This document shows, one piece after another, positions 1-64,000 of a stretch of 64,000 nt of DNA (its first letter is position 1; every line of letters starts with the position of its first letter). Where the stretch lies: assembly GCA_965223265.1 (NCBI GenBank), contig OZ244999.1:6208001-6272000 (forward strand). The letters are read 5' to 3'. Under the pieces are notes generated by a model, which was not told the origin of the DNA, ran no database searches, and saw nothing but the letters and a program-made list of their open reading frames with translations. A program made the position numbers and the translations under genes. This DNA is from Planctomycetota bacterium. Lineage in GTDB: Bacteria > Planctomycetota > UBA8108 > SXIK01.

Positions 1-1085
1 ATTCTTTGAAAAAGAGCTCGATCTGCCAACGCAGTCTGTAGAGAGCCGCGACGATGCTCGGTGGAAACGCTCTAGGGCACAGCGTAGTCAACAGGTACAC
101 GTGGACGTCCTTGTGTCTCACATAGAAGATGACGAGCCGAAGGCAGTGGCCTTTCCCTTCGATAAGCAGATCGACGTTGCTCTTGGGAAGTTTCAGATCG
201 CGAAGTTTCATCCCTTCCGTTGTGCGGTGCTTGAAGGGACCACGGTAGCACTTGCGGATCTTGGGATTGAACGCCTTGTGGCTCATGCGGCCGAGGAAAT
301 CCCCGCCCGCGGCTCTCACCCGAGCGGGATACTCGTAACTGGTGTACCCCTTGTCCCCCAGGATGAGTTTGCCGGCAACCTCTTCCGGCTCAGGAAGGAA
401 GTCTCGCTCTGTTTCACTATCGGGCGCGACAGCCACCGCTACCGGTTGGCCGTCGTAGAGACTGTACGTGCAGTGCACTTCGATCGCTGCAGGGGAGATC
501 TTCGTAAATCGTCCTGGGAAGTAATCGACGAGTGAATCATTTACCTCGAACGAGCTCCCGTCCTGCGCAACGATGTCTTCGAATCGCCGAAGATACCGTG
601 ATCTGCCGTGTCGAATGGGATCGGACAACTCGCTCATGAACAAGGCCAGCGTCTTACGCATGAACTCCGGAAAGCCGGGAACTGAAAGGCGATCGTGGAA
701 CGGCTTGTAGGACATCGACTCGCCCGTCAGATCGGTAAACAGTCTCAAGACTGCCGCGAGACTGTTTGTCGTTCCCGATCCCATCGCGGTCACGAACGTC
801 CAGACCGCACGAATAGGCGTGAACTTTCGCAGCCGCTCGAAGAAAACTGCTTCGGACGCGATCGTGTTGATGCTTTTTTCCGAGAGGACCCGTTTCAACG
901 CAGACGCACACCGGATAAAATCGTGGCTCATTGTTTGCCCTCCACTTCTTGTTTGGCGATGAGCTGTGGAGGGTTTTTTTACGCGAAAACCAGCGCCCCG
1001 TCGATGAATCGTCGTAAGTCATCGCCACGATGAGACTTACTAACATCCAATCTATGAGGCCAAGCTAAGTCGCGCCCCCTCTTAG
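1..1085 (-). mobile_element. IS4-family insertion sequence (partial); outer end approximate
   Basis: Transposase above. A candidate end lies near GCTAAGTCGCGCCCCCTC (~1064-1081). The other end is outside the window, so the TIR cannot be confirmed. Confidence 0.65.
2..931 (-). CDS. IS4-family DDE transposase, runs off the window start (absent from ORF track)
   Basis: Manual minus-strand translation from ATG 931 (RBS GGAGG): MSHDFIRCASALKRVLSEKSIN...IVAQDGSSF...LILGDKGY...LYRLRWQIELFFKE. Contains the DDE residues and the IS4 YxxRxxxE signature. Confidence 0.9.
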   Translation of the reverse strand, partial: MSHDFIRCASALKRVLSEKSINTIASEAVFFERLRKFTPIRAVWTFVTAMGSGTTNSLAAVLRLFTDLTGESMSYKPFHDRLSVPGFPEFMRKTLALFMSELSDPIRHGRSRYLRRFEDIVAQDGSSFEVNDSLVDYFPGRFTKISPAAIEVHCTYSLYDGQPVAVAVAPDSETERDFLPEPEEVAGKLILGDKGYTSYEYPARVRAAGGDFLGRMSHKAFNPKIRKCYRGPFKHRTTEGMKLRDLKLPKSNVDLLIEGKGHCLRLVIFYVRHKDVHVYLLTTLCPRAFPPSIVAALYRLRWQIELFFKE

Positions 1086-1212
1086 CTCGCCGGTTCGGCG
1101 CGTCGTCCTGCCTCTTTGTGGCCTTCCCATGGAAGGCAACGAAGGCGGCTCAAGCGACAGCCTCACCTCGGACGCTGTCTTTCAACGAGCTGATGCGCTA
1201 GCTCGAGGTTAA

Positions 1213-1371
1213 CAGCCTGTTGAAAAAGTGCTTCGAGCCGAAAACTGGTCTCTTCGCGTCCAGATCGGCCGCGGCAAACGCAGGTAATCTCCGAGATTTT
1301 CGAGTATTGACGCGGTCGAGCTGGGCGTGAAGAGGCCGGTTTCTCGGCCGAATGACTTTTTCAACGGGCTG
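1213..1371. mobile_element. MITE copy 1 (159 bp, non-autonomous, long imperfect palindrome)
   Basis: TIRs CAGCCTGTTGAAAAAGT / ACTTTTTCAACGGGCTG (16/17 match). TTAA is duplicated at 1209-1212 and 1372-1375. A second copy lies at 39191-39367. Confidence 0.85.
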
Positions 1372-2268
1372 TTAAGGCGCACACAAGAGCCCGTCCTCGG
1401 TGCGGTCGGCGCCAGGAAAAGGGTAGGGCGCCGGCACGTCAGCGCCGCGCAAGAAGAGAAACTCAAGCGCGAAGATGGCGTCAGCGAGGTCGACGACACC
1501 GTCGTCATTCGTGTCCATGGCGTCGGCACAGCCGGCCACCGTTTGGCCGGCGAAGAGTCGAATGAGGGTCGCAATTGGATCGCCGATGTCGATTTCCCCG
1601 TCCCCTGAAGCGTCGCCGCGGACGAAGTTTTCCTGCACGCGTACCAAACCTGTCATCCCCATCACCTCGTGCGGTCGACAAAAGTAGGGCTGCTCGCCGG
1701 GCGCATCAAATTGGTAGACGAACACCGGCTTGGCGTCGGAAGATTCTTCGTCGAAGAGCGCGCCCGGATCGTCGGCCGGGTTCGACGAAAGTCCGCTAGT
1801 CACCGTGTGAAAATCCTCGTTCGGCTCGTGTTCCCAACGCACCGAGTCGCCCGCAAAGATGCTGACGACTTGGGGCAAGAAAGCGTTGTCGACGACGCCG
1901 ACGCGCACAGTCCTAGCTCCAGATTCGACCTGAATGAATCCCAGCTGACCGGGATTCATGGCGTCAAAGAAACTCACGCCGCTGGCGAGCGCCGCGTCGA
2001 GTTCGAAACGAAAAACCGGATGCATCGCATCGAGTGGCGCAGAGAAGAGGCGTCCTGGCTCATCGGGCGTATCCGGGTCGCCGTCCGGTCGACCGCTCAT
2101 GACAAGGTGTTCCCCAGACCGCCACTCAAAAACCACCTCGCCGCCGCGGGGCACAGTCACGCTCTGCGGCAAGAACGCCGTGCTAAAGAATTGAACCAGC
2201 GCGTCGTCGGCGACTCCGGCAGGAGTCAACAGACAGGCGGCCGCAAGCCACGCAGATCGGCACCGCAT
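1372..2268 (-). CDS. Secreted tandem cupredoxin (plastocyanin/azurin-like) protein with C-terminal dockerin-like domain
   Basis: Signal-like MRCRSAWLAAACLL; the ORF could extend to 2337. Domain 2 has type-1 Cu ligands HTVT...YFCRPHEVMGM. Tail: FVRGDASGDGEIDIGDP...ADAMDTNDDGVVDLADA. Confidence 0.8.
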   Translation of the reverse strand: MRCRSAWLAAACLLTPAGVADDALVQFFSTAFLPQSVTVPRGGEVVFEWRSGEHLVMSGRPDGDPDTPDEPGRLFSAPLDAMHPVFRFELDAALASGVSFFDAMNPGQLGFIQVESGARTVRVGVVDNAFLPQVVSIFAGDSVRWEHEPNEDFHTVTSGLSSNPADDPGALFDEESSDAKPVFVYQFDAPGEQPYFCRPHEVMGMTGLVRVQENFVRGDASGDGEIDIGDPIATLIRLFAGQTVAGCADAMDTNDDGVVDLADAIFALEFLFLRGADVPAPYPFPGADRTEDGLLCAP

Positions 2269-2968
2269 ATGACGCCGCTCGTCCACGGCACGCGCCGGTT
2301 GGGTGCGATCAAACTTCGATCGAAAGATTGATTCCACGTGATCTCACTCGAGTTGGCTCTGTCGCGCTCAGACTCGGTCGGTGGCTACCCGCGACGGTCA
2401 ACGTACATACCGAGAAACGCTGACGCAGGTAGCCGCGAGCTCACGAAACGCACTGAATGGCGATCGGAGACGAACACGTTCAGGAAGAAAAAAAGAGCCG
2501 TGAAAATCGCAAACGTTCGAGAGACAGCATACCGCGTGCCACAGAGACGAGCGATGACTACTCGTGGGATTTCACGGATTTCCAGTGGCATTCGAAACGC
2601 AAATCGCGGCGCGCGTTGGGCGCAAACATGCCCTGGTTTGACAGCATGATGGAGGTATGATAACTTTCTTCCGAGATCGAAAAACGCAGAACAAAGCGGC
2701 GTGACGGCAGAGAAAGACGCCAAACAAACGACCACGCTGATGCCGACAGTAGAGATGATCATTGTCGAGGTTGAGTCTTCGCGCCAAGTGTTCCGAGGGA
2801 GCCTCCTCGGTTGAATCTTCAACTTCAGATGCTGAGTCTGGTCAGTAGGTCACCTCGAAGCGCTCGGCGCGAAACCTTTTCGTCGAGACCGCCCTCATCG
2901 GCGGCAATCTTCACCACGCGCTGACTCGCCTCCCGCCGGCGAGCCCACCACCAAATCGGGAACACACG

Positions 2969-3301
2969 ATGTGCCACAACTGCCCCCTACGTCGTACGTG
3001 CACTTGCATCTGCATGTACGTCGAAGGCGAGCTCCCGAGTATGGAGGCTGGCCGCGTCGACCATGAAGATCTCCAGCGTCTCCACCACGGCATGACTATG
3101 ACGCGGGCGCTCCTCGACCACGAAGCGCTTCTGACGCGTCGCCAGCGCGAGGTCGTCCAGCTCTACTTCCGCGAGAACCTGCAGCAGCAACAAATCGCGG
3201 AACGCCTTGGGATCTCGCAGCAGGCTGTCGGAGATTCGCTCGCGCGCGCTCGAAGCGCTGTTGGCGCGCGCCTCAAGAGCACGATGACCAGCGTCGATTG
3301 A
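2969..3301 (+). CDS. Small sigma70 region-4 HTH protein with N-terminal Cys cluster
   Basis: C-terminal LTRRQREVVQLYFRENLQQQQIAERLGISQQAV (sigma70_r4-like). N-terminal CHNCPLRRTCTCIC. Confidence 0.7.
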   Translation: MCHNCPLRRTCTCICMYVEGELPSMEAGRVDHEDLQRLHHGMTMTRALLDHEALLTRRQREVVQLYFRENLQQQQIAERLGISQQAVGDSLARARSAVGARLKSTMTSVD

Positions 3302-3654
3302 CGATCTGGGCATAGACCCGGGGCGAGCACCCCCGCAGGCGTGCATAGTGCCCTCAGCCATGGCGCAGTGGTGCCACAGCAAGCCGCAGACAAGAGCTGC
3401 GGAGGACGCCGGGTGCTCACGCCCGAACAGCCACCTGCCAGACGCGGCGCGCCCACGCGATTTGTTGCCCCAGCGCCGACACCGTGCGAGAGAAATTGAC
3501 TAGAGTTAGCAGCGTCAGTATACTCGCAGCGGGAAACTTCTCCGGAAGAAGCACCGGAGAGATGGGTATTCCCGCCGATGGCCTCTCCCCGGCACCCGAA
3601 TCTATCCTTCCGCCTCCTTCGAGACACAACTCGCCAGTTCGTGTGGAGAAATCT

Positions 3655-5937
3655 ATGCTAGCAGCCGATTTATGGCGCTTGTTTCGTCTTGCACTCGTGT
3701 TGATCGCCGTCACCTCAGCACAGATCGTCCTGACAGAGTCCGCCTTCGCTCAGTGCTCGTGCTCGTCGGACGCCGCATTGGGTACTTGTGCGATCCGTGT
3801 ACTGCAACCAGGCGACAACAGTGCACTCGGATCCGACGCCTACCCAGATCAGTTCCCCGGTCCCGGAACGGTAGTTTCAGGCGATAGCGGCGACTTTCTC
3901 TACGTGGCTGATTTCTTCAGCGGTCGAGCCTACGTTTTCGAGTACGTCGTTTCGCCCATCGCCGCGGTGAAAATCGTCGATCGGGTCGTTCCCTCGCCGG
4001 CCGGTACCGCGCAGCTCAGTGGTCTGACTGCCGTGGGCGAGACGCTGATCTGGGCTGCCGGCAACAGTCTCTGGAGCACGAACTCCGAGGGCGGTGAGGT
4101 AGCCGAATTGGGCACGATCAATCTGACAGCAGTCGCCGATGCCATTTCAGCGGCGACGGGCCAGACGTTGAGCGCGGGGGCGCTCGGCGGCATCGTTTAC
4201 CATCCCTCGCGTGAGTCGCTGTGGGCTGTCGATATCGTCAACGACCTTTACTTCGAAGTTCAGCTCGACGGCCAACTCGTTCTCGACGCCGGCGACCGCC
4301 CGAACTTTTTCTTCAACCCGATGCGCGCGCCGCTTGGCGGAGCGTACGGCAACGATCTGACCTATGTGGCCAACGAGCAAGGCGAGTTTTTCGACGTTCT
4401 CGCTGGCCCCCTGAGTGCGGGTCGCCCGAATCATGTGTTTCGCCTGCATGCCGTCGCCGGCGCGGACTTCGAGATCGGCGACGAGACTGGCGTGCGCTAC
4501 GCGCTGGACGATCAGCTCGAGTCGCCCGAATTCCCAACGGGAATCGTCCACTGGCAAGATTCCTGCTCCAGCGGCCAGGGAAGCGAATTTGTTTTCGACC
4601 TCAGTCTCTCCGGCGCATCGCCGAGGCTGATCGAGGTAGCGGGTGATACTCCACAGTTCGGCACCCCTGCAGACTTTCAGTGCACACCGATCTCGGACAC
4701 CTCCGCAGAACTGACTTGGCGAAAAGATCTGCCGTACGAGACGCTGACGATCGTCCGGAGGAACCTCTCGACAGGAGTCGAGACCGAGATCCTATCGACA
4801 ACGTTTGAGGAAGACTCAGGCAGTACGCTCGATGAGGGAATTCCGCCCGGCACCTACGAATATATCGCGACCACCAGCACGGAGACCGCTGACGTCCCCG
4901 AACTGCGCTGCCGCCTAAACATCGGGCGCGGTCGAAGCGTCAACTTGGGCGCGGCCGGCGACAACCCATACGGCGTGACCCTGGCTGACGGCGAAATCGT
5001 CGTCGCCGACTTGAGCGGCACGGCGTCGATTCTCGACTCCGGCCTGCAGGTGCAATCGACCCTTCCGAGTCCGTTCACTGAGTCAGGCACAACGACCGGC
5101 ATCGCCTATCGACCCGCCAACCAGCGCCTCTTCTGGATGCAAGATACCGGTAGCGCCTACTTGCTTGCTGCCACCAACATGGCAGGCGAAGTGCAGGGCG
5201 ACGTGGCTCTGATTGAGAGCCCGCTCAACTTTGTCCGTGGAATGCAGCTCGGAGACGTCGCGTACGATGGCGCCAACGACTATTTTTGGACGGTCGATCG
5301 TCTGACGTCGACCGTTTTTCCGATCTCGCCGTCGGGAACCATCCCGACGCCGTTCGAAACGCAGCAGCTTTCGCTGGGCGAAGGCACCATCCTTGGTGGC
5401 GGCGTCTCGGTGTTTGAGTCGTCGCCAACCTCGGTGACCCTCGATCTCACAGCTGGCACGGTCGATCGCGGTTTCGCGTCGGACTTCGTGCGCGTCGAGT
5501 TCAACCTAGACGACCTCACGTTCACGGAGCGCTTTCGCTTCGATCTTACGGCTTCGTTCGACGCAGCCAGCCCCGGCAGCATCGCTGTGAATGGTGACAC
5601 AGCCTTCGTGACGGCGCTCGATACCGGCGCGGTCTATGAGCTTGCCGTGAGTTCCCGCGATCTACCGTTCTTCCGACGCGGCGACGTCAACGACGACGAA
5701 GCCATCAATATCTCCGATCCGAGCGCGCTCCTTCTGCACCTCTTCCGCAGCGCTCCAGAGCCGACTTGCCCGGCAGCCGCGGACGCCAACCGCGACGACG
5801 CCCTGCAGCTCGCGGACGCGGTTTTCCTCTTCAACTATCTCTTCGTCAGCGGCGAGGCTCCGCCGGCTCCGTTCCCCAGCTGTGGGCCGGATCCAGACAC
5901 TGCACTGGATTGTTCCGCTTCGTCCTGTTCGCCCTGA
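3655..5937 (+). CDS. Large secreted beta-propeller/Fn3-like protein with C-terminal dockerin-like domain
   Basis: ATG 3655 after GGAGA; signal peptide ending AFA-Q; acidic propeller-like repeats (LYVADF, LWAVD, FWTVD). Tail: FRRGDVNDDEAINISDP...AADANRDDALQLADA...PPAPFPSCGPD. Confidence 0.75.
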   Translation: MLAADLWRLFRLALVLIAVTSAQIVLTESAFAQCSCSSDAALGTCAIRVLQPGDNSALGSDAYPDQFPGPGTVVSGDSGDFLYVADFFSGRAYVFEYVVSPIAAVKIVDRVVPSPAGTAQLSGLTAVGETLIWAAGNSLWSTNSEGGEVAELGTINLTAVADAISAATGQTLSAGALGGIVYHPSRESLWAVDIVNDLYFEVQLDGQLVLDAGDRPNFFFNPMRAPLGGAYGNDLTYVANEQGEFFDVLAGPLSAGRPNHVFRLHAVAGADFEIGDETGVRYALDDQLESPEFPTGIVHWQDSCSSGQGSEFVFDLSLSGASPRLIEVAGDTPQFGTPADFQCTPISDTSAELTWRKDLPYETLTIVRRNLSTGVETEILSTTFEEDSGSTLDEGIPPGTYEYIATTSTETADVPELRCRLNIGRGRSVNLGAAGDNPYGVTLADGEIVVADLSGTASILDSGLQVQSTLPSPFTESGTTTGIAYRPANQRLFWMQDTGSAYLLAATNMAGEVQGDVALIESPLNFVRGMQLGDVAYDGANDYFWTVDRLTSTVFPISPSGTIPTPFETQQLSLGEGTILGGGVSVFESSPTSVTLDLTAGTVDRGFASDFVRVEFNLDDLTFTERFRFDLTASFDAASPGSIAVNGDTAFVTALDTGAVYELAVSSRDLPFFRRGDVNDDEAINISDPSALLLHLFRSAPEPTCPAAADANRDDALQLADAVFLFNYLFVSGEAPPAPFPSCGPDPDTALDCSASSCSP

Positions 5938-6430
5938 CACCCCGCCGCACTCGATCCACGGCGCCGAGAAACAGAAGCGACACCTTGTGCCGTCGTTTTG
6001 AAGTCTTGCTGCGGGTTTGTTGCGGGCAGCCGTCCCGGGGCTGCTACGCGCAGGGTGGCGCTTCGAAAGCGGCGCCTCTCCCGCCCAGATCGACTTCGGG
6101 ATCTGCCAGGTCATCGCCGCAGTTAACGAGTCTGGACGCGATCGGGCCGGGCGTGACGACGACGTTCTTCGCCGCGATGAACCATACGGCGACAGGTTGA
6201 ACCTCTTTCAACTTTCCCGGAACGTCGGCCGCGGGATCACATCGCCTGCGTCGACCGGCGTGAAACTTTTTCGGCCGCCGGCAGGTGAAAAAAAAGCGTC
6301 GGTCCGTTACTCTTCCATGGACCGAAAAAAAGGCAAAGAAATCGCCCCTCGGGTCCGAAGGAAGCAGGAGAAGAATCATTACGGGCAGTTCGTGACTCGA
6401 TGAGGGCTCTTCTTTGCACGACGAAGGGAA

Positions 6431-7648
6431 GTGAAAGACGGAATGAAGCGAGCACAGACTCTCCGCCTCGTGGTGCCGTTCGTGGCACTCTGGTTCTGCG
6501 CCTGCGCGGCCACATCGCATCACGGCTCGTCGACACGACGCGCGACAGAGCTGTTTTCTTCCGGGGATTACGCTGCCGCGGCAACGCATTTTCGCGACGC
6601 TGCCGACAGCGCCCGCACCGATGCGGCGCGGTATCGCGCTTTTGTGGGTCTTGGCCGCGCTCAACTTCACGCCGACCAGCCCATGGCGGCACTCCAATCT
6701 CTCTACAAGGCACAGGGCTTCAGCCGCGCCGAACAAGAGTCTGAAGTTTATCGTCTGATCGGTGTCTGCTACCTAGCTACCGGAGACTACAAACTGGCCA
6801 GCAACTATCTGCTCAAAAGGCTGGCGCGTGGTGGCTGGGAGCGCGAAGTCGCTCTCGCGTACACGAGCTTTTGTCTGAGCGAGCTGGGCGACAAGGTCGG
6901 CGCCGCTCGGTATCGACGTAAGCTCGCCTCGCCGCTCTCTCAAAGAGTGAAGGACATCATCGACGGGCGGGACGCCATGACGGTGAAGTCACGCACGGCG
7001 GCGCGCGATCGACACGTGCGGAGCCAGCTGGCAACGATGCGTCGCCCGGTACAGCGCCGCCCCCAAGTCGCCAAACGCCAGCCAAAACCACAGCGACGTC
7101 CTGAGAGCAGGAAACCGCTGTCGATCTTACCCCGCAACTTGTGGAAACCGCGCCCGAGGAAGGCGAACGTCGAACACATGGGGAAGATTTATCGCTTGAC
7201 GATTCATCACAGCGCTGGAGACGCGTTCTGGGAACACGACTTCTCGGCGACTGCGGCGCACATCAAGAACATTCAACGCTTTCACCAGGTCAAGAATCGC
7301 TGGGCGGATATCGGCTACCACTTCATCGTCGACCGCACTGGAAACGTCTGGGAAGGTCGCAAGCTCCACTATCAGGGCGCCCATGCTGGCGGCGTCGCCA
7401 ACCACGGCAACATCGGCATCGTCGTGCTCGGAAACTACACTCGCCAGAAACTCCACCCACGGCAGAGGACACGCCTCGCGACCTTCGTCAAAAGTCTTTG
7501 CGAGCGCTACGGCATACCGGCAAATCGGGTTCACACCCACAATGAGCTGCAGCCAGGTCACACGGAATGTCCGGGCTCGGCCCTATCGCACTTCGTCGCC
7601 GGACTGCGCCGGCACCTACGGGCGTCGCAAATCGCACTCGGCAAGTAA
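6431..7648 (+). CDS. TPR + N-acetylmuramoyl-L-alanine amidase (Amidase_2/PGRP-like), probable lipoprotein
   Basis: Lipobox-like FCAC; TPR helices; TIHHSA, WADIGYHF, GAHAGG, HTHNEL and TECPG motifs with Zn ligands intact. Confidence 0.85.
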   Translation: MKDGMKRAQTLRLVVPFVALWFCACAATSHHGSSTRRATELFSSGDYAAAATHFRDAADSARTDAARYRAFVGLGRAQLHADQPMAALQSLYKAQGFSRAEQESEVYRLIGVCYLATGDYKLASNYLLKRLARGGWEREVALAYTSFCLSELGDKVGAARYRRKLASPLSQRVKDIIDGRDAMTVKSRTAARDRHVRSQLATMRRPVQRRPQVAKRQPKPQRRPESRKPLSILPRNLWKPRPRKANVEHMGKIYRLTIHHSAGDAFWEHDFSATAAHIKNIQRFHQVKNRWADIGYHFIVDRTGNVWEGRKLHYQGAHAGGVANHGNIGIVVLGNYTRQKLHPRQRTRLATFVKSLCERYGIPANRVHTHNELQPGHTECPGSALSHFVAGLRRHLRASQIALGK

Positions 7649-7735
7649 CGTGCGGCCACGGAGCTGAATCCTCAGTGACGCTAGCGACTCGGCGTCCCGC
7701 AGCGACGAAGGTGCCCGCACGCGAGCCCCCGAGGG

Positions 7736-8089
7736 CTAGCGCGAAGCGGTTGACAGCTCGATCACCCGATCCCAGTCGTCGGGCTGCAGCGGATCGTCAA
7801 GCGCCAGCCGGTTGCGGCGCTCGATCCCGCAGCCTTCGCAGACGTGGATGACGAACCACGTCTGCCGCTCCTGATCGATCCGAACCGGCCTCATCAGCCC
7901 TTGGCAGTGCGCAGCACGGTCGCCGGGTACGACGTCAACGTGTCGAGACCAGAGGCAGGCTGGACAGTGGCTGCGAAAGCCGCGACGCAGCGGCTTCACC
8001 TCGACGCCGCAGGCGAGACAAGCGAAGGGATCGTTCCCGCGACCGAGAAAGTTTCGCCGTTCGCCGCTGCGGCGCTCACTTTGGCTCAC
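7736..8089 (-). CDS. RNHCP-domain protein
   Basis: FACLACG...FRSHCPACLWSRHVD..PGDRA..CQGLM..HVCEGCG. Confidence 0.85.
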   Translation of the reverse strand: MSQSERRSGERRNFLGRGNDPFACLACGVEVKPLRRGFRSHCPACLWSRHVDVVPGDRAAHCQGLMRPVRIDQERQTWFVIHVCEGCGIERRNRLALDDPLQPDDWDRVIELSTASR

Positions 8090-8354
8090 GTCGAACTCCC
8101 TGCCGGATCTCCCGCGTTTCCGCACCAGACCATTCCCGCCAGCCCGAACCCCAGGCCAACAGCACAACTATGGGCAAACAAATGACTTAACACCATCGAG
8201 AAGCGACCACAAAAAGCGCTGTGATGACGATTTTCCTTCAGAGCCGTCCGGGCGTCGAGGTACGACCTTACAGAAGGCGACGGCGACAGCTCCGCGCCGA
8301 CTCGCTCAGATGCTAAAATAACCGCTTCCCCGCCGATCGAAAACCGAACAGCGC

Positions 8355-8927
8355 ATGAACTCCCCCGACGCCCAAACGCGAGCCAGAAAGTCCGAAGACT
8401 GCGAGCTCGTCCATCGAACCCGCCGCGGCGAGACGGCTGCCTTCGAGGCTCTCATCGCCAAATACCAACGCGCTGTCTTCAACATCGCGCTCTACAAGAG
8501 TAAGAATCATTTCGACGCCGAAGATCTAGTCCAAGACATCTTTCTCGCCGCGTACCGCGCCCTCGAGACGCTTCGTTCGCCGGAGAACTTTTCGAGCTGG
8601 CTGTTCGGGATCGCATACAACCGCTGCCACAAATGGTTCCAGCGCGAGCGAACGAAAGTCGTCAAGTTTGAAGTGCTGCGGCAGCGCGTTGCACGCGAGA
8701 CACGCCTACAGCAGCGTGCGAACTCCAGTGAGGACGTGCCGCTGTCCGAGTCACTGGCGCGCGTGCCGACCGAGATCCGCACGGTGCTTCGTTTTAAATA
8801 CCTCGAAGGATTGAGCTACCAAGAAATCGAAGAGCGAATGGGAATCAATGCGCACCGGATCGACTATCTGATTCGCAAAGGCAAACAAATGCTCCGTGAG
8901 CGCATGACGAAGAGCGAAGAACGATGA
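8355..8927 (+). CDS. ECF sigma-70 factor
   Basis: DAEDLVQDIFL, FSSWLFGIAYN (region 2) and EGLSYQEI (region 4). ATGA overlap with the anti-sigma gene. Confidence 0.92.
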   Translation: MNSPDAQTRARKSEDCELVHRTRRGETAAFEALIAKYQRAVFNIALYKSKNHFDAEDLVQDIFLAAYRALETLRSPENFSSWLFGIAYNRCHKWFQRERTKVVKFEVLRQRVARETRLQQRANSSEDVPLSESLARVPTEIRTVLRFKYLEGLSYQEIEERMGINAHRIDYLIRKGKQMLRERMTKSEER

Positions 8928-9940
8928 CGAAGCGAAGCGACGACAACCTCAGTAAGCCGAACTTCTCCTTGGACGACTCCGCATCGGGCAAGGCAGATCA
9001 CCTTGACCCGAGCGACGATGCGTTCGACTCGTCACTGGTCGATCTGACCGCCCGCCGCTGCGATGCGCTGCGCTCTCACTATCATCACTACGTCGAGAAT
9101 GAGCTGGACCCGCTGCGAGTCCGGATGGTGGATGCCCACCTCGGAGCTTGCGACAAATGTCGCGAGGAAGTGGAGTACCTCCAGCTCGAGAAGCTGTGGG
9201 TTATGGAGACCGTGCTCGACGCGCCAGAGCTCTCGGACCGCCTGACGGAGAAGATCGTTGCGGCTGTTCATGCAGAACGCCGCGACCTCAACTCACGGTG
9301 GTTTTTGCGCGTCAGCGCGAGCATTGCGGCTGTAGCGCTTGCCGGCGTGCTCGCCGTGTTCGCCGGAGGCGCCTCGATCGAGACGCCCGAAATCGTCTCC
9401 GAGAAGCAGATACACCTGCCGCCCGGAACCATCCACGTACGCTCTGCCGGTAAAAGTCGCGACAGAAACGAGCTCCCGCGAGCTCGGCTCGTCCATTACA
9501 ACGCGTCATCGGGCATCTCGACGACGCATGGCTACCCTTGGACACTTCCGGCACCGCGCCGCCATGCAGCTCGCTGCGACTACCCGGCCTCGGCGTACCG
9601 CGTCGCTGTGCGGGTCAAATCGCCGCGCGACCGTATCCGCAAGCTCACTCCGCTCGCCTCGCGCGCAGACGTCGTCGTCTTCGTGCGGATGCCTCGGCGA
9701 GGACGTATCAGCTTGAGGGATACGGTCAACGTCGCTCTACGTTTCGCTCGCGGCACTCCTGCGGTCGAACGCGATCTCGAGTCGTGCGAGCCAGACCCGA
9801 ACGCGGACGGCAAACTGGATATCGATGACATCGCATACGGTCTCCAGGTACTATACGGGGCTCAAACGCCGGAGGCCGTCGCCTTGGGTGACGAGTCATC
9901 GCAGGAGAACGAGTGCGATGCCGCGTGCGCTCGTGCGTGA
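8924..9940 (+). CDS. Zinc-finger (HxxxCxxC) transmembrane anti-sigma factor with C-terminal dockerin/EF-hand-like motif
   Basis: HLGACDKC ZAS motif; one TM segment (SIAAVALAGVLAVFAGG); tail DPNADGKLDIDDIAYGLQVLYG. Confidence 0.82.
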   Translation: MTKRSDDNLSKPNFSLDDSASGKADHLDPSDDAFDSSLVDLTARRCDALRSHYHHYVENELDPLRVRMVDAHLGACDKCREEVEYLQLEKLWVMETVLDAPELSDRLTEKIVAAVHAERRDLNSRWFLRVSASIAAVALAGVLAVFAGGASIETPEIVSEKQIHLPPGTIHVRSAGKSRDRNELPRARLVHYNASSGISTTHGYPWTLPAPRRHAARCDYPASAYRVAVRVKSPRDRIRKLTPLASRADVVVFVRMPRRGRISLRDTVNVALRFARGTPAVERDLESCEPDPNADGKLDIDDIAYGLQVLYGAQTPEAVALGDESSQENECDAACARA

Positions 9941-10075
9941 CGCTCCAATGCGTCCATCAACCATTTGAGGATGCCTGGAGGTCGAACTCAGCGGCGACGC
10001 GACTTATCATTCGGCCCTTACGAGTTCGATTCAAACAAGATGAACGTGTACCTATCGTTCGGAGGATCTTTGAAC

Positions 10076-11542
10076 GTGACTTTCCCTGAAAAACATCGAC
10101 AAGAACGAAGCCCTCGTCGCCACGCTCGTTCTTTCGTCGTGACCGCGCTGCTTTTCGGCTGCGCGCTGTTGCTAGTGAGCCAGCCGCCGACCGTGAGCTC
10201 GGCGAGCGAAGGCGAAAGCACGAAGCGATTCTTCTTGGCATACAGCGTCAACAACGCAGGTTTCACCGACACCTGTGGCTGACCAAAGAAAAAGATCAAG
10301 CTGGGCAGTTTGCCCAGACGCATGACTTACCTCCAGCAGCTTCGTGGCTTCGGTGTCCCAACACTCTTGGTTGACGGTGGCAACGTTTTCTATCGTACGC
10401 TCACGAAGAAAGCACCCGATCGAGGCAAAGAGCTGACGCTGTGGAACCACGCTCGCGTCATTCTCAATGCGTACAACCTACTCGGCTATCAGGCGGTCGC
10501 CGTCGGCCCGGAGGACCTCCAGCTTGGTTTGAACCGCCTGCAGGAACTGGCCAACAAGGCACACTTTCCGTTTGTCTGCGCAAACTTGGTGGACAAGAAG
10601 ACGAAACAACCGTATTTCGAGCCCTATACGATCGTGAACGTCAACGGTTTGCGCGTCGGCGTCTATGGCATGCTGCAACAGCGGCTCAATCCAACGATCC
10701 GCGAGCGGGCCATTCCGGACGGCGAAATCCTACCGCCGATCGAAACGACGAAGCGAATTGTTGCGGAGATGAAGGCGAAGTGTGACGCCATCATCGGTCT
10801 TTCCCACCTGCACGAAGAGACCAACTCCAAAATCCTCGAGGAAGTCCCAGAGATTACCGCACTCGTCGATCCGGCGTCGCGCCATGGGTTCAAGACCGTC
10901 TGGATCCACTCTGAGGAGGACTACAGCCGGGACTTCGGCGGACGTCCGCGCCTGCGCATCGATGGGCAAGGCTCGCGGATCGGCATCGCTGATCTCACCG
11001 TGTCAAAGTCGAGCAAGAAACCTTCGAGTTATACGGGATACCATGTACCGATCGAGCCGCACATCATGCGGCACCCGGTGATGACTGAATTGCTGACATT
11101 CGTGCGTGCTGGTCGCGACTACCCTCTTGATCGCAAGCGCGATGCCCATTCAATGTATCCGTTCGACGACGCACTCGGAGCAGCGACGTGCGGCTCATGC
11201 CATCCCGAACAACTCGAGTTCTGGAAGTCGACGTCCCACGCCTCAAATTTCCACACCCTTGAGGCGACCGGCGACCAAGCCAACTCCGATTGCGTTGGCT
11301 GCCATTCGCTTGGCTATGGCGTCACATTCGTGAACGCCGCCGACGCGAAGAATTTCAAGGAAGTGCAGTGCGAAAACTGCCACGGTATTGTACGGGGCCA
11401 CGCCGAGGACCCGGAGAAGCACCGATTCGGGGAGGTCGGCGAACGCACGTGCGTCGGCTGTCACAACAAGGATTACACACAGAAAGACTTCGACTACGAG
11501 GACGCGCGTCCGCGAGCGTCCTGCCCGACTTCGGCCAAGTAG
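10076..11542 (+). CDS. Predicted selenoprotein: secreted UshA/5'-nucleotidase-like domain (CGU motif, Sec at TGA 10280-10282) fused to tetraheme cytochrome c
   Basis: ORFs 9965-10282 and 10310-11542 are in frame and separated only by the TGA. Readthrough gives NNAGFTDTCG-U-PKKKIKLGSLPRR, vs paralog NNSGYIDVCG-C-KHKQVRQGSLTRR. GGAGGA RBS at 10061-10066 precedes GTG 10076. Signal peptide present; 4 CxxCH (CGSCH, CVGCH, CENCH, CVGCH). Confidence 0.88.
10301..10317 (+). promoter_or_regulatory. Candidate bacterial SECIS hairpin
   Basis: CTGGGCA-GTT-TGCCCAG perfect stem starting 18 nt after the UGA, with G in the apical loop about 25 nt downstream. This fits the general bacterial SECIS model. No equivalent stem in the Cys paralog. 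Confidence 0.75.
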
Positions 11543-11575
11543 TCGCTGCGAACCCGCGTCAAGGAGTCAAGGACC

Positions 11576-13072
11576 ATGCGAAAATCAGCAGTCGTCGTGA
11601 CGCTTTTCGGCTTGACGGTTGTGCTGTCAGGAAGCGGTCAAGTCGAGGCAGAAAAACCAGCGCGATTCACCCTCGTCTACAACGTCAACAACTCCGGATA
11701 CATCGATGTCTGCGGCTGCAAGCACAAGCAGGTCCGCCAGGGAAGTCTGACGCGACGTTCGAGTTTCCTCAAACAGCTCCACGCGACGGGACGAAACCTA
11801 CTCCTCCTCGATGGCGGCAGCTCGCTCTTCAAGGTCGGCGAACTGATCAAGAAAGAACAGCGCGACGAAGCGATCCGCAAGGCTCAGCTCATCGTCGAAG
11901 CCTACAATCGGATGGGATACCATGCCATGGCTGTGGGCCCAGCCGATCTTTACGCCGGACTGGATGAAACTCTCGCCCTCAGGAAGAAGGCAAAATTCAA
12001 ATTCCTATCCGCGAACGCCTACGACAAGAACACGGGCAAGCTCCTCTTCGAGCCGCATGCTGTATTCGAAGTCGGCGGCGCGAGAGTCGGCGTGATCGGC
12101 CTCACGCTGCAGACGATTTCAAAACCGTTCTTACGGCGCATCGGCTCGCGATTTGAAGTGCGTGACGCAGAGACCGCTCTTAGGGAGTCTATCGAAGCCC
12201 TCAAACCAAAGACGGACTCGCTGATCGTCTTGTGCCACGAACGAGAAGAGGTCAGTAAGAAGTTCGCTGCAGCATTCCCGGAAATCCACATGTTGGTCGA
12301 TCCTTACATTCAGTACGGCAACCACCACACTTGGATCAAGAAACACGAGTGGCTCGACCGAGTCGAGGAGACTGTCTTCCTGCGCAGTGACGGACAAGGC
12401 GCTCGACTCGGCGTCGTTGACGTCGAGCTCAAACATGGTAGCCGTCCGCTCGTCTCACGCATCGACCTGGAAGATCTCGCTGCCGCGGTCGCCGCTGCCG
12501 ATGCCAATGTCACCGACGCCGACAAGGAGAAGCTGATTTCCTGGCGTGCGTTCAATCCCTTCGATTTTCAGCGCGTCTCGCTCGAGCCGCATCACCTCTC
12601 CGACCCCGACATCGATCGTCTCGTCGACGAATGGAAAAAGAATGTCGACCCGAGCAAAGTAGCGCGGCTAGAGGCAGAGCTGCCGCGGCGCGCTGAGTAC
12701 GCGACCGCAGACAAGTGCAAGGGCTGCCACGAAACGCAATACGACTGGTGGAAAAAGACGCGTCATGCGACAGCCTTCGCCACGCTGCAGCGCACAGGCG
12801 ATCATCAGCGCTTCGACTGTATTGGCTGCCACACGTTGGGTTACGGCGAAGCATTTCTCAACACGACCGCGGTCGGCGAATTCGCAGATGTGCAGTGTGA
12901 GTCGTGTCACGGCACGAACCCGAAACATCTCGAGAGCCCGGCGACCCATAGCTACCGCAAGATCACTAAGCACGATTGCCTTGTCTGTCACAACAAAGAG
13001 CAAACGCTAAAAGACTTTGCGTTCGCAGCGGCGCGGCGGAGAATCGCCTGTCCGAGCTCGAAGAAGTCATAA
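11576..13072 (+). CDS. Secreted UshA-like domain (CGC motif) + tetraheme cytochrome c; Cys paralog of the upstream selenoprotein
   Basis: Signal peptide; VCGCKH, LLLDGGS, AMAVGPAD, FLSAN, DGQGARLG; 4 CxxCH (CKGCH, CIGCH, CESCH, CLVCH). Confidence 0.88.
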   Translation: MRKSAVVVTLFGLTVVLSGSGQVEAEKPARFTLVYNVNNSGYIDVCGCKHKQVRQGSLTRRSSFLKQLHATGRNLLLLDGGSSLFKVGELIKKEQRDEAIRKAQLIVEAYNRMGYHAMAVGPADLYAGLDETLALRKKAKFKFLSANAYDKNTGKLLFEPHAVFEVGGARVGVIGLTLQTISKPFLRRIGSRFEVRDAETALRESIEALKPKTDSLIVLCHEREEVSKKFAAAFPEIHMLVDPYIQYGNHHTWIKKHEWLDRVEETVFLRSDGQGARLGVVDVELKHGSRPLVSRIDLEDLAAAVAAADANVTDADKEKLISWRAFNPFDFQRVSLEPHHLSDPDIDRLVDEWKKNVDPSKVARLEAELPRRAEYATADKCKGCHETQYDWWKKTRHATAFATLQRTGDHQRFDCIGCHTLGYGEAFLNTTAVGEFADVQCESCHGTNPKHLESPATHSYRKITKHDCLVCHNKEQTLKDFAFAAARRRIACPSSKKS

Positions 13073-13099
13073 CGAGACGACAACTGCGAGACCGCCTGG

Positions 13100-14164
13100 A
13101 TGAACCAAAAAGGGCCCCGTGCGGTGGTCATCGGGGGAGGCGTGATCGGCCTGGCCGTCGCACGTGAGCTCGAAGCGTTGGAGTTCAACGTCACTGTGCT
13201 CGAACGGCGACAGTTCGGGCGTGAGGCTTCGTATGCGGCGGCCGGCATGCTCGCGCCGGAACTCGAATTCACGCCCGACGACGAACTCTTCACGATGGCT
13301 TCGGAGTCGCTCGCGCTCTACCCCGACTTCGCGGCGACGCTCGAGGCCGAAGTTTCGCAAATCGTCGACCTACGACTGAGTGGAATCGTTCGACCTCTCA
13401 TGGGGTCGCCCGCGGCTGGAGAGGTAGGAGAGTCGGAGGCAACGCATTCCTACCCAAGCGTCGAACGACTGGAAGGCAATGCGCTGCGCCGATTGGAACC
13501 GGAGTTGGCCAACGAATTCACGACGGCTGAGCTTTTTCATGGCCACGGCAGTGTCGACAACCGCGCCCTCGTCGACGCGCTTGCTCGGTCGTGCCAGTGC
13601 CGCGGCGTCGAGCTGCGCGCCGCTACGACCGCTACTGAAGTCACGAGTAAAAACGATCGCGTCACGGGTGTCATCACCGACGGCGGCCCGATCGCGGCGG
13701 ACATGGTGGTCAACTGCGCCGGCGCATGGGCCAGCGATGTTGCTGTCGATGGAGCGGCCGTCGCAACGCATCCGGTCAAAGGTCAGATGTTGCTCGTTCG
13801 CTGCCCGCAGCCGGTCCTCGAACACGTGATCTACTCGCACTTGGTCTACCTCGTGCCTCGTAGTGACGGCCGAGTCGTGGTCGGCACAACGGTCGAGGAA
13901 CGCGGTTACAATAAAGACGTGGAAGCGTGGGCACTCGAGCGACTTCTGAAGGGTGCTCTGACGGTGTGCCCGGCCCTCAAGGAATCGCGCTTCGTCGAAG
14001 CTTGGGCTGGGCTGCGACCTCAAATCGCTCAAAAGAGTCCGCAAATCTGTGCCGCCGGTCCGCTGGGCTACTTTCTCGCTTGTGGGCACTACCGAAACGG
14101 CGTACTGCTGGCGCCGATCACAGCGAAACGAGTTGCCGCATTAGTGCGGCAAGCCAGCGATTGA
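13100..14164 (+). CDS. thiO: Glycine oxidase / FAD-dependent D-amino acid oxidase family
   Basis: VIGGGVIG, ASYAAAGMLAP, PVKGQ, WAGLRP, GHYRNGVLLAP. Confidence 0.85.
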   Translation: MNQKGPRAVVIGGGVIGLAVARELEALEFNVTVLERRQFGREASYAAAGMLAPELEFTPDDELFTMASESLALYPDFAATLEAEVSQIVDLRLSGIVRPLMGSPAAGEVGESEATHSYPSVERLEGNALRRLEPELANEFTTAELFHGHGSVDNRALVDALARSCQCRGVELRAATTATEVTSKNDRVTGVITDGGPIAADMVVNCAGAWASDVAVDGAAVATHPVKGQMLLVRCPQPVLEHVIYSHLVYLVPRSDGRVVVGTTVEERGYNKDVEAWALERLLKGALTVCPALKESRFVEAWAGLRPQIAQKSPQICAAGPLGYFLACGHYRNGVLLAPITAKRVAALVRQASD

Positions 14165-14196
14165 CCCCTACTTCGCAGCCACGACTTCTCGCCGTC

Positions 14197-14892
14197 TCAG
14201 CTACCTGCCGCGACTTCCTCGCGTTTGGGCTCTGCGGATTCCTCAGAGGCAGTTGACGACGCTTCCTGCTCCGGTGTGCTGCTGGGATCAGAAGCGCTCG
14301 CAGACTTGTTGGTCGCCGACTCCTCCTGCGAGAAGTGCTTTTTGTACAGCTCGTCGCTACGTTCCAGCGAGTCTTTCACTCGCTGCAGGCGGCCACCGTC
14401 AGCAGCAAGGAGCTCGGGATCGGCGCTGTCGAGAAAAGCTCTCATGTCGACGACCGCCTTCTGCGTCTCGTCAACGTAGGAACAGGCCGTTGTCACGGCG
14501 TCATTGATGGCGTCACGGATGTCCGTGAGATCGTCGCCAGCGCGCAGAGTGCACGGTCGACGCCAGGAGCCGTTGACCAGCTCACCAAAATAGATCTTAA
14601 AACGATGGATTGGACCACAAAACTTGAACGAGTAGAGAATGCCGACCGACGCTGCGAACGGCACCCCGACGCCCACTGAAAGTAGAAACTTCTGGTACAG
14701 AACCCGCTTCAACTCAGCAACAATCAGGTCGGAACTTGTGTACTGCGGAATGCCTTCGGCCAAGCTCCAGAGGGCGGCGAGGCTGAGCTGGAAATTGATC
14801 AGGAGCACAAGGCACGTCACCAAAAGCGTGACAAAAACGATCTTGAGCTGGAGATCAACGCGGATCAGCTTCTTCTTTCGTCGGTTCTTCAA
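14197..14892 (-). CDS. Two-TM membrane protein with HAMP-like segment (hypothetical)
   Basis: TTG 14892 after GAGGAGG; RRKKKLIRVDLQLK, two TM segments, GPIHRF...LRAGDDL. Confidence 0.65.
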   Translation of the reverse strand: MKNRRKKKLIRVDLQLKIVFVTLLVTCLVLLINFQLSLAALWSLAEGIPQYTSSDLIVAELKRVLYQKFLLSVGVGVPFAASVGILYSFKFCGPIHRFKIYFGELVNGSWRRPCTLRAGDDLTDIRDAINDAVTTACSYVDETQKAVVDMRAFLDSADPELLAADGGRLQRVKDSLERSDELYKKHFSQEESATNKSASASDPSSTPEQEASSTASEESAEPKREEVAAGS

Positions 14893-15150
14893 CTTCGACC
14901 TCCTCGGAATCGCAGCGTTCGTGATCGCGCGATCACGATGCGGTACGGCGAGCTTCGAGACATTCAGTCCACGAATTACGTATCGGTCAGCAATGAACGA
15001 CGCTTGATTCCGAATCGTCGAGGTCAAGCGAGGAGCAGCAAAGAAGAAGTTGTGTCAGCGCGATAACGAGAAAGCGCGTCGCGTTATCGGAGACGGGTGG
15101 TCTCTCATCGCTTGGGAGACAACCCGGTAGCGGACCTGACCTCAAGACCG

Positions 15151-16170
15151 TCAACCAAAACGTTCCGCAAAACAGTCGTAGAGCGCGTCGAGCGACTGCA
15201 CTCGATCAGGATCGATACAGAGCACCACCTGATCGCGTTGCCGAAACGCGCCGTGGCGACGCTGGCGAGTGAATTCTACAACAACCTCAGGAACCTCTGC
15301 GGGCCTCATTGCGGCGACCTTCGCAAGGCTTTCAGGCGCGTCATCAGCGAGGCTAAACGTGACTCCTTGCGGCGAACGTGGCTCCAATCCACGGAGTGGT
15401 CGGACCAGGTAATCGCCCTCCTTGAAAAGCCGGTAGTTCGCCGAGCCGCGGGCGCTCGGACGGTGCGAGACATGGACCGGGTGGAACAGATGGAGCATGC
15501 GACTGGCTCGAGAGCCATCCGCCACCTTGACCCCGACACGCCGCAGGCGTCGGGCGATATCTTCGTCCTCGTAGCCCCACCCTTCGAAGCGCTCATCGAA
15601 GCCGTTGACGCGCTCGAAGTCTTGACGCCACACCGCAGCATTCGCGGTCGTCAACTTGGGACGCACCTTGAGACGTGTGCGCGAGTAGAGCTGATTCTTC
15701 AGCCACAGAGTCGCCAGTGCCCGCCGGGAGCGACGCGCAAGTCGTTGGAAGAGCCCGAGGTCGACGCTGCCGCGCTGCAGAACGATTGACGTCTCCTGCT
15801 CCGTCAACCAACATCGCGCGCCCACAGTCGCCACTCCAAGGCGGCACTTGCACGCATGGAACACCAAACTGTCGGCGAAGGGCACACAGTCACCATCGGT
15901 GAACAGGAGTACATCGCCTGCGGCCGCCTCACGCACAGCTCGATTGCGCACTGCGGCAAGACGAAAGCCACGATCCTCCTGCCAAACGTGCTTGAGCGCA
16001 AATCGCGCCACGCGCCGGTGCGCGTCGATCACCTCGCGGGTGCGCTCGTCGGACCCGTCGTCGGCCACAACCACCTCGAAGTCGTCAGGGTTGACGACTT
16101 CGTCGTAGCCACGGAGCACGACCGCAAGCGCCGAAGGTCGGTTGTAGGTCGACAGGATCACGGAAATCAC
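15151..16170 (-). CDS. Glycosyltransferase family 2
   Basis: ISVILSTYNRP, VADDGS, FTDGDC, NGFDERFEGWGYEDED. Confidence 0.9.
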   Translation of the reverse strand: MISVILSTYNRPSALAVVLRGYDEVVNPDDFEVVVADDGSDERTREVIDAHRRVARFALKHVWQEDRGFRLAAVRNRAVREAAAGDVLLFTDGDCVPFADSLVFHACKCRLGVATVGARCWLTEQETSIVLQRGSVDLGLFQRLARRSRRALATLWLKNQLYSRTRLKVRPKLTTANAAVWRQDFERVNGFDERFEGWGYEDEDIARRLRRVGVKVADGSRASRMLHLFHPVHVSHRPSARGSANYRLFKEGDYLVRPLRGLEPRSPQGVTFSLADDAPESLAKVAAMRPAEVPEVVVEFTRQRRHGAFRQRDQVVLCIDPDRVQSLDALYDCFAERFG

Positions 16171-16256
16171 AGCAGCCGCTCCGCGTCGCTGATACCCGCG
16201 AGTTTGGTCATGTTGCGTTTCGAGACTGTTTCGGAACTACACTGCGCCGGACGAGC

Positions 16257-17471
16257 TCAGGCGCCGAACTTCTTCAGTCGCGAAGCATGTGCGAGGGCGA
16301 GTGGCATGAGCTGAGTCGCCGGAAAGATTCCCAGATCACCGCTCATCGCGCCCTGCTCGTCGAAGCGGCTACCCTTTCGAGGCAGGCTAAGTGGCGAGTG
16401 GATGAGCGTCGGCACAGGATGCCAGCTGTGCTCCTTGTGAATGCATGGAGTCGAGTGATCCCCGGTCACGATCAACACCTCTGGCTTGAGCGCTAGGAGA
16501 CGCTCAAGCGACGCATCGACGATTTCAAGATGCCGCACCTTCTCTTCGAAGAGCCCCGAGTGACCAGCACTATCCGTACCCTTGTAGTGCAGAAAGAAAA
16601 AGTCGTAGGCATCGAACTGCTGTTCGAGAAGTGCCAACTCCGCGTCCCAACCTTTCGGCGCCCCGAGCACCTTCATTCCGACCATGCGAGCGACGCCGCG
16701 GTACATCGGATACGCGGCGATCGCCCCCGCGGCGAGCCCAAAGCGCTCGTCGAACGGCATGACCTCCGGCAGTCCTGAGAAACCTCGCAGGAGCATCCCA
16801 GAGGCCTGCGGTTCGTCCGCGAGGATCTCTCGAGCGCGACGCAGAAACGTCGCCACAATCGCAGCGGCGCGCTCAGCACCGGGTGCTTGAGCGGTGATGT
16901 CGAGAAGTGACCTTCCTTCACGCTGCGGGTCGTTGTCGTTGAGCGCTGCACTCAGGCCATCACCTCTGAACACCACGGTAAAGCGGTGCTCCTTGCCTGG
17001 AAGAATCTTCACCTCGGCGCCGTCCACACCGTCGCGAAACCCTTCTACGAGTTTGGTGCACAGGCGAAGATTCTCGCTGTCCGGCGGGCGCCCGGCGCGG
17101 CGATCGTGCACGATACCGTCGGCATCGACGGTGGCGTAGTTGGCGCGCGCTGCGACGTCAGTCGGTCGGAGGTCGAAGTCGCTGCCAAGCGCCTCGAGCG
17201 CGCCACGGCCGAACGTGATCGTGTACGGGTGATACCCAAAGAGGGCGAGGTGAGCCGGACCGCTGCCCGGCGTGACGCCGTAGTCAACGACCTGCATGCG
17301 GCCAAGAGAAGATCGAGACGCCAGCGCGTCGAGGGCTGGGAGCTTTGCGGTTTCGAGCTCGCTCAGCCCCGTCTCGGGGTCAGGGAGCCCCCCAAGCCCG
17401 TCACAAACCAAAAGAATGATCTTCTGACCCTGAGGACGAGTGATCAGGGTGCGGGTTTCGTCGTGAATCAT
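16257..17471 (-). CDS. apgM: 2,3-bisphosphoglycerate-independent phosphoglycerate mutase (ApgM type)
   Basis: DGLGG, TPGSGPAHLALFGY, GRGALEALG, DSAGH, TGDHSTP, HSWHPVP. Confidence 0.9.
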   Translation of the reverse strand: MIHDETRTLITRPQGQKIILLVCDGLGGLPDPETGLSELETAKLPALDALASRSSLGRMQVVDYGVTPGSGPAHLALFGYHPYTITFGRGALEALGSDFDLRPTDVAARANYATVDADGIVHDRRAGRPPDSENLRLCTKLVEGFRDGVDGAEVKILPGKEHRFTVVFRGDGLSAALNDNDPQREGRSLLDITAQAPGAERAAAIVATFLRRAREILADEPQASGMLLRGFSGLPEVMPFDERFGLAAGAIAAYPMYRGVARMVGMKVLGAPKGWDAELALLEQQFDAYDFFFLHYKGTDSAGHSGLFEEKVRHLEIVDASLERLLALKPEVLIVTGDHSTPCIHKEHSWHPVPTLIHSPLSLPRKGSRFDEQGAMSGDLGIFPATQLMPLALAHASRLKKFGA

Positions 17472-17703
17472 GAGCTTAAAGTCACATATGAGGGCTGAAT
17501 TGATCAAAAGCAGGTAGCCGCGTATTAGGCATCAGCCGGCGGCAAACGGCAAGGGTGGAGCGGTCGTTCACCGTCGGCCTCAGGGGGCAATCCACCCAAT
17601 CCACCCAACACGACAAGAAACCAAAAGGAGTGACCAATTTTTGGCCACAACAACCTTGGCCTCTTCGCAACGCCCCGTAAAATGAGAAGAAGCGGCCAAG
17701 GTC

Positions 17704-20700
17704 TTGCCACTTTGGCAACGACCCGCGGGAATCCTTTCAGCGGCAACGGCGACGAGAACTTCTGTGGACCCTTCTGCGGCGGCGCCCTCGGGCGCTCAGA
17801 TCCCGGCACGATACACCGTCCTCGGCGACTTGGGTGGAGGCGGCATGGGGCAGGTGTATCGCGTCCGCGACCACTTCACAGGTCAAGTTGTGGCACTCAA
17901 AGTTGTGCGCGAGACCTCCCCGGAGGACGTTCAGCTCTTTCGGCGGGAGATCGTCACGCTCAGCTCCCTCTGGCACGAGTCGATTGTGCGCTTCTTCGAC
18001 GCCGGTGTCTGCGGTGACGATTTCTACTTCACAATGGAGCTCGTCGAGGGTTCGTCTCTTGAGCAGTTCATCAGCCCTGCCGCGGCTGCGGCTGCCGATG
18101 TGAAATGGATCTTGGCGGTCGTCGTTCAGCTCCTGGACGCACTCAGCCATCTCCACGAGAGAGGCTTGCTGCACCGCGACATCAAGCCAAGCAACGTCGT
18201 CGCGTTGACGGCGCCGCCCCAGAGCGCCCTCCAGTCCACAAGCGCGGCGCAAATCAAATTGATCGACTTCGGCCTAGCTGCCCAGCGACGCTCCATCGCC
18301 TCCGGACCAGACGCGAGCGTCGGCACACCAGTCTACATGGCGCCGGAACAACTACGCGGCCACACGACGATCGACGAACGCGCCGACCTCTTCTCCGTCG
18401 GCGCAATGGCCTATCACCTTCTCACGGGGTCTCCCCCGCGAACCTCGCTGCGGGATGCGGTCGCCGGCGAGCCACCGATCGACCGCTATCCGCAAGACTG
18501 CCCGAGGCGAGCCGTCGACCTCATCCGTGAGCTGCTTGCGAACGAGCGACATGAACGCCCAGCGTCCGCCGCAGCTGCGCGTGAACGCCTACTCGCCGCG
18601 CTGGAGCCCGAAGACCGGCGCCGCATCGAAGCGCCGCGTATCCGTTTGCCATCGTTCGTCGGTCGTCAAGGCGAAGTCGCCGCGCTCACCAACGTCGTGC
18701 GGAGCGCTGCCGACGGTCGTAGTGGATTCGTTCGGCTGACAGGAGATCGCGGAAGCGGCAAGTCCTGGGTGCTCCACCACAGCGGTCTCAAGGCGGTCGC
18801 CTTCGGCGACCTCGGGACACTCACCGTCGGCTGTCGATTTCGTGCCGACGACTCCGGGGCAGGCCTGCGTGAGCTCTATTCCCAGCTCCTGGCGCACTTC
18901 GACGAGCATTCCGCCTCTGACGCACTCCGCGACCATCACGGCGCCGAGGCAGTTGACGACTTTGTCTCGACGTTTGGAGTGCAGACGCGGCCAGACGCTA
19001 CGACGACGGCGACGTCGCTGGCCGATGACATCCCCCCACACGTGCGTCGAGAACGGCTGCTCACTCTTGCCATCGAAATCGTCCGCGCGGCAAGCGGGCG
19101 ACAACCCCTACTTCTCGTCGTCGACGATGTGCATCACGCCGGCGAGTTCGCGCTCGAGTTTTTTTCTCGCTTGCGGCATTCGATCGGCACCATGCGCGTC
19201 GCGGTCGTGCTCAGTCATCGCCCACAACCCGAGAGCTCCGCCGTACAGATCGATTCCACGCCGTTCGCGTCGTTTCTTGAGCAACTAGACGATGTCGACG
19301 TCGTGACACTGCCTCCGCTGACTGACGGCGAGGTGAGTCAACTGATCGACTCGATGCTCTTCCCGTCAGTGATCTCCAAAACATGCCGCGACGCGCTGAC
19401 CCAACGCTCCGGGGGGTGGCCTGGTGCAGTCGTCAGCGACATCCAGCTGGTGTGGAGCAGGCGACGACTCCGATTCCAGGACGGTGCGTGGTGCTGGGAC
19501 CGGAAGGAGAGCGCAGGTGCCGACGCGAGTCTCGAGAAAGTCGAGCTCGACGGCCTCACAGACCTCGAGCGCGACGTGCTCCTCGGCGTGAAAGTCCTTG
19601 GCCCCCCGGTGACGAGACTTCATCTGGCAACGTTCGTGACGATCCTCAGAGAGCTCTCGACCTCATCAGGTCGTGACATAGCGACAGCCGAAGTGAACGA
19701 CGATGGGCGCCTCGACACCACGGCAGCACGCCTGAGCGCCGAGCGAATCGAAGCAGTCGGCGGCAGAGTCGCAGCACAACCGGCGGTTCAGAGACTGATC
19801 TCACAAGGCCTCCTTGTCGAGGCAGAAGACGGGATTGACATGTCTCCCACGCTGAGGGACACGAAGCTCGAATCGACTCGCCAGCCGAGACTTCTTGAAG
19901 TCGCAGGTGCGCAGGCACTCATCGCGCTGCATGCAAGCGACCTCGAGGCGAACGCTCTGAGAATCGCCCAACTCCTCCACGCCGGCGGCGAAATCGCTAT
20001 AGCGCACGGCTACTTCGTACTCTCCGCTCGCAGCGCGAGTAGGCTCTACGCCAACAGTCGCGCGCGCCACAGCTATCAGGCAGCCATCGAAACGGCCCCC
20101 GATGTAGGACGCCAACGTGCGGTCTACATCGAGTTCGGCGAGTTTCTGCTGCGTCTTGGCGAATACGACGAAGCGCTTCGAGCATTCCAGGACTCCAGCG
20201 GGGTCGACATCGAGACGTTCGACGCAGGACGCACACTGGCAGCAGACGTCGACCCGGGGATGCTCGAGCGCATCGGCAAGGTACTCCACTTACAAGGTCA
20301 CTACGAAACGGCGCTACGCGTATTCGAAACCTATCTCGAGCTCGCAGGATCCGACTCGATACATCTTGCGAAGGCGCAGCTTCGTTTGGGAGAGATTCAC
20401 TTCGAAAGCGGTGACAGCCAACGCGCGAGCGAATGCTTCGAACACAGCCTCAAGCTCTACGAGTCGCTGGGTGACGCGCCGAACATCGCCAAGGTGCAGA
20501 GCCAACTCGGTCTTGTCGCTAAGCAGCGAGGAGACATCCGCGCAGCAATCGAACGGTTCGAGAGCGCGCTGGAGAACGCAGAGCGAGCCGGTCACGCCGT
20601 CGCGACCGCCACGGCTCTGAACAACCTCGGAAACATCCACCGCGCACAAGGTGACGATGAGCTCGCTTTGGACTTCTTACGGCGCTCAGTTGAATCACGC

Positions 20701-21606
20701 CGCCGGGCTGGTGACCGTGGCGGCGTCGCGATTTCTTTAACCAGTATCGCGCAGGTGCATTTTTATCGAGGCGAATTCAAGAACGCAGTTGAACGCAATG
20801 AAAGCGCGCTTCGTGTCTTTCGTGAAGTTGGCAACCAGAAGGGCGTCCTCGTGGCCGGCTGCAATCTGGCTGAGTCGCAGCGCATGGTCGGCGATTTCAA
20901 ATTGGCACGAGAGCAAACTGAACAAAACCTTCAACTCGCCGACGATCTTAAGATGACGTCGATTCGGCCAGCAGCCCTCACAAGCCTCGCCAACTTGGAG
21001 GTGGACATCGGCAACTATGGCGCTGCGGTCGAGATTCTCGAGCGCTGCCTGAGCGAGCTACCGCCGGGCAAGCTGCCACAGCACCGCCTCGAAGCGCTCA
21101 CCGCGTTGAGCTGGGCGCACTTACGCCTGAGGGATTACTCAAGAGCACGCCAGCTGTTCGACGACTGCGAGTCGGCGCTTCAGTCGAGCAACGCGAATGA
21201 AAAACGTGGCGAACTGACTGCCGTGCGCGTTCGCCTCGAGAACGAAGCCGGTGACGCCGAAAGGGCCGTCAAGGTTGGCCGTCAGTTTCTCGAGCACACG
21301 GAGTTCGGCGTCGAGCGCTTTGGATCGGCGTGTCTACGGCGCGAGCTCGGAAGAGCGTTCCGGAGTGTTGGGCCGGAGTGGGCTGATCAGACCGAGAAGC
21401 ATCTCTTCGCAGCTCGAAAGGAGTTCCAAGACATGTCGAGCCCCCACAACGTCGCTGAAATCGACTTCGAGATCGGCGTCTACTGGGGTCTCTTTGGCGA
21501 GAACGAAGAGGCCGGGGAATTCTTCAGCCGCTCAAAGCAGACTTTTTTGCGTCTCAACGCGCCACTGCGCTCCGCTTTGATCGGCAAATCGAGGAGTCGC
21601 GCATGA
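17704..21606 (+). CDS. Ser/Thr protein kinase + STAND/AAA ATPase + TPR repeats
   Basis: [36 protein letters not shown]; Walker A GDRGSGKS and Walker B LLLVVDD; TPRs (ALNNLGNIH). Start position uncertain. Confidence 0.88.
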
Positions 21607-23378
21607 GCCAGGTAAGCTACCGAAGAAAAGCGATTCTAAGCCGCGTCCACAGCGCCCTCGACGCGTTCTATCTGCTCCAAGACATCGATTGGGACTATGA
21701 CGTCTATGCAACGCTCGAGAGGATCGTGGCTCTAGCCGTCGAAGAAATCGAGCTCGAAGACGACGCCCAGATCGAACGTGGATTGATTATTCTGCGAAAC
21801 CGCGGTGTTGGCGAGCTGGAAGTTCACGCGGGCTGGAAGACAGAAGAACTGGACCTGCAGTTCAGCCGCACGGTCGTGGAAGAAACGATCGCAACGCAGC
21901 AGCCGATTTTGTGCGAGAACGCCAAAGACGATCCGCGCTTCATGGAAGCTGAGAGCATCAAGGAGCTGGCGACTCTCTCGCTCATCTCTGTGCCGTTGAG
22001 CTTCGAGCAGCAATGTATCGGTGCGTTCTACATCGAGAGTAAGAGCCCGGGCAATCTCTTCAGCCCGTCGGATCTCGAGTTCCTTCAGGATTTCGCCAGA
22101 ACGATCGCCCCCTACTTGAAGACCGCTCTCACGCATCAAGGTCACCTCGGAACGATCCGCAAGCTACGAGAAGAGATTCAAGACTCGTATCGATTTCGCA
22201 ATCTGATCGGAAGAAGCGAATCGATGCACGCGATCTTTGAACTTATGCGCATAGCGGCGGACGTTGACCGAACCGTCCTTTTGACGGGAGAATCGGGCTG
22301 CGGCAAGGAGCTGATTGCTCATGCGATTCACTACAACGGCCGGCGCCGCAACCACCCCTTCGTGGTCGTCGATTGCTCCGGTCTGTCGGAGAACTTGCTC
22401 GAGAGTGAGCTCTTTGGTCACTGCCGCGGCGCTTTCACTGGCGCCTCGACCGACAAGACGGGAGCGTTCGAGGCCGCCAACCAAGGCACGATCTTCCTCG
22501 ACGAGATTAGCGATGCATCGAAGTCGATGCAGCAGAAGCTACGAAGAGTCTTACAGGAAGGCGAGATTCGGCGCGTCGGCGACAATCAAGTACGCGAAGT
22601 CGACGTTCGTGTTATCTGTGCGACCAACAAGAACCTTGACGACCTGGTGCGCGCCGGCGAATTCATTCGCGACCTCTACTTCAGAATCAACAAGTTCCCG
22701 ATCCGCATTCCCCCGCTTCGAGACCGGCGGGAGGATGTCCCTGCACTCGTCGACCACTTCGTCAAGAACGCAGCGGAGCAAGTCGACAAACCCGTGCCGA
22801 GTGTTGCCCCGAGCGCAATGGCGGCCCTGATGAGTCGTGACTGGTCAGAGAACAACGTGCGCGAACTGCGCAACGTCGTCGAGCTCGCAATCGATCTTTC
22901 GTCTAACGACGAAGTTTCCGCAAAGACGATCGAACGCGTCTTCAGCATCCAGGCCGGCACGTACACCCCGCGACGCTCCAGCAGTAAAACGACGCCCACG
23001 ACCCACAATGACCGAAGTGCGCTCGTTCAAATCCACACGGATTCCTTCCGCCGCCTTCTTGAGGAGTCGGAAGCGAACGAAAGTCCACGCGACAAGAAAG
23101 AAACACCTTTCTATCTGCTCCAGCTCGAGTCAGCCGCACGTGCGATCCTGGAGGGCCTTCGATCGTCGAAGTGGAAACTACGTCCGGCCGCACGCCTCCT
23201 CGGCATCAGCCCCACAAAGCTGCGCACTGAGCTGAGGGACTTTCTCGAACGCAGCTTGGCGGAAGACGATGGCGACCTCTCCCGCACCTCACGCCGCCTC
23301 GACATCCCCGAAGAGGTGCTCCAAAAGAAGGCGCGAGATCTTGGGCTCGAGTCGTTGGCTTCAGGAGAACAGAAATGA
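21603..23378 (+). CDS. GAF-domain sigma54-dependent transcriptional activator
   Basis: GAF domain (SRTVV..., SLISVPL); [32 protein letters not shown]; C-terminal HTH. Confidence 0.9.
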
Positions 23379-23656
23379 CGATAGGGTCCCTTCGCGTCTC
23401 GATCATGATCTTCGACGCTCAATCGCTCAAAGACAAACGTCGCGTCATGAACTCCGTCAAGTCGCGCCTACTCAACAACTTCAACATCTCCGTTGCGGAA
23501 GTTGGGTCCAACGATAAGTGGCAAATTGGAGAGCTCGGCATCGTCACAGTCGCCAACGATACGGGTTTCGTGCAGCGTGTGATGCAAAAGGTCGAAGATT
23601 TCCTCGAGGAGACTCCTTCCATTCGGGTACTCGACCGCGAGCTCGAGCTCCTCTGA
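23375..23656 (+). CDS. DUF503 (YlxP-like) protein
   Basis: SLKDKRRV...[13 protein letters not shown]. Confidence 0.88.
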
Positions 23657-23846
23657 CACTGCTCGGTAGTCAGGTGCCCAACTCGCGCTGTCCATTCGAC
23701 GTTGAGCCGCCAAGGCACCAGGAGCGTCGAGCCCCAAAAGCAGGCGAGCACACGACCTCCCGGGCCGAAAGGCCGACCAGCTCGTCCGATCAGGCCGGCG
23801 CGAGGTGGCCAGACTCAAGGCCAAACCGCGCCGGCGTCGCTCCGAC

Positions 23847-25859
23847 TCAGTCCTCGTCCTTCTCGAGCTCGGACTTCGCCGCGTCGCAGATCTTCTGCTG
23901 CAAGTTCGACGGCACTTCTTCGTAATGTGACAGCTCGATGCCGTAGGAGCCTTGACCTCCCGTCAAGGACCCGAGCGTCGTTGCGTAGTCCGAGACTTCC
24001 GCCAATGGCACCTGCGCTTTCAATGTCTGAAAGCTACCGACCGCGTCCATGCCCACGACGCGTCCGCGGCGCCGATTGAGGTCTCCCTGAATGTCGCCCA
24101 TGTTCTCCACTGGAAAGGTCACCTCAAGGTCGACGATCGGCTCAAGGAGTACCGGCTTGGCGTTCTTAACGGCTAACTTAAACGCCTCACGTCCTGCCTT
24201 CTGAAACGCAATATCTTTGGAGTCGACGGGGTGCTCTTTGCCGTCGAAGACTTCGACGCGAATGTCGACTGCTGGATAGCCGGCGATGACGCCGCGCTCC
24301 ATCGTGGCACGAACGCCCTTCTCGACGGATTGCACGTAACTGGCACTGATCGCGCCGCCGAAGATCGAGTTTTTGAATTCCGTACCAGCACCGCGCTCCA
24401 GCGGCTCGATGCGCAGGTGCACTTCGGCGAATTCGCCAGCGCCGCCGCTCTGTTTCTTGTGACGGTAGCTGCTCTCTGCTTTGGAGCTGATCGTTTCCAG
24501 GTATGGGGTCTTCGGCTCCTTCGTCGACACCTCAACTCCATACCTCGATTTGAGTCGATCCCAGATGATCGAAAGATGAAGCTGGCTAACGCCCGACACA
24601 ACCATCTCGTTAGTGCGGGTATCGCGCACCGAAGAAATCATCGGATCCTCATCGACGACCTTCGTGATGCCTTCAGCAAACTTCTTCTCATCCGCCTTCG
24701 ACTTGGGTTCAACCGCGCGACTATACATCGGTGTTGGCAATTGCGGCGGCTTCACCACTAGCGGCTTGTCAGTCGTCAGCGTGTCAAAGGCTTGCAGCCC
24801 TTCGACTTTGACGAATGCGATGATGTCGCCCGCGACCGCTTCGTCGACAGCGGCTTGATCTTTCCCCTGTAGCCGCACGAACTTCCCCGCCTTATCGTTC
24901 TTGCCAGTGTGCGGATTGAGAAACGACCCATTCGCCGGTAGCGTCCCAGAAAAAATGCGTATGTAGCTCAACTTGCCCACGTACGGGTCGCTCGCGACAC
25001 GAAAGACGAACCCACAGAGAGGATCATCAGAGCCAGTAGCCACTGGCTTCACCGTTTCCGGGTCATCCGGCGAGCTGACTGTTCGGCTGAGAGGCGTCGA
25101 AGCCGGCGGCGCGAAGCTGACGATTCCCTCAAGGAGCTCCTGAACGCCAATATCCTTCTCACCCGCAGCGAAAAAAACGGGGAACACTGAACGCGTGGAG
25201 ACAGCCTCTACCATCTGCGCCTTCAGTTCTTCAGGCGAGATCTCCTCACCACCCAAGTAGCGCTCCATCAGTTCATCGTTCGATTCGATGACGCTCTCCA
25301 TCAGCTCCTCGCCACCCTCGGCGCCAAGCGTTGAAGTGACAGCGCTAAAACCAGGCCCGACCGCATCGGGAACATTCACGGGGTGTGCGGCGGAACTGAG
25401 CTGTTCTCGAATCTCTGCCACAATCTCGTCGCCCTTGGCGTGTTCCCGGTCACACCGGTTGATCACGAAAAAGCACGGTAGCTCCGCCTGCGCCGCAATC
25501 TCCCACACCTTTCGCGTGTTCGGGCGGACGCCATCGTTGGCATCGACACAGATGACCATGCACTCGGCGGCACTCGCGGCTGAGTAGGCGTGTCCGACGA
25601 AGTCGCGATAGCCCGGCGTATCGATAATGTTGACCGTGACACCGTCGTGCTCCAGGTAGGCGGTGGACAAGTCGATCGAATGCTGTCGTTCCTTTTCTTG
25701 CTCATCAAAGTCGCAAACCGTCGATCCATCCGCGATGCTGCCCTTGCGGGAGATCGCACCGGCCTTGAAAAGCAGACCCTCAATCAGGCTGGTCTTGCCA
25801 CATGTTCCGTGGCCACAGACAGCAATGTTTCGTGTGTTCTGCGGTGACCGTGATGCCAT
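23847..25859 (-). CDS. fusA: Elongation factor G-like paralog (EF-G2 type)
   Basis: GHGTCGKT, DTPGYRDF, HKKQSGGAGEFA, DGKEHPVDS, LLEPI, GDLNRRRG. Confidence 0.88.
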   Translation of the reverse strand: MASRSPQNTRNIAVCGHGTCGKTSLIEGLLFKAGAISRKGSIADGSTVCDFDEQEKERQHSIDLSTAYLEHDGVTVNIIDTPGYRDFVGHAYSAASAAECMVICVDANDGVRPNTRKVWEIAAQAELPCFFVINRCDREHAKGDEIVAEIREQLSSAAHPVNVPDAVGPGFSAVTSTLGAEGGEELMESVIESNDELMERYLGGEEISPEELKAQMVEAVSTRSVFPVFFAAGEKDIGVQELLEGIVSFAPPASTPLSRTVSSPDDPETVKPVATGSDDPLCGFVFRVASDPYVGKLSYIRIFSGTLPANGSFLNPHTGKNDKAGKFVRLQGKDQAAVDEAVAGDIIAFVKVEGLQAFDTLTTDKPLVVKPPQLPTPMYSRAVEPKSKADEKKFAEGITKVVDEDPMISSVRDTRTNEMVVSGVSQLHLSIIWDRLKSRYGVEVSTKEPKTPYLETISSKAESSYRHKKQSGGAGEFAEVHLRIEPLERGAGTEFKNSIFGGAISASYVQSVEKGVRATMERGVIAGYPAVDIRVEVFDGKEHPVDSKDIAFQKAGREAFKLAVKNAKPVLLEPIVDLEVTFPVENMGDIQGDLNRRRGRVVGMDAVGSFQTLKAQVPLAEVSDYATTLGSLTGGQGSYGIELSHYEEVPSNLQQKICDAAKSELEKDED

Positions 25860-26381
25860 TCAGATTCCTCCGCAAGGTGACCACTATCAGAGCGGCGCTC
25901 GTAACGGCGAACTTCGCGGGCAGCGACGCTCGTAACGGCGAGTCGCAACAGCTTCGAACGAACACGTTCACCAGGCTGCGGCAAGCTCGCAGAGGGCCAC
26001 GAGAAATGTGCTTACGCAATTCCGCTCACAGAACCCCGGCGCCGGCAACCGTACGCCCCGGGCGTGCCACCTCGGGCCGAGACTGTCTCGCGACCGAATC
26101 CTGTGAGAAATCCGGGCTAAAATGTACAGAATGAGTTTTGCGCGAACAAGGAAAATGAGCCGCAGCGCCTCCGCGCCGATCCAGCCGTTGAAGAAAGGCT
26201 TTGGCGAGATCGACTGCGGCGAATGCAGGCCATCTCCCCGAACCCTGCCGTGGAGATGACGGCGGAGTTCGCCCCGGCCGGCGCGAAATGGTCCGAACTC
26301 GAGGTTCGGCGTGACGGGGCTCGGCGAGCTCTCGCCCAAATGACTCTTTCGGAGGCCGCTAGCCGAGCACAGGGCAGGATT

Positions 26382-27140
26382 CTAAATCCCATCCCCCAGT
26401 CGACTCGCAAGACGGTCATCGAGGTCCGATTCACGGCGAATCTTCGCTTGCGTCACCTCGACGGGATACTCGACGCGATGGAAGCGGAACTCGCCCGCCT
26501 TGAACCCCAAATAGCAGGCGCGCGCGTCCCCATCTCTCGGCTGTCCGACCGATCCGACGTTGATGATCCGTTTGCCTTCGCCAGGGAGGAACGGGCCGTC
26601 GAGATCCTTCTGGGGCTGGAAAGACGGCGTCTCGTCGAAGACCCCCGGCACGTGCGTGTGACCCACGAAGCAAATCGAGTTCACCAGCGCAAACAACTCG
26701 CCGAGCTTGCCCCCGCCCGGCCACTGCGCGTCCATCGGCAGGATGTACTCCGAAATCGGATCCCGTGGCGATCCGTGGACGAGCTGCCAGTCGTTCCACT
26801 CATGGCGCAGCGACAGCCCCTGGAGAAACTTCCAACGCTCGCGACTGCCGGGCCGCAGGAGACTAGGCTTCATCTGCTTTCTCGTCCACTCAATCGCGCT
26901 GCGAGCGACCGGATTGAACCCCCAGGCCTCCTTGGTCAACGCGTCGTCATGATTCCCCATGAGCACCGCCTCGCACCGCGCGCGCACGAGGTCAGTGCAG
27001 CCGACGGGGTCGGGCCCATAGCCGACAACATCGCCGAGGCAGAAGATAGTCTCGTAGCCGGTCTCATCGATGTGAGCTAAGACAGCTGTCAGGGCTTCAA
27101 GATTGCCGTGGATGTCGGAAATGAGCGCGACACTCTTCAT
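26382..27140 (-). CDS. Calcineurin-like metallophosphoesterase
   Basis: ISDIHGN, GDVVGYG, GNHD, HGSP, GHTH, NVGSVGQPRD. Confidence 0.92.
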   Translation of the reverse strand: MKSVALISDIHGNLEALTAVLAHIDETGYETIFCLGDVVGYGPDPVGCTDLVRARCEAVLMGNHDDALTKEAWGFNPVARSAIEWTRKQMKPSLLRPGSRERWKFLQGLSLRHEWNDWQLVHGSPRDPISEYILPMDAQWPGGGKLGELFALVNSICFVGHTHVPGVFDETPSFQPQKDLDGPFLPGEGKRIINVGSVGQPRDGDARACYLGFKAGEFRFHRVEYPVEVTQAKIRRESDLDDRLASRLGDGI

Positions 27141-27189
27141 CGCTGTGGTCGACCAAAATCACCGACGGACGGAGGGGAAGGTGGGAAGG

Positions 27190-27468
27190 TTAGGAAGACC
27201 ATGGAGACCGAGTCGGACTCTCAAGCTCGAGTTCCTCGCGGGTCGCGGCGGCCGCGATGTCTTGCAGGATGTCGTCGACAAGAGGGCGGCAAAGAGTGCA
27301 GCCTGCGCCCGCCAGAATAGCGTCAGCAATCTGCTGCGAATCCGTCAACCCGCTCTTCGCAGCGGCCTGCCGAATCTCTTCCGCGGTGCGGCCGTAGCAG
27401 TGGCAGACAACGGTTTCGTTCGCGCCTCCGGCAGCGGCGGTGGTCTCGTTGCGGCGTTCAGTCGTCAA
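27190..27468 (-). CDS. BFD-like [2Fe-2S] ferredoxin
   Basis: VVCHC...AGAGCTLC. Confidence 0.75.
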   Translation of the reverse strand: MTTERRNETTAAAGGANETVVCHCYGRTAEEIRQAAAKSGLTDSQQIADAILAGAGCTLCRPLVDDILQDIAAAATREELELESPTRSPWSS

Positions 27469-27724
27469 ACTCGTCTCACGCCCTCGGCTGTGTCACGGAC
27501 AATCCGTGGACCCAAATCGGGAGGTTCTCGCGCGCCCCTCCAACTTCATCATACCCGGCGACATTCCAGACGACGGTAAAAGGCGGAGAGATTGTCCTAA
27601 AACGCAGTCACGAAAGCAACAACGACCTTCGAACCCACCATTCGTCGAGGTACGGCGGGTTGGCTTGGCCAACATTCTCGGCGCTTTGTCCCCGCGGCGC
27701 GGAAAAAAACTGGGGACTCTTCGC

Positions 27725-28216
27725 TCAGCGGCCGCCTTCTGCGCGGTCGGATGTGAACTGCAGCAAGGACATGTACTGGCGCTCTCGCGCGCGCATGAGC
27801 CGCCGCGTTGGCGTATCGACGTCGTCGTAGCCGACGATGTGCAGCGTACCGTGAATAGCGTAGAGAGCCGCCTCCTCGGCGACCGCCACCCCACGCCGCC
27901 GAGCCTCGCGCGCGGCAGTCTCGACAGAGACCACCACCTCGCCAACCGGTTCCTGGTGCAGCGCCAGCCGCGACGCGTCGGAAGTCTCCGAGACGGCCAG
28001 CGGGAAAGAGATCACATCCGTCGGCGTGTCGTCGTCGAAAAACTCGGCGTGCAACCGGCTGATCTCAGCGTCACCGACGAAGACAACGCTCAGCGTCCCG
28101 GCGACCTCGTGGTCTCGCAGTATCTTACTCAGGACGCGTCGCAGGGGCGGCCAAGGCGTTTTCACGCGACGCTCGCGGCGCGTCAGAAAGACTCGGGCTG
28201 CTGAGTTCGGTCGCAT
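27725..28216 (-). CDS. ybeY: rRNA maturation endoribonuclease YbeY
   Basis: PTDVISFP, HGTLHIVGYD. Confidence 0.9.
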   Translation of the reverse strand: MRPNSAARVFLTRRERRVKTPWPPLRRVLSKILRDHEVAGTLSVVFVGDAEISRLHAEFFDDDTPTDVISFPLAVSETSDASRLALHQEPVGEVVVSVETAAREARRRGVAVAEEAALYAIHGTLHIVGYDDVDTPTRRLMRARERQYMSLLQFTSDRAEGGR

Positions 28217-28279
28217 ACTCGTTAGAAAAACAGTCCACCAAAGCGCGTCAAACGGCTCGCCTCGGGCGGCGTGCGAGCT

Positions 28280-29932
28280 TCAACGTACAGCGCCGACTTT
28301 GGTCGTCTTGCGCTCGGGGTCGCGAGCCGCCCCATTCGACTCCGCCGCTGGCGCCGAGCTTTTCTCAGCGGTATCCGACTGACCAGAGTCCCCAGAAGAA
28401 ACAGCCTTCGTTTCGACCGGACCGGGATACTTGATCCGCCCGTGGTACATCGTCGTCAAGGTGCGCACGAAGCTATCTTCAATCGCTCGCAGGTCACTGA
28501 GGGTCAAGTCGCTCTCGTCAAGCTGCCCGTCGAGAAGACGCTTGTGAATCTCCTCGTGCACCATGACGCGGAAACGGTAAGGATTCGGATGCGACTCGAC
28601 TTTGGCGCGCGCTTCGACCGAGTCGGCCAACATGAGCAGCGCCGCCTCGCGAAAACGCGGCTTGGGTCCAGGATAGCGGTACTCCACCTCCTCTGGGTCA
28701 TGCCCCTCGTTCGGATCATGGCTGTGACGCGCCTTGAAGTAGAAATACTCCACCACCGTCGTGCCGTGATGCATCGGGATCATGTCGATGATCTTCTGCG
28801 GCAGCTTCGCTTCTTTCGCGAACTGAATCCCTGTCTTGACGTGGGAAATGATGATCATCTTGGAGATAGAAGGCCGCAGGCGCTCATGAATGGACTTGTC
28901 CTCGCCCATGTTCTCGACGAAGTAATGCGGCTTTTCCATCTTGCCAATGTCGTGGTAGTACGCTCCGACGCGCGCCAGGAGAGGGTCGGCACCGATCGCA
29001 TCAGCCGCGCCGCTGGCAAGCAGCGAAACGCCAATAGAGTGCTGGTAGGTGCCGCTAGCGCGCTTCATGAGTGCTTGCAACACCTTGTTCGATGGGTCGG
29101 CAAGATCGAGCAACCGTCGCTCGGTGAGGATGCCTAACACCGATTCGATCCAAGGAAGCAGACTGGTGAGCAGGACGCCCGAAACGACACCACCTGCCAA
29201 GCCTGCGATCGGAGTGCTGAGTACGCGCGCGACTTGCTCGAGATTCTGGGTGCCGTCGAAACGGAGCTCCCCTCGCACGAGCGCAATGCAGACAAGTGCC
29301 AAGGCTTGGACCACACCCGCGATCAAACCAACGATCGCAGGACGTGACTGGCGTCGTACCCGTCGGATGCCGAGCACCGCAGTGACGGAGCCAAGGGCCA
29401 GAGTCAGGCTCAGCTTGGGGTCGACGATCATGACGTTCATGACTTCTGTACCCCGCGCCATCAAGCCGACATAGACCGAAAGGCCGACACTGATCAGCAG
29501 TGCCGCTCCTTGCGTGAACGTCATAGCGAAGATCATGGCGAAGAGCGGCAGCGGCAACAGGTATTCGTAATCATACTCCCACTCCGAAAACGCCAAGAAA
29601 ACCGAGGAGCAGGCGATGAAAATTAGAATCAGTAGGACGAATTGATTGAATGCTACGGGTCGTTTGAAGACACGTGGGTGAACGCGCTCCAAGCAAAGGC
29701 TAAAGAGTGTCGCGGAGACGAGCACGAACAGCGCCAGTCCCAGAGAACGCGCCGAAAAACCGTGTTGGTCACCAGCGACGGCGATCAAGATCAGAAGCGC
29801 AGTGAGAGACAGGCCGACGCCGAGGCGAAAGAGCCGATTCGAGACACGCGTGCCCTCCTCGAGGACGCGGTCCTCGCTGGCAGCTCGATCGGACAGGTAC
29901 TGATCCAGTTTGCGTCGTTTCTTTTTCGCCAT
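28280..29932 (-). CDS. Multi-TM HD/HDIG phosphohydrolase (7TM-HD, PgpH-like)
   Basis: Multiple TM segments; GTYQHS, YYHDIGK, HHGTT, YPGPKP, LADSVEA. Confidence 0.88.
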   Translation of the reverse strand: MAKKKRRKLDQYLSDRAASEDRVLEEGTRVSNRLFRLGVGLSLTALLILIAVAGDQHGFSARSLGLALFVLVSATLFSLCLERVHPRVFKRPVAFNQFVLLILIFIACSSVFLAFSEWEYDYEYLLPLPLFAMIFAMTFTQGAALLISVGLSVYVGLMARGTEVMNVMIVDPKLSLTLALGSVTAVLGIRRVRRQSRPAIVGLIAGVVQALALVCIALVRGELRFDGTQNLEQVARVLSTPIAGLAGGVVSGVLLTSLLPWIESVLGILTERRLLDLADPSNKVLQALMKRASGTYQHSIGVSLLASGAADAIGADPLLARVGAYYHDIGKMEKPHYFVENMGEDKSIHERLRPSISKMIIISHVKTGIQFAKEAKLPQKIIDMIPMHHGTTVVEYFYFKARHSHDPNEGHDPEEVEYRYPGPKPRFREAALLMLADSVEARAKVESHPNPYRFRVMVHEEIHKRLLDGQLDESDLTLSDLRAIEDSFVRTLTTMYHGRIKYPGPVETKAVSSGDSGQSDTAEKSSAPAAESNGAARDPERKTTKVGAVR

Positions 29933-29956
29933 GAATCTGCGGCGAGAGTCGCCACG

Positions 29957-30940
29957 CTAACGCGTGGACTTCTTCTCGGCCTCCTCGTAGGCGTCGACGA
30001 TGCGACCAACCAATGGGTGACGGACAATGTCCACTTTCTCCATGTGCACCCACTCGATCCCTTTGATTCTGCGAACGACACGCTTCGCGTGAATGAGCCC
30101 AGAGCGCTGCTGGTCCGGCAGATCTACTTGTGTGATGTCCCCGTTGACAACGATCTTTGAATTCATCCCCATGCGCGTCAAAAACATCTTCATCTGAGAT
30201 ATCGTAGTGTTCTGCCCTTCATCGAGGATGATAAAGGCATTGTTGAGCGTCCGCCCGCGCATATACGCTAGCGGAATGATCTCGATAATCTCACGCTCCA
30301 TATAACGCCGCACTTGATCGTAGTCGAGGATGTCGTTGAGCGCGTCGTAAAGTGGACGCAGATAAGGGTTAATCTTCGCCTGAAAGTCTCCAGGGAGGAA
30401 CCCGAGCTTCTCACCCGCCTCCACCGCAGGCCGACAAAGAATCAATCGGCGAATTTCGCCTGCCCGCAGCAGGTGGACGGCCATCCGAACCGCCAAAAAC
30501 GTTTTCCCCGTACCAGCAGGGCCGATACAGAAGACAACGCCGTTGTCCAGAATCGCGTTCATGTACCGGGCCTGGCCAGCGGAACGCGCTGCGGCCTGGA
30601 TCAGACTGCGGGAGGCGCGATCCTGGTCGCCGCCGTTGCCGTTGCCGTCGTCTGTACCGTCGCCGGCAACCGCGTCCGGCTCCGCACCGTCGATTTCCTT
30701 CAAGCGACGCTCCAAGTAGCCCGGCTCAAGCTCACGACCGCTGCGATAAAGCTCCATCATGTCGTTGAGAACCGCCGCAGCGCTTTCAACGGGGGTCTGA
30801 TCGCCCGCGACCCGAAGAGTCTTGCCGCGGGCCGTTAACTCGACGTCGAGCCTGTCTCGCAGGAGCTTCAAGTTTTGGTCTCCGAGACCGAAAAGCACCA
30901 TGGCCTCGTCAGGCGACTGAACCTGAATCGTCACTTCCAT
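29957..30940 (-). CDS. phoH: PhoH-family ATPase
   Basis: GPAGTGKT, RPAVEAGEKLGFLPGD, AYMRGRT, DEGQN. Confidence 0.92.
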   Translation of the reverse strand: MEVTIQVQSPDEAMVLFGLGDQNLKLLRDRLDVELTARGKTLRVAGDQTPVESAAAVLNDMMELYRSGRELEPGYLERRLKEIDGAEPDAVAGDGTDDGNGNGGDQDRASRSLIQAAARSAGQARYMNAILDNGVVFCIGPAGTGKTFLAVRMAVHLLRAGEIRRLILCRPAVEAGEKLGFLPGDFQAKINPYLRPLYDALNDILDYDQVRRYMEREIIEIIPLAYMRGRTLNNAFIILDEGQNTTISQMKMFLTRMGMNSKIVVNGDITQVDLPDQQRSGLIHAKRVVRRIKGIEWVHMEKVDIVRHPLVGRIVDAYEEAEKKSTR

Positions 30941-31229
30941 ACGGTCACATCCATACGTGGGCGTGTCGCTCCCAAAGCGCTGGCAGCTCCGCTGCCGGTG
31001 ATGTCTCTCCCGCGCTCCTTGGGGCCGGGGAGGCGTGTCCTGTCGGACTCATCGCCGCAAGTGCGTCGTCGTGCGTTCGAATCTCAGCGGTCGCCCCCGA
31101 AGTGCTCGTTGGAACAGGGTTGGCGACGACTTCTGTGGCATCGCTCAGGACAACGCTCCGTGAGGTCGGCTGGCGACAGGCGCGGCGAAAACAGCTGCCG
31201 CCTCTATCGCTCATGGCCGCGTCTGCAAT

Positions 31230-32066
31230 CTAAGTCGACAACTCGAGAAGGAACCAAAAGAAAATCCCACTAAAGACCGTGCTGTCGATCAAATCCAACA
31301 CGCCACCGAATTCGGGCAAGAGGACACTCGAGTCCTTGACGCCACACGAACGCTTCATCAGCGATTCGACGAGGTCCCCAAACTGAGTGACGACTGAAAA
31401 AATTATCCCCAACAGAATCGTTTGCGGCCAATCAAAAAAAATATCGGGCCATAGGCTACGGCCGAGCAAAAACCACAGCACGCTAAACAGAACCGCCGCG
31501 CTGCATCCTTCCAAAGTCTTCTTGGGACTGACCTTGAGAAAGGTGTGTCGTCCGAACGCGCGACCCGAAAAATACGCGACTATGTCATTTCCCTTGACAC
31601 CGAAAAGAAAAAAAACACTCAGCCACAATCCGTCGTTTCGGAAGTAGATGCGCAGAAGATAGGAGAAAAGAAAACCGTAGAGGAGGACTGCACACAAGCA
31701 GACGACGGCGAGACGGAAGCCCGCTTCATGGTCGGGGCGGAAAATCACCGCCGCAAACAGCACCAACAGCGTGGCGGCAATCCCAGCGGCAAGAAGCGCG
31801 GGATACATGACGCCGCGGCTGCTTTCGACCCACGCTTCCCCGAGAAAAAACGCCGCGGCGGCGCACGACGCGACCACGAGAAGCGGACCACCACCGGCGG
31901 CACGATCGTGAGCTCGACACATACGCGTCGCCTCGAAGACGCCAGCAACGCCCAAGACGCAAATCACCGCCGCCACGAAGACCCGGGTCTCGAGCGCCTG
32001 ATCGAGGTAAAACAGGAATGCCACGGCAGCGATGAGGACCGCGCCGATCACGATTCTCGTCTTCAT
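31230..32066 (-). CDS. cdsA: Phosphatidate cytidylyltransferase
   Basis: SPKKTLEG, GDLVESLMKR..GVKDS..LPEFGGVLD. Confidence 0.9.
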   Translation of the reverse strand: MKTRIVIGAVLIAAVAFLFYLDQALETRVFVAAVICVLGVAGVFEATRMCRAHDRAAGGGPLLVVASCAAAAFFLGEAWVESSRGVMYPALLAAGIAATLLVLFAAVIFRPDHEAGFRLAVVCLCAVLLYGFLFSYLLRIYFRNDGLWLSVFFLFGVKGNDIVAYFSGRAFGRHTFLKVSPKKTLEGCSAAVLFSVLWFLLGRSLWPDIFFDWPQTILLGIIFSVVTQFGDLVESLMKRSCGVKDSSVLLPEFGGVLDLIDSTVFSGIFFWFLLELST

Positions 32067-32162
32067 ACCCCAGACGACCCCGGAGTTGCCCGTCGACTCG
32101 TGCTGAACCAGCTCTCAAGAACCATCATGAATTCGCTGCCACCATGAGTTCGCCGTCCACGT

Positions 32163-32969
32163 TCAATCGCGACGAGTTCGAGCAGAACCCGACTTGGCGC
32201 CGTCGCCGACGGCACCGTACTTGCGCTCTCGCGAGACGTAAGACTCCAAGGCCTGTTCAAAATCGACGACCTCGAACTCGGGCCACAGTGCATCAGTGGT
32301 CCAGATCTCTGTATACGAACACTGCCAGAGAAGAAAGTTCGATAGACGAAACTCTCCAGCCGTGCGAATCAGCAAATCTGGATCCGTCATCGAAGGGTCG
32401 TAAAAGTAGCGGCCGAAATCGTCTTCTCTCAGCTGGCGCGCAGCTTCGCAAGTGAGCTCTCCGGCACTGATCGCTGCGGCGACCCGCCCCACCGCACGCA
32501 GGATCTCCTGGCGTGAGCCGTAGTTCAGCGCCAGGCGCAGCACCATCCCTTGATTCTGCGACGTCAGGCGCTCCGACTCCCGTAGTTCGGAAACCACACC
32601 GGGCTCCAACGCGTCGACGTCGCCGATCGACTTCAACCGAATGCCATTCTCCATCATCTCGCCACGTTCGCCGACGAGGTAACGCCGCAACAGCCGCATC
32701 AGAAAGCCGATCTCACTCGGTGGGCGGCGTTCGAAATTCTCCGTCGAGAGTGCGTAGAACGTCACCTCTTCGATGCCCAACCTGCGGGCGCAGCGCGTGA
32801 TGCGGCGCAGAGAATCAGCGCCCTTCTCATGTCCTTTGAGGCGAATCAGGCCACGCCGGTTGGCCCAGCGTCCGTTGCCGTCCATGATGAACGCGACATG
32901 ACGCGGCAGATCCTCCCGGCGCCACCGCTCGAGGTCGGGCGAGGCCGAAGAATTCGCTCGTTGGGTCAC
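32163..32969 (-). CDS. uppS: Undecaprenyl diphosphate synthase
   Basis: HVAFIMDGNGRWA, STEN, ALNYGSRQE, IRTAGEFRLSNFLLWQ. GTG start overlaps the purA stop. Confidence 0.92.
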   Translation of the reverse strand: MTQRANSSASPDLERWRREDLPRHVAFIMDGNGRWANRRGLIRLKGHEKGADSLRRITRCARRLGIEEVTFYALSTENFERRPPSEIGFLMRLLRRYLVGERGEMMENGIRLKSIGDVDALEPGVVSELRESERLTSQNQGMVLRLALNYGSRQEILRAVGRVAAAISAGELTCEAARQLREDDFGRYFYDPSMTDPDLLIRTAGEFRLSNFLLWQCSYTEIWTTDALWPEFEVVDFEQALESYVSRERKYGAVGDGAKSGSARTRRD

Positions 32970-34315
32970 TTCGAACGAGGCTCCAAGCGTTTCTGACGTG
33001 AGCGCGCCCCACCCGTCGTCGGGTGGAGCCACGGGTCGAACGAAACAAGCTCTGAACGCTCCTGGCCGACGGAAACCATCGCGATCGGACAATCGGTCAC
33101 GTCCGCCAAGTACTGAAGGTATGCCATCGCGCCGCGTGGCAAGTCCGTCGGCTTCCTACACTTCACCGTACTGGCTTGCCACCCAGAGATCGTTTGGTAG
33201 CAGGGCGATACACCTGTGCGCAGTTCGGTCGGAAAACGATCGACGCGCCCACTGCCGTTGAGCTCGTAGCTGGTCGCCACCTTGATCTCTTCGAGGTCGT
33301 CCAAGACGTCGAGTTTGGTGATGACAAGAGCATCGACGTCACCCACTTCGATGGCATATCGAAGGGCAACAGTGTCAACCCAACCGCACCGCCGCGGTCG
33401 CCCGGTCGTGGCGCCAAACTCACCGCCCGTTTGACGAAGCTGTTCTCCGATCCCGCCCTCGATCTCGGTGGGAAACGGCCCCTCGCCGACGCGAGTCGAA
33501 TAGGCCTTGGCGATCCCCAGAACCGTGCCGACCTCTCGCGGCGAAAACCCCGTGCCTGGGCCGAGGCCGAGGAAGGAGGTGTTCGACGAAGTGACGTAGG
33601 GGTACGTTCCCAGATCGAGATCCAAAAGCACCCCCTGTGCGCCCTCGAACAGAATCCGCGCGCCTTGTCGATGTTTCTCCCACAAAGCTTGGGAAAGGTC
33701 GCGGACGAGCGGCTTGAGTCGTTGGCCATACTCCGTGTACTCGTCAACAAGAGCGTCGACCTCGAGCGCCTCTTCGCCGTAGATCTGGGTGATCTCCGCG
33801 TTCTTCTGGTCGAGGCAGGCTTTGAGTCGTTCGTGCAGTCGATCCGGATCGATCAAGTCCAGCATCCGAATCCCCTGGCGTGCGGTCTTGTCGGCGTAGC
33901 ACGGACCAATGCCGCGCAGCGTCGTCCCGATCTTGCTCGCCTCGCACGCGGCCTCGCGCGCGGCGTCGAGAACTCTGTGATAAGGCAACACGACGTGGGC
34001 GCGTTCGCTGATCCAGACGTTTGCTTCGTGATCGATGCCGGCGGTGGCGAGACCGTCAAGCTCCTCAATCAGCGCCCGCGGGTCGACGACGACACCGTTA
34101 CCAAGGGCACAGATGGTACCTTCCTGAAGAATCCCGGATGGGATCAGGTGGAACACGTACTGCTGATCGCCGATCTTCACCGTGTGGCCAGCATTCGCCC
34201 CACCTTGGTAGCGGACGACAACATCAAAGTCGTGCGTCAGGGCGTCGACGATCTTCCCTTTGCCTTCGTCGCCCCATTGGATTCCAACCACACAGAGGTG
34301 CTTGCTCGCGCTCAT
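32966..34315 (-). CDS. purA: Adenylosuccinate synthetase
   Basis: QWGDEGKGK, GGANAGHT, GTYPYVTSS, GATTGRPRRCGW. Confidence 0.97.
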   Translation of the reverse strand: MSASKHLCVVGIQWGDEGKGKIVDALTHDFDVVVRYQGGANAGHTVKIGDQQYVFHLIPSGILQEGTICALGNGVVVDPRALIEELDGLATAGIDHEANVWISERAHVVLPYHRVLDAAREAACEASKIGTTLRGIGPCYADKTARQGIRMLDLIDPDRLHERLKACLDQKNAEITQIYGEEALEVDALVDEYTEYGQRLKPLVRDLSQALWEKHRQGARILFEGAQGVLLDLDLGTYPYVTSSNTSFLGLGPGTGFSPREVGTVLGIAKAYSTRVGEGPFPTEIEGGIGEQLRQTGGEFGATTGRPRRCGWVDTVALRYAIEVGDVDALVITKLDVLDDLEEIKVATSYELNGSGRVDRFPTELRTGVSPCYQTISGWQASTVKCRKPTDLPRGAMAYLQYLADVTDCPIAMVSVGQERSELVSFDPWLHPTTGGARSRQKRLEPRSK

Positions 34316-34473
34316 GTCAACTCGTCAAATCCTGCCATCCGGTGAAACAGAAATAGTCCCTCGCAACGCTCTCTGAAAAGGCTCTTTCGTCGGCTCCGCA
34401 CGCTTCGAGAATCGGACCCGGGAGTGGGCGCGAAGACCCGGTCTCTCGGTCGAATCGACTCTGCAGACGCTCG

Positions 34474-35655
34474 TTAGCCGAGCTGAGTCGCCAAGAGCGG
34501 CTTCTGATCACGGATCATCCTCGCATACTGGTCGAACAAAAGCGTGAAGTCGTTCGGGCCCGGTGCGGACTCCGGGTGAAACTGCACAGTGAAGAGCGGC
34601 AACTCTTCGTGATAGATGCCCTCAAGCGAACCGTCATTGAGGTTGACGAAGTAGGGCTTTGTCTTGCTGTCGAGAGACTCCGGCCGGATCGCGTAACAAT
34701 GGTTCTGCACAGAGATCTCGACTTTCCCGTTGAGCAAATTCTTCACCGGGTGGTTGCCACCGTGGTGACCGAACCTCAGCTTGTACGCCTCTGCGCCGAG
34801 GGCAAGTGAGGTCAACTGATGTCCAAGGCAAATGCCAAAGAGGGGGTAGCGCCCGATCAGCTTGCGCACAGTTTCGATGGCGTAGGGAAGCCCCTCTGGA
34901 TCTCCTGGTCCGTTGGAAAGAAAGACACCGTCCGGCTCCAGCCCTTCCACGTCCTCCACGGTCGCGTGCGCCGGTAGAACGTGAACCTCAAATCCCATCT
35001 CGCACAGAATGCGGAGAATGTTGAATTTGATCCCAAAATCAAACGCGACGATCTTGAGACCACTCCCCAACGCTTCAGCGTCGCAGTTGGCACGGAAGCA
35101 ATTGGCGAATGGCGTTGTGAATCCCTGCCGCCACTGATCCAACCGCGAGCAAGTCACCTCTGACACCATGTCAACGCCGTCGAGGCCGCTCCACGCCTTC
35201 GCCTTTTCGATCAGTGCGGCGTCAGACGCGAGATCGTCACCACACGCGACGACGCCCTTGAGTGACCCGGAGACGCGAATCAGTTTGGTCAAGGCTCTGG
35301 TGTCAACGCCCGCGATCCCGACGATACCGAATTTCTCCAGGTACTCGTCGAGCGGTCCGCGCGAACGGAAATTCGATGGCCTGCGGCTCAGTTCACGAAC
35401 AATCACGCCGCGCACGAACGGCCGGAATGACTCCTCGTCGTCGGGATTGATGCCGTAGTTTCCGATGAGCGGATTCGTCATAACGACCATTTGGCCGTTG
35501 TACGAAGGATCGGTGAAAATCTCCTGATAGCCGGTCAGCGAGGTGTTGAAGACCACTTCGCCCACCGACTCACCGGCCGCACCGATGCTCTCGCCATGGA
35601 GGACGGTGCCATCTTCGAGCGCAATCTTTGCGGGTGGTCTGGCCTTGTGGGGCAT
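34474..35655 (-). CDS. carA: Carbamoyl-phosphate synthase small subunit
   Basis: GEVVFNT, TDPSY, LSNGPGDP, GICLGHQ, QFHPE. Confidence 0.96.
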   Translation of the reverse strand: MPHKARPPAKIALEDGTVLHGESIGAAGESVGEVVFNTSLTGYQEIFTDPSYNGQMVVMTNPLIGNYGINPDDEESFRPFVRGVIVRELSRRPSNFRSRGPLDEYLEKFGIVGIAGVDTRALTKLIRVSGSLKGVVACGDDLASDAALIEKAKAWSGLDGVDMVSEVTCSRLDQWRQGFTTPFANCFRANCDAEALGSGLKIVAFDFGIKFNILRILCEMGFEVHVLPAHATVEDVEGLEPDGVFLSNGPGDPEGLPYAIETVRKLIGRYPLFGICLGHQLTSLALGAEAYKLRFGHHGGNHPVKNLLNGKVEISVQNHCYAIRPESLDSKTKPYFVNLNDGSLEGIYHEELPLFTVQFHPESAPGPNDFTLLFDQYARMIRDQKPLLATQLG

Positions 35656-35771
35656 GTGCTAGTTCTTTTCGTGATTCTGCGTCACTGCGTCGCGGCGCAT
35701 ATTATGGGCCGCACCGTGAGTGTTTTCCAGGAAGAAGCCCGCGGCCGAACGCTGACTCGAATGACGTCCAA

Positions 35772-37055
35772 TCAAGCCCCCTTGGGCTCGATGAACTCTC
35801 GACCGCCAAGGTATTTGCGGAGGACCTCAGGGATCCTGACGCGACCGTCAGCGAGCTGGTGATTTTCGAGCAGTGCGATCAAGACGCGCGGACTGGCGAT
35901 CGCGGTATTGTTGAGAGTATGGCAAAAGCGCACAGTGCCGGAGTCGTCGCGATAGCGCAGATTGAGACGGCGCGATTGGTAGTCGTAGAACCGCGACGCG
36001 CTGTGCGTCTCGCCATAGCCGCCACGTGACGGCATCCATGTCTCGATGTCGTACTTCTGAATCTGCGGCACGCCAAGATCGCCACCGCACACGTTGACAA
36101 CACGGTACGGAAGGTCCAACGCTTGCAGGATATTCTCCGCGTTCTCAAGGATGAATTGATGAAAACGCTTCGACTCCTCGACGTCGTTCTTGCAAACAAT
36201 GACCTGCTCGACTTTTGAGAACTGGTGGATCCGATAGAGTCCTTTCGTGTCACGCCCTGCAGCACCCGCTTCGCGCCGATAGCACGAAGAGTAGCCGGCG
36301 TAGAGTTTGGGGAGATCCGCCGCCGCCAGCATCTCGTCGCCGTGGTAGGCGGTCACCGGAACCTCGGACGTCCCGACGAGGTAGAGATCGTCGAGCTCGC
36401 ACTTGTACGCTTGGTCCTCGCCACCTGGAAAGTATGCCGTGCCGACGAGCGCGTCGCGCCGCACAAGTGTCGGCACAACCATCGGCGTGAACCCGATCTC
36501 GACTAGGCGCTCGAGTGTGAACTGCAGAACCGCCAACTCTAGCAGCGCTCCCTCATTCTTGAGCAGATACATGCGCGAGCCGGAGAGCTTTGCAGCGCGC
36601 TTCATGTCGATGAGATCGAGCTCTTCGCCGATCGTCAGATGGTCACGCGGCTCGAAATCGAATTTCGGTGGCTCGCCCCACTTCTTCAGCTCGACGTTGT
36701 CCGCGTCGTCGACGCCCTCGGGGACGTCAGGATCGGGTACGTTCGGGATACGAAGCAGCAGTTCGGACACTTCGGCTTCCACCTCGCCCAAGCGCACGTC
36801 GAGGCTCTTACGCCGCGCCGAAATCTCCTTCATCTTGGCGCCGAGCGTCGCCTTCTCTGGACCACTCAGCTGAGCGATTTCCTTGCCGGTCCGATTCTGT
36901 TCGGCCTTGAGCTCGTCGCGCTCTCGGACCACCGCGCGGCGTTCGTCATCGAGCGCGACGAAACGGTCGATGTCGTCATCGAGCGGCATGCGCTTCTTTC
37001 GCGCACCGGCCTTGACGGCATCCGGATCCTGCCGAATTTTCTTGGGGTCGAGCAT
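35772..37055 (-). CDS. serS: Serine--tRNA ligase
   Basis: GTSEVP, RREAG, GLYRIHQF, HTLNNTAIA. Confidence 0.96.
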   Translation of the reverse strand: MLDPKKIRQDPDAVKAGARKKRMPLDDDIDRFVALDDERRAVVRERDELKAEQNRTGKEIAQLSGPEKATLGAKMKEISARRKSLDVRLGEVEAEVSELLLRIPNVPDPDVPEGVDDADNVELKKWGEPPKFDFEPRDHLTIGEELDLIDMKRAAKLSGSRMYLLKNEGALLELAVLQFTLERLVEIGFTPMVVPTLVRRDALVGTAYFPGGEDQAYKCELDDLYLVGTSEVPVTAYHGDEMLAAADLPKLYAGYSSCYRREAGAAGRDTKGLYRIHQFSKVEQVIVCKNDVEESKRFHQFILENAENILQALDLPYRVVNVCGGDLGVPQIQKYDIETWMPSRGGYGETHSASRFYDYQSRRLNLRYRDDSGTVRFCHTLNNTAIASPRVLIALLENHQLADGRVRIPEVLRKYLGGREFIEPKGA

Positions 37056-37197
37056 GGCGGCCTCGGCGGTTGAGATTGCTGCATTTGACCGCACAGCTCA
37101 CCGCTGAGGCGCGACAGCGCCAGGGCGAGAAAAGCCAGTCAAACGCGCAGAACATAGTCCGCGGCCGATGACAACTCAAGACCTTTCTTGCGGGGCT

Positions 37198-37334
37198 CGC
37201 ACCCCCTGATTCCGACGCTCTCACGGGGCAGCGGGAGGCGCCGAAACGATCGCTGCCAAAAGGTTCGACGTCCGAGTCCAGGCTCAACGCGGCACGAAGA
37301 GCCGCGGGAAGAGCAGCCGTCCGCTGAGGGTGCG
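37198..37334 (-). ncRNA. Candidate multi-stem structured RNA in the usp-serS intergenic region
   Basis: Minus-strand closing stem CGCACCCUC/GGGGGUGCG; inner GACG/CGUC and GCUCU/AGAGC; hairpins GCGGC/GCCGC and GGCAGCG/CGCUGCC with a UUCG loop. No family recognised. Confidence 0.3.
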
Positions 37335-37446
37335 CGGCGCGTTCGTCCTCGCTCTCGTTTCGAACAGGAACCGCGCTCGACGAGTTGAGCCCTCTCGTGT
37401 CGAGCCTGGAAGCACCAGGCAGCCGCGCACCGAGCAAATTCGACCG

Positions 37447-38406
37447 TCAGACCAGAGTCATCGTGGCACCACTCTCGACACGCCTCTCCTCGCGGACACG
37501 GGGAGGACGAACCGTCAGTACCGGCACGGACGCTTGCCGCACGAACTTCTCGGCGACGCTGCCCAAGACCAGATGCTGAAAACCGGTCCAGCCGTGCGTG
37601 GAAATCATGGCGAGCTGGTAGCCGCCGTTCGCGGCGAGCCGCAAGATCTCGCTCGCCGGCGCCCCCTCGCCGATGAGAAACTCCGCGTCGACTCCTGGCA
37701 GTTCTTGCCGTCGAAGGCGCTCAAACTCCTCGTGCGCCCGGTCTGGGGCTTCAAAGAAAGCCTGCCTAACGGCGTGGTTGCCGAACGCTGCGGGCAGACG
37801 CCCGACAGTGTACGGAATCGGCGGCAAAACGTGAAAAAACGTGAACTGGCACCCGTACTCTCGCGCCCACAGTCGGACTGCCGGAAACACGGCTCGCGCC
37901 TGCTCCGAAAAATCGATCGGCACCAAGACGCGCTGACAGTGTCGCGGGAACTCCGTCGCGCCGCTCTTCGGGCAGACCAAGACGGGTACCGTGAGGACTC
38001 TCAACAGCTTCTCGGCGAAGCTCCCCAAGATGCAGTGACCAAGGCCGGTCCGGCCGTGCGTAGCAATCACCGCGAGATCGATGCTCTCTTCGTGAGCGAG
38101 ACGATTGAGCTCACCTTGCGGCGACCGGCCGCAAACGAGGCGCGGCGTTGCATTCGCCGCGCGCAGATCTGGGCGCTCTGCAGCTTCTCGAGTCAGTCGG
38201 CGCTCAAGATCATCGAGGTAGGCATCTTTCGGCACGTCGGTCACGACGCCTTCAAGGTTCATGTAGTAGAAAGGTGGCAGCGATTCCGCCGCATGGACAA
38301 CGTAAAGCTCGGCGCCAAAGCGTCCCGCAAGCTCGCCGGCGGGACCGTACGCGGTCGACGCAAGCTCCGAGAAGTCGGTCGTCACCATGACTCTGTTCAG
38401 TTCCAT
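37447..38406 (-). CDS. Tandem-domain universal stress protein
   Basis: Two USP domains: TTDFSE...THGRTG..LGSFAEK and VPIDFSE...THGWTG..LGSVAEK. GAGGAGG RBS. Confidence 0.92.
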   Translation of the reverse strand: MELNRVMVTTDFSELASTAYGPAGELAGRFGAELYVVHAAESLPPFYYMNLEGVVTDVPKDAYLDDLERRLTREAAERPDLRAANATPRLVCGRSPQGELNRLAHEESIDLAVIATHGRTGLGHCILGSFAEKLLRVLTVPVLVCPKSGATEFPRHCQRVLVPIDFSEQARAVFPAVRLWAREYGCQFTFFHVLPPIPYTVGRLPAAFGNHAVRQAFFEAPDRAHEEFERLRRQELPGVDAEFLIGEGAPASEILRLAANGGYQLAMISTHGWTGFQHLVLGSVAEKFVRQASVPVLTVRPPRVREERRVESGATMTLV

Positions 38407-38473
38407 CGGTACCTCCTCTAACAGCCCTTTGAAGGAGTCATACGGCTGGGAAACCGGCCCCTTCACGCCCAGA

Positions 38474-38974
38474 TCAGCGCCCAGCGCCGTGGCCGTAGAA
38501 CTCTCCGTAGAAGTCGGGGTTTTCGAGCAGGCGGAGCAAGTCGAAGCTGGACAGCACCCCGATCGGACAACCGTCTTCGACAACAATGACACGGTGGATG
38601 CGCTGCATTCGCATCATCTGGACGACACTTCTCAGTGCGTCATACGGCGCCACGTAACGAACCTTGCGCTGCATAGTGTCACGTGCGGTGGAGTGGAAAA
38701 ACTCCTCTTCGAGCCGCTGTGCCCTATCGCTCGCCGACGCGGTCTTGCCATCCGCGGAGACCCCCGTTAGCGCATGCGACATACGACGCACGAGATCGGT
38801 CTGCGAGATTTCACCGACGAGGAATCCTCGATCATCGACGACCGGGACGCCCGAAATATCGTTCGCGGCCAGTACCTTGTTGACCTCACCTAGGGGAGTC
38901 GCCTCGTGAACTGAAACGACGCGATCGCGCTGAAGAACGTCGCTCACGCGCAGTCGTGTGACATTGGAAACCAT
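38474..38974 (-). CDS. CBS-domain pair protein
   Basis: ISGVPVVDD..LVGEISQTD and IHRVIVVE...GVLSSFD. Confidence 0.88.
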   Translation of the reverse strand: MVSNVTRLRVSDVLQRDRVVSVHEATPLGEVNKVLAANDISGVPVVDDRGFLVGEISQTDLVRRMSHALTGVSADGKTASASDRAQRLEEEFFHSTARDTMQRKVRYVAPYDALRSVVQMMRMQRIHRVIVVEDGCPIGVLSSFDLLRLLENPDFYGEFYGHGAGR

Positions 38975-39091
38975 TGTCCGTTTCTCCGTGAGTCTCTGAG
39001 GCCGACGACGGCTTGTTCATCGTCAGCCAGCCTTCGGGGTCCTGCTCTCAACCGAACTGCGTTCACCGGCCTGGAAGTGTTCATAGGTCCC

Positions 39092-39136
39092 GTAAGGGCA
39101 GACGGGTAAGGGACAGACAAGTAAGAGACAGACAGC
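39092..39136. repeat. Three imperfect ~15-bp tandem repeats (GTAAGRGACAGAC-like)
   Basis: GTAAGGGCAGACGG GTAAGGGACAGACAA GTAAGAGACAGACAG, in the 5' leader of the CBS gene. Confidence 0.5.
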
Positions 39137-39149
39137 AAACAAGGTTCCA
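39134..39149 (-). promoter_or_regulatory. sigma54 (-24/-12) promoter for the CBS-USP genes
   Basis: TGGAACCTTGTTTGCT: GG-N10-GC spacing matches TGGCAC-N5-TTGCW. Lies next to a sigma54 activator gene. Confidence 0.7.
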
Positions 39150-39190
39150 CGCATGGATGCGGAGGCTGAATTTGCCGCAGGCGGATTCAA

Positions 39191-39367
39191 CAGCCTGTTG
39201 AAAGAGTGCTTCGAGCTGAAGACTCGTCGCTTCGCGTCCAGATCAGCCGCGGGGAAAGCAGGTAATCTCCGAGCCCTCTTCTACAAGACATACACGGCGG
39301 GGCTCGCCGCGGCTGATCTGGGCGTTAGAGGCGGGTTCGTCAGCCGAACGACTTTTTCAACGGGCTG
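39191..39367. mobile_element. MITE copy 2 (177 bp)
   Basis: CAGCCTGTTGAAAGAGT ... ACTTTTTCAACGGGCTG; TCAA duplicated at 39187-39190 and 39368-39371. Shares the internal GCAGGTAATCTCCGAG with copy 1. Confidence 0.85.
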
Positions 39368-39436
39368 TCAAGCCTGAACGGGCGTTTCAAGACGCGGCGA
39401 GTTCCCGGATCAACCGGTGCTTCGACGTGCACCCCG

Positions 39437-39474
39437 GTGCGGATTTCTTCGCACTGCGGATAAAAATCCCGCAC
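39437..39474. promoter_or_regulatory. Tandem dyad sites, putative enhancer (UAS) for the NtrC-type activator
   Basis: GTGCGGATTTCTTCGCAC followed by TGCGGATAAAAATCCCGCAC. Confidence 0.5.
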
Positions 39475-39504
39475 TGAATTCGCGCCTCGCGCCGGGCGCC
39501 AGAC

Positions 39505-40887
39505 TCACTCGTCGCCGGCTCGCGTGAGGCCGAACTTCTCGATGCGGTAACGGACCTGGTCTCGGTTGAGACCGAGCATCCGGCCAGCTTTGGTCTGGTT
39601 GCCCTTGGAAAGCTGCAGCGCTTGGCGCACGAGGTCCTTCTCGAGCTCTTCAAGGTTCACTCCATCGCGCGTGATCTGCAGACGGCCCGAACCCGCAGCC
39701 GCGTCGGCAGGCGAGTCGTCGAAAAGGTCGAGCGGTAAGTCGCTGCCGTCGAGCACCGGTCCACGACTCAGAATCATCGCACGCTCGATCGTGTTGCGCA
39801 GTTCGCGGATGTTTCCCGGCCAGTGATACTCCTGCAAGCGCCTCATGAGATCCGAACCGATCTTTTCGACGTTCTTCTTGAACTCGACGTTGTAGTGCGC
39901 GACGAAGTGCTCCACTAGACCGGGTATGTCGTCGTGTCGTTCACGCAGCGGCGGCAGGTGAATGGGAATCACTTTCAGGCGAAAATAGAGATCTTCCCGG
40001 AATTTGTTGTCGCGAACTAGCTGCTTCAGATTCCGATTCGTCGCGGCAATGACGCGCAGACTCACACGGTGATCACGATCGCCGCCAACGCGCCGAAACG
40101 TCTTCTCCTCGAGAAACCTAAGGATCTTCCCCTGCAGATACATACTCATGTCACCGATTTCGTCGAGAAAGAGGGTGCCGCCGTCAGCAAGTTCGACCAG
40201 GCCTTTCTTCTGTGTGCGCGCATCGGTGAACGCCCCTTTTTCGTGCCCGAAGAGCTCAGATTCAAGCAAAGTCTCGGGCAAAGCCGTGCACGTCACGTTC
40301 ATGTAAGGACCATCGCGCCGCGGGCTGTTGCGGTGGACATAGCGCGCCAACACGTCCTTCCCGGTCCCGCTCTCGCCCTCGATCAGAATGGTGGAATCGC
40401 CTGAGTCGAGAATGCGATCGACGAGAGCGAAAACCTTGCGAATCGCTGGCGAATTGCCGACGAAACCATCACCTCCGTTTCGTTCGCCAGCGCTCCTGAG
40501 GCGCATCAACTCGCGACGCATCCGGCTGTTTTCTAGGACTTTCGAGAGTCGCAGGAGGATGTCCTCGTTGCGAAACGGCTTGGCGACATAGTCGCTCGCG
40601 CCGGCTTTCATGGCATCGACCGCGTTCTCGACGTTCGAGTGCGCCGTGATCACGACTACCGGCACCGCAGCCAAGTGCTCTGCATGATCTCGAAGGAGAT
40701 CGAGTCCCGTCATGTCGGGGAGTTTGTAGTCGAGGAGGACCGCGTCGAACTCCTGCTCGCGGAGCGCCTGGAGTGCTTCCTCACCGCTCGCGGCTTCGCT
40801 CGCTTCGTACCCCGCCTGCTGGAGGCACTCGCGGAGCGTCCAGCGAATCAGTTTCTCGTCGTCGACAACCAGAACACTTTCGGTCAT
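39505..40887 (-). CDS. NtrC/AtoC-family sigma54 response regulator
   Basis: REC domain (VVDDE, LLD, AKP); [24 protein letters not shown]; Fis-type HTH. Confidence 0.93.
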
Positions 40888-42479
40888 GTTTCGCTCTCAA
40901 CAGCCAACGGTAGAGACATAAGAATCGTCGTCCCGCTTGAAGACGTCTGCTCAACGGACATCGAGCCACCGAAAAACTCCACCGCACGGCGAGCTACCGA
41001 GAGACCCAATCCGGTGCCGCGCGCTTTTGTTGTCACGAACGGCTCGAACAGCGTGCTCCGGACTTCCTCTGCAATCCCCGGGCCATTGTCAAAAAAACGC
41101 ACCTCACAAGCTTTCCCCCGACGCCCCGTCGAGCGCGACGCGACGACTCGGATTTCTCCACGCCCCTTCATCGCCTGGGCCGCATTCACCAGCACGTTGA
41201 GAATGACGGGACGCAGGATTTCAGCGTCACAGGCGACCAGAAGATCCGGCGACTCCACCGAGACTCTCAGCTGCGGGAATTCCGGATCGCTCTCGAGCGC
41301 CCGAACGGTATGCATGAGCAGCTCCCGAATCGGTACAGCGCTCGTGGTTGCCCGCAGCGGCCTGGCGAAGAACAAGAGGTCGTTGACGACGCGGTTGAGA
41401 TCTCCGAGGCGATCCATAATCTCGCCGATGACCGAGACGGTTTCGTCATCACCGGCGACGCGTTGGCGAATGATCTCGAGGGCGCCGCCAATTCCCGCGA
41501 TCGGATTCTTCACCTCATGCGCGACCATGGCGGCGAGCTTGCCGAGCTGCGCCAAGTTTTCGTGCTCGAGAAGCCGGCGATTCGACTCTTTCTGCAGCAC
41601 CGCCTCAGAAATGACGTTAGCGACGCTGACGAGGAACGTGGCGTCCTCCGGCGTGAAGCGCCCGGGTTGGCGCGAGTAGGCCGCAAGCACGCCAATCGGT
41701 TGATCGACGCCGAGGATGCACACAGCGACACCGCTGACGACTCCACACTGCCGCTGGGGTTCGGTGAGACGAAACGGAAGTGATTCGCTGGCGTCGTCGA
41801 ACAGCACGGTCTTTCGCTCTCGGAACGCATGAGCCGCGATTGAGGTCGCGTCAAGGCCGAGGTCCGCGCTGGGATACTGATCCTGCGCGGTCCAGCCTTC
41901 CGCAGAATGCACCACCAACCGGCCGTCATCGGGCGAGACCGCGAGCACTTCACTGTACTCGGCCTCGATTTGCGTCCGCACAACCCGTCCCGCCGTCACC
42001 ATCAATTCCTTCGGATCCGTGCCGCCAATCGCGTCGAGGCCGAGGCGGGCGACGGTCTGCTGCTGCAAAACCCGGCGGCGCATGAGTGCCTCGGCACGCT
42101 TGCGCTCGGAGATGTCGCGGATCACGCCAGCAAAGAGTGGCTGCCCACGAACCTGAACCTCGCTGACCGCCAGGTCGATCGGAAACGTGCTGCCGTCGCT
42201 GCGCTGACCTACAACCTCTCTGCCAATCCCAATGATTCGCGCCTCGCCGCTTTCACGGTAGCGACGCAGGTACTCATCGTGCTCGTTGGCATACTGCGGC
42301 GGCATGAGTGTGGCAACGTTCTTCCCAAGGACCTCGCTCGCCGTGTAACCGAAGATCCGCTCGAAGGCCGGGTTGACGAAGCATACATCGCCTTGGCCAT
42401 CGATGAGTACGATCGCGTCGACCGCCGCGGTAACGATCGCTTCCAGCCACGCTTCGGTCTCTTTGCGGCGGGGTTTCAT
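40884..42479 (-). CDS. Cytoplasmic PAS(FixL-like heme)-GAF histidine kinase
   Basis: EHDEYLRRYRESGEARIIGIGREVVGQRSDGSTFP resembles the FixL heme-PAS. GAF; AHEVKNP, NAAQA, DNGPG, GTGLGL. Confidence 0.88.
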   Translation of the reverse strand: MKPRRKETEAWLEAIVTAAVDAIVLIDGQGDVCFVNPAFERIFGYTASEVLGKNVATLMPPQYANEHDEYLRRYRESGEARIIGIGREVVGQRSDGSTFPIDLAVSEVQVRGQPLFAGVIRDISERKRAEALMRRRVLQQQTVARLGLDAIGGTDPKELMVTAGRVVRTQIEAEYSEVLAVSPDDGRLVVHSAEGWTAQDQYPSADLGLDATSIAAHAFRERKTVLFDDASESLPFRLTEPQRQCGVVSGVAVCILGVDQPIGVLAAYSRQPGRFTPEDATFLVSVANVISEAVLQKESNRRLLEHENLAQLGKLAAMVAHEVKNPIAGIGGALEIIRQRVAGDDETVSVIGEIMDRLGDLNRVVNDLLFFARPLRATTSAVPIRELLMHTVRALESDPEFPQLRVSVESPDLLVACDAEILRPVILNVLVNAAQAMKGRGEIRVVASRSTGRRGKACEVRFFDNGPGIAEEVRSTLFEPFVTTKARGTGLGLSVARRAVEFFGGSMSVEQTSSSGTTILMSLPLAVESET

Positions 42480-42777
42480 GGGCGCGCGGCCTCAGGGCTT
42501 CAACTGCTAATGAACTCGGGCGGCTTGCCGCGAACGTCAACGTCGGCAGCACCCGACATTCGACAGGGACTCAGAACTATCCTATCATAGTAGCCGTTCC
42601 ATAGATTGAGTTTGCCGTGTCTCGCGGCGCGCCACCGCCATCGAAACGTGTTGACCCGTCTGGCGCGACGATGGTCCGGGACATGAGCAAGTAGCGACGA
42701 CAGTGACGTGGGCACAACGCAGCCCTGCGGCGGCCCAAACCAGCTCTACCAGCACACTGCCCCGGGCGATCAACCAA

Positions 42778-44337
42778 ATGAGTAGCTTTCCACCGGCGCG
42801 TCACGGCTTGCGCATCGAGACGCCCTTGCACGGCTTCCCGGTTATTCTGAGAGTTCTTCTCAGAGTCCGCCTCAGAATCCTCTTCAGCCTGTTTCTTGCC
42901 CTGGCGACGACCTCGCCACTCATCGAGGCGAAAGAGCCTCTAGTGCTCCTCGTCGATGAGTGGCACCTCCTGTATCTCAGTGGCGTCCCGGCTGGCTACA
43001 CCCATTTTTCGATCCAGCCGACGGCGTCTGGCTACCGCACAACGACGCGTCAGACGATCAGCCTCAAGCGATCCGGGACAGCGATCAAGCTGGAAAGCAA
43101 CTGGACGATCCAGGAAGACTCGAGCGGGCGCGTCCTCTCCTTTGACAGCGTGCAGACCAACGCAGCCGCTCCGCTCCGCGCCACGGGGTCACGACAGGGC
43201 AACATTCTCGAGATCTCCGAATGGACCGATGGCTCAGCGCCGCAGCAAAAGAGGGTCGAGTTGGCCGACGACGTCGTTGGACCTGCATATTCCGTTAGCG
43301 CCATGAGGTCCCGGCTCCGCCGGCAGGGAGACGAGCTCACCTTGAACGTCTTCGCTCCCGAGTATCGCCGGGCGGTGAAGCAGTCGGCACGGCGTGGTGG
43401 TGAAGAAGAAATCGTCGTTCTCGACGGCGCAAGGAAACGATTCACGCGCTTGGAACTCAGCGTCGACGGCATTGCGATGACCCAATGGGTCGACGCCGAA
43501 TTCACGGCGCAAAGATCTGAAATGGTCTTGGCTGGGCTCAAGCTCGTCACCCACCTCGCGCAGCGCGAGCGCGTGCTGGCGTTCGATTTTTCGTCACCGC
43601 CGGAAGTCTTCGTGACGTCGTTCGTCCGGGTCAAACGTCCCGTCTCACCGCGGGCGCAGCGTGCTGAGTACATTCTGCGGCTGAAGCAAGGCACGTTCGC
43701 CCAGCACGACGACACCGGGCTGCTCGCCACGGCGGGACAAAAGCATACGATGGCGGCAGACAAGAAAAGCTTGACGTTACAAGTACGCCGCGTCGAGCTC
43801 GAGCAGCGGCGGACTCTACCCCTCCGGGTTCCAAGCGAGTTGCAAAATTACGTGGGTGGAAGCAGCTACCTGCAAACCGGCGACGACGAGCTCATCAAAC
43901 TGACCCGACGCGTCGTCGATACCGAGAGGGACGCACTTTCGGCGTGCGAACTTTTGGCACGCTGGGTCCACGATAACGTTGGCGAGAAGAACCTCGAGAC
44001 AGGTTTCGCGACAGCAAAAGAGGTGTACCTCGCACGCCGTGGCGATTGTACCGAGCACGCAGTGTTGCTAGCGGCGCTGTGTCGAATCGCGGGTGTGCCG
44101 TCGCGCGTCGTTGCCGGAATGACCTATCACCAAGAAGCGTTCATCGGCCACATGTGGACGGAAGTACACGTCGGCAAGTGGATACCGCTCGATGCGACTT
44201 CGCCGAGCCCACGCGTCGGCGCTGACCACATTGGGTTCTCGTCTTCGTCGCTCGAGACGGCAGGCTTCATGGACATCTTCCCTCACTTCGTCCACATCAT
44301 CGGCAATCTCGAAATCGAAGTGAAGGACGTTGAGTGA
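42778..44337 (+). CDS. Secreted transglutaminase-like domain protein
   Basis: GDCTEHAVLLAALCR, GHMWTEV, WIPLDAT triad; hydrophobic N-terminus. Start uncertain. Confidence 0.85.
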   Translation: MSSFPPARHGLRIETPLHGFPVILRVLLRVRLRILFSLFLALATTSPLIEAKEPLVLLVDEWHLLYLSGVPAGYTHFSIQPTASGYRTTTRQTISLKRSGTAIKLESNWTIQEDSSGRVLSFDSVQTNAAAPLRATGSRQGNILEISEWTDGSAPQQKRVELADDVVGPAYSVSAMRSRLRRQGDELTLNVFAPEYRRAVKQSARRGGEEEIVVLDGARKRFTRLELSVDGIAMTQWVDAEFTAQRSEMVLAGLKLVTHLAQRERVLAFDFSSPPEVFVTSFVRVKRPVSPRAQRAEYILRLKQGTFAQHDDTGLLATAGQKHTMAADKKSLTLQVRRVELEQRRTLPLRVPSELQNYVGGSSYLQTGDDELIKLTRRVVDTERDALSACELLARWVHDNVGEKNLETGFATAKEVYLARRGDCTEHAVLLAALCRIAGVPSRVVAGMTYHQEAFIGHMWTEVHVGKWIPLDATSPSPRVGADHIGFSSSSLETAGFMDIFPHFVHIIGNLEIEVKDVE

Positions 44338-45449
44338 ACTCGGGCATCGAAGACGCCGCTGCGGACCAGCCGGAGCCGTCCGACGTGAATCTCGCGGCTT
44401 ACTCGTTCGAGCTGCCACAGGAGTCGATCGCGCAGCAGCCCGCCGCGCGGCGCGACGGGTCGCGCCTTCTTGTGCTTCGACGCGCGACTGGCGAGATCGA
44501 GCACAAGACGTTTGACGCGCTGCCCGAGCTCTTCAGACCGAACGACGTCCTCGTGGTCAACGATAGCCGCGTCTTCCCTGCGCGCCTTCGCCTACGCCGC
44601 CTCAGCGGTGGGCGTGTCGAGCTGCTGCTCCTCGAGTACCTGGAGGAGCGAGGCTGTTGGCGGGCGATTGGTCGCCCTGGCAAGTCTCTCCAGCCCGGCA
44701 GCACACTCATGATGACGGACGAGACGACAGCGCGTGTAGTCGATCGCGAGGCGGACGCCGTGCTTGTCACATTCACGCGCGGGAGCAAGGCACTCACGCG
44801 TGAGGAGACGTTCCTGCTCTGCGAGCAGCTCGGTGAGGTCCCCCTACCTCCGTATATCCAGCGCCAAGACGACGACTCTCGCGCCGAGCTCGACGCTGAG
44901 CGATATCAGACCGTCTTCGCACAGTCGATCGGCTCCGCGGCCGCGCCGACTGCGGGCCTTCACTTTTCGCACGAACTGATTGCCGCCATCGAAGCTCGAG
45001 GGGTTCGGGTCGTGCCCGTGACGCTCCACGTTGGCCTTGGGACGTTTCGCCCCCTCACCACCGAGACGCTCCGCGGTAGCAAGCTGCACGAAGAGAGCTT
45101 CGTCCTGACGCGTGCTGCAGCCGACTGCATCCACGACGCCCGACAGCAAGGGGGGCGCATCATTGCTGTCGGCACCACGACATGTCGCGTTCTCGAGACA
45201 CTTGGCGAACGTTTCCACACCGAGGGATACCCTCCGCCCTATAGCGGCCGAACGTCGCTGTTCATCAAACCAGGGCACAGATTCGCGCTGGTCGATGCGC
45301 TGGTGACCAACTTTCACCTGCCGCGGACGAGCTTGCTCGTGTTGGTCAGCGCCATGGCGGGACGACAACAGGTCCTCGCAGCGTACAACACAGCGATCCG
45401 CGAAGGCTACCGCTTCTACAGCTACGGCGACGCCATGTTGGTGGTATGA
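44334..45449 (+). CDS. queA: S-adenosylmethionine:tRNA ribosyltransferase-isomerase
   Basis: PLPPYI, YQTVFA, AAPTAGLHF, TNFHLP, YRFYSYGDAM. Confidence 0.96.
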   Translation: MNSGIEDAAADQPEPSDVNLAAYSFELPQESIAQQPAARRDGSRLLVLRRATGEIEHKTFDALPELFRPNDVLVVNDSRVFPARLRLRRLSGGRVELLLLEYLEERGCWRAIGRPGKSLQPGSTLMMTDETTARVVDREADAVLVTFTRGSKALTREETFLLCEQLGEVPLPPYIQRQDDDSRAELDAERYQTVFAQSIGSAAAPTAGLHFSHELIAAIEARGVRVVPVTLHVGLGTFRPLTTETLRGSKLHEESFVLTRAAADCIHDARQQGGRIIAVGTTTCRVLETLGERFHTEGYPPPYSGRTSLFIKPGHRFALVDALVTNFHLPRTSLLVLVSAMAGRQQVLAAYNTAIREGYRFYSYGDAMLVV

Positions 45450-45458
45450 TGGAACTCG

Positions 45459-46283
45459 ATGAAACCTGGTGTCTCCGGTTCCAACTCTCAGCCGACGGCA
45501 CGCTGCTGGTTTTGCAATCGGCTCTGGCCGAACAGCGAGATCGAAGCTGGCGGCATCCTCCGCAGTCGCGCCGAGCGGCAGGGTGGACCCTACCTGCTTC
45601 TCGTTTGCGACACCTGTCGCCGCGACAACCGTCTGGAGCAAACGCCGCGAGGGCGCTGGTTCGCCTCACCGGTTGGACGCCCGTCCGTCGTTGAGTACTT
45701 CTTCTCGCAACTGCTCGACACCGGGCCCGAAGACTTCATTTCCCTCGTGTCGTGGTATCGCGCCAACGAAGAGCGGCGCCGCTTCTTCTTCGAACGTGAT
45801 GGCGACGCGCGCTATTCGACGCCACAGCGCGCACGCGAGTTGATCGAAGAGAAGCCCGCAGGGAGCGTCTCGAATTCGAACCCGTCCAAGGGTACCAGGT
45901 CCAGGCCCAAGGGACGCGAAGCTGGGCGACGGACTCGCGGCCGCACCGACTCAAGAGCTAGATCCACCAACGGCGCGGCGGCGGCTGACGGGCGCCAAGG
46001 CGAAACGTCGGCGCGGCGGCCACAGAGTCGGACGCGGCGTCAAGTCACTTCCCAAGGCCACCCGCGCCTTCTCTCCCCACACGAGATTCTGGGTGTCGCA
46101 GAGTCCGCAAGCGTGGCCGAGATCAAGGCCGCATTTCGACGCTTGGCAAGACAGTATCATCCAGACAAGCTGTATCACCTCGGCGGTGACAGCCAACGCC
46201 TTGCGCACGAGAAATTCCACGCATTGTCCGCTGCCTTCGAGTCACTGCTCGCAGCGCGAAGCGCTCGACAGGATCACCCGTGA
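45459..46283 (+). CDS. J-domain protein with N-terminal zinc-ribbon-like CxxC pair
   Basis: CWFC...CDTC; C-terminal HEILGV...FRRLARQYHPDK. Confidence 0.75.
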   Translation: MKPGVSGSNSQPTARCWFCNRLWPNSEIEAGGILRSRAERQGGPYLLLVCDTCRRDNRLEQTPRGRWFASPVGRPSVVEYFFSQLLDTGPEDFISLVSWYRANEERRRFFFERDGDARYSTPQRARELIEEKPAGSVSNSNPSKGTRSRPKGREAGRRTRGRTDSRARSTNGAAAADGRQGETSARRPQSRTRRQVTSQGHPRLLSPHEILGVAESASVAEIKAAFRRLARQYHPDKLYHLGGDSQRLAHEKFHALSAAFESLLAARSARQDHP

Positions 46284-46689
46284 GCGACAGCAGCAGATGG
46301 TGAAAGGCCATGCCCGATCACGGTGGAGTCGCGGTCCGCGGCACTTCGGTTACGTCTCGTTGAATTGTCGTTGACCCGAGCCAACACGGCAGCTAACGTC
46401 TCACATTCTCACGCTCTCGGCGATTGGAAGGTAGCAGGCAAGCGTCCGTTCGAAGCCAGCTCCAATACCGTCGCGACGCGCGGGTCATTCACGCCCAGCT
46501 CGGCCGTGCCAAGACTCAAAAATCCCAGAAATTGCCTGCGTTTGTCACAGCGGATCTAGGCGCGAATGACTCGGTGATCGACTCGAAGCACTTCCCAGCA
46601 GCCGCGAGGGCGACGCCTTACGAGGCGAGAACTCACACGTGGAGTCGAAAAAGACGAAGCCTCAACGCTAACGATCGGAGGACGAAATC

Positions 46690-47670
46690 ATGAGTGCCCC
46701 TGTAAGGGTCGCAGTCACCGGTGCTGCTGGCCAAATCGCCTACAACCTGCTCTTCTCCATCGCCAACGGCGACATGCTCGGCCCATCGCAGCCCGTCGCT
46801 CTCAACCTCGTCGAAATCCCAGCCGCCATGAACGCCCTCCGCGGCGTAGCGCTTGAGTTGGAAGATTGTGCCTTCCCTCTGCTCACAGACATCGTGCTGT
46901 CGAGCGAACCCGAAGTTGGTTTCAAAGACGTGAGCTGGGCGCTTCTCGTCGGCAGCAAGCCGCGCGGCAAGGGCATGGAACGCGGCGATTTGATCCGCGA
47001 GAACGGTCCGATCTTCGTCTCCCAGGGAAAAGCGCTCGAGAAGTCCGCCGCGGCAGACGTGCGGGTTCTGGTGGTCGGCAACCCTTGCAACACGAATTGC
47101 CTCATCGCGATGAACAACGCGCCGGCGATCCCGCGCGATCGCTGGTTCGCGATGACTCGCCTCGACCACAACCGCGCCTTAGCGCAGCTGGCGTCGAAAG
47201 CGGGGTGCGCGGTCACGGATGTGTCACGGATGACGATTTGGGGCAATCACAGTACGACCCAGTTCCCAGACTTTGTGCACGCCAAGATCAAGGGGCAGTC
47301 GGTGACCGAAGTCATCGATGATCGTACCTGGCTCGAAGGGGAGTTCCAATCGCGCGTCCAGAAACGCGGCGCCGAGATCATCGAGGCACGTGGCAAGTCG
47401 TCGGCAGCCTCAGCAGCTAACGCCGCTAAGGATCACGTCGCCACGTTCACCGGGTCGACAAAGGGTGACGATTGGACCTCGGCGGCCGTCTGTTCTGACG
47501 GTAGCTATGGCGTCCCCGAGGGCCTCATCTCTTCGTTCCCCGTACGAGTTAGAAATGGGGAGTGGGAAATCGTGCAAGGCCTCGAGCTCGACGACTACTG
47601 CCGCGGCATGCTGCAAAAATCGGTCGATGAACTGGAGTCTGAGAAGAGCGTCGTCAAGGACCTGCTATAG
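46690..47670 (+). CDS. mdh: Malate dehydrogenase (type 2)
   Basis: [36 protein letters not shown]. Confidence 0.96.
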
Positions 47671-47672
47671 AA

Positions 47673-47693
47673 CTCGACTCGCTTTGAGTCGAG
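47673..47693 (+). terminator. Hairpin directly after the mdh stop
   Basis: CTCGACTC-GCTTT-GAGTCGAG; no U-tract. Confidence 0.35.
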
Positions 47694-47882
47694 AAGCACT
47701 CCACAGGGCCGGAAGGTGGAATCTGGCGAAGACAGCGACGAATCCCACGGTAGGTTTCCAAGCTTGCTGAACTCGTCCGTCGAGGCCAGCTTGACAGAGC
47801 GCAGCGCCAGAGCAAGACTCGCGCTGGACCGTTCTCTTGGGCGAAGAACCTGCCACGGCAAGATCCTCAGTTGGCGCAATAG

Positions 47883-48893
47883 ATGATTCAGTTCCTCGGA
47901 CTGCATGTCGACGACCACCAGGCCAGTACGATCGCTTTGGGGCGCGACCTGGAATGCTGGGCCGAGACCACAGCGCCCGTGGAGAACGTCATTGCGCTGG
48001 GCGACTCCGGGATCCGAGAGGTCGCGCCGCTGGAATGGACGCGCGCCGCGTGCTACGCCCTGGAGGAAACCTATCTGCACCTACCGACCAAAGCGCGCAA
48101 GGTGTGGGGGCTCGCCGTCACCGCACCGAGCGGCTGGATCGCTCTCGGCTTCGACTATGAACCGCTCTCTCGTCTGCGCTTCGCTCACGCGGACAAAGTG
48201 GCCAGTGATTTCGCGGCGTGGCGCCAGAACGACGCCCGCGTCGCCAGAAGAGTCGCCGCGCTGCTCACGCCTAAGGACTACATCCGTTTCGTTCTCAGCG
48301 GCAGCCTCGCCACTGACGTAACCGATGTTGACCGCATGAATCTCCTGGAAGCTGGCACGCTCTCGTGGTCCGAGGACAAGCTCCGCGACGTCGGCCTCGA
48401 TCGCAGCATCATGCCACCGATCTTCGACTCGCATGTGATGACTGGAAGGCTGAGCGAAGACGGAGTTCGAAAGAGCGGGATCCCGGGCGGAATCTGCGTA
48501 GTGGCCGGTGCACACGAGGAGGACTGCGCCCTAGCCGGCGTCGCAGACGTTTGTCGCTCGACGCTATGGCGCTACACTTCCCCTAGCGGCGAACCCGTCG
48601 CGGCGCTCGGCTTCGAGGGGGTCAGCCCGATCTCGCTACCTCCAGCCTGGAAGGCACGCCGGGCAGCGCTGGAAGGCTTTCAAGTCGCCGAGTGGCGTGG
48701 GCTCAAAGGAGGCGCGGCGATACAACTTGCCGAGGCTCAAGCGTCACTCAAAGAGTGCGAGCGACCCTGTGAAGACGCAGTCGACGTGCATCCGAACGCA
48801 CCCCTTGGCGCGGCGGCACTCGCTGCCGTTGGCTCGGGGCTCGTGAAGGGGTGGGATCCATACTACGAAGCTTTTGAGAGCCGGGAAACCTGA
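47883..48893 (+). CDS. Degenerate FGGY-family carbohydrate kinase-like protein
   Basis: LTPKDYIRFVLSG..ATD, GIPGGICVVAGAHE and LGAAALAAVG match the FGGY layout, but the protein is short and lacks DxGT. Confidence 0.6.
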   Translation: MIQFLGLHVDDHQASTIALGRDLECWAETTAPVENVIALGDSGIREVAPLEWTRAACYALEETYLHLPTKARKVWGLAVTAPSGWIALGFDYEPLSRLRFAHADKVASDFAAWRQNDARVARRVAALLTPKDYIRFVLSGSLATDVTDVDRMNLLEAGTLSWSEDKLRDVGLDRSIMPPIFDSHVMTGRLSEDGVRKSGIPGGICVVAGAHEEDCALAGVADVCRSTLWRYTSPSGEPVAALGFEGVSPISLPPAWKARRAALEGFQVAEWRGLKGGAAIQLAEAQASLKECERPCEDAVDVHPNAPLGAAALAAVGSGLVKGWDPYYEAFESRET

Positions 48894-48918
48894 CGTGCAG
48901 TCTCCACGTGGCAATCCG

Positions 48919-49605
48919 ATGTCAACATCCCCGCGTCGCGTTTGGTCGACGCGAGCCGTTCGCGCCGCGTACAACGCCCAGTTTCGCTCGGCGCCGCTGG
49001 AGGACTCAGACCGTTACTACGATTGGCTAGCGCAGAAAGTCGTACGACATCTGCCCGACGCACAAGGCCACACGGCACGAATCGTTGACGTCGGCTGCGG
49101 CAGCGGACGCTTGCTGGCGGCCCTGGCGCGCCGTCTCGAAGACGCAGTACTCGTCGGCATCGACATCTCAGACGCCGCACTCGCGCTCTGTGGATGTCAC
49201 GCGCCCACCGCACAGCGCATGCTCGCGCAAGGAGAGTACGTGCCGCTCGCCGGCGACGTGTACGACGCGGTCCTCTGCTCCGGCAACCTCGAGCACTTCG
49301 TCGACCCGTCCCGGGGTGCCCAGGAACTCGCGCGCCTCTGTCGCCGCGATGGGACCGTGTGGGTGCTGCTGCCAAACAGTTTCTACTCCGGCGACATCTG
49401 GCGGGTGATTCGCGGTGGCTACGGCCCAAACCACCACCAAATCATCGACCGTTTCGCGACCGTCAACGAGTGGCGTGACCTTCTCGAGTCGAGCGGCTTG
49501 ACCGTTGACGGCATCACTCCGTACAACCGCTTCAAATGGTGGAAACGGTTACTGCCGCGCAACCTCGCCTACCACTTTCTCTACCGTACGCACCCAACGA
49601 CATAG
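48919..49605 (+). CDS. Class I SAM-dependent methyltransferase
   Basis: IVDVGCGSG, GIDIS, LEHFVDP. Confidence 0.88.
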   Translation: MSTSPRRVWSTRAVRAAYNAQFRSAPLEDSDRYYDWLAQKVVRHLPDAQGHTARIVDVGCGSGRLLAALARRLEDAVLVGIDISDAALALCGCHAPTAQRMLAQGEYVPLAGDVYDAVLCSGNLEHFVDPSRGAQELARLCRRDGTVWVLLPNSFYSGDIWRVIRGGYGPNHHQIIDRFATVNEWRDLLESSGLTVDGITPYNRFKWWKRLLPRNLAYHFLYRTHPTT

Positions 49606-49736
49606 GGGTGCCGGTTCACGCTGAAGGCCGTGCGCCAGACGCATTTGATGGTCAGTCAAAGCAAAGCAGGCGTCTGTAGCGCTGTCACTCTAGCGCTAGG
49701 ACCGACGTTGCCTGGCTGCGCTGGTGTCCCAGATCG

Positions 49737-50249
49737 TTAGGGAAGCAGCTCTGCCTCAGTCTCCCGAGAGGCCTCGTCGTTCAGACGTGCAGCTTGTAGC
49801 AAGATGCGCTCAATGTTCATCCCCTCCTGAGCTAGCATCTGGTTGTTCATTAGCCAATCTTTCTCGAAGTAGAAGATGCCCTTTTTCCACACGAGGAAGT
49901 CGGCAAAGACCCGAACGACATGTGGCTTCAGCACACCCTCGAGGTCCTCGGCACAGATGAGCCCCTTCTTCACGAGCAGCGTTCCAAGCGGTCGCTTGTC
50001 CTCTTTCTCGCGCTGCTCCTTTAAGACCTCATTCAGTTCGCGCAGCGAAACCAACCCCTTCTCGACCAGCGTGTATCCGAGTCGCTTGCGGAGATCCGAA
50101 CTAGCGTAGACCACTCGTCCACCGTTGAGCAGGATGCGCCCGCACCCCTCTCGCGAAATCAATGTCAAAACGCCGCTCCGCTTGCCCATACTCATCATTT
50201 GTAAAACGTCTGGGAGCGGGAGGTCTTCGATGTGTCCGAGTATGCTCAT
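49737..50249 (-). CDS. DUF4388-like protein
   Basis: GHIEDLPLPDVLQMMS..RSGVL, RLGYTLVEKG, WKKGIFYF. Confidence 0.8.
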   Translation of the reverse strand: MSILGHIEDLPLPDVLQMMSMGKRSGVLTLISREGCGRILLNGGRVVYASSDLRKRLGYTLVEKGLVSLRELNEVLKEQREKEDKRPLGTLLVKKGLICAEDLEGVLKPHVVRVFADFLVWKKGIFYFEKDWLMNNQMLAQEGMNIERILLQAARLNDEASRETEAELLP

Positions 50250-50515
50250 GCCGTCGTCTACGCTCGTTAAACACGTGAGAAGGATTCCTGCCTCACTCCT
50301 CTATCGGCGGGGTCGCCACCAACCTGTGATCCGCTTGCGTTTCCCGGCGGGATTGCGACCACGGCTTCTCCGCCGCAGCGAGTACGTTCCCGAAATGCTC
50401 GCGGAGGCCGCGTGAACCACGCCGTTATCGGCCAGCCAACATCCATTCGACGGGCCTGAGCGGTCACGGCAACCAGCCGCAGCGCACACACAGGACTCGG
50501 TAGATCCCGGGCGCT

Positions 50516-51679
50516 CTATGACGCCGGCTGTGCATCAACAGCCAGTTCGGGGAACCAGCTGGCGTACTGTCCCCGCACGCGCTCCGCCTGACGCGTCTGA
50601 GAAAAATCGGCGTGGGCTCGAGCGTGCGCGTTTTCGCCAAGCTGGCGACGCAGCGACACGTCGGTCGCAAGCTCCTTGACCGCGGCTGCGAGTGGTTCCA
50701 CCTCATCGTCAACGACGAGACCATCAACACGATGTCGAACGATCTCCGGCAGGAGCCCACGTCGCGACACGATCACCGGAATCCCCATGGCCATCGCCTC
50801 ACGCACCGCGCGACAGGTGCCATCACTTCCGGGGACCAGGAAGATCTTAAAATCGAACGCCCCGAGCGCCTCTTGGTACTCGTCGCCGCCGACGTAGCCC
50901 GGCAGGTGTGTGCGCGTCTCGATGCCCAGGCGAGCGACGCCGTCGTGAGCGATCTCCTTGGCGCGGGTGCCCCGACCCAGCACCAGGAGATGCAGCATCG
51001 GCACTTCCGCCATGACGCGTCGAAAGGCTTCGAAAAGGATCTCGTAGCGACGGTGCGGCTGGATTCTGGCGACAATCCCTCCCACGACGGCAGCGCTCGG
51101 AATTGAGAATCGCCGGCGCATCTCGTCGCCCTGCCGCGGATAGAAACGATCCGTCATGACCCCGCCATCGAGACGGCGGACCCGACTGCCTGGAAGTCCA
51201 AATCGCTCGATCAGTCCGGCGCACACATCCGCGCCGAAGACGAAGATACCGTCTGAGTCTTTCTGGTAGAGCCGGCGTTGATCGCGGTTGAACACTGGCA
51301 CTCGATCGTCATAGAGCGAGCGGACGATGTACGGACGCTGACCGGGTCCGAGCAAACGGCGGGCCCGCGACGCGATGCGATGAGCGTTGTCGAGATGAAC
51401 GTGCAGAATGTCGACGGGTGAGCCTCGAAGACGCTCCGCAAGGCGCCACGCATCGACGCGATTCGTCAGCAGTCGACGGTGCTTTGGCAGCCGAAAATCG
51501 CTGACCGGCTCGAGCCCTCGACCGCGGACCACGTCATCGAGGAATGCGGGACCAGACTGCGCGCGGCCTACAGCGACCTCGGAGTCCACATCTGTCCGAT
51601 CCAGCGCGACCCCGAGACAGATCGCCGGGTCGACGGGTCCAGTCAGTTTATGGTTGGAGACGAGGTGAAGGACTCTCAC
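50516..51679 (-). CDS. Glycosyltransferase family 4
   Basis: VRVLHLVS, REAMAMGIPVI, LPEIV..GLVV. Confidence 0.85.
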   Translation of the reverse strand: MRVLHLVSNHKLTGPVDPAICLGVALDRTDVDSEVAVGRAQSGPAFLDDVVRGRGLEPVSDFRLPKHRRLLTNRVDAWRLAERLRGSPVDILHVHLDNAHRIASRARRLLGPGQRPYIVRSLYDDRVPVFNRDQRRLYQKDSDGIFVFGADVCAGLIERFGLPGSRVRRLDGGVMTDRFYPRQGDEMRRRFSIPSAAVVGGIVARIQPHRRYEILFEAFRRVMAEVPMLHLLVLGRGTRAKEIAHDGVARLGIETRTHLPGYVGGDEYQEALGAFDFKIFLVPGSDGTCRAVREAMAMGIPVIVSRRGLLPEIVRHRVDGLVVDDEVEPLAAAVKELATDVSLRRQLGENAHARAHADFSQTRQAERVRGQYASWFPELAVDAQPAS

Positions 51680-52484
51680 CGCCTTCCTTTCTCCACTGCT
51701 CAGATCGAAGTTCCCAGAGCTTCGCATACTTCAAGAAAACGTAGTAGGCACCGAAGCACGCAACGATGAGTCCAACGACGCCGTCGCGAAAGCCACCCTG
51801 CAGAAAGTACATCTTGAGAAACTTGAAGGGCGGGTGCAAAAGCATTCGCAAAGTCGAAGCACTTTGATCGCGCTTCAGTTTCTCGCGGGCGGCGATATCG
51901 GTGAAGAAGTTAATGGTCCGCACATGGTGCTCGACGTCGCGGTAAGTGAAATGGAGCAGGTCGCCGCGAAGCGCCGCTACGGCGCCTTCCAAGTAGACGT
52001 GATCGTGGGGATTCGTGCCACCCCAACGCCCACGGCTGCGCCGAAACAGCCGCATCTTTCTGTCAGGATACCAGCCGCCGCCCTTGATCCAGCGACCGAG
52101 GTAGAACGTCCGGCGCGGCATGGTGTAGGCGTCGAACAGGGCTGACTTTGACCCCAGCGCGGCTTCGATCTCGCGTCGCAACTCGGGCGAAACGCGCTCG
52201 TCTGCGTCGATGCACAGTACCCAATCGTGCGTCGCGCAGTCGATCGCGAAGTTCTTCTGCTCGACGTGACCGGGCCAATCTCGCTCAACGACACGTGGAA
52301 CGACTTCAGCCCCAGCGCGGCTACGACACCGAAAGTCAGCTGCAATGCGGCGCGTTGCGTCGGTCGAGTGCGAATCGACGACGATGATCTCGTCGGCAAA
52401 ATCAACACTCTTCAGAGCTGCCGGCAGATTCGCTTGCTCGTTGAAGGTGATAATGCAGACGGAAAAAGGAGTGTAGGTCGACAC
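51648..52484 (-). CDS. Glycosyltransferase family 2 (LPS beta-1,4-glucosyltransferase-like)
   Basis: IITFNE, VDSHSTD, IDADE, WYPD, GFRDG..G. Confidence 0.9.
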   Translation of the reverse strand: MSTYTPFSVCIITFNEQANLPAALKSVDFADEIIVVDSHSTDATRRIAADFRCRSRAGAEVVPRVVERDWPGHVEQKNFAIDCATHDWVLCIDADERVSPELRREIEAALGSKSALFDAYTMPRRTFYLGRWIKGGGWYPDRKMRLFRRSRGRWGGTNPHDHVYLEGAVAALRGDLLHFTYRDVEHHVRTINFFTDIAAREKLKRDQSASTLRMLLHPPFKFLKMYFLQGGFRDGVVGLIVACFGAYYVFLKYAKLWELRSEQWRKEGGESPSPRLQP

Positions 52485-52531
52485 AATCGTGATGCTGATG
52501 ACCGCGTGCGACGCGGTGCCGCCTCAGCGCT

Positions 52532-53446
52532 CTAAAGACACGACAGATTCACAGGTGCCATACGCCTCAAGATCGTCGGCCCCAGAAAGCGAAGCTCTCT
52601 GGGTGCGTCAGAGGTCAATCCAGCTTCTGCCAGGAGCGAAAAATAGCGCAGCAAACCTTCGACTTGGGGCGTGCCAAGATCATAACCGATCCGGTGCGTT
52701 AGGTAGTTCCTACAGCGCGCCTCGCCGATCTGACGACTGCCAGGCCAACGCCGCACAATGTCATCAATTCGGCTCACGCCGTCGTGTCGAGCGCGTTCGA
52801 ACTGCTCTTGAAGATGCACCGGCGCCCGATCGCCGTGTCTCCAAACCCAGACGGCGTAGACGAGGGGCAGTCCGGTCCACCGAGTCCAAACCGTACCAAG
52901 GTCAAGCTGCTCCCAAGCCGAGGTGGTTTCCGGCTGCCGCAAGGCGACGTCCCCAATGAGAAGAGCTGCATCGACGTCGTCAAACGCGCCGTCTGCCGTT
53001 GTCGACGGGGCTGCGAGATACGACTCGATCGCCTGCGGCGACACATCGAGGAAGCCAGGGGAGCCTCCCCAGAGGCGACGAAACAATAGCTTCGTGAGCA
53101 TCGCCGAGGTTCGAGAGCTCGCATCCAGAGCGACATGGCGGACGTCTTCGAGCGGGCGCCGGAAGTAGAGCCGAATGCTTTCGACGGCACCGTAACTCGA
53201 GATACAAATCGGGCCGACGACCCGGTAGTTAGGCGAGCTTAGGTACTCGACTGCAGGTACCAGAGCAATGTCGAGATCGCCGTGCCGAAGCCCCGCCGCA
53301 AGCGCACTCGGAGCGAGATTCGTGATCTCGAATCGCGGTTGACCATTGAGCTCCAGAAACGCGGTCAACGGAAGGGCGTTCAAGTAGTCGATCCCGCCAA
53401 CCTGAATGATTTCGCTTCTCTTTGCTGTCTTTTCTCCCACGGTCAT
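52532..53446 (-). CDS. mqnA: Chorismate dehydratase (futalosine menaquinone pathway)
   Basis: IDYLNALPL, GAVESI, SSRTS, LLIGD, DLG..W..WTGLPLVYAVW. Confidence 0.88.
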   Translation of the reverse strand: MTVGEKTAKRSEIIQVGGIDYLNALPLTAFLELNGQPRFEITNLAPSALAAGLRHGDLDIALVPAVEYLSSPNYRVVGPICISSYGAVESIRLYFRRPLEDVRHVALDASSRTSAMLTKLLFRRLWGGSPGFLDVSPQAIESYLAAPSTTADGAFDDVDAALLIGDVALRQPETTSAWEQLDLGTVWTRWTGLPLVYAVWVWRHGDRAPVHLQEQFERARHDGVSRIDDIVRRWPGSRQIGEARCRNYLTHRIGYDLGTPQVEGLLRYFSLLAEAGLTSDAPRELRFLGPTILRRMAPVNLSCL

Positions 53447-53656
53447 CTTTCCGATATCTTCTCAATCCTTTCGTCGCGGCGCAGGCTCGTTCCTCGTGTT
53501 CCACCCGAGCCGCGCCTGCGGTTAGCGCGCTTGAAGGTCTTCTTCAAACGGTTTTTCGACTGAATCTCAACCGCAAGAAAAAGAGTTCTTTAACCACGGA
53601 GGACTGGCCGCGACAAGGAAAAAGCAACTGCGGGCGCCGACGGCCGATCTCACAGT

Positions 53657-54625
53657 TCAACCGTCTACACGCACGTCAGACCGCCAGAAAAGCCCCCGCA
53701 AGTTGAGCGCTAGCGCGCGGCGGCGGAAGTAACGTCGTGACGCCTCCAGGTCACGGGCACGCCGACCACGGAAGTATCCGCGCACGAATGCCTTGAGTGC
53801 TGCAGGTGCACTCGCCGCGCCGGTCGTGTTCACCGTGTCGATGCGACCGAGCTTGCGCCCTTTCTCCACCGAGCGCCACAACCGCACGAGATTGGCGTTC
53901 GGATTCCATGCCGCATGTCTCTGGACCGCCCGATCCCAGTCGATGATGTAAACGAGCGGCCGTGCACCCGCGAACCGAGCCACAATGTTGCCCAAATGCA
54001 AATCTGGATGATCGATCCGGGCTCGATGCATCCGCGCGACGAGCTCCCCGGCGGCGACGAAAAGATCCGCTTCGCTCGGGTGGCCAAAGAAATCTGACAG
54101 CGGCCGCACGTCGCCGAGATACCTTGACACCATCCAGGCTCGAAGCGATCCGTACCCGGCAGGCTCCAATACGAGGGCGAGCAGTTCCGGAGTCGCAACT
54201 CCCGCGGCACGCGCTACAGCGGCGATCGAGAGCTCTTGGAGAAACCGTTGCCGTCCCCAATATCGTGTTCCGTTGAGAAACCCCAGGGCGCCGCCGCGGT
54301 GATACGACTTCAACACCCAGGCGTCGTCCTCAACGCGCAGAAGCGCGTGCCGGGTGCGGCCGCCCGCAAGCCAATCGGTGACGAGCGGCCCGGCGACGAC
54401 ACGCCGTGGATCATGAATACCGATCTTGAGTAGTTTGTCGCGCACCGCGCTCCTGACGATGACCGTCTGCGCACCCGAGCCCGTGCGCGCCGGCGGCGCG
54501 TGGCGCTGTCGTGGAGCCCCGTCGCGATGCAGACGGACGAGTTCATAGCCGACAGGGAGCGGAAGAGGAGTTTCCTCCGCCTTGCCTGGTCGGGGTCGCG
54601 GACTCGATTCTAGTAGCGGTTTCAC
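53657..54625 (-). CDS. Lipopolysaccharide kinase (Kdo/WaaP family)
   Basis: GGRTRH, KSYHRGG, RFLQEL, HPDLHLGNI, YIIDWD, NLVRLWRS. Confidence 0.82.
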   Translation of the reverse strand: MKPLLESSPRPRPGKAEETPLPLPVGYELVRLHRDGAPRQRHAPPARTGSGAQTVIVRSAVRDKLLKIGIHDPRRVVAGPLVTDWLAGGRTRHALLRVEDDAWVLKSYHRGGALGFLNGTRYWGRQRFLQELSIAAVARAAGVATPELLALVLEPAGYGSLRAWMVSRYLGDVRPLSDFFGHPSEADLFVAAGELVARMHRARIDHPDLHLGNIVARFAGARPLVYIIDWDRAVQRHAAWNPNANLVRLWRSVEKGRKLGRIDTVNTTGAASAPAALKAFVRGYFRGRRARDLEASRRYFRRRALALNLRGLFWRSDVRVDG

Positions 54626-54922
54626 CGTCGAATAACCCGCAGCTCGTCTCTAACAGCCACCCGAGACAGTGCGATCACCCAGAACGAATGAGCCAAAAGG
54701 AAATAACGCGTTCCGCGAGAGCTCCCGTCGGCGACTCTTCGAGCCGCCTTCTGGTCGGTGCGCAACGGAGGACCGAGCGAATCGACAACCAGAGCTCACT
54801 CGTGGCTCGCCACACGGGGCGAAGGAGGAGCGCCTCCCCCACGCCCTCACTGTAGTCACGGGTGATTATATGAGGACCCGAAGCCCTTTGACAAGTTCGA
54901 GGCTCTCTTCGAGAATTCGGGA

Positions 54923-56002
54923 ATGCTCGAACTCAAGCCTGACGACATTCGCAGCGTGCTGATTGTCAAAATGAGCGCTCTCGGTGACGTCATCCACGCG
55001 CTGCCGGCGCTGACTGCCCTGAAGCGCCAGTTCCCCGCCGCCGAGATCGATTGGCTCGTTGAGCCGTTGGGCGCTGGACTGCTCGAGGCGCACCCGTCGC
55101 TGCGCCGAATCTTCGTCATTCCGCGCCAGGAGTGGAAACGTCGGATCGCCCGCGTCTCGGCCTGGGGTTCTGTGGTGCGCGACGTTGCTCGCTGCGCGCG
55201 CCCGCTTCGAGAACGACGCTATGATCTGATCCTTGACTTTCAGGGCAACACGCGTAGCGCAGTCGCGGTGCTCCTGGCGCGCGGCAAACACCGCGTTAGC
55301 TTCCACCGCCGGGATGTGCGCGAACGCGTTGCCTCCCTGGTTGCAACACACCACGTGGGCCGTCTGCCGTTACGAATGAATTCCGTTGAAAAGAACCTCG
55401 CGATCGTGCGCGAATTAGGCTATCAAGGCGCCTGCCCGCAAGGCGAGATCGAGATCGACGCCGCCAGTGACCAGTGGGCCGCTGGTGTTCTTGCTGGACT
55501 CCCAGGCAGCGGCCCGGTCGTTGCGCTGCACCCGGCCGTGAGCCCGTTCGGTGAAATCAAACGCTGGCCTGTGTCCCACTTTCGAGAGCTTGCCGACCGG
55601 CTTCACAGCCGCGGCGTCCGAACGCTCATCACTTGGGGACCGGGCGAGCTCGACCTTGCCCGAGCAGTCGGCCGGCCAACCGTCCTCAACGCCGAGTCGA
55701 GCCTCAAACAGTTTGCCGCGCTCCTTGCCAGGGTGGATGCCTTCGTTGCTGCTGACACCGGTGTGCTGCCACTGGCCGCCCTGCTCGGCGTTCCCACTGT
55801 CGGCCTCTACGGACCGAAAGATGCAGCAATCTACGAACCGTATCCGAATCGCGGCTCTATCGTGACGAGCCCTGCCCCGTGTAGCCCCTGCCTTCTGCGC
55901 CGCTGCGCTCATCGCATTTGTATGGCACTGATCTCGCCTGCCGTCGTGTGTCATGCAACGATCGAGGCTCTCGCATCCCGCGGCAAGGTTTCGGCGTCAT
56001 GA
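54923..56002 (+). CDS. GT9 LPS heptosyltransferase (WaaC/WaaF-like)
   Basis: KMSALGDVIH, DFQG, KRWP, DTGVL, VGLYGP. Confidence 0.9.
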   Translation: MLELKPDDIRSVLIVKMSALGDVIHALPALTALKRQFPAAEIDWLVEPLGAGLLEAHPSLRRIFVIPRQEWKRRIARVSAWGSVVRDVARCARPLRERRYDLILDFQGNTRSAVAVLLARGKHRVSFHRRDVRERVASLVATHHVGRLPLRMNSVEKNLAIVRELGYQGACPQGEIEIDAASDQWAAGVLAGLPGSGPVVALHPAVSPFGEIKRWPVSHFRELADRLHSRGVRTLITWGPGELDLARAVGRPTVLNAESSLKQFAALLARVDAFVAADTGVLPLAALLGVPTVGLYGPKDAAIYEPYPNRGSIVTSPAPCSPCLLRRCAHRICMALISPAVVCHATIEALASRGKVSAS

Positions 56003-56877
56003 GTGCCCCCAGCCCGTCGCGCAGCAAACGATTTCGCCGCCGAGTTCTACGCCCGCTGCGAAACGGTTGCGTCGGCGTCCTTGGCGCCCCCGCGCTCCGC
56101 CTCTGGCGCCGAGCACTCCGTGTGAGAATCGCAGGTCATGGTCGCTTCGGATTCGACCCGCAGGGACGCAGACGGCTGCTTTTCGACGCACCCGGCATCT
56201 ACGCCTTCTGGCACCAGCGTCTTCTGGGGTTGAGCATCGCGTCACCCGTCCCGGACATGAAAATCTTGATCAGCGCCCACGGCGACGGAGAAATGATTGC
56301 ACGCACAATCGAGCGACTCGGGATGAAGACCCTCCGGGGCTCGACGACTCGTGGCGGGACACGGGCGATACTCGGTGCCCTGAGGCAGAGTCGCCAGCAG
56401 TCGATCGGCATCACCCCGGATGGTCCCAAGGGACCTTCACAAGTCTTTCATCCAGGGGCGATCTACCTCGCCTCGCGCGCCCGCATGCCGATCTACCCGA
56501 TCACTTTCGCTTGTGGACGCTTCAGCCAGCTCCGAACCTGGGATCGCATGTTGATTCCCGCACCTTTCACCAGCAGTATCATTTGCTTCGGCGAGGTGAT
56601 CCGCGTGCCTCCTGATCTCGATCGAGACGCGCTGGAAGAGCACAGAGCCGCTGCCGAACAAACGCTGCGCGAGTTGACCCGGTCCACCGATGAGCAGTTC
56701 GAAGAGTTGTATCGGCAAGCGCAGCCGATTGCCCCGGCTTGGGTCTCGAGCTTTGAGAAGCACAGCTCCAACGGCGACGGCGCTAGTGGCGTCACCCAGC
56801 CGTCCTGCAGCGAGGCGAGGCCAGACGGTCCAGCCGCCCGCGTCGATCGAGACGACATCGACCCCACCACCGGATGA
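55999..56877 (+). CDS. DUF374 lysophospholipid acyltransferase-family protein
   Basis: FWHQR, SAHGDGE, RGSTTRGG, ITPDGPKGP, WDRMLIPAPF. ATGA overlap with the GT9 gene. Confidence 0.88.
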   Translation: MSAPSPSRSKRFRRRVLRPLRNGCVGVLGAPALRLWRRALRVRIAGHGRFGFDPQGRRRLLFDAPGIYAFWHQRLLGLSIASPVPDMKILISAHGDGEMIARTIERLGMKTLRGSTTRGGTRAILGALRQSRQQSIGITPDGPKGPSQVFHPGAIYLASRARMPIYPITFACGRFSQLRTWDRMLIPAPFTSSIICFGEVIRVPPDLDRDALEEHRAAAEQTLRELTRSTDEQFEELYRQAQPIAPAWVSSFEKHSSNGDGASGVTQPSCSEARPDGPAARVDRDDIDPTTG

Positions 56878-56998
56878 CGAACGGACGAACGGGTCAACGC
56901 TCAGCGTCTACCGTCGCAGCACGTCGGCGATACGGTTTTGGCGCCAATGAAGCCAGCCTGTGCCCGTCCATGCGATCACTTGGCAGCCGGAAACGCTG

Positions 56999-58189
56999 TT
57001 ACCGTCGCCTCTCCGGCGCCCGTTGGGCTCGCATCTGCGACACCGCGGCCACAACGCTCTCGGCCGCCGCATCGACTTGTTCCACGGTTGTCGAGCGGCC
57101 AACGCCGAAGCGCAAGGTAGCGGCGGCGAGCCGATCCGCGACACCGAGTGCTTTGAGCACATGCGACGGCGACGTGCTGCCCGAGGCGCACGCAGATCCT
57201 GAGCTGACCGCGATGCCCTTGAGCGCGACGAGAAGGGCAGCACCGTCAACACCCTCAAAGCTCACGCTCGCCGTCCCGGGAAGTCCGGAGATCGGGTCGT
57301 GATGAAAGTGGAGCCCGTCGAGCTGCGCTTTGAGGTGGTCCACCAGGCGGTCGCGCAACGAACGAAGCCGCTCGCTCTCCGCTTCCAGCTCGAGAGTCGC
57401 CAAGCGAGCTGCCTCGCCGAGCGCCACAATCCCGGGGACGTCGAGAGTCCCTGGGCGCAAGGACCGCTCCTGACCGCCGCCATACGCGATCCCTGTGATC
57501 TTTGTCCGTGGTGTTCGCGTGCGGACGCAGAGGGCTCCAATTCCTTTGGGAGCGTAGAACTTGTGTCCTGAAAGAGCCAAGAGATCGATGTGCATCGAGC
57601 CGATATCGAGTGGGATCTTGCCTGCCGCCTGCGCCGCGTCAGTATGAAAGAGGACGCCCAGCTCCTCGCACACGGCCCCGATTTCCGCAATCGGCTGCAC
57701 GGTTCCAATTTCGTTGTTCGCCGCCATGATCGAAACGAGCACAGTGTCGTCGCGCATCGCGCCCCGGACATCGTCGGCTGTGACGAGCCCAGTTCGATCG
57801 GGCTTAAGGTACGTAACACGATGTCCACGCCGCTCAAGAGCGCGGGTCGTGTCCAGGACGGCGGGATGTTCGGTCGCTTGCGTGATCACATGCCGCGGGC
57901 GTCGCTCGGAGCGTCCCTCCTTCAAATAGTCGTAGTCGACGACCCCCGCCAGAGCGATGTTGTTCGACTCCGTGGCGCCGGCTGTAAAGACGATCTCGCG
58001 TGGACGTGCTCCCAGCAAGGTCGCGACATGCCCGCGCGCGGTTTCGACCGCCTCATTGGCTGTCCAGCCGTAAGCGTGATGCTTGCTCGAGGCGTTGCCG
58101 AATTGCTCGCGGAGAAACGGCAGCATGCATTCCAGGACGCGAGGATCGATGGGCGTCGTGGCGTTGTGGTCGAGGTAGATATCACCCAT
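56999..58189 (-). CDS. iscS: Cysteine desulfurase IscS/NifS family
   Basis: YLDHNATTP, GATESNN, NNEIG, SGHKFYAPKG, SSGSAC. Confidence 0.92.
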   Translation of the reverse strand: MGDIYLDHNATTPIDPRVLECMLPFLREQFGNASSKHHAYGWTANEAVETARGHVATLLGARPREIVFTAGATESNNIALAGVVDYDYLKEGRSERRPRHVITQATEHPAVLDTTRALERRGHRVTYLKPDRTGLVTADDVRGAMRDDTVLVSIMAANNEIGTVQPIAEIGAVCEELGVLFHTDAAQAAGKIPLDIGSMHIDLLALSGHKFYAPKGIGALCVRTRTPRTKITGIAYGGGQERSLRPGTLDVPGIVALGEAARLATLELEAESERLRSLRDRLVDHLKAQLDGLHFHHDPISGLPGTASVSFEGVDGAALLVALKGIAVSSGSACASGSTSPSHVLKALGVADRLAAATLRFGVGRSTTVEQVDAAAESVVAAVSQMRAQRAPERRR

Positions 58190-58316
58190 GAACGAACGCG
58201 CGTCTCCTTTCTTGCCTGCGGCTGCTCATCAACGCTGATGTTAGCGCACTCTAGCGGTAGATCGTCGGCTTTTTGCTGCCTCCCAACCAGCGGTCAGGCC
58301 GGCGCGAAGTGCCGCA

Positions 58317-60884
58317 TCAACCGCTCCGACGTCGAATCCGCAGGAACACGTCGGCGCCCTCTTCGAGGGAGAGATCACGGTGCTCGACGTTCCTCCCCGC
58401 TGTCGCCCCCAGCGACAATCGGTAATTACCCGGCGGCAGATCAGGAATCTCATAGTTTCCTAACTCGTCCGTCCACGCCACGCGCCGCACAAAGCCGCCA
58501 TCACTGATAACGAGCGGCTGACGCGCCTCAGGCTGAGCGGCGGCATTCACCACTGTGCCGGCGAGGTAAGCGCCGCGGCCGAGCAGAATCGGAAACGCGT
58601 TTTCGAGCGGTGGCTCGAAGGGCGGAGAAATGTACTCACCCCAACCCGGGGAGTGGACACGGATCCGGTAGCGCCCTGCCGGCACATCGTTGAACGAGAA
58701 TCGGCCGTCCGCCTGCGTCGTCGCGCGGCGAACCACTTTCGTCTGTAGGGGCACCCGAACGCCATGAATCGTCTCGTCGTCTAGTGGTGCTTGCGGGTCG
58801 AGCAGCAGTTCTACCGCTTGGTCAACCAGCCCACCGCGCAGCGTGCGGACGATGCCGAAAAGTTTAGTCCGAGGCTGGAGACGCACCAGAAGAGGCGGCG
58901 GGCTCGAGCGCCCGTCGAAGACGAACGTTTCTGAGTAGCCGAGCGCGCCGTCCGCTGACTCAGCGACGACGCGGTAAGTGCCAGGGTAGGGCGGTAAGCC
59001 GATCCGAAAGCTGCCTGGCTTAGGAACGTCCAGTGCTTGCCCGCGGTCCGGGCTGACTGAGTAGGCGTCTTCGCGCTCAATTTCTAACGCCGCGCGCCTC
59101 AACACCGCGCCGAGCCCGTCCAAGCGACGCACCGCTTGACCGCGCACCACCGGCGTCGGTCGCAGCGTCAGTTGAACGTCCGCAGCCACATTCGTCGACG
59201 CCGGATGATAGCCGGGGGCCTTAACCGCAATCGTGGCAAATCGTTTCGCCGGAATCGCGGTGAAGAGTTTGCCGAGATCGTCAGTCCACCCGAAGAACTC
59301 CTCGTCCCCGTTGGCAGCGCGTAACCACACTTCAGCGTCGGGGACAGGGTCCTGGCCTATGTCGCGCACGGCGATGCGAGACGCTGCGCCGCTCTTTAGT
59401 TCAATTTTTAGTTCGTGGTGCCACGTCAGGTTGGTCGGCATCGTCCTGAAGACCGGAAGAGAAGTCTCCTCCATGACAAGGAGCGACGCGCCGTCCGGCT
59501 GCAAAAGCCTACTCGTAAACTTGCCGGCAGCATCCGTGCGCACTTCGTGACGCCGGCCCCCTGAGCTCACCGAGACCCGCGCGCCGCGAACAGGGGCACC
59601 GAGGCGAGACACCGTGCCCCGAATCGTCTGCCCTGGGAGAAGAAGAATCTCCGGCAGCTGTAGCTCCGATCCCTCCTGCGGCTCGAAGCGTCCTCCCGTC
59701 TGGTGCCAAAGCCTCTCCAGCTCGCTGCGCGGCAGCTGGCGCGTCCAAAAGCGGGGATGCGACAGACGCACCTCACCAGTGCCCCACAACAGACGAAAAG
59801 ACCCGGTGGCGTCGGAGACCACTTCCTGCGAAGCGAACTTGACTCCAGCGCCGGCAACAGGACGCCCTAAAGGATCAACGATGCGGGCTCCAAAGCTGCG
59901 AGGGTCGATGGAGACGGTCGAGCTGATCGGTTCGGCGACGACACTCGGTTGTGACTGAGAAGAAGAAGGCACATTCCGGGAGGCGACGGCACTCCCGAGA
60001 GACGGCTCGTCTCTGCCTCGGCGCTTGCTGGAATTCTGCCCGTCGCGCAGTTGGTGCTGGAGGAGAAGAAGGAGCGCAACCAGCGCGACGAGGGTCCAAA
60101 TCACGTCACGGCGGGTGGCGCCAAAGCCGCGGAGTCGGCTGGGCAGAATCTCCGGCGCCTCCTCGTCGACGCGACGCTTCTGTCGAGCTGTCGCGACACC
60201 GTCGCTCTCGGTCGGCGCACTGGTGAGCGCGCTGGCATCGTCCGCCACGGCCCGGTCACGCGACGACGCCTCACTAGAACCCTCGGAAGCTCCAGAAGTC
60301 AGGCGCTGCGACGCCGGCTCTTGAGGCGCGGCGCCAAACAGCGCCGAGACGCCACGGTCCGGCAACTCGGCGTCGAGGGGCGTCATGCCCGGACGCGGGG
60401 TGCCGCGAAGCCGCGCCTTGCTGGCTGCAGCGGCCGGTGGCGTCTCCGCTTTGATGCCGCGAGTGCGTTTCACGGCGCGCGCTTTCCGCCAGCGACCGTC
60501 GGTGCTTCGACTTCTCGCAAGGTACTTCTCTTCGACTCTCTCTTCCTTCCGAACCGCCGTGATTATAGGTGGCGCGGCAGCGGCGGGCAAGGAGCGAACG
60601 TGCTTCCGTAGCAGGCTCCTCGACTGCGACCACGATCGGTCCGCTGGCAAAACGCGGCTCTTTCCCAGCGTTCGCATACCACCTCGAGTCAAGTCGCTGT
60701 ATACTCTTAGGAGATCACGAAGGTCGCGGTCAGGCGATGGCGGTGCTCGCAGCGCGGGAACACCCCTGCTGATCAACTGGCGCGACCAGACGGACACGCC
60801 AGAACAACCACAGCCTGAACAGATCACGTCCGGAATAGGGCTGCAGACCAAATCAGGCAAGACAGATACCCGTGAGACGGGCAC
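58317..60884 (-). CDS. Membrane-anchored protein with carboxypeptidase-regulatory-like (transthyretin-like) repeats; start uncertain
   Basis: TM segment (VIWTLVALVALLLLL) followed by repeats GRPVAGAGV, TDAAGKF, TQADGRFSFNDVPAGRY, TDELGNYEIPDLPPGNY. Confidence 0.7.
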   Translation of the reverse strand: MPVSRVSVLPDLVCSPIPDVICSGCGCSGVSVWSRQLISRGVPALRAPPSPDRDLRDLLRVYSDLTRGGMRTLGKSRVLPADRSWSQSRSLLRKHVRSLPAAAAPPIITAVRKEERVEEKYLARSRSTDGRWRKARAVKRTRGIKAETPPAAAASKARLRGTPRPGMTPLDAELPDRGVSALFGAAPQEPASQRLTSGASEGSSEASSRDRAVADDASALTSAPTESDGVATARQKRRVDEEAPEILPSRLRGFGATRRDVIWTLVALVALLLLLQHQLRDGQNSSKRRGRDEPSLGSAVASRNVPSSSQSQPSVVAEPISSTVSIDPRSFGARIVDPLGRPVAGAGVKFASQEVVSDATGSFRLLWGTGEVRLSHPRFWTRQLPRSELERLWHQTGGRFEPQEGSELQLPEILLLPGQTIRGTVSRLGAPVRGARVSVSSGGRRHEVRTDAAGKFTSRLLQPDGASLLVMEETSLPVFRTMPTNLTWHHELKIELKSGAASRIAVRDIGQDPVPDAEVWLRAANGDEEFFGWTDDLGKLFTAIPAKRFATIAVKAPGYHPASTNVAADVQLTLRPTPVVRGQAVRRLDGLGAVLRRAALEIEREDAYSVSPDRGQALDVPKPGSFRIGLPPYPGTYRVVAESADGALGYSETFVFDGRSSPPPLLVRLQPRTKLFGIVRTLRGGLVDQAVELLLDPQAPLDDETIHGVRVPLQTKVVRRATTQADGRFSFNDVPAGRYRIRVHSPGWGEYISPPFEPPLENAFPILLGRGAYLAGTVVNAAAQPEARQPLVISDGGFVRRVAWTDELGNYEIPDLPPGNYRLSLGATAGRNVEHRDLSLEEGADVFLRIRRRSG

Positions 60885-60915
60885 CGTTTAGAACTCCCAG
60901 CGAGGTCATGCAAAC

Positions 60916-61257
60916 GTGGCGATCAAACTGACGGAAAAGGCAGTCGAAGAGCTCAAGAAGATCATGGATCAGGAAGTGGCGAGCGCGAATCTCGCCGAAG
61001 ACGCGGCCCTGAGAGTCATGGTCGTCGGTGGCGGCTGCTCCGGTTTCACGTACAAGATGGGTTTCGACGAGTCCATCAAGGACGAGGATTGCGTCGAAGA
61101 CATCGCCGGCGTCAAAGTCGTGGTCGACCAGAAGAGCCAGCTCTACCTCGATGGCGTTGAAGTCGATTTTCACGATGGCTTGATGGGACGCGGATTCGTC
61201 TTCAACAATCCGAACGCCACGGGAACTTGCGGCTGTGGCGAGTCATTCTCCGTCTGA
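60916..61257 (+). CDS. iscA: A-type Fe-S carrier (IscA/ErpA/HesB)
   Basis: GGGCSGFTY, NPNATGTCGCGESF. Confidence 0.92.
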   Translation: MAIKLTEKAVEELKKIMDQEVASANLAEDAALRVMVVGGGCSGFTYKMGFDESIKDEDCVEDIAGVKVVVDQKSQLYLDGVEVDFHDGLMGRGFVFNNPNATGTCGCGESFSV

Positions 61258-61819
61258 GTCGACTGAGCAGCGAGAGTTCGCGGTTCTCGTCGTTCTCGTT
61301 CCCCACGGCGGCGAGGAATGCGTGCTGCTGACGAAGCGCCCCGACCACCTGAAGCGATACGCGGGTCAGGTGGCGCTGCCCGGTGGTGCCTTTGAACCGA
61401 CGGATGAGTCTCTGCAGTTCACCGCGCTACGCGAGACGCACGAGGAGGTCGGGATCCCGCCCGAGGCCGTCGAGATCTACCGCGAACTCGACTGGCAGCG
61501 CACCACGCTGGGCCACGCGGTCAAGCCGTTCGTGGGGCGCGTCCGGCAACCAGTCACTTTGATCCCGGACGCCGACGAGGTGGAGACGATCCTCTATCTA
61601 CCCGTAGAGCGCATCTCGCCAAGGCTGTTCGAGGTGGGCGTCACACGCGGCGACGCGGCCACCGCGTCAGAGGTGCCACCTCGGCAACGAGCGCCCAGCC
61701 TCGCCTCCGAGTTCCTCCGCTTCTCGCTCGATGGACACGTCGTCTGGGGACTCACGGCTCGTATCCTCCACGCTGCGTTCATCGCTCAGGAGGACGGCTC
61801 CTGTGGTGCAGCAGGGTAG
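61235..61819 (+). CDS. Nudix CoA pyrophosphatase
   Basis: LLTKR, GQVALPGG, ALRETHEEVG, VWGLTA. Confidence 0.88.
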   Translation: MASHSPSESTEQREFAVLVVLVPHGGEECVLLTKRPDHLKRYAGQVALPGGAFEPTDESLQFTALRETHEEVGIPPEAVEIYRELDWQRTTLGHAVKPFVGRVRQPVTLIPDADEVETILYLPVERISPRLFEVGVTRGDAATASEVPPRQRAPSLASEFLRFSLDGHVVWGLTARILHAAFIAQEDGSCGAAG

Positions 61820-62022
61820 TCCGTTTCGCCGCGGGTGCACACGAAGGCCGGGCAAGGGATCGCCTGCCTCGCTCGGGTAGCTTGCGACTCCCAATACAGA
61901 TTGCAGATCACCCGCGACCAGCGGGAGAACTTGCAAGAATCCCGCTCAGTTTCTCTGGACTCGAGGCTATCATGGCGCCCCTTACAGGAACAGCGAACCG
62001 ACTTCCAGCGAGTTTCTGCCGC

Positions 62023-63345
62023 ATGTCCAAGAACGCGCCACGAATCCTCAAGGGGTTCCGAGACTACCTCCCGGAGAGAATGATCCCCCGGTCCAGGATG
62101 CTCGCCACGATCGAGGGCACCTTTCAACGTTTCGGATTTCCTCCGCTGGCGACGCCAGCGCTCGAGTATCTGGAAACGCTGACGGGCAAATATGGCGACG
62201 AGGGTGAGAACCTCCTCTATCGCTTTACTGACCACGGCGATCGCGAGGTCGCGCTGCGATACGATTTGACCGTACCTCTCGCCAGGGTCGTGGCTCAGTA
62301 CAACGTAACGCTACCTTTCCGCCGCTATCAGATCGCACCGGTCTGGCGCGCTGAGAAGCCACAGCGGGGTCGATTTCGAGAGTTTGTGCAGTGCGACGCT
62401 GACATCGTCGGTAGCTATGACATGACCGCGGACGCAGAGCTTGTCCAGCTCGCCTGTGAGCTTCTCTCTGCCCTGGGGGTCGATCAATTCGAGGTGCGGA
62501 TCAACAACCGCAAGATTCTGAGCGGCCTCATGGAAAGCATCGGTGTGACCGCGGCGAGCGTGGAGATGGGCATTCTCCGCACGATCGACAAACTGCCGAA
62601 GATTGGCCGCGACAAGACGGCGGCGCTACTCGAGAGTGAAAACCGGCTCACCGGCGAACAAATCGACAAAGTGTTCGAGTTTCTGGAACTCAGCGGGACG
62701 GCCGACGAAGTCGTCGCACGCCTGACGGCGCTCTTTCCGTCCGGCCCCGGCGCTGCCGGCGCCGCGGAGCTGCGCCAAGTTCTCGACATGGCCGCCGCCG
62801 CAGGGTCGGAGGGAAACGTCGTGATCGATCTCTCGATCGCGCGCGGACTCAACTACTATACCGGCACGATCTACGAGACCTTCCTGACCGATTTATCGGG
62901 GTTCGGAGCTGTCATGGGCGGCGGGCGCTACGACGGCCTCATAGGGCTCATGAAGTCCGAGGAGATCCCTGGCGTTGGCATCAGCCTTGGGATCGATCGC
63001 CTCCTCGAGGGCCTGGTGGAGCTGAAGTTGCTGCAAGAGTCTGAGGCGATCGCGGCGGTTCTGGTGACGTCGTTTGGTCCGGAAACGGCGACCTACACCA
63101 CCAAAGTGGCGAGTATGCTGCGGCGCGCCGGCGTCACGTGCGAAGTGTTTCCCAGTTACGCAAAGCTGGCCAAACAGTTCAAGTACGCCAATCGGCGCGG
63201 CCAAGTTTGGGTCGTCGTCGCCGGTCCAGAAGAAGCGGGGAAGGGTGAAGCGACGCTGAAAAACCTGACGACGGGCCAGCAGGAACCCATGCCGCTCTCG
63301 CAGCTCGTCGAGCGTCTCGTGCGCGAGACCGTCGAAACGGCGTAG
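62023..63345 (+). CDS. hisS: Histidine--tRNA ligase
   Basis: KGFRD, LRYDLTVP, GRFREFVQCD, ARGLNYYTG, GGGRYD. Confidence 0.96.
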   Translation: MSKNAPRILKGFRDYLPERMIPRSRMLATIEGTFQRFGFPPLATPALEYLETLTGKYGDEGENLLYRFTDHGDREVALRYDLTVPLARVVAQYNVTLPFRRYQIAPVWRAEKPQRGRFREFVQCDADIVGSYDMTADAELVQLACELLSALGVDQFEVRINNRKILSGLMESIGVTAASVEMGILRTIDKLPKIGRDKTAALLESENRLTGEQIDKVFEFLELSGTADEVVARLTALFPSGPGAAGAAELRQVLDMAAAAGSEGNVVIDLSIARGLNYYTGTIYETFLTDLSGFGAVMGGGRYDGLIGLMKSEEIPGVGISLGIDRLLEGLVELKLLQESEAIAAVLVTSFGPETATYTTKVASMLRRAGVTCEVFPSYAKLAKQFKYANRRGQVWVVVAGPEEAGKGEATLKNLTTGQQEPMPLSQLVERLVRETVETA

Positions 63346-63467
63346 GGCATTCACAGCTGCTCGGGATCACGCCGAACGATCAGCCCTTGAGCCCGTCAAC
63401 CGCGCCGCTCTCGGCATCGGGAAAACCCGGATAGGCACGTCTGTGGCTAGGTGGTAGAGTTGCCATC

Positions 63468-64000
63468 ATGAACTCTCAAGTCACGGTTATCGCACATAGA
63501 GGGGCGTCCCGGAGGACTCCAGAGAACACGCTTGCTGCGATTCGCGCAGCGGTGAAAGACGGCGCCGACATGGTGGAAGTCGACGTCCAAATGACGCGGG
63601 ACCGCGCTCTCGTGCTGCTGCACGACAGCCGCCTCGAGCGCACGACCGACGGTGCGGGCTTCGTCGCTGGAATGTCGTCGTTCGACTTGGCGAAGCTCGA
63701 TGCCGGTGCCTGGAAAGATTTGAGATTCGCCGGCGAGCGCATTCCGCTGTTAGCCGAAGCCCTCGAGGCGACGCCGGATGGCGTACGGATCAATCTCGAC
63801 TTGAAACCGACATCCGAACGCGAAACGCTCCTCGAGGCGTTGCTCCCGATCGTCAACCGCGAGAACGTCAAGAAACGTCTACTGCTCGCCACATCTGATG
63901 CAGTCCTCCTTCGCGAACTCGTCCCGCTCGGATTCTCGACTGCGCTCATCACCGATCACCACGGTCATGGCCCACTTCGGACACGCGCGGCCGTCGAGTT
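63468..64000 (+). CDS. Glycerophosphodiester phosphodiesterase (partial, runs off the window end)
   Basis: Manual translation: MNSQVTVIAHRGAS..PENTLAA...EVDVQMTRD..VLLHD..LERTT. Confidence 0.9.
   Translation, partial: MNSQVTVIAHRGASRRTPENTLAAIRAAVKDGADMVEVDVQMTRDRALVLLHDSRLERTTDGAGFVAGMSSFDLAKLDAGAWKDLRFAGERIPLLAEALEATPDGVRINLDLKPTSERETLLEALLPIVNRENVKKRLLLATSDAVLLRELVPLGFSTALITDHHGHGPLRTRAAVE

Follow-up and report, generated by a model that had tools for sequence, protein, structure and literature searches.

The locus analysed here, at positions 8355-14164 of a 64,000-nucleotide stretch of a Planctomycetota genome (hereafter, the window), raises the question of what is done by two adjacent paralogs that carry selenocysteine (Sec) and cysteine, respectively, at one position, and which of the neighbouring genes belong with them. 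The sequence-only reading of this DNA described five co-oriented, tightly spaced genes, and that observation is real: all lie on the + strand, in the order ECF sigma factor (8355..8927), ZAS anti-sigma factor (8924..9940), selenoprotein with a CGU motif (10040..11542), Cys paralog with CGC (11576..13072), and ThiO (13100..14164). The sigma and anti-sigma reading frames share 4 nt (ATGA), 33 nt separate the stop codon of the Sec paralog from the start of the Cys paralog, and 27 nt lie between the latter and the ThiO gene. A gene of opposite orientation (- strand, 14197-15027) follows, and no + strand terminator-like sites were found in the region 7600-15200.

The conserved unit consists of four genes, not five. 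The genes for the sigma factor, the anti-sigma factor, the Sec paralog and the Cys paralog occur in identical order at ten Planctomycete loci, and a sigma gene followed by the Sec-Cys tandem is present at 10 of the 15 Planctomycete-type loci (L001-7, L010-12), with a spacing between Sec stop and Cys start of 0-10 nt in most of the ten. The four genes probably form one operon, transcribed from a promoter that precedes the sigma gene. The four-gene part of the proposed unit was thus recovered in other genomes, but ThiO as a fifth member was not, since just two of the 73 loci, L001 and L002, have a ThiO homolog immediately downstream of the pair. The gene in the window encodes a true cytoplasmic ThiO glycine oxidase (TIGR02352 equivalog, 294.5 versus a cutoff of 250.8), whose N-terminus, MNQKGPRAVVIGGGVIGLA, has an FAD fold with GxGxxG and no signal peptide; it is probably co-transcribed with the pair and lies outside the conserved module. 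In a set of 21 ORFs that immediately flank family genes of more distant relationship, no partner recurred.

The first gene encodes an ECF sigma factor of 190 aa (Sigma70_r2, 5.3e-17; r4_2, 6.3e-09; TIGR02937, 87.6 bits versus a cutoff of 42.9), homologs of which lie upstream of family genes at 12 loci. The second encodes a membrane-spanning ZAS anti-sigma factor of 338 aa (zf-HC2, 24.8 versus a cutoff of 22.2), with a Cys-rich, dockerin/EF-hand-like domain in the periplasm. Invariant in ten aligned orthologs are C46 and H72-x3-C76-x2-C79, residues W126, A130 and A131 of the hydrophobic segment, and the periplasmic residues C288, D291, D295, G296, D302, C331 and C335. A candidate ECF-type promoter (TTCAGA-N16-GGTACG; 8237..8264, + strand) lies 91 nt ahead of the start of the sigma gene. 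The exact consensus, TTCCGA-N16-GGTACT, is found once each in 7 of the 73 loci, every time just upstream of the sigma gene; the copy in the window has two mismatches to it and is not significant alone (at least two such matches in 87 of 100 shuffles), so that nothing but its matching location lends it weight.

The Sec paralog is read through an in-frame TGA (10280..10282) that aligns with the Cys of its paralog and of 26 Cys-type homologs; the frame continues to 11542, and translation of the TGA as U gives NNAGFTDTCGU. Its start is uncertain, as TTG 9965 and ATG 9971 are likewise in frame. The sequence C-G-TGA, with 330 or more sense codons behind it, is present in 42 genes (the window and 41 of the 73 loci fetched, after removal of a spurious site in L043), all 42 of which encode four CxxCH motifs, which makes the TGA in the window more than a chance occurrence. 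A strict signature count gave 41 U genes and 26 C genes, and ten Planctomycete orthologs have TGA at the identical codon. A SECIS-like hairpin of 7 bp, CTGGGCA-GTT-TGCCCAG (10301..10317), lies 21 nt past the U of UGA, in a register that is fixed. All its pairs form in 7 of the 11 Planctomycete Sec genes, and none of 16 Cys paralogs has six or more pairs at that register (Mann-Whitney p = 1e-5, the rows being related and not independent). The alifold consensus contains five pairs, one of them covarying (GC 6, CG 4, GG 1).

Both proteins have been presented as part of an undescribed system, which does not hold for the family: they pass the curated cutoff of 275 for NCBIfam NF041198, 'UshA-like (seleno)protein', with 275.9 (Sec paralog) and 299.8 (Cys paralog). 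The CxU family has been included in selenoproteome surveys since 2008 (PMC2398784, PMC9312934, PMC13188914), in the available portions of which it appears in tables only, without a function. NF041198 (UshA_like_PCGU), matching the 'COG0737 UshA-like, CxU' entry of Zhang & Gladyshev 2008, has its CxU/CxC at the same position as the window pair and the same architecture, its 519-position profile spanning both the N-domain and the hemes (P0125 aligns over positions 2-517). The window pair is only just above the equivalog cutoff, and the Planctomycete clade differs from the family in general in having lost more metal ligands, in its variants 'T/PCGU...PKKKIK' and 'VCGCKxK', and in a C-terminal Cys-Pro in place of the His of most members. 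A literature search found no published description of a tandem Sec/Cys pair under an ECF sigma factor; what is new appears to be the genomic context of the pair.

The proteins retain the metallophosphoesterase scaffold, a SoxB-type fold, as was recognised from the sequence and is borne out by alignment of the family profile to solved 5'-nucleotidases. In common with E. coli UshA and other 5'-nucleotidases (1ush, 2z1a; CD73), the pair has the N-terminal calcineurin-like fold, a linker helix and the GG-x-ARR, D-x-G and SAN motifs; unlike these enzymes, it has not retained the dimetal site ligands and the catalytic His, and four hemes take the place of the nucleotide-binding C-domain of UshA. The motif changes listed earlier were all confirmed by alignment: DxH has become N-N-A or N-N-S, GNHE has become GPED or GPAD ('MAVGPADL' versus 'MAIGNHEF' in UshA), and the GGHSH region reads VDPAS or VDPYI. 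The motif II Asp is replaced by N in the Sec form and by S in the Cys form, the motif IV His is the one classical ligand left in the pair, and a Pfam scan of both paralogs gave no Metallophos or 5_nucleotid_C match. The same pattern is seen in the 21 Planctomycete-clade rows of an alignment of 67 family members: the motif I Asp position is N or H in all 21 and the motif I His is present in none, the motif III Asn position is E, P, S or A (Asn in one row), and the motif V GH is [DE]-P in 20. By contrast with these lost ligands, C-G-(U/C) is the feature of the N-domain that does not vary: all 67 members have G80 followed by U or C, and 66 have C79.

This invariance where the dimetal ligands were not kept supports a thiol-redox function, as do genomic links to DsbA. 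In a subclade of 390-400 aa proteins with EPCGC and four hemes, a DsbA homolog with a CxxC site (top PDB matches, DsbA proteins at 2e-08) lies 12-110 nt downstream in 5/5 loci, which are 5 of the 73 loci overall. In eight proteins of ~1190 aa, one chain unites the tetraheme module and a DsbA-like domain with two UshA-like CxC domains; in 17 proteins, four CxxCH share a chain with a DsbA-like 'DCPYG' region, with a UshA-like CGC N-terminal to the hemes in the five whose N-termini were inspected; and in P0054 the same tetraheme module is fused to an AhpC/TlpA-like CxxC domain. It should be noted that this link comes from a distant sister subclade and from fusions, and that no DsbA-like ORF was found near the Planctomycete loci or among the scanned ORFs of the window. 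The idea of a redox domain wired to hemes is thus supported indirectly, and to our knowledge there is little precedent for electron transfer between hemes and a disulfide. Based on these sequence comparisons, we give about an even chance to the view that the pair is a periplasmic thiol/selenol oxidoreductase wired to hemes and encoded in a four-gene unit under sigma/anti-sigma control.

The tetraheme module itself suggests another possibility. Each paralog has exactly four CxxCH motifs in a C-terminal domain (~11177-11542 and ~12716-13072, respectively) that matches Cytochrome_C554 (PF13435; 5.3e-12 for the Sec paralog and 7.7e-12 for the Cys paralog), and the family profile matches cytochrome c554 (1bvb, 4.9e-21) and the c554-like modules of 6i5b (3e-28), which we take to be OcwA; unlike in those proteins, the module is compact (~120 residues) and fused to an enzyme-like domain. 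Outside the four invariant CxxCH, only H400 and H454 are invariant in the 67 members, so that, even with a third position 9 residues past the C-terminal F-x-[FY] that alternates between His and Cys (His 26, Cys 34, other 7; Cys in all 21 Planctomycete-clade rows), at least one heme has no obvious distal ligand. The Cys-x-Sec/Cys motif may then be a ligand to a soft metal (Cu, Ni, Fe) or to heme iron, with catalysis at that centre on, for instance, sulfite, thiosulfate, tetrathionate or selenite. Such His/Cys alternation is expected of an axial metal ligand, His/Cys-ligated hemes occur in the sulfur enzymes SoxAX, TsdA and DsrJ, and the motif IV His, together with the motif II Asp and a GGH-like motif V, persists in many distant members, which makes a residual metal site possible in the wider family. 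However, heme-less relatives of 300-400 aa keep CGC, so that the motif does not need a heme in its own chain for its role, fused forms have G, E, D, R or K as the middle residue, and the DsbA-type link points to thiol exchange. We therefore consider ligation an unlikely, if tenable, role for the motif.

A different question is whether the two paralogs are partners or isoenzymes for selenium-replete and selenium-limited growth, as had also been suggested. They have the same architecture and differ in Sec versus Cys at one position (NNSGYIDVCGC in the 498-aa Cys paralog), methanogens have Sec/Cys isoenzyme sets, unlinked Sec/Cys pairs occur in other phyla (L052 has both, and L028 and L029 belong to one assembly), and the sigma-linked loci L008 and L014 have the Cys form only, which also means that a heteromer is not obligatory. 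Against this, the genes lie 0-33 nt apart in one probable operon, so that both proteins would be made together, and they share only 36% identity, each clade having its own conserved residues beside the active site (UPKKKIKLGSL in Sec, CK[HR]K[EK]VRQGS in Cys). Moreover, the 15 Planctomycete orthologs of the Cys paralog form a single clade (SH-aLRT 96) and the Sec and Cys branches mirror each other, indicating from the tree that the paralogs arose by an old tandem duplication predating the split of the sampled Planctomycetes, and single chains with two UshA-like CxC domains exist. Close spacing within one operon in most loci and ancient divergence make selenium-dependent alternation quite improbable.

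The pair could also be redox sensors that signal to the anti-sigma factor through its Cys-rich periplasmic domain, in which three cysteines are invariant, instead of effector enzymes of the sigma factor; the pair is always co-encoded with sigma and anti-sigma in this Planctomycete clade, but most family members elsewhere are without them, and four hemes and Sec would be costly for a sensor, which renders this option very unlikely. That the proteins are still 5'-nucleotidase- or SoxB-type hydrolases of a phosphate or sulfur ester, with unrelated or merely structural hemes, is extremely improbable despite clear N-domain homology (family profile: 2z1a, 2.6e-38; UshA, 6.5e-33; SoxB, 2wdc, 1.2e-23) and a Lys/Arg-rich loop after CGU/CGC, as the window pair has other residues in place of both ligands of motif I, the Asp of motif II, the Asn-His of motif III and the His of motif V, the substrate-binding C-domain (PF02872) is absent, scores are far from the cutoffs for UshA (61.9 and 56.2 versus 600) and SoxB (36.4 and 53.8 versus 550), no sox genes were found in an NCBIfam scan of the window ORFs, and SoxB, a periplasmic thiosulfohydrolase of the same fold family that works on sulfur bound to a carrier cysteine, requires a dimanganese site whose ligands the pair has not kept.

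For the thiol/selenol oxidoreductase, the observed gene order, Sec decoding signals, family membership, ligand loss and conservation suggest the following scheme, in which we infer that the motif cycles and is linked to the hemes, what kind of signal induces the unit, and that the paralogs cooperate. Both proteins have hydrophobic N-termini (a signal peptide is part of their shared architecture) and c-type hemes, which become attached outside the cytoplasm, and are accordingly exported. An envelope signal would cause the anti-sigma factor to let the sigma factor go, and the two co-translated paralogs may act together. In each, the Cys-Gly-Sec/Cys of the loop that follows the first beta-strand stands in place of the lost dimetal site. 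It would alternate between a reduced form (dithiol or selenol-thiol) and an oxidised one (disulfide or selenenylsulfide), passing electrons to or from the four c-type hemes that sit where 5'-nucleotidases have their nucleotide-binding domain. In structural work, the C-domain of UshA swings onto the N-domain, and the heme domain could do likewise. The paralogs might thus work like DsbB or VKOR, which regenerate DsbA and reduce quinone (PMC11208910), with hemes instead of quinone. This is a functional analogy only, drawn from the dsbA-like gene adjoining the family in five loci and the fusion of the domains in dozens of proteins: the proteins are not homologous, DsbB and VKOR are membrane-bound and quinone-based whereas the family is soluble and uses hemes, and no dsbA gene lies beside the window pair. 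If the scheme is right, each protein would couple periplasmic thiol/disulfide chemistry, or that of thiol-reactive sulfur or selenium compounds, to a cytochrome chain.

The gene calls confirm the block of five co-oriented genes proposed by the sequence-only reading, which spans 8355-14164 on the plus strand. They are an ECF sigma factor gene (8355-8927), an anti-sigma gene (8924-9940) that overlaps it by 4 nt (ATGA), a selenocysteine (Sec) paralog whose reading frame halts at a TGA (10280-10282) and continues in the same frame to 11542, a cysteine (Cys) paralog (11576-13072) located 33 nt after the Sec stop, and a flavoprotein gene, ThiO (13100-14164); the gene that comes after ThiO (14197-15027) runs the other way. 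When the TGA is read as U, a single Sec protein results, containing ...SVNNAGFTDTCGU PKKKIKLGSLPRR..., and the Cys paralog reads ...NVNNSGYIDVCGC KHKQVRQGSLTRR... at the equivalent site. The two paralogs are 36% identical; each begins with a hydrophobic stretch, continues with an N-domain of ~300 residues, and carries its four CxxCH motifs after a linker. In both, the Cys-x-Sec/Cys pair precedes a counterpart of the family's G-G-x-A-R-R stretch (TCGU...LGSLPRR in the Sec protein and VCGC...QGSLTRR in the Cys paralog). A Tat signal or a lipobox was considered for the Sec protein and rejected, since neither is kept in the orthologs.

The TGA has the features of a bacterial selenocysteine codon: it aligns with Cys in homologs, coding is conserved on both sides, and a hairpin specific to the UGA-containing genes follows it. 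A scan restricted to one genome per species gave 621 pattern matches; a relative is encoded by 548 of these, and 73 loci were kept. A Cys-Gly-TGA triplet followed by at least 330 sense codons was found at 43 sites; the site in locus L043 is spurious, leaving 42 genes (41 loci and the window) that span Planctomycetota, Acidobacteriota, Thermodesulfobacteriota, Eisenbacteria, Latescibacterota and other phyla, all 42 with four CxxCH motifs. A single strict protein signature retrieves 67 genes from 55 sources, 41 with U and 26 with C, and every one of these also has the four CxxCH motifs.

In the window, the hairpin is perfect (CTGGGCA-GTT-TGCCCAG, 10301-10317). RNAalifold on 11 Planctomycete Sec sites returned five consensus pairs, one of them covarying (GC 6, CG 4, GG 1). 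When the seven pairs were counted in a fixed register, all seven were present in 7/11 Planctomycete Sec genes and at least six in 8/11, versus 0/16 Cys paralogs with at least six (p = 1e-5, a value that, like the other hairpin p-values, overstates independence because the rows are related to one another). In the other phyla, a hairpin over the L-A-R-R-A-S codons is complete in 17/30 Sec versus 0/10 Cys genes, and its two wobble-wobble pairs covary. Three other folding measures gave no signal: the 72-nt fold after the UGA is indistinguishable from shuffles (z = -0.64), the folding energies of Planctomycete Sec and Cys sequences do not separate (-10.45 versus -11.14 kcal/mol, p = 0.92), and RNAalifold on 31 non-Planctomycete Sec sites yielded no consensus structure. 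Some assembly labels are odd. Locus L072 carries a bacterial-style Sec gene (682-2136) with an in-ORF hairpin on a contig labelled as a Thermoplasmata archaeon; the labels of L010 (Proteobacteria) and L061 (Enterobacteriaceae) are at odds with their proteins, which group within Planctomycete or other environmental clades. Such labels probably reflect errors of binning or labelling, or gene transfer.

The paralogs had been put forward as undescribed, a view that we abandon. NCBIfam NF041198, "UshA-like (seleno)protein" (UshA_like_PCGU), is an equivalog model of 519 positions spanning the N-domain and the heme domain, and both the Sec paralog (275.9 bits) and the Cys paralog (299.8 bits) exceed its cutoff of 275; the relative P0125 matches positions 2-517 with 466.8 bits. 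The CxU family already figures in selenoproteome catalogues: the GOS selenoproteome lists "COG0737, UshA-like, CxU" with 76 Sec and 92 Cys sequences (PMC2398784), and "UshA-like protein, CxU" is listed in PMC9312934 and, under accession NF041198, in PMC13188914; as listed in these three sources, the family is given no function. In the literature searches made, nothing was found on the function or context of the NF041198 family, and the only paper found to name the accession was a 2026 review. Judged by title and abstract, no paper on COG0737 and selenocysteine was functional. Searches combining selenocysteine, multiheme and nucleotidase, or metallophosphoesterase and multiheme, found no report, and the combination of ECF, anti-sigma, selenocysteine and cytochrome returned unrelated genome papers only. 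The window proteins are thus members of a catalogued, functionally uncharacterised family. Apparently new, as far as these literature searches reach, are the Sec/Cys tandem operon with its ECF linkage, the promoter-like motif of that operon, the link to dsbA genes and DsbA-like fusions, and a His/Cys switch at what may be a heme site.

The N-terminal fold is that of the 5'-nucleotidases. Alone, the Cys paralog matches UshA (1ush) at 1.5e-10, with "MAVGPADL" set against "MAIGNHEF", and a profile of the 67 members finds 5'-nucleotidase 2z1a (2.6e-38), UshA (6.5e-33) and SoxB 2wdc (1.2e-23). This fold is what the paralogs have in common with SoxB and the 5'-nucleotidases, but they belong to neither equivalog: they reach only 61.9 and 56.2 bits on UshA PRK09558 (cutoff 600) and lack the PF02872 C-domain, and they reach 36.4 and 53.8 bits on SoxB TIGR04486 (cutoff 550), with no sox context in the window. 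Pfam detects the heme part only, with no match to PF00149 (Metallophos) or PF02872 at E <= 0.01 in either paralog.

The alignment and the table of ligand positions show that the motif changes reported from the sequence (in DxH, GNHE and GHxH) were correct. The roles of the positions in motifs I-V as metal ligands or catalytic residues are those known from structural work on UshA. The dimetal ligands and catalytic His of the classical enzymes (D-x-H, G-D, G-N-H-E, H, G-H-x-H) are replaced by N-N-A, G-N, G-P-E-D and D-P-A-S in the window Sec form and by N-N-S, G-S, G-P-A-D and D-P-Y-I in the Cys form, the motif IV His being retained in both. Across the Planctomycete clade, the motif I Asp is N or H in 21/21 rows (it is D in 23/46 others), the motif I His is present in 0/21 and unconserved elsewhere, the motif IV His is retained in 20/21, and the G-H of motif V has become [DE]-P in 20/21. 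The motif II Asp is D in 9/11 Planctomycete Sec forms, N in the window's, and S in 8/10 Cys forms; the Asn-His of motif III is replaced by P-E in the window Sec form and by P-A in the Cys form. Over the 67 rows, the N-domain invariants are G80, the U/C position, G89 and G114, with C79 in 66/67, and G74, R93, D112, A152 and N182 are kept in at least 90%. The profile alignment places the CGU/CGC motif in the loop joining the motif I strand to the G-G-x-A-R-R helix. On this conservation pattern, the Cys-x-Sec/Cys pair provides the only family-wide candidate catalytic residues.

The C-terminal part is a four-heme domain. Cytochrome_C554 (PF13435) matches the Sec and Cys paralogs with 47.0 and 46.4 bits (gathering cutoff 20.8; E = 5.3e-12 and 7.7e-12), and the heme part of the 67-member profile finds 6i5b (3e-28) and cytochrome c554 1bvb (4.9e-21). 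Outside the CxxCH motifs, H400 and H454 are the only invariant His residues in the 67 rows. Nine positions past a C-terminal F-x-[FY] lies a site that is Cys in 34, His in 26 and another residue in 7 of these rows: it is His in 24/30 non-Planctomycete Sec forms, and Cys-Pro in 21/21 rows of the Planctomycete clade and in 10/16 other Cys forms. In the window, this Cys-Pro is encoded at 11522-11527 (Sec) and 13049-13054 (Cys paralog). The alternation between His and Cys points to an axial heme ligand, and hence to a putative His/Cys-ligated heme in the window proteins; the Cys-for-His replacement in the Planctomycete clade may therefore be a switch of axial ligand.

Gene order is conserved for four of the five genes. 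The order sigma, anti-sigma, CGU gene, CGC gene found in the window recurs in 10 loci (L001-L007 and L010-L012), whereas ThiO adjoins the pair only in L001 and L002, that is, in 2/73 loci and 2/12 sigma-linked loci. In L009 the tandem pair is present and the contig ends before the upstream region; L008 and L014 have sigma, anti-sigma and a CGC gene alone; L013 is too short to judge; and L015 has no sigma gene within 8 kb. The Sec stop is separated from the Cys start by 0-10 nt in most Planctomycete-type loci, compared with the 33 nt of the window. The genes downstream of the pair in the other Planctomycete loci vary (a TraT-like protein, a thioesterase, unknowns). Clustering of the 821 ORFs of all loci showed lineage-specific synteny only, and no recurrent operon partner was found among 21 ORFs adjoining distant family genes, whose neighbors are heterogeneous. 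The claim that ThiO belongs to the system did not survive. The protein is a ThiO equivalog (TIGR02352-type, score 294.5, cutoff 250.8) with no signal peptide, its N-terminus opening directly with the FAD-binding motif, and it is therefore cytoplasmic; ThiO was rejected as a component because its adjacency is unconserved and it lacks a periplasmic location.

A quick maximum-likelihood tree of 57 rows, in which other phyla are represented by Sec forms only, groups the 27 Planctomycete sequences in a single clade (SH-aLRT 100). Within it, the 16 Cys forms are a clade (96), and the Sec forms make up two groups with a branching pattern that parallels the one seen among the Cys forms, which indicates that the duplication is old and that both copies have been inherited together. 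Sec and Cys versions also occur together elsewhere: in L052 they lie ~4 kb apart (genes near 3917 and 8118) and not in tandem, and in L028 and L029 they are on different contigs; these cases come from Eisenbacteria-type assemblies.

The sequence TTCCGA-N16-GGTACT occurs exactly, and once each, in 7/73 loci, in every case a short way ahead of the sigma gene; by our own estimate, chance alone would give ~0.1 exact occurrences in ~0.9 Mb, counting both strands. The window has a promoter-like TTCAGA-N16-GGTACG at 8237-8264, with two mismatches, which taken alone is not significant. Another conserved block, CATG-x-TATACT-x-CT-x-AGGAAGGTG-x-T-x-CTGGCCCG, is seen ~60-130 nt upstream of the sigma gene in L004 to L007 and L012. 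It lies between TTCCGA-N16-GGTACT and the sigma start codon, where it might act as a housekeeping promoter or form part of the leader.

The sigma factor has regions 2 and 4 only, and its gene is coupled to that of an anti-sigma with the H-x3-C-x2-C motif, as in ECF/ZAS pairs. The orthologous anti-sigmas retain this zinc motif (all 10 orthologs aligned have H72, C76 and C79). They also keep a membrane segment and a periplasmic domain, and the latter contains three invariant Cys and a dockerin/EF-hand-like loop (alignment A6); the L007 anti-sigma matches Dockerin_1 at 5.7e-4. With invariant Cys around an Asp-rich loop, the periplasmic domain could be a thiol- or calcium-sensitive sensor. The same kind of dockerin-like repeat was seen at the C-terminus of an 817-aa protein of no known family (3484-5937), near whose gene a plastocyanin/halocyanin-like copper protein is encoded (1372-2337).

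The window is otherwise ordinary chromosome, with housekeeping genes throughout. The flanking genes for an amidase/TPR protein, an RNHCP protein and a beta-eliminating lyase are syntenic housekeeping genes, and the nearest relatives of the locus are Planctomycetota assemblies. Within the 64 kb, no tRNA (ARAGORN), no Rfam match at gathering thresholds and no selA, selB or selD gene was found; an NCBIfam scan of 44 window ORFs found no sox gene, and a scan for sigma-70 promoters and terminators returned nothing exceeding shuffles. Further along, the stretch 17704-23378 contains the gene of a 1300-aa Ser/Thr kinase with TPR repeats, which overlaps by 4 nt the gene of a sigma-54-dependent activator (21603-23378); the two look like a pair of a kinase and an enhancer-binding protein.

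The N-domain has many relatives. A search with it gave 4860 cluster representatives at E <= 0.001, 937 of them at E <= 1e-10. The best 150 matches include CGC forms with four hemes, CGC forms of 300-400 aa that have no heme, and canonical DxHG/GNHE nucleotidases, in which CGC is absent. Many proteins among these 150 were truncated by gene callers and begin just past the Sec codon. On NF041198 the heme-less CGC forms score 136-249 bits, under the cutoff. No longer fused relatives were found with the N-domain of the window as query, a result that is weak evidence.

Links to thiol-disulfide proteins came from the wider family. In five loci (L048:135-2086, L062:7431-9273, L063:7504-9321, L066:1668-3635 and L069:78-1953), from Thermodesulfobacteriota, "Deltaproteobacteria" and Thermodesulfovibrionia assemblies belonging to at least two phyla, an EPCGC four-heme gene (390-400 aa) is followed after 12-110 nt by a dsbA-like gene encoding an F-Y-C-x-x-C site. 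The exported product of this neighboring gene scores 9.3e-12 against Pfam DSBA, and the solved structures closest to it are those of DsbA proteins (2e-08). A profile of the five neighbors found no additional copy among the 821 locus ORFs; therefore, the association is 5/5 in the EPCGC subclade and 5/73 overall.

Fusions bring the same elements together in one chain. P0093, a relative of 1207 aa, contains in order an UshA-like domain with CEC, a DsbA-like region (DSBA 1e-05, 25.8 bits, cutoff 25.6; Thioredoxin_4 2.5e-05), an UshA-like domain with CGC, four CxxCH motifs and a C-terminal ...RVVH. Among its 99 relatives at E <= 1e-10, eight (P0093 and P0218-P0224; ~1184-1208 aa) have the full architecture, seven of them with CxC by pattern in both UshA-like domains and the eighth with CNC at the first site. 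Another 21 (748-850 aa) correspond to the first 61-65% and are heme-less, and 17 have four CxxCH motifs followed by a DsbA-like "DCPYG" region, with an N-terminal ...FLEVCGC...GGVARR in 5/5 of the N-termini inspected; the other matches are ordinary nucleotidases. One or two UshA-like CxC domains were seen combined with a DsbA-like part and a tetraheme part in P0093, P0218-P0224, P0242-P0246, P0248-P0256 and P0258-P0260, many of these fusions having the single-Cys "DCPYG" and not CxxC in the DsbA-like part. A separate fusion protein, P0054 (634 aa), joins an AhpC/TlpA-like CxxC domain to two copies of this c554-like tetraheme module, each ending F-x-[FY]...H, so that hemes are predicted to be wired to thiol domains of a second kind as well. 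Together, the DsbA neighbors, the P0093-type fusions and P0054 suggest a tie between the UshA-like/tetraheme module and thiol-disulfide proteins; none of these cases comes from the Planctomycete clade.

The loss of the metal site, the invariant CxU/CxC and the dsbA neighbors and DsbA-like fusions make a heme-linked thiol/selenol redox function in the cell envelope a concrete and testable one. The sequence-only reading, a nucleotidase fold repurposed as a heme-wired redox domain, is supported in part; its claim of novelty and its inclusion of ThiO fall away. In Erv2 and in CGC peptides, CGC can form a redox-active disulfide. In the mechanism that we envisage, an envelope signal would be sensed by the anti-sigma, and the sigma factor would then transcribe its own operon, including both exported paralogs. 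The Cys-Gly-Sec/Cys pair of each would undergo thiol-disulfide or selenenylsulfide exchange, either with a thiol substrate in the periplasm or with an S/Se compound that reacts with thiols, with Sec accelerating the exchange step, and the four hemes of each would take or give electrons, linking the pair to the cytochrome chain. Co-translation from a single operon, the old mirrored divergence and the two-domain single-chain proteins suggest that the paralogs act together, and the Cys-only operons of L008 and L014 imply that the Cys form can stand alone. We give the overall explanation by heme-wired thiol/selenol redox chemistry an even chance of being right. The most novel proposal is tentative, and we lean against it: a new periplasmic redox class in which a metal-free nucleotidase/SoxB fold with Cys-Gly-Sec/Cys and four c-hemes would make or break disulfides or process thiol-reactive S/Se compounds, as a soluble heme counterpart of DsbB/VKOR/DsbD, with an ECF-controlled Sec/Cys hetero-pair in Planctomycetes in which the distal ligand of one heme has changed from His to Cys. 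The specifically DsbB-like reading we consider rather unlikely.

The family is widespread, with 548 genome stretches encoding a relative, and selenoprotein catalogues have listed it since 2008 without giving it a function. In Planctomycetes, the ECF-controlled Sec/Cys operon makes it accessible through a defined genetic handle. If the redox explanation is true, the family would provide a third route, beside DsbB and VKOR, for coupling periplasmic disulfide chemistry to respiration, and would be a clear case of a hydrolase fold turned into a redox enzyme.

Follow-up and report, generated by a model that had tools for sequence, protein, structure and literature searches.

The segment between positions 10076 and 11542 of the window (the whole 64,000-nucleotide stretch of DNA analysed here) raises the question of whether an in-frame TGA ends one gene or is read through as selenocysteine (Sec, U) within a longer one. 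Translation with table 11 gives two ORFs, 9965-10282 and 10310-11542. When TGA is translated as U, the frame runs from GTG 10076 to TAG 11540-11542 with the TGA in frame at 10280-10282, and U69 stands in the context ...YSVNNAGFTDTCG-U-PKKKIKLGSLPRR. The adjacent paralog (11576-13072) reads ...YNVNNSGYIDVCG-C-KHKQVRQGSLTRR, its Cys occupying the column aligned to U69. Translation and alignment therefore confirm the starting point of the original prediction, in which UGA recoding joined the two ORFs. Overall, these positions are best explained as one gene, very likely encoding a secreted, two-domain selenoprotein of the curated family NF041198.

Gene structure and domain order

The start of the Sec-form gene is GTG 10076, with GGAGGA 9 nt upstream, or alternatively the in-frame ATG 10040. 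Residues 1-43 comprise a basic n-region, the hydrophobic FVVTALLFGCALLLV and then SSA|SEG, and are probably a signal peptide, as judged from these residues. As had been proposed, this hydrophobic leader lies upstream of the TGA and the CxxCH motifs (C372, C406, C432 and C459) lie downstream of it. Coordinates are collected in Table 1.

Table 1. Features of the Sec-form gene and its neighbours in the window
Feature	Position	Strand	Details
ECF-type sigma factor gene	8355..8927	+	190 aa; Pfam Sigma70_r2 and Sigma70_r4_2
Anti-sigma factor gene, zf-HC2	8924..9940	+	338 aa; Pfam zf-HC2
Selenoprotein gene (Sec form)	10076..11542	+	488 aa with U69; translation with TGA=U
Probable signal peptide	10076..10204	+	residues 1-43, read from sequence
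5'-nucleotidase/SoxB-like metallophosphoesterase-fold domain	10217..11119	+	residues 48-348; most di-metal ligands replaced
Cys67-Gly68-Sec69 motif (TGT GGC TGA)	10274..10282	+	TGA = 10280-10282
SECIS-like hairpin CUGGGCA-GUU-UGCCCAG	10301..10317	+	starts 18 nt after UGA
Tetraheme cytochrome c554-like domain	11165..11539	+	residues 364-488; Pfam PF13435
CxxCH motifs	11189-11203, 11291-11305, 11369-11383, 11450-11464	+	within tetraheme domain
Cys483, candidate distal heme ligand	11522..11524	+	C/H column
Tandem Cys paralog (CGC for CGU)	11576..13072	+	498 aa, four CxxCH, own signal peptide
FAD-dependent oxidoreductase (DAO family) gene	13100..14164	+	Pfam DAO 223 bits

In cytochrome c maturation, CxxCH motifs receive heme only following export. 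This bears directly on the alternative that the TGA is a true stop and that the locus makes two products, a 68-residue secreted peptide and a protein of 406-410 aa starting from M83 or an upstream TTG. Exactly such ORFs are what table 11 yields, and the 406-aa form is the one on the database record. The downstream protein would nevertheless carry four CxxCH motifs without a signal peptide, and would begin after the first beta-strand and the CxU loop of what is modelled as one domain (pLDDT 94). Together with the complete Sec machinery of the genome and the synonymous-site freeze described below for the hairpin of Sec forms, this makes two separate products very improbable.

Sec machinery and conservation of the TGA codon

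The search proposed in the original prediction recovered every component that it had named. The genes selA (548.1 bits), selB (324.1 bits) and selD (308.8 bits) each score above their curated cut-offs, and a tRNA-Sec is found at 70.3 bits against an Rfam cut-off of 47, called by ARAGORN as tRNA-SeC with anticodon tca. An alternative genetic code was also considered and was ruled out, as no stop codon in the window is more frequent than TGA. It serves as an ordinary stop here, ending 5 of 9 neighbouring genes and 24 of 39 long ORFs.

In 35 of the 41 genomes of the window's class there is a homolog whose frame contains a single TGA, and the 16 best orthologs share 42-55% identity. The TGA stands at the same codon in all 20 inspected loci, which come from different genomes, at protein identities down to 36%; in each of them it is preceded by [TP]CG and followed by PK[KR]KIKLGSL, an agreement of codon and motif far above chance. 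The 22 N-terminal residues preceding the TGA are also conserved in frame among homologs. Of the 56 rows of the family alignment that reach this motif, all have Cys or Sec at column 69 and 54 have Cys at column 67. Homologs thus keep TGA at this codon and paralogs have Cys, which is the outcome that the homolog comparison had been proposed to look for.

A recent nonsense mutation, or a base-call error for TGC or TGT, would also place an in-frame stop opposite the paralog's Cys, and public gene calls do take this TGA as a stop. A pseudogene or a sequencing error is hardly credible for a codon that recurs at the same place in all 20 loci and in single-TGA homologs of most related genomes, behind residues still conserved in frame. 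As to sequence accuracy, the contigs of four runs show 0 differences across 9900-11700, and no TGC or TGT variant among them; all of these contigs belong to a single sample that may be the source of the assembly, and they give no independent check on it. In sum, selenocysteine is very probably what the in-frame TGA specifies, and the product would be a secreted redox protein with four hemes.

A SECIS-like hairpin downstream of the UGA

Bacterial SECIS elements are stem-loops that lie a short way 3' of the UGA and carry G/U in their apical loop. A hairpin of this kind is found at 10301-10317, with a 7-bp stem and a 3-nt loop (GUU or GUC) that lies 25 nt past the UGA. It is conserved in the 20 loci, and since it encodes the conserved L-G-S-L-P/S-R this conservation is partly at the protein level. 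Stem positions pair in 97.0% of 133 cells, a share that falls to 22.6-50.4% if the partner strand is displaced by 1-3 columns. In a shuffle control, the observed value was reached in 0 of 500 shuffles, a significance that is overstated as the compared sequences are kin. Covariation is seen at pair 24-36, the sole pair changing on both sides, which is GC in 15 rows, CG in 3 and AU in 1.

The codons give a second control. For the Gly-Ser of the upper stem and loop, Sec forms use GGC in 19 of 20 and AGT in 20 of 20 loci, whereas in those genomes the Cys paralogs spread the same two residues over four Gly codons (6/5/5/3) and three Ser codons (5/11/3). Judged from these codon counts, the synonymous-site freeze at the hairpin is specific to Sec forms. 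With the covariation, it gives substance to the 3' stem-loop that had been named as a hallmark of selenocysteine.

Folding energy was also tried as a SECIS test, but the controls on pairing at specific positions and on synonymous codons were preferred to it. The stability of the 72-nt stretch starting at 10274 does not exceed that of shuffled sequences (z -0.64; at least as stable in 54 of 200 shuffles), and the Cys paralogs, at -12.4 to -24.4 kcal/mol, are as stable as the Sec forms, at -7.3 to -19.5, so that energy by itself is no SECIS marker here. Rfam gave no family match in 9800-11800 at E<=1.

Sec decoding at UGA 10280-10282 is strongly supported, and the recoding reading fits the Sec genes, the conserved TGA, the Cys paralogs and the SECIS-like hairpin alike. 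SelB and tRNA-Sec would decode this codon as selenocysteine, guided by the hairpin, and the gene and its recoding signals suggest that the Sec-form protein contains selenium.

Membership in a known selenoprotein family

The read-through protein is a member of the curated NF041198, "UshA-like (seleno)protein" ('UshA_like_PCGU'). Its score is marginal, 276.2 bits against a cut-off of 275 and only 1.2 above it; the Cys paralog reaches 299.8 bits. The matched profile segments lie at its two ends (positions 9-236 and 403-519 of 519), and the C-terminal 170 aa alone match positions 403-519 with 101.6 bits. The CxU/CxC that NF041198 places in the loop after the first beta-strand is present as C67-G68-U69. 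A CxU at the family position, a heme domain within the profile and the existence of Cys-form paralogs are common to the family and the window protein. Two differences were noted: the window clade has TCGU, and PCGU stands in the model name; and in this clade, unlike NF041198 in general, the Sec form never occurs without a Cys partner gene, both of them following an ECF sigma/anti-sigma pair.

The available text of the 2008 survey by Zhang and Gladyshev (PMC2398784) counts 'COG0737 UshA-like, CxU' among its selenoprotein families, and reviews of 2022 and 2026 also list the family with its CxU motif. The predicted Sec-plus-tetraheme architecture is real but is not a new fusion, because it is the standard architecture of the curated family. 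Being catalogued since 2008 and included with its heme domain in NCBI naming models, the family gives the locus little weight as a selenoprotein discovery. Another curated family, NF049981 (UshA-like (seleno)protein family 2), has a CxxU motif and a profile of 262 positions; the N-terminal domain is related to it distantly, with 32.6 bits where the cut-off is 140.

The passages seen of the literature on UshA-like selenoproteins mention them in tables or in one sentence, and in those passages the heme domain, the lost metal ligands and a function are all absent. The main text of a paper on Planctomycetes selenoproteins (PMC4807772), as far as available, names neither UshA nor a nucleotidase, and its S9 candidate table may list the family. 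The literature search returned no paper joining selenocysteine, nucleotidase and multiheme, and the papers found describe no experiment on selenium, heme or activity for any family member. What this analysis adds is the loss of metal ligands, the Cys/His heme column and the ancient Sec/Cys pair with ECF control.

The nucleotidase-fold domain and its lost metal site

An AlphaFold2 model of the protein (pLDDT 94.0, pTM 0.92) aligns in VIA-align with phosphoesterase folds over residues 4-305 and with cytochrome c554 over residues 321-445. For the N-terminal domain, VIA-align to 5'-nucleotidases and SoxB gives Z of 31.1-32.6 (SoxB, 31.4) with rmsd 2.3-2.8 over 274-282 residues, and profile comparisons to this fold have E-values of 1.6e-37 and 6.9e-23. 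Among the matches listed by Foldseek were solely 5'-nucleotidase-type chains, and no solved chain listed by the structure searches spans both domains. Besides the N-terminal fold and a periplasmic location, the window protein shares GG(L/S)xRR after the first loop with E. coli UshA, CD73 5'-nucleotidases and Thermus SoxB.

The active site was compared through profile alignments to solved 5'-nucleotidases. Where nucleotidases have N-D-x-H the profile has n-v-a-G, G-N-H-E-F aligns with G-e-r-D-L (GPEDL in the window protein), and G-D aligns with G-d (GN in the window protein). The DxH, GD, GNHE and GH metal and catalytic motifs are replaced in the Sec form, and the sole metal motif residue retained is the motif-IV His (H244), found in 49 of 97 rows. 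In the window clade, 4-5 of the six canonical ligands are non-ligating (N/A/G, N103, P145 and D265-P266). The di-metal ligands of the nucleotidase fold are thus mostly lost, a point that this analysis adds to what was predicted. The CxU/CxC motif is located in the loop after the first beta-strand, the normal site of the first metal motif (DxH).

Strong similarity of fold and profile might suggest a working UshA-type nucleotidase or SoxB-type thiosulfohydrolase that carries Sec and a cytochrome tail incidentally. Such an enzyme is scarcely to be expected here: the protein scores 61.9 against a cut-off of 600 for UshA (NF007109) and 36.6 against 550 for SoxB (TIGR04486), far under both, and belongs to neither family. 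Furthermore, UshA, CD73 and SoxB have di-metal motifs and a C-terminal substrate-binding domain, whereas in the window protein the motifs are replaced and a heme domain stands in for the substrate-binding one.

Sec ligates metals in known enzymes, for instance formate dehydrogenase and [NiFeSe] hydrogenase. With this precedent, the protein could be a real selenoprotein in which the old di-metal site has been taken over by a metal or metalloid (for example Fe, Ni, Cu, Mo/W or Se itself) bound to Cys-X-Sec; the hemes would feed this centre, and the Cys-X-Sec pair would not cycle through a selenenylsulfide. The CxU does lie within the loop of the fold's first metal-binding motif, and further ligands could come from D100 (85 of 97 rows), D147 (91 of 97), N170 (95 of 97) and H244, which is partly retained. 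A metal site is nonetheless improbable, given the non-ligating residues at most canonical positions in the clade; in addition, no metal-insertion genes were seen beside the Sec/Cys pair, and selenoprotein surveys, in the passages available, group CxU and CxC spacing with redox motifs.

The tetraheme domain

Residues of the C-terminal domain match PF13435 at 47.3 bits against a gathering threshold of 20.8, and align in VIA-align with cytochrome c554 of Nitrosomonas europaea (1bvb; PF13435) with Z 10.3 and rmsd 2.6 over 124 residues at 28% identity. The four CxxCH motifs follow in the same order and the fold is the same. Membership in cytochrome c554 applies to the domain only, as the score for the Nitrosomonas equivalog NF043010 is 23, where 400 is required. 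The Nitrosomonas protein is a free electron carrier, whereas the window version is fused to an enzyme-like fold.

The only invariant His residues besides those of the four CxxCH motifs are H388 and H442 (97 of 97 rows). At column 483, Cys is found in 54 and His in 24 of the 97 rows, and the position is Cys in every complete member of the window's clade. This C-terminal Cys/His column looks like a heme ligand, and it suggests a His/Cys heme in the window clade, unlike in c554. The four hemes of the domain would be c-type, one of them probably His/Cys-ligated via Cys483, a role assigned from the pattern of the column.

The tandem Cys paralog and its neighbourhood

In the tree, Sec and Cys forms are sister clades with mirrored branching, with support of 87 for the Sec group, 96 for the Cys clade and 99 for both together. 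The ECF sigma gene lies two genes upstream of the Sec-form gene; the anti-sigma gene overlaps it by ATGA and itself ends with a TGA stop. Seven related loci were scanned for the same arrangement. A sigma factor gene adjoins the pair in 5 of them (L073, L075, L076, L077 and L078) and a zf-HC2 protein in 6 (L072-L077), the corresponding ORF of L078 having no Pfam match. An ECF sigma factor, a zf-HC2 anti-sigma factor or both are accordingly found upstream of the pair in the window and in 7 of 7 scanned loci. The Sec/Cys tandem pair behind an ECF sigma/anti-sigma pair is ancient. It is probable that the upstream pair controls expression and that the Sec form works with its tandem Cys paralog.

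The DAO gene directly downstream of the paralog in the window is also present in L072 and L078. The neighbourhoods of more distant Cys-type members (L079-L081) contain no ECF pair and no functional clue; hybrid histidine kinases and a D-Ala-D-Ala ligase were observed in these surroundings, and a TPR tail on the family protein itself.

Proposed function and the parallel with MccSep

The original prediction had also pointed to a multiheme selenoprotein of Geobacter. Such an analogue exists in MccSep / ExtKL (GSU2937-2936) of Geobacter sulfurreducens, a pentaheme selenoprotein polysulfide reductase (PMC13510729), but it belongs to another family, NF040886, for which the window protein gives no match at E<=0.01. 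According to the available part of that report, the active-site heme of MccSep is ligated by Cys, its Sec is catalytic and essential, and its homologs occur mainly in Desulfobacterota and Nitrospirota (PMC13510729). As far as the same text goes, both proteins are periplasmic multiheme c-type cytochromes with one Sec, a UGA and a downstream stem-loop; both are split by gene callers and have Cys-type relatives. They differ in that MccSep has five hemes and no 5'-nucleotidase-like domain, whereas the window protein has four CxxCH motifs together with such a domain, and in that the Sec of MccSep lies inside the cytochrome and that of the window protein in a separate domain.

The most likely function of the window protein would be that of a periplasmic, heme-wired Cys-X-Sec oxidoreductase, a reading which the parallel with MccSep backs by analogy. 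In the mature protein, the first domain would present Cys67-Gly-Sec69 in the DxH loop of a 5'-nucleotidase/SoxB fold deprived of most di-metal ligands, and the second would be the cytochrome c554-like carrier of the four hemes. As a tentative mechanism, somewhat short of probable, we infer that the protein is no phosphoesterase and that its hemes exchange electrons with the Cys-X-Sec centre. The direction of transfer could be to or from that redox centre, and this heme-to-Sec path is conjectural. The substrate of the centre may be an oxidised sulfur, selenium or peroxide species, small and probably anionic.

Taken together, the loss of metal ligands, a CxU/CxC that never varies, four hemes of which one is probably His/Cys-ligated, the tandem arrangement and the ECF control give this catalogued but uncharacterised family a testable enzyme hypothesis, which is timely as a first multiheme selenoenzyme, MccSep, has just been shown to reduce polysulfide. 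Carried to its full extent, the hypothesis is speculative and rather doubtful: the UshA-like CxU family might represent an undescribed type of periplasmic selenoenzyme, in which a metal-free nucleotidase fold performs Cys-X-Sec catalysis with a tetraheme wire containing a His/Cys-ligated (Cys483) heme, and which in the window's class forms an obligate, ECF-switched Sec/Cys eight-heme pair reducing oxidised sulfur, selenium or peroxide species of the envelope. If true, it would be a second, independently evolved solution to MccSep chemistry.

Consequences for annotation

The splitting by standard annotation that had been foreseen is visible in public records. The window protein is recorded as a 406-aa product starting at M83, and all 16 nearest homologs (45-56% identity) are 345-418 aa long, the named ones as 'hypothetical protein'. 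One of these homolog records gives its source as 'Planctomycetes bacterium', which lends the 'Planctomycetota-like' label of the original prediction indirect support. As public gene calls truncate the family, the selenoproteomes of the phylum are under-counted, and the window locus provides a clean worked example of this truncation by gene callers.

Probable Selenocysteine Decoding of the In-Frame TGA

The original prediction read an in-frame TGA as a selenocysteine codon, and both the observation and the interpretation proved correct. The TGA lies inside one continuous frame from GTG to TAG. Sequence inspection placed GGAGGA 9 nt upstream of the GTG and found an alternative in-frame ATG at 10040. 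With TGA translated as U, the read-through gene (Sec form) encodes 488 aa with selenocysteine as U69 in the motif TCG-U-PKKKIKLGSLPRR. As predicted, this translation has a leader (a basic and then a hydrophobic stretch) upstream of the TGA and four CxxCH motifs downstream, at C372, C406, C432 and C459, and the adjacent paralog (Cys form) carries CGC in the column aligned with CGU.

Coordinates of the selenoprotein gene, its hairpin, its paralog and remoter homologs
Feature	Location	Strand	Remarks
Selenoprotein gene (Sec form)	10076-11542	+	GTG 10076 to TAG 11540-11542, TGA 10280-10282 in frame
Hairpin CUGGGCA-GUU-UGCCCAG	10301-10317	+	7-bp stem, 3-nt loop, 18 nt past UGA
Tandem Cys paralog	11576-13072	+	498 aa, CGC aligned with CGU
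Second homolog, family f5	G022:C11:60714-61994		
Second homolog, family f5	G024:C144:15627-16904		
Second homolog, family f5	G028:C961:161-1423		

The host genome, a single contig of 9.18 Mb, contains all four decoding components that the prediction presupposes: tRNA-Sec (selC; 70.3 bits against a cut-off of 47, anticodon tca by ARAGORN), selB (324.1 bits), selA (548.1) and selD (308.8), each above its curated cut-off. The selD gene, at locus L019:244-2547 (G000:C1, about 3459482-3461785), encodes a 767-aa fusion without in-frame stop: its N-terminal part is a pyridine nucleotide-disulphide oxidoreductase domain (Pyr_redox_2, residues 11-321), and the AIRS/AIRS_C selenophosphate synthetase part follows.

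TGA is also a normal terminator, being the stop codon of 24 of the window's 39 long ORFs and of 5 of 9 neighbouring genes, and translation table 11 splits the Sec-form frame into ORFs at 9965-10282 and 10310-11542. That this TGA is a true stop yielding two products is nevertheless highly improbable. When the read-through protein was searched against 41 genomes of the window's class, 40 gave a match and in 35 a matching sequence contained exactly one in-frame TGA; the best 16 orthologs share 42-55% identity with the query. The TGA held the same codon in 20/20 loci inspected ([TP]CG-TGA-PK[KR]KIKLGSL), and the 22 residues preceding it were conserved in frame. A sequencing error or recent nonsense mutation is therefore ruled out, and the reading as pseudogene or error keeps almost no probability, the smallest of all those weighed. 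Over 9900-11700 the contigs of four runs also match the window without a difference, and no TGC or TGT replaces the TGA there; they come from one sample, from which the assembly itself may have been made. Computationally, the Sec form is a single gene bearing selenocysteine recoding signals.

The expected damage by standard annotation is evident in protein collections, where the entry for the window's product is a 406-aa fragment beginning at M83 and all 16 nearest homologs (45-56% identity) measure 345-418 aa, the named ones being called 'hypothetical protein'. In 41 of the 97 aligned rows the gene call is short at the N terminus and lacks the CxU column, and many representative public-metagenome homologs (P0007, P0009, P0033, P0038, P0046, P0048, P0049 and others) start at query residues 76-100, just past the Sec codon. 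Such starts are as expected if a TGA stands at the same codon there too, which suggests that Sec forms may be common well beyond the inspected loci.

A Constrained Stem-Loop After the UGA

The predicted 3' stem-loop was recovered, with equal UGA-to-hairpin spacing in 20/20 loci. In bacterial SECIS elements the loop lies 16-37 nt past the UGA and contains a G, a consensus that this hairpin fits. In an alignment whose rows are kin, 97.0% of 133 cells paired, vs 22.6-50.4% when the 3' partners were slid by 1-3 columns. Pair 24-36 was G-C in 15 rows, C-G in 3 and A-U in 1, and pair 26-34 was G-C in 11 and G-U in 8; double changes occurred in one pair only. Since conserved residues are encoded within the stem, the same genomes' tandem Cys paralogs served as control. 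Gly-Ser at the hairpin codons is common to both forms; Sec forms use GGC (19/20) and AGT (20/20), whereas Cys forms use four codons for Gly (6/5/5/3) and three for Ser (5/11/3). This codon freeze, limited to UGA-bearing copies, means that the hairpin is constrained at the RNA level and only in them. Folding energy after the UGA did not discriminate from shuffles (z -0.64), the Cys paralogs folded as strongly as the Sec forms, and no Rfam family matched the hairpin region. In family f6, two Cys paralogs (L039, L041) themselves carry a strong hairpin, of GUUCGUCAGGGUU-CUUU-GACCCGACGAGC type, soon after TGC and within the 60 nt that start at the Cys codon; chance, a former-SECIS relic or something else could account for it.

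Family, Fold and the Lost Di-Metal Site

The Sec form belongs to a known, curated and biochemically uncharacterised selenoprotein family, the NCBIfam equivalog NF041198 ('UshA-like (seleno)protein', 519 positions), scoring 276.2 bits, just over the cut-off of 275; the Cys paralog scores 299.8. By themselves the C-terminal 170 aa align to positions 403-519 of this profile with 101.6 bits, a score that no other cytochrome family comes near, so the curated family already includes the tetraheme domain. The predicted secreted Sec-tetraheme fusion thus stands as an architecture but not as a novelty, being usual in NF041198. The 2008 Global Ocean Sampling selenoproteome lists a 'COG0737, UshA-like, CxU' family (PMC2398784), and review tables name an 'UshA-like protein' in 2022 (PMC9312934) and, with NF041198, in 2026 (PMC13188914). 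The main-text literature searched yielded no functional study of an UshA-like selenoprotein and no printed mention of the heme domain; none joining selenocysteine, nucleotidase and multiheme was found. The family's chemistry is the question worth pursuing.

Cytochrome_C554 was the sole Pfam domain above threshold. Modelled with AlphaFold2 on a 97-row alignment (pLDDT 94.0, pTM 0.92), the mature protein resembled 5'-nucleotidases and SoxB over model residues 5-305 (Z 31.1-32.6, rmsd 2.3-2.8 over 274-282 residues) and cytochrome c554 over 321-445 (Z 10.3, rmsd 2.6 over 124 residues, 28% identity); searches with the model found no solved chain spanning both domains. A working nucleotidase or SoxB-type hydrolase, as the fold might imply, is very unlikely, with scores of 61.9 against a cut-off of 600 for UshA and 36.6 against 550 for SoxB. 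Alignments with solved 5'-nucleotidases show that the phosphoesterase motifs have been lost: N-D-x-H corresponds to n-v-a-G, G-D to G-d (G-N103 in the Sec form), G-N-H-E-F to G-e-r-D-L (GPEDL in the Sec form) and the motif-V G-H to D-P in the Sec form. The sole motif residue kept is the motif-IV His (H244), in 49/97 rows. Family membership, both folds and loss of the di-metal site are shown by computation. The CxC/CxU pair occupies the loop of the first metal motif and is conserved, with Cys/Sec at column 69 in 56/56 covering rows and Cys at column 67 in 54/56. The pair might itself bind a metal there, which we consider unlikely.

Hemes and a Proposed Mechanism

Besides the four CxxCH motifs, only H388 and H442 are invariant in the heme domain (97/97 rows). 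A C-terminal column, each time two residues past a hydrophobic one, holds Cys in 54 rows and His in 24, the alternation that a distal heme ligand would show; Cys throughout the window's clade suggests a His/Cys-ligated heme there. That gives a candidate distal ligand to three of the four hemes; the remaining one may be five-coordinate or take its ligand from elsewhere.

The best functional analogue is the Geobacter protein that the original prediction alluded to, MccSep/ExtKL, described as a polysulfide reductase with five hemes, a Cys that ligates heme and a catalytic Sec (PMC13510729). It belongs to a different family, since its model NF040886 gave no match to the Sec form. We tentatively favour a redox mechanism, as a whole possible rather than probable. 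The protein would be exported via the Sec pathway and then fitted with its four c-type hemes, which would exchange electrons with a selenenylsulfide-type Cys67/Sec69 centre at the former metal site, facing the domain cleft like the di-metal site of 5'-nucleotidases. K71-K73, K75, R81 and R82 make the surroundings of this centre strongly basic, which suggests an anionic substrate; by analogy with MccSep and with sulfur enzymes that have His/Cys hemes, a peroxide or an oxidised species of sulfur or selenium is most plausible.

Gene Context and Distribution

Within the class, the Cys form comes directly after the Sec form in families f1, f2, f4 and f6. In a tree of 63 rows, with eight near-duplicate loci left out, Sec forms (support 87) and tandem Cys forms (96) were sisters, joined at 99 with mirrored branching, which points to a single old duplication after which neither copy was lost. 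The retained Cys paralog may point to a two-subunit system. Upstream of the pair, a zf-HC2 anti-sigma gene was found in the window and 6/7 related loci scanned, an ECF sigma gene in the window and 5/7, and at least one of them in 7/7; this ECF pair could place the system in an envelope-stress regulon. A DAO-family FAD oxidoreductase follows in the window and two further loci (f1, f2), and a beta-eliminating lyase lies upstream of the sigma gene in f4 and f6.

In a phylum sample of 301 genomes, NF041198 matched in 104 at E<=1e-30; among the matches listed (29 others are unlisted), all TGA-bearing ones were in the window's class. Genomes of f5 hold a second, remoter homolog (27% identity full-length) with exactly one in-frame TGA, which may represent a further Sec-bearing subfamily. 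Family f28 has NF041198-type Cys forms of 768-810 aa with a C-terminal TPR extension (L080:5982-8285(-), L081:6467-8896(-)), near a hybrid histidine kinase/response regulator gene rather than an ECF pair.

Just upstream of the window's sigma/anti-sigma genes lies an RNHCP-domain protein (7736-8167, minus strand), of which the closest relative has a longer, 401-aa form in the same neighbourhood (L072:12959-14161). Dockerin type I was matched weakly (23 bits) in an 817-aa protein of the window (3484-5937, plus strand) and at 33.6 bits in the periplasmic part of one relative's anti-sigma factor (L075:6927-7748).
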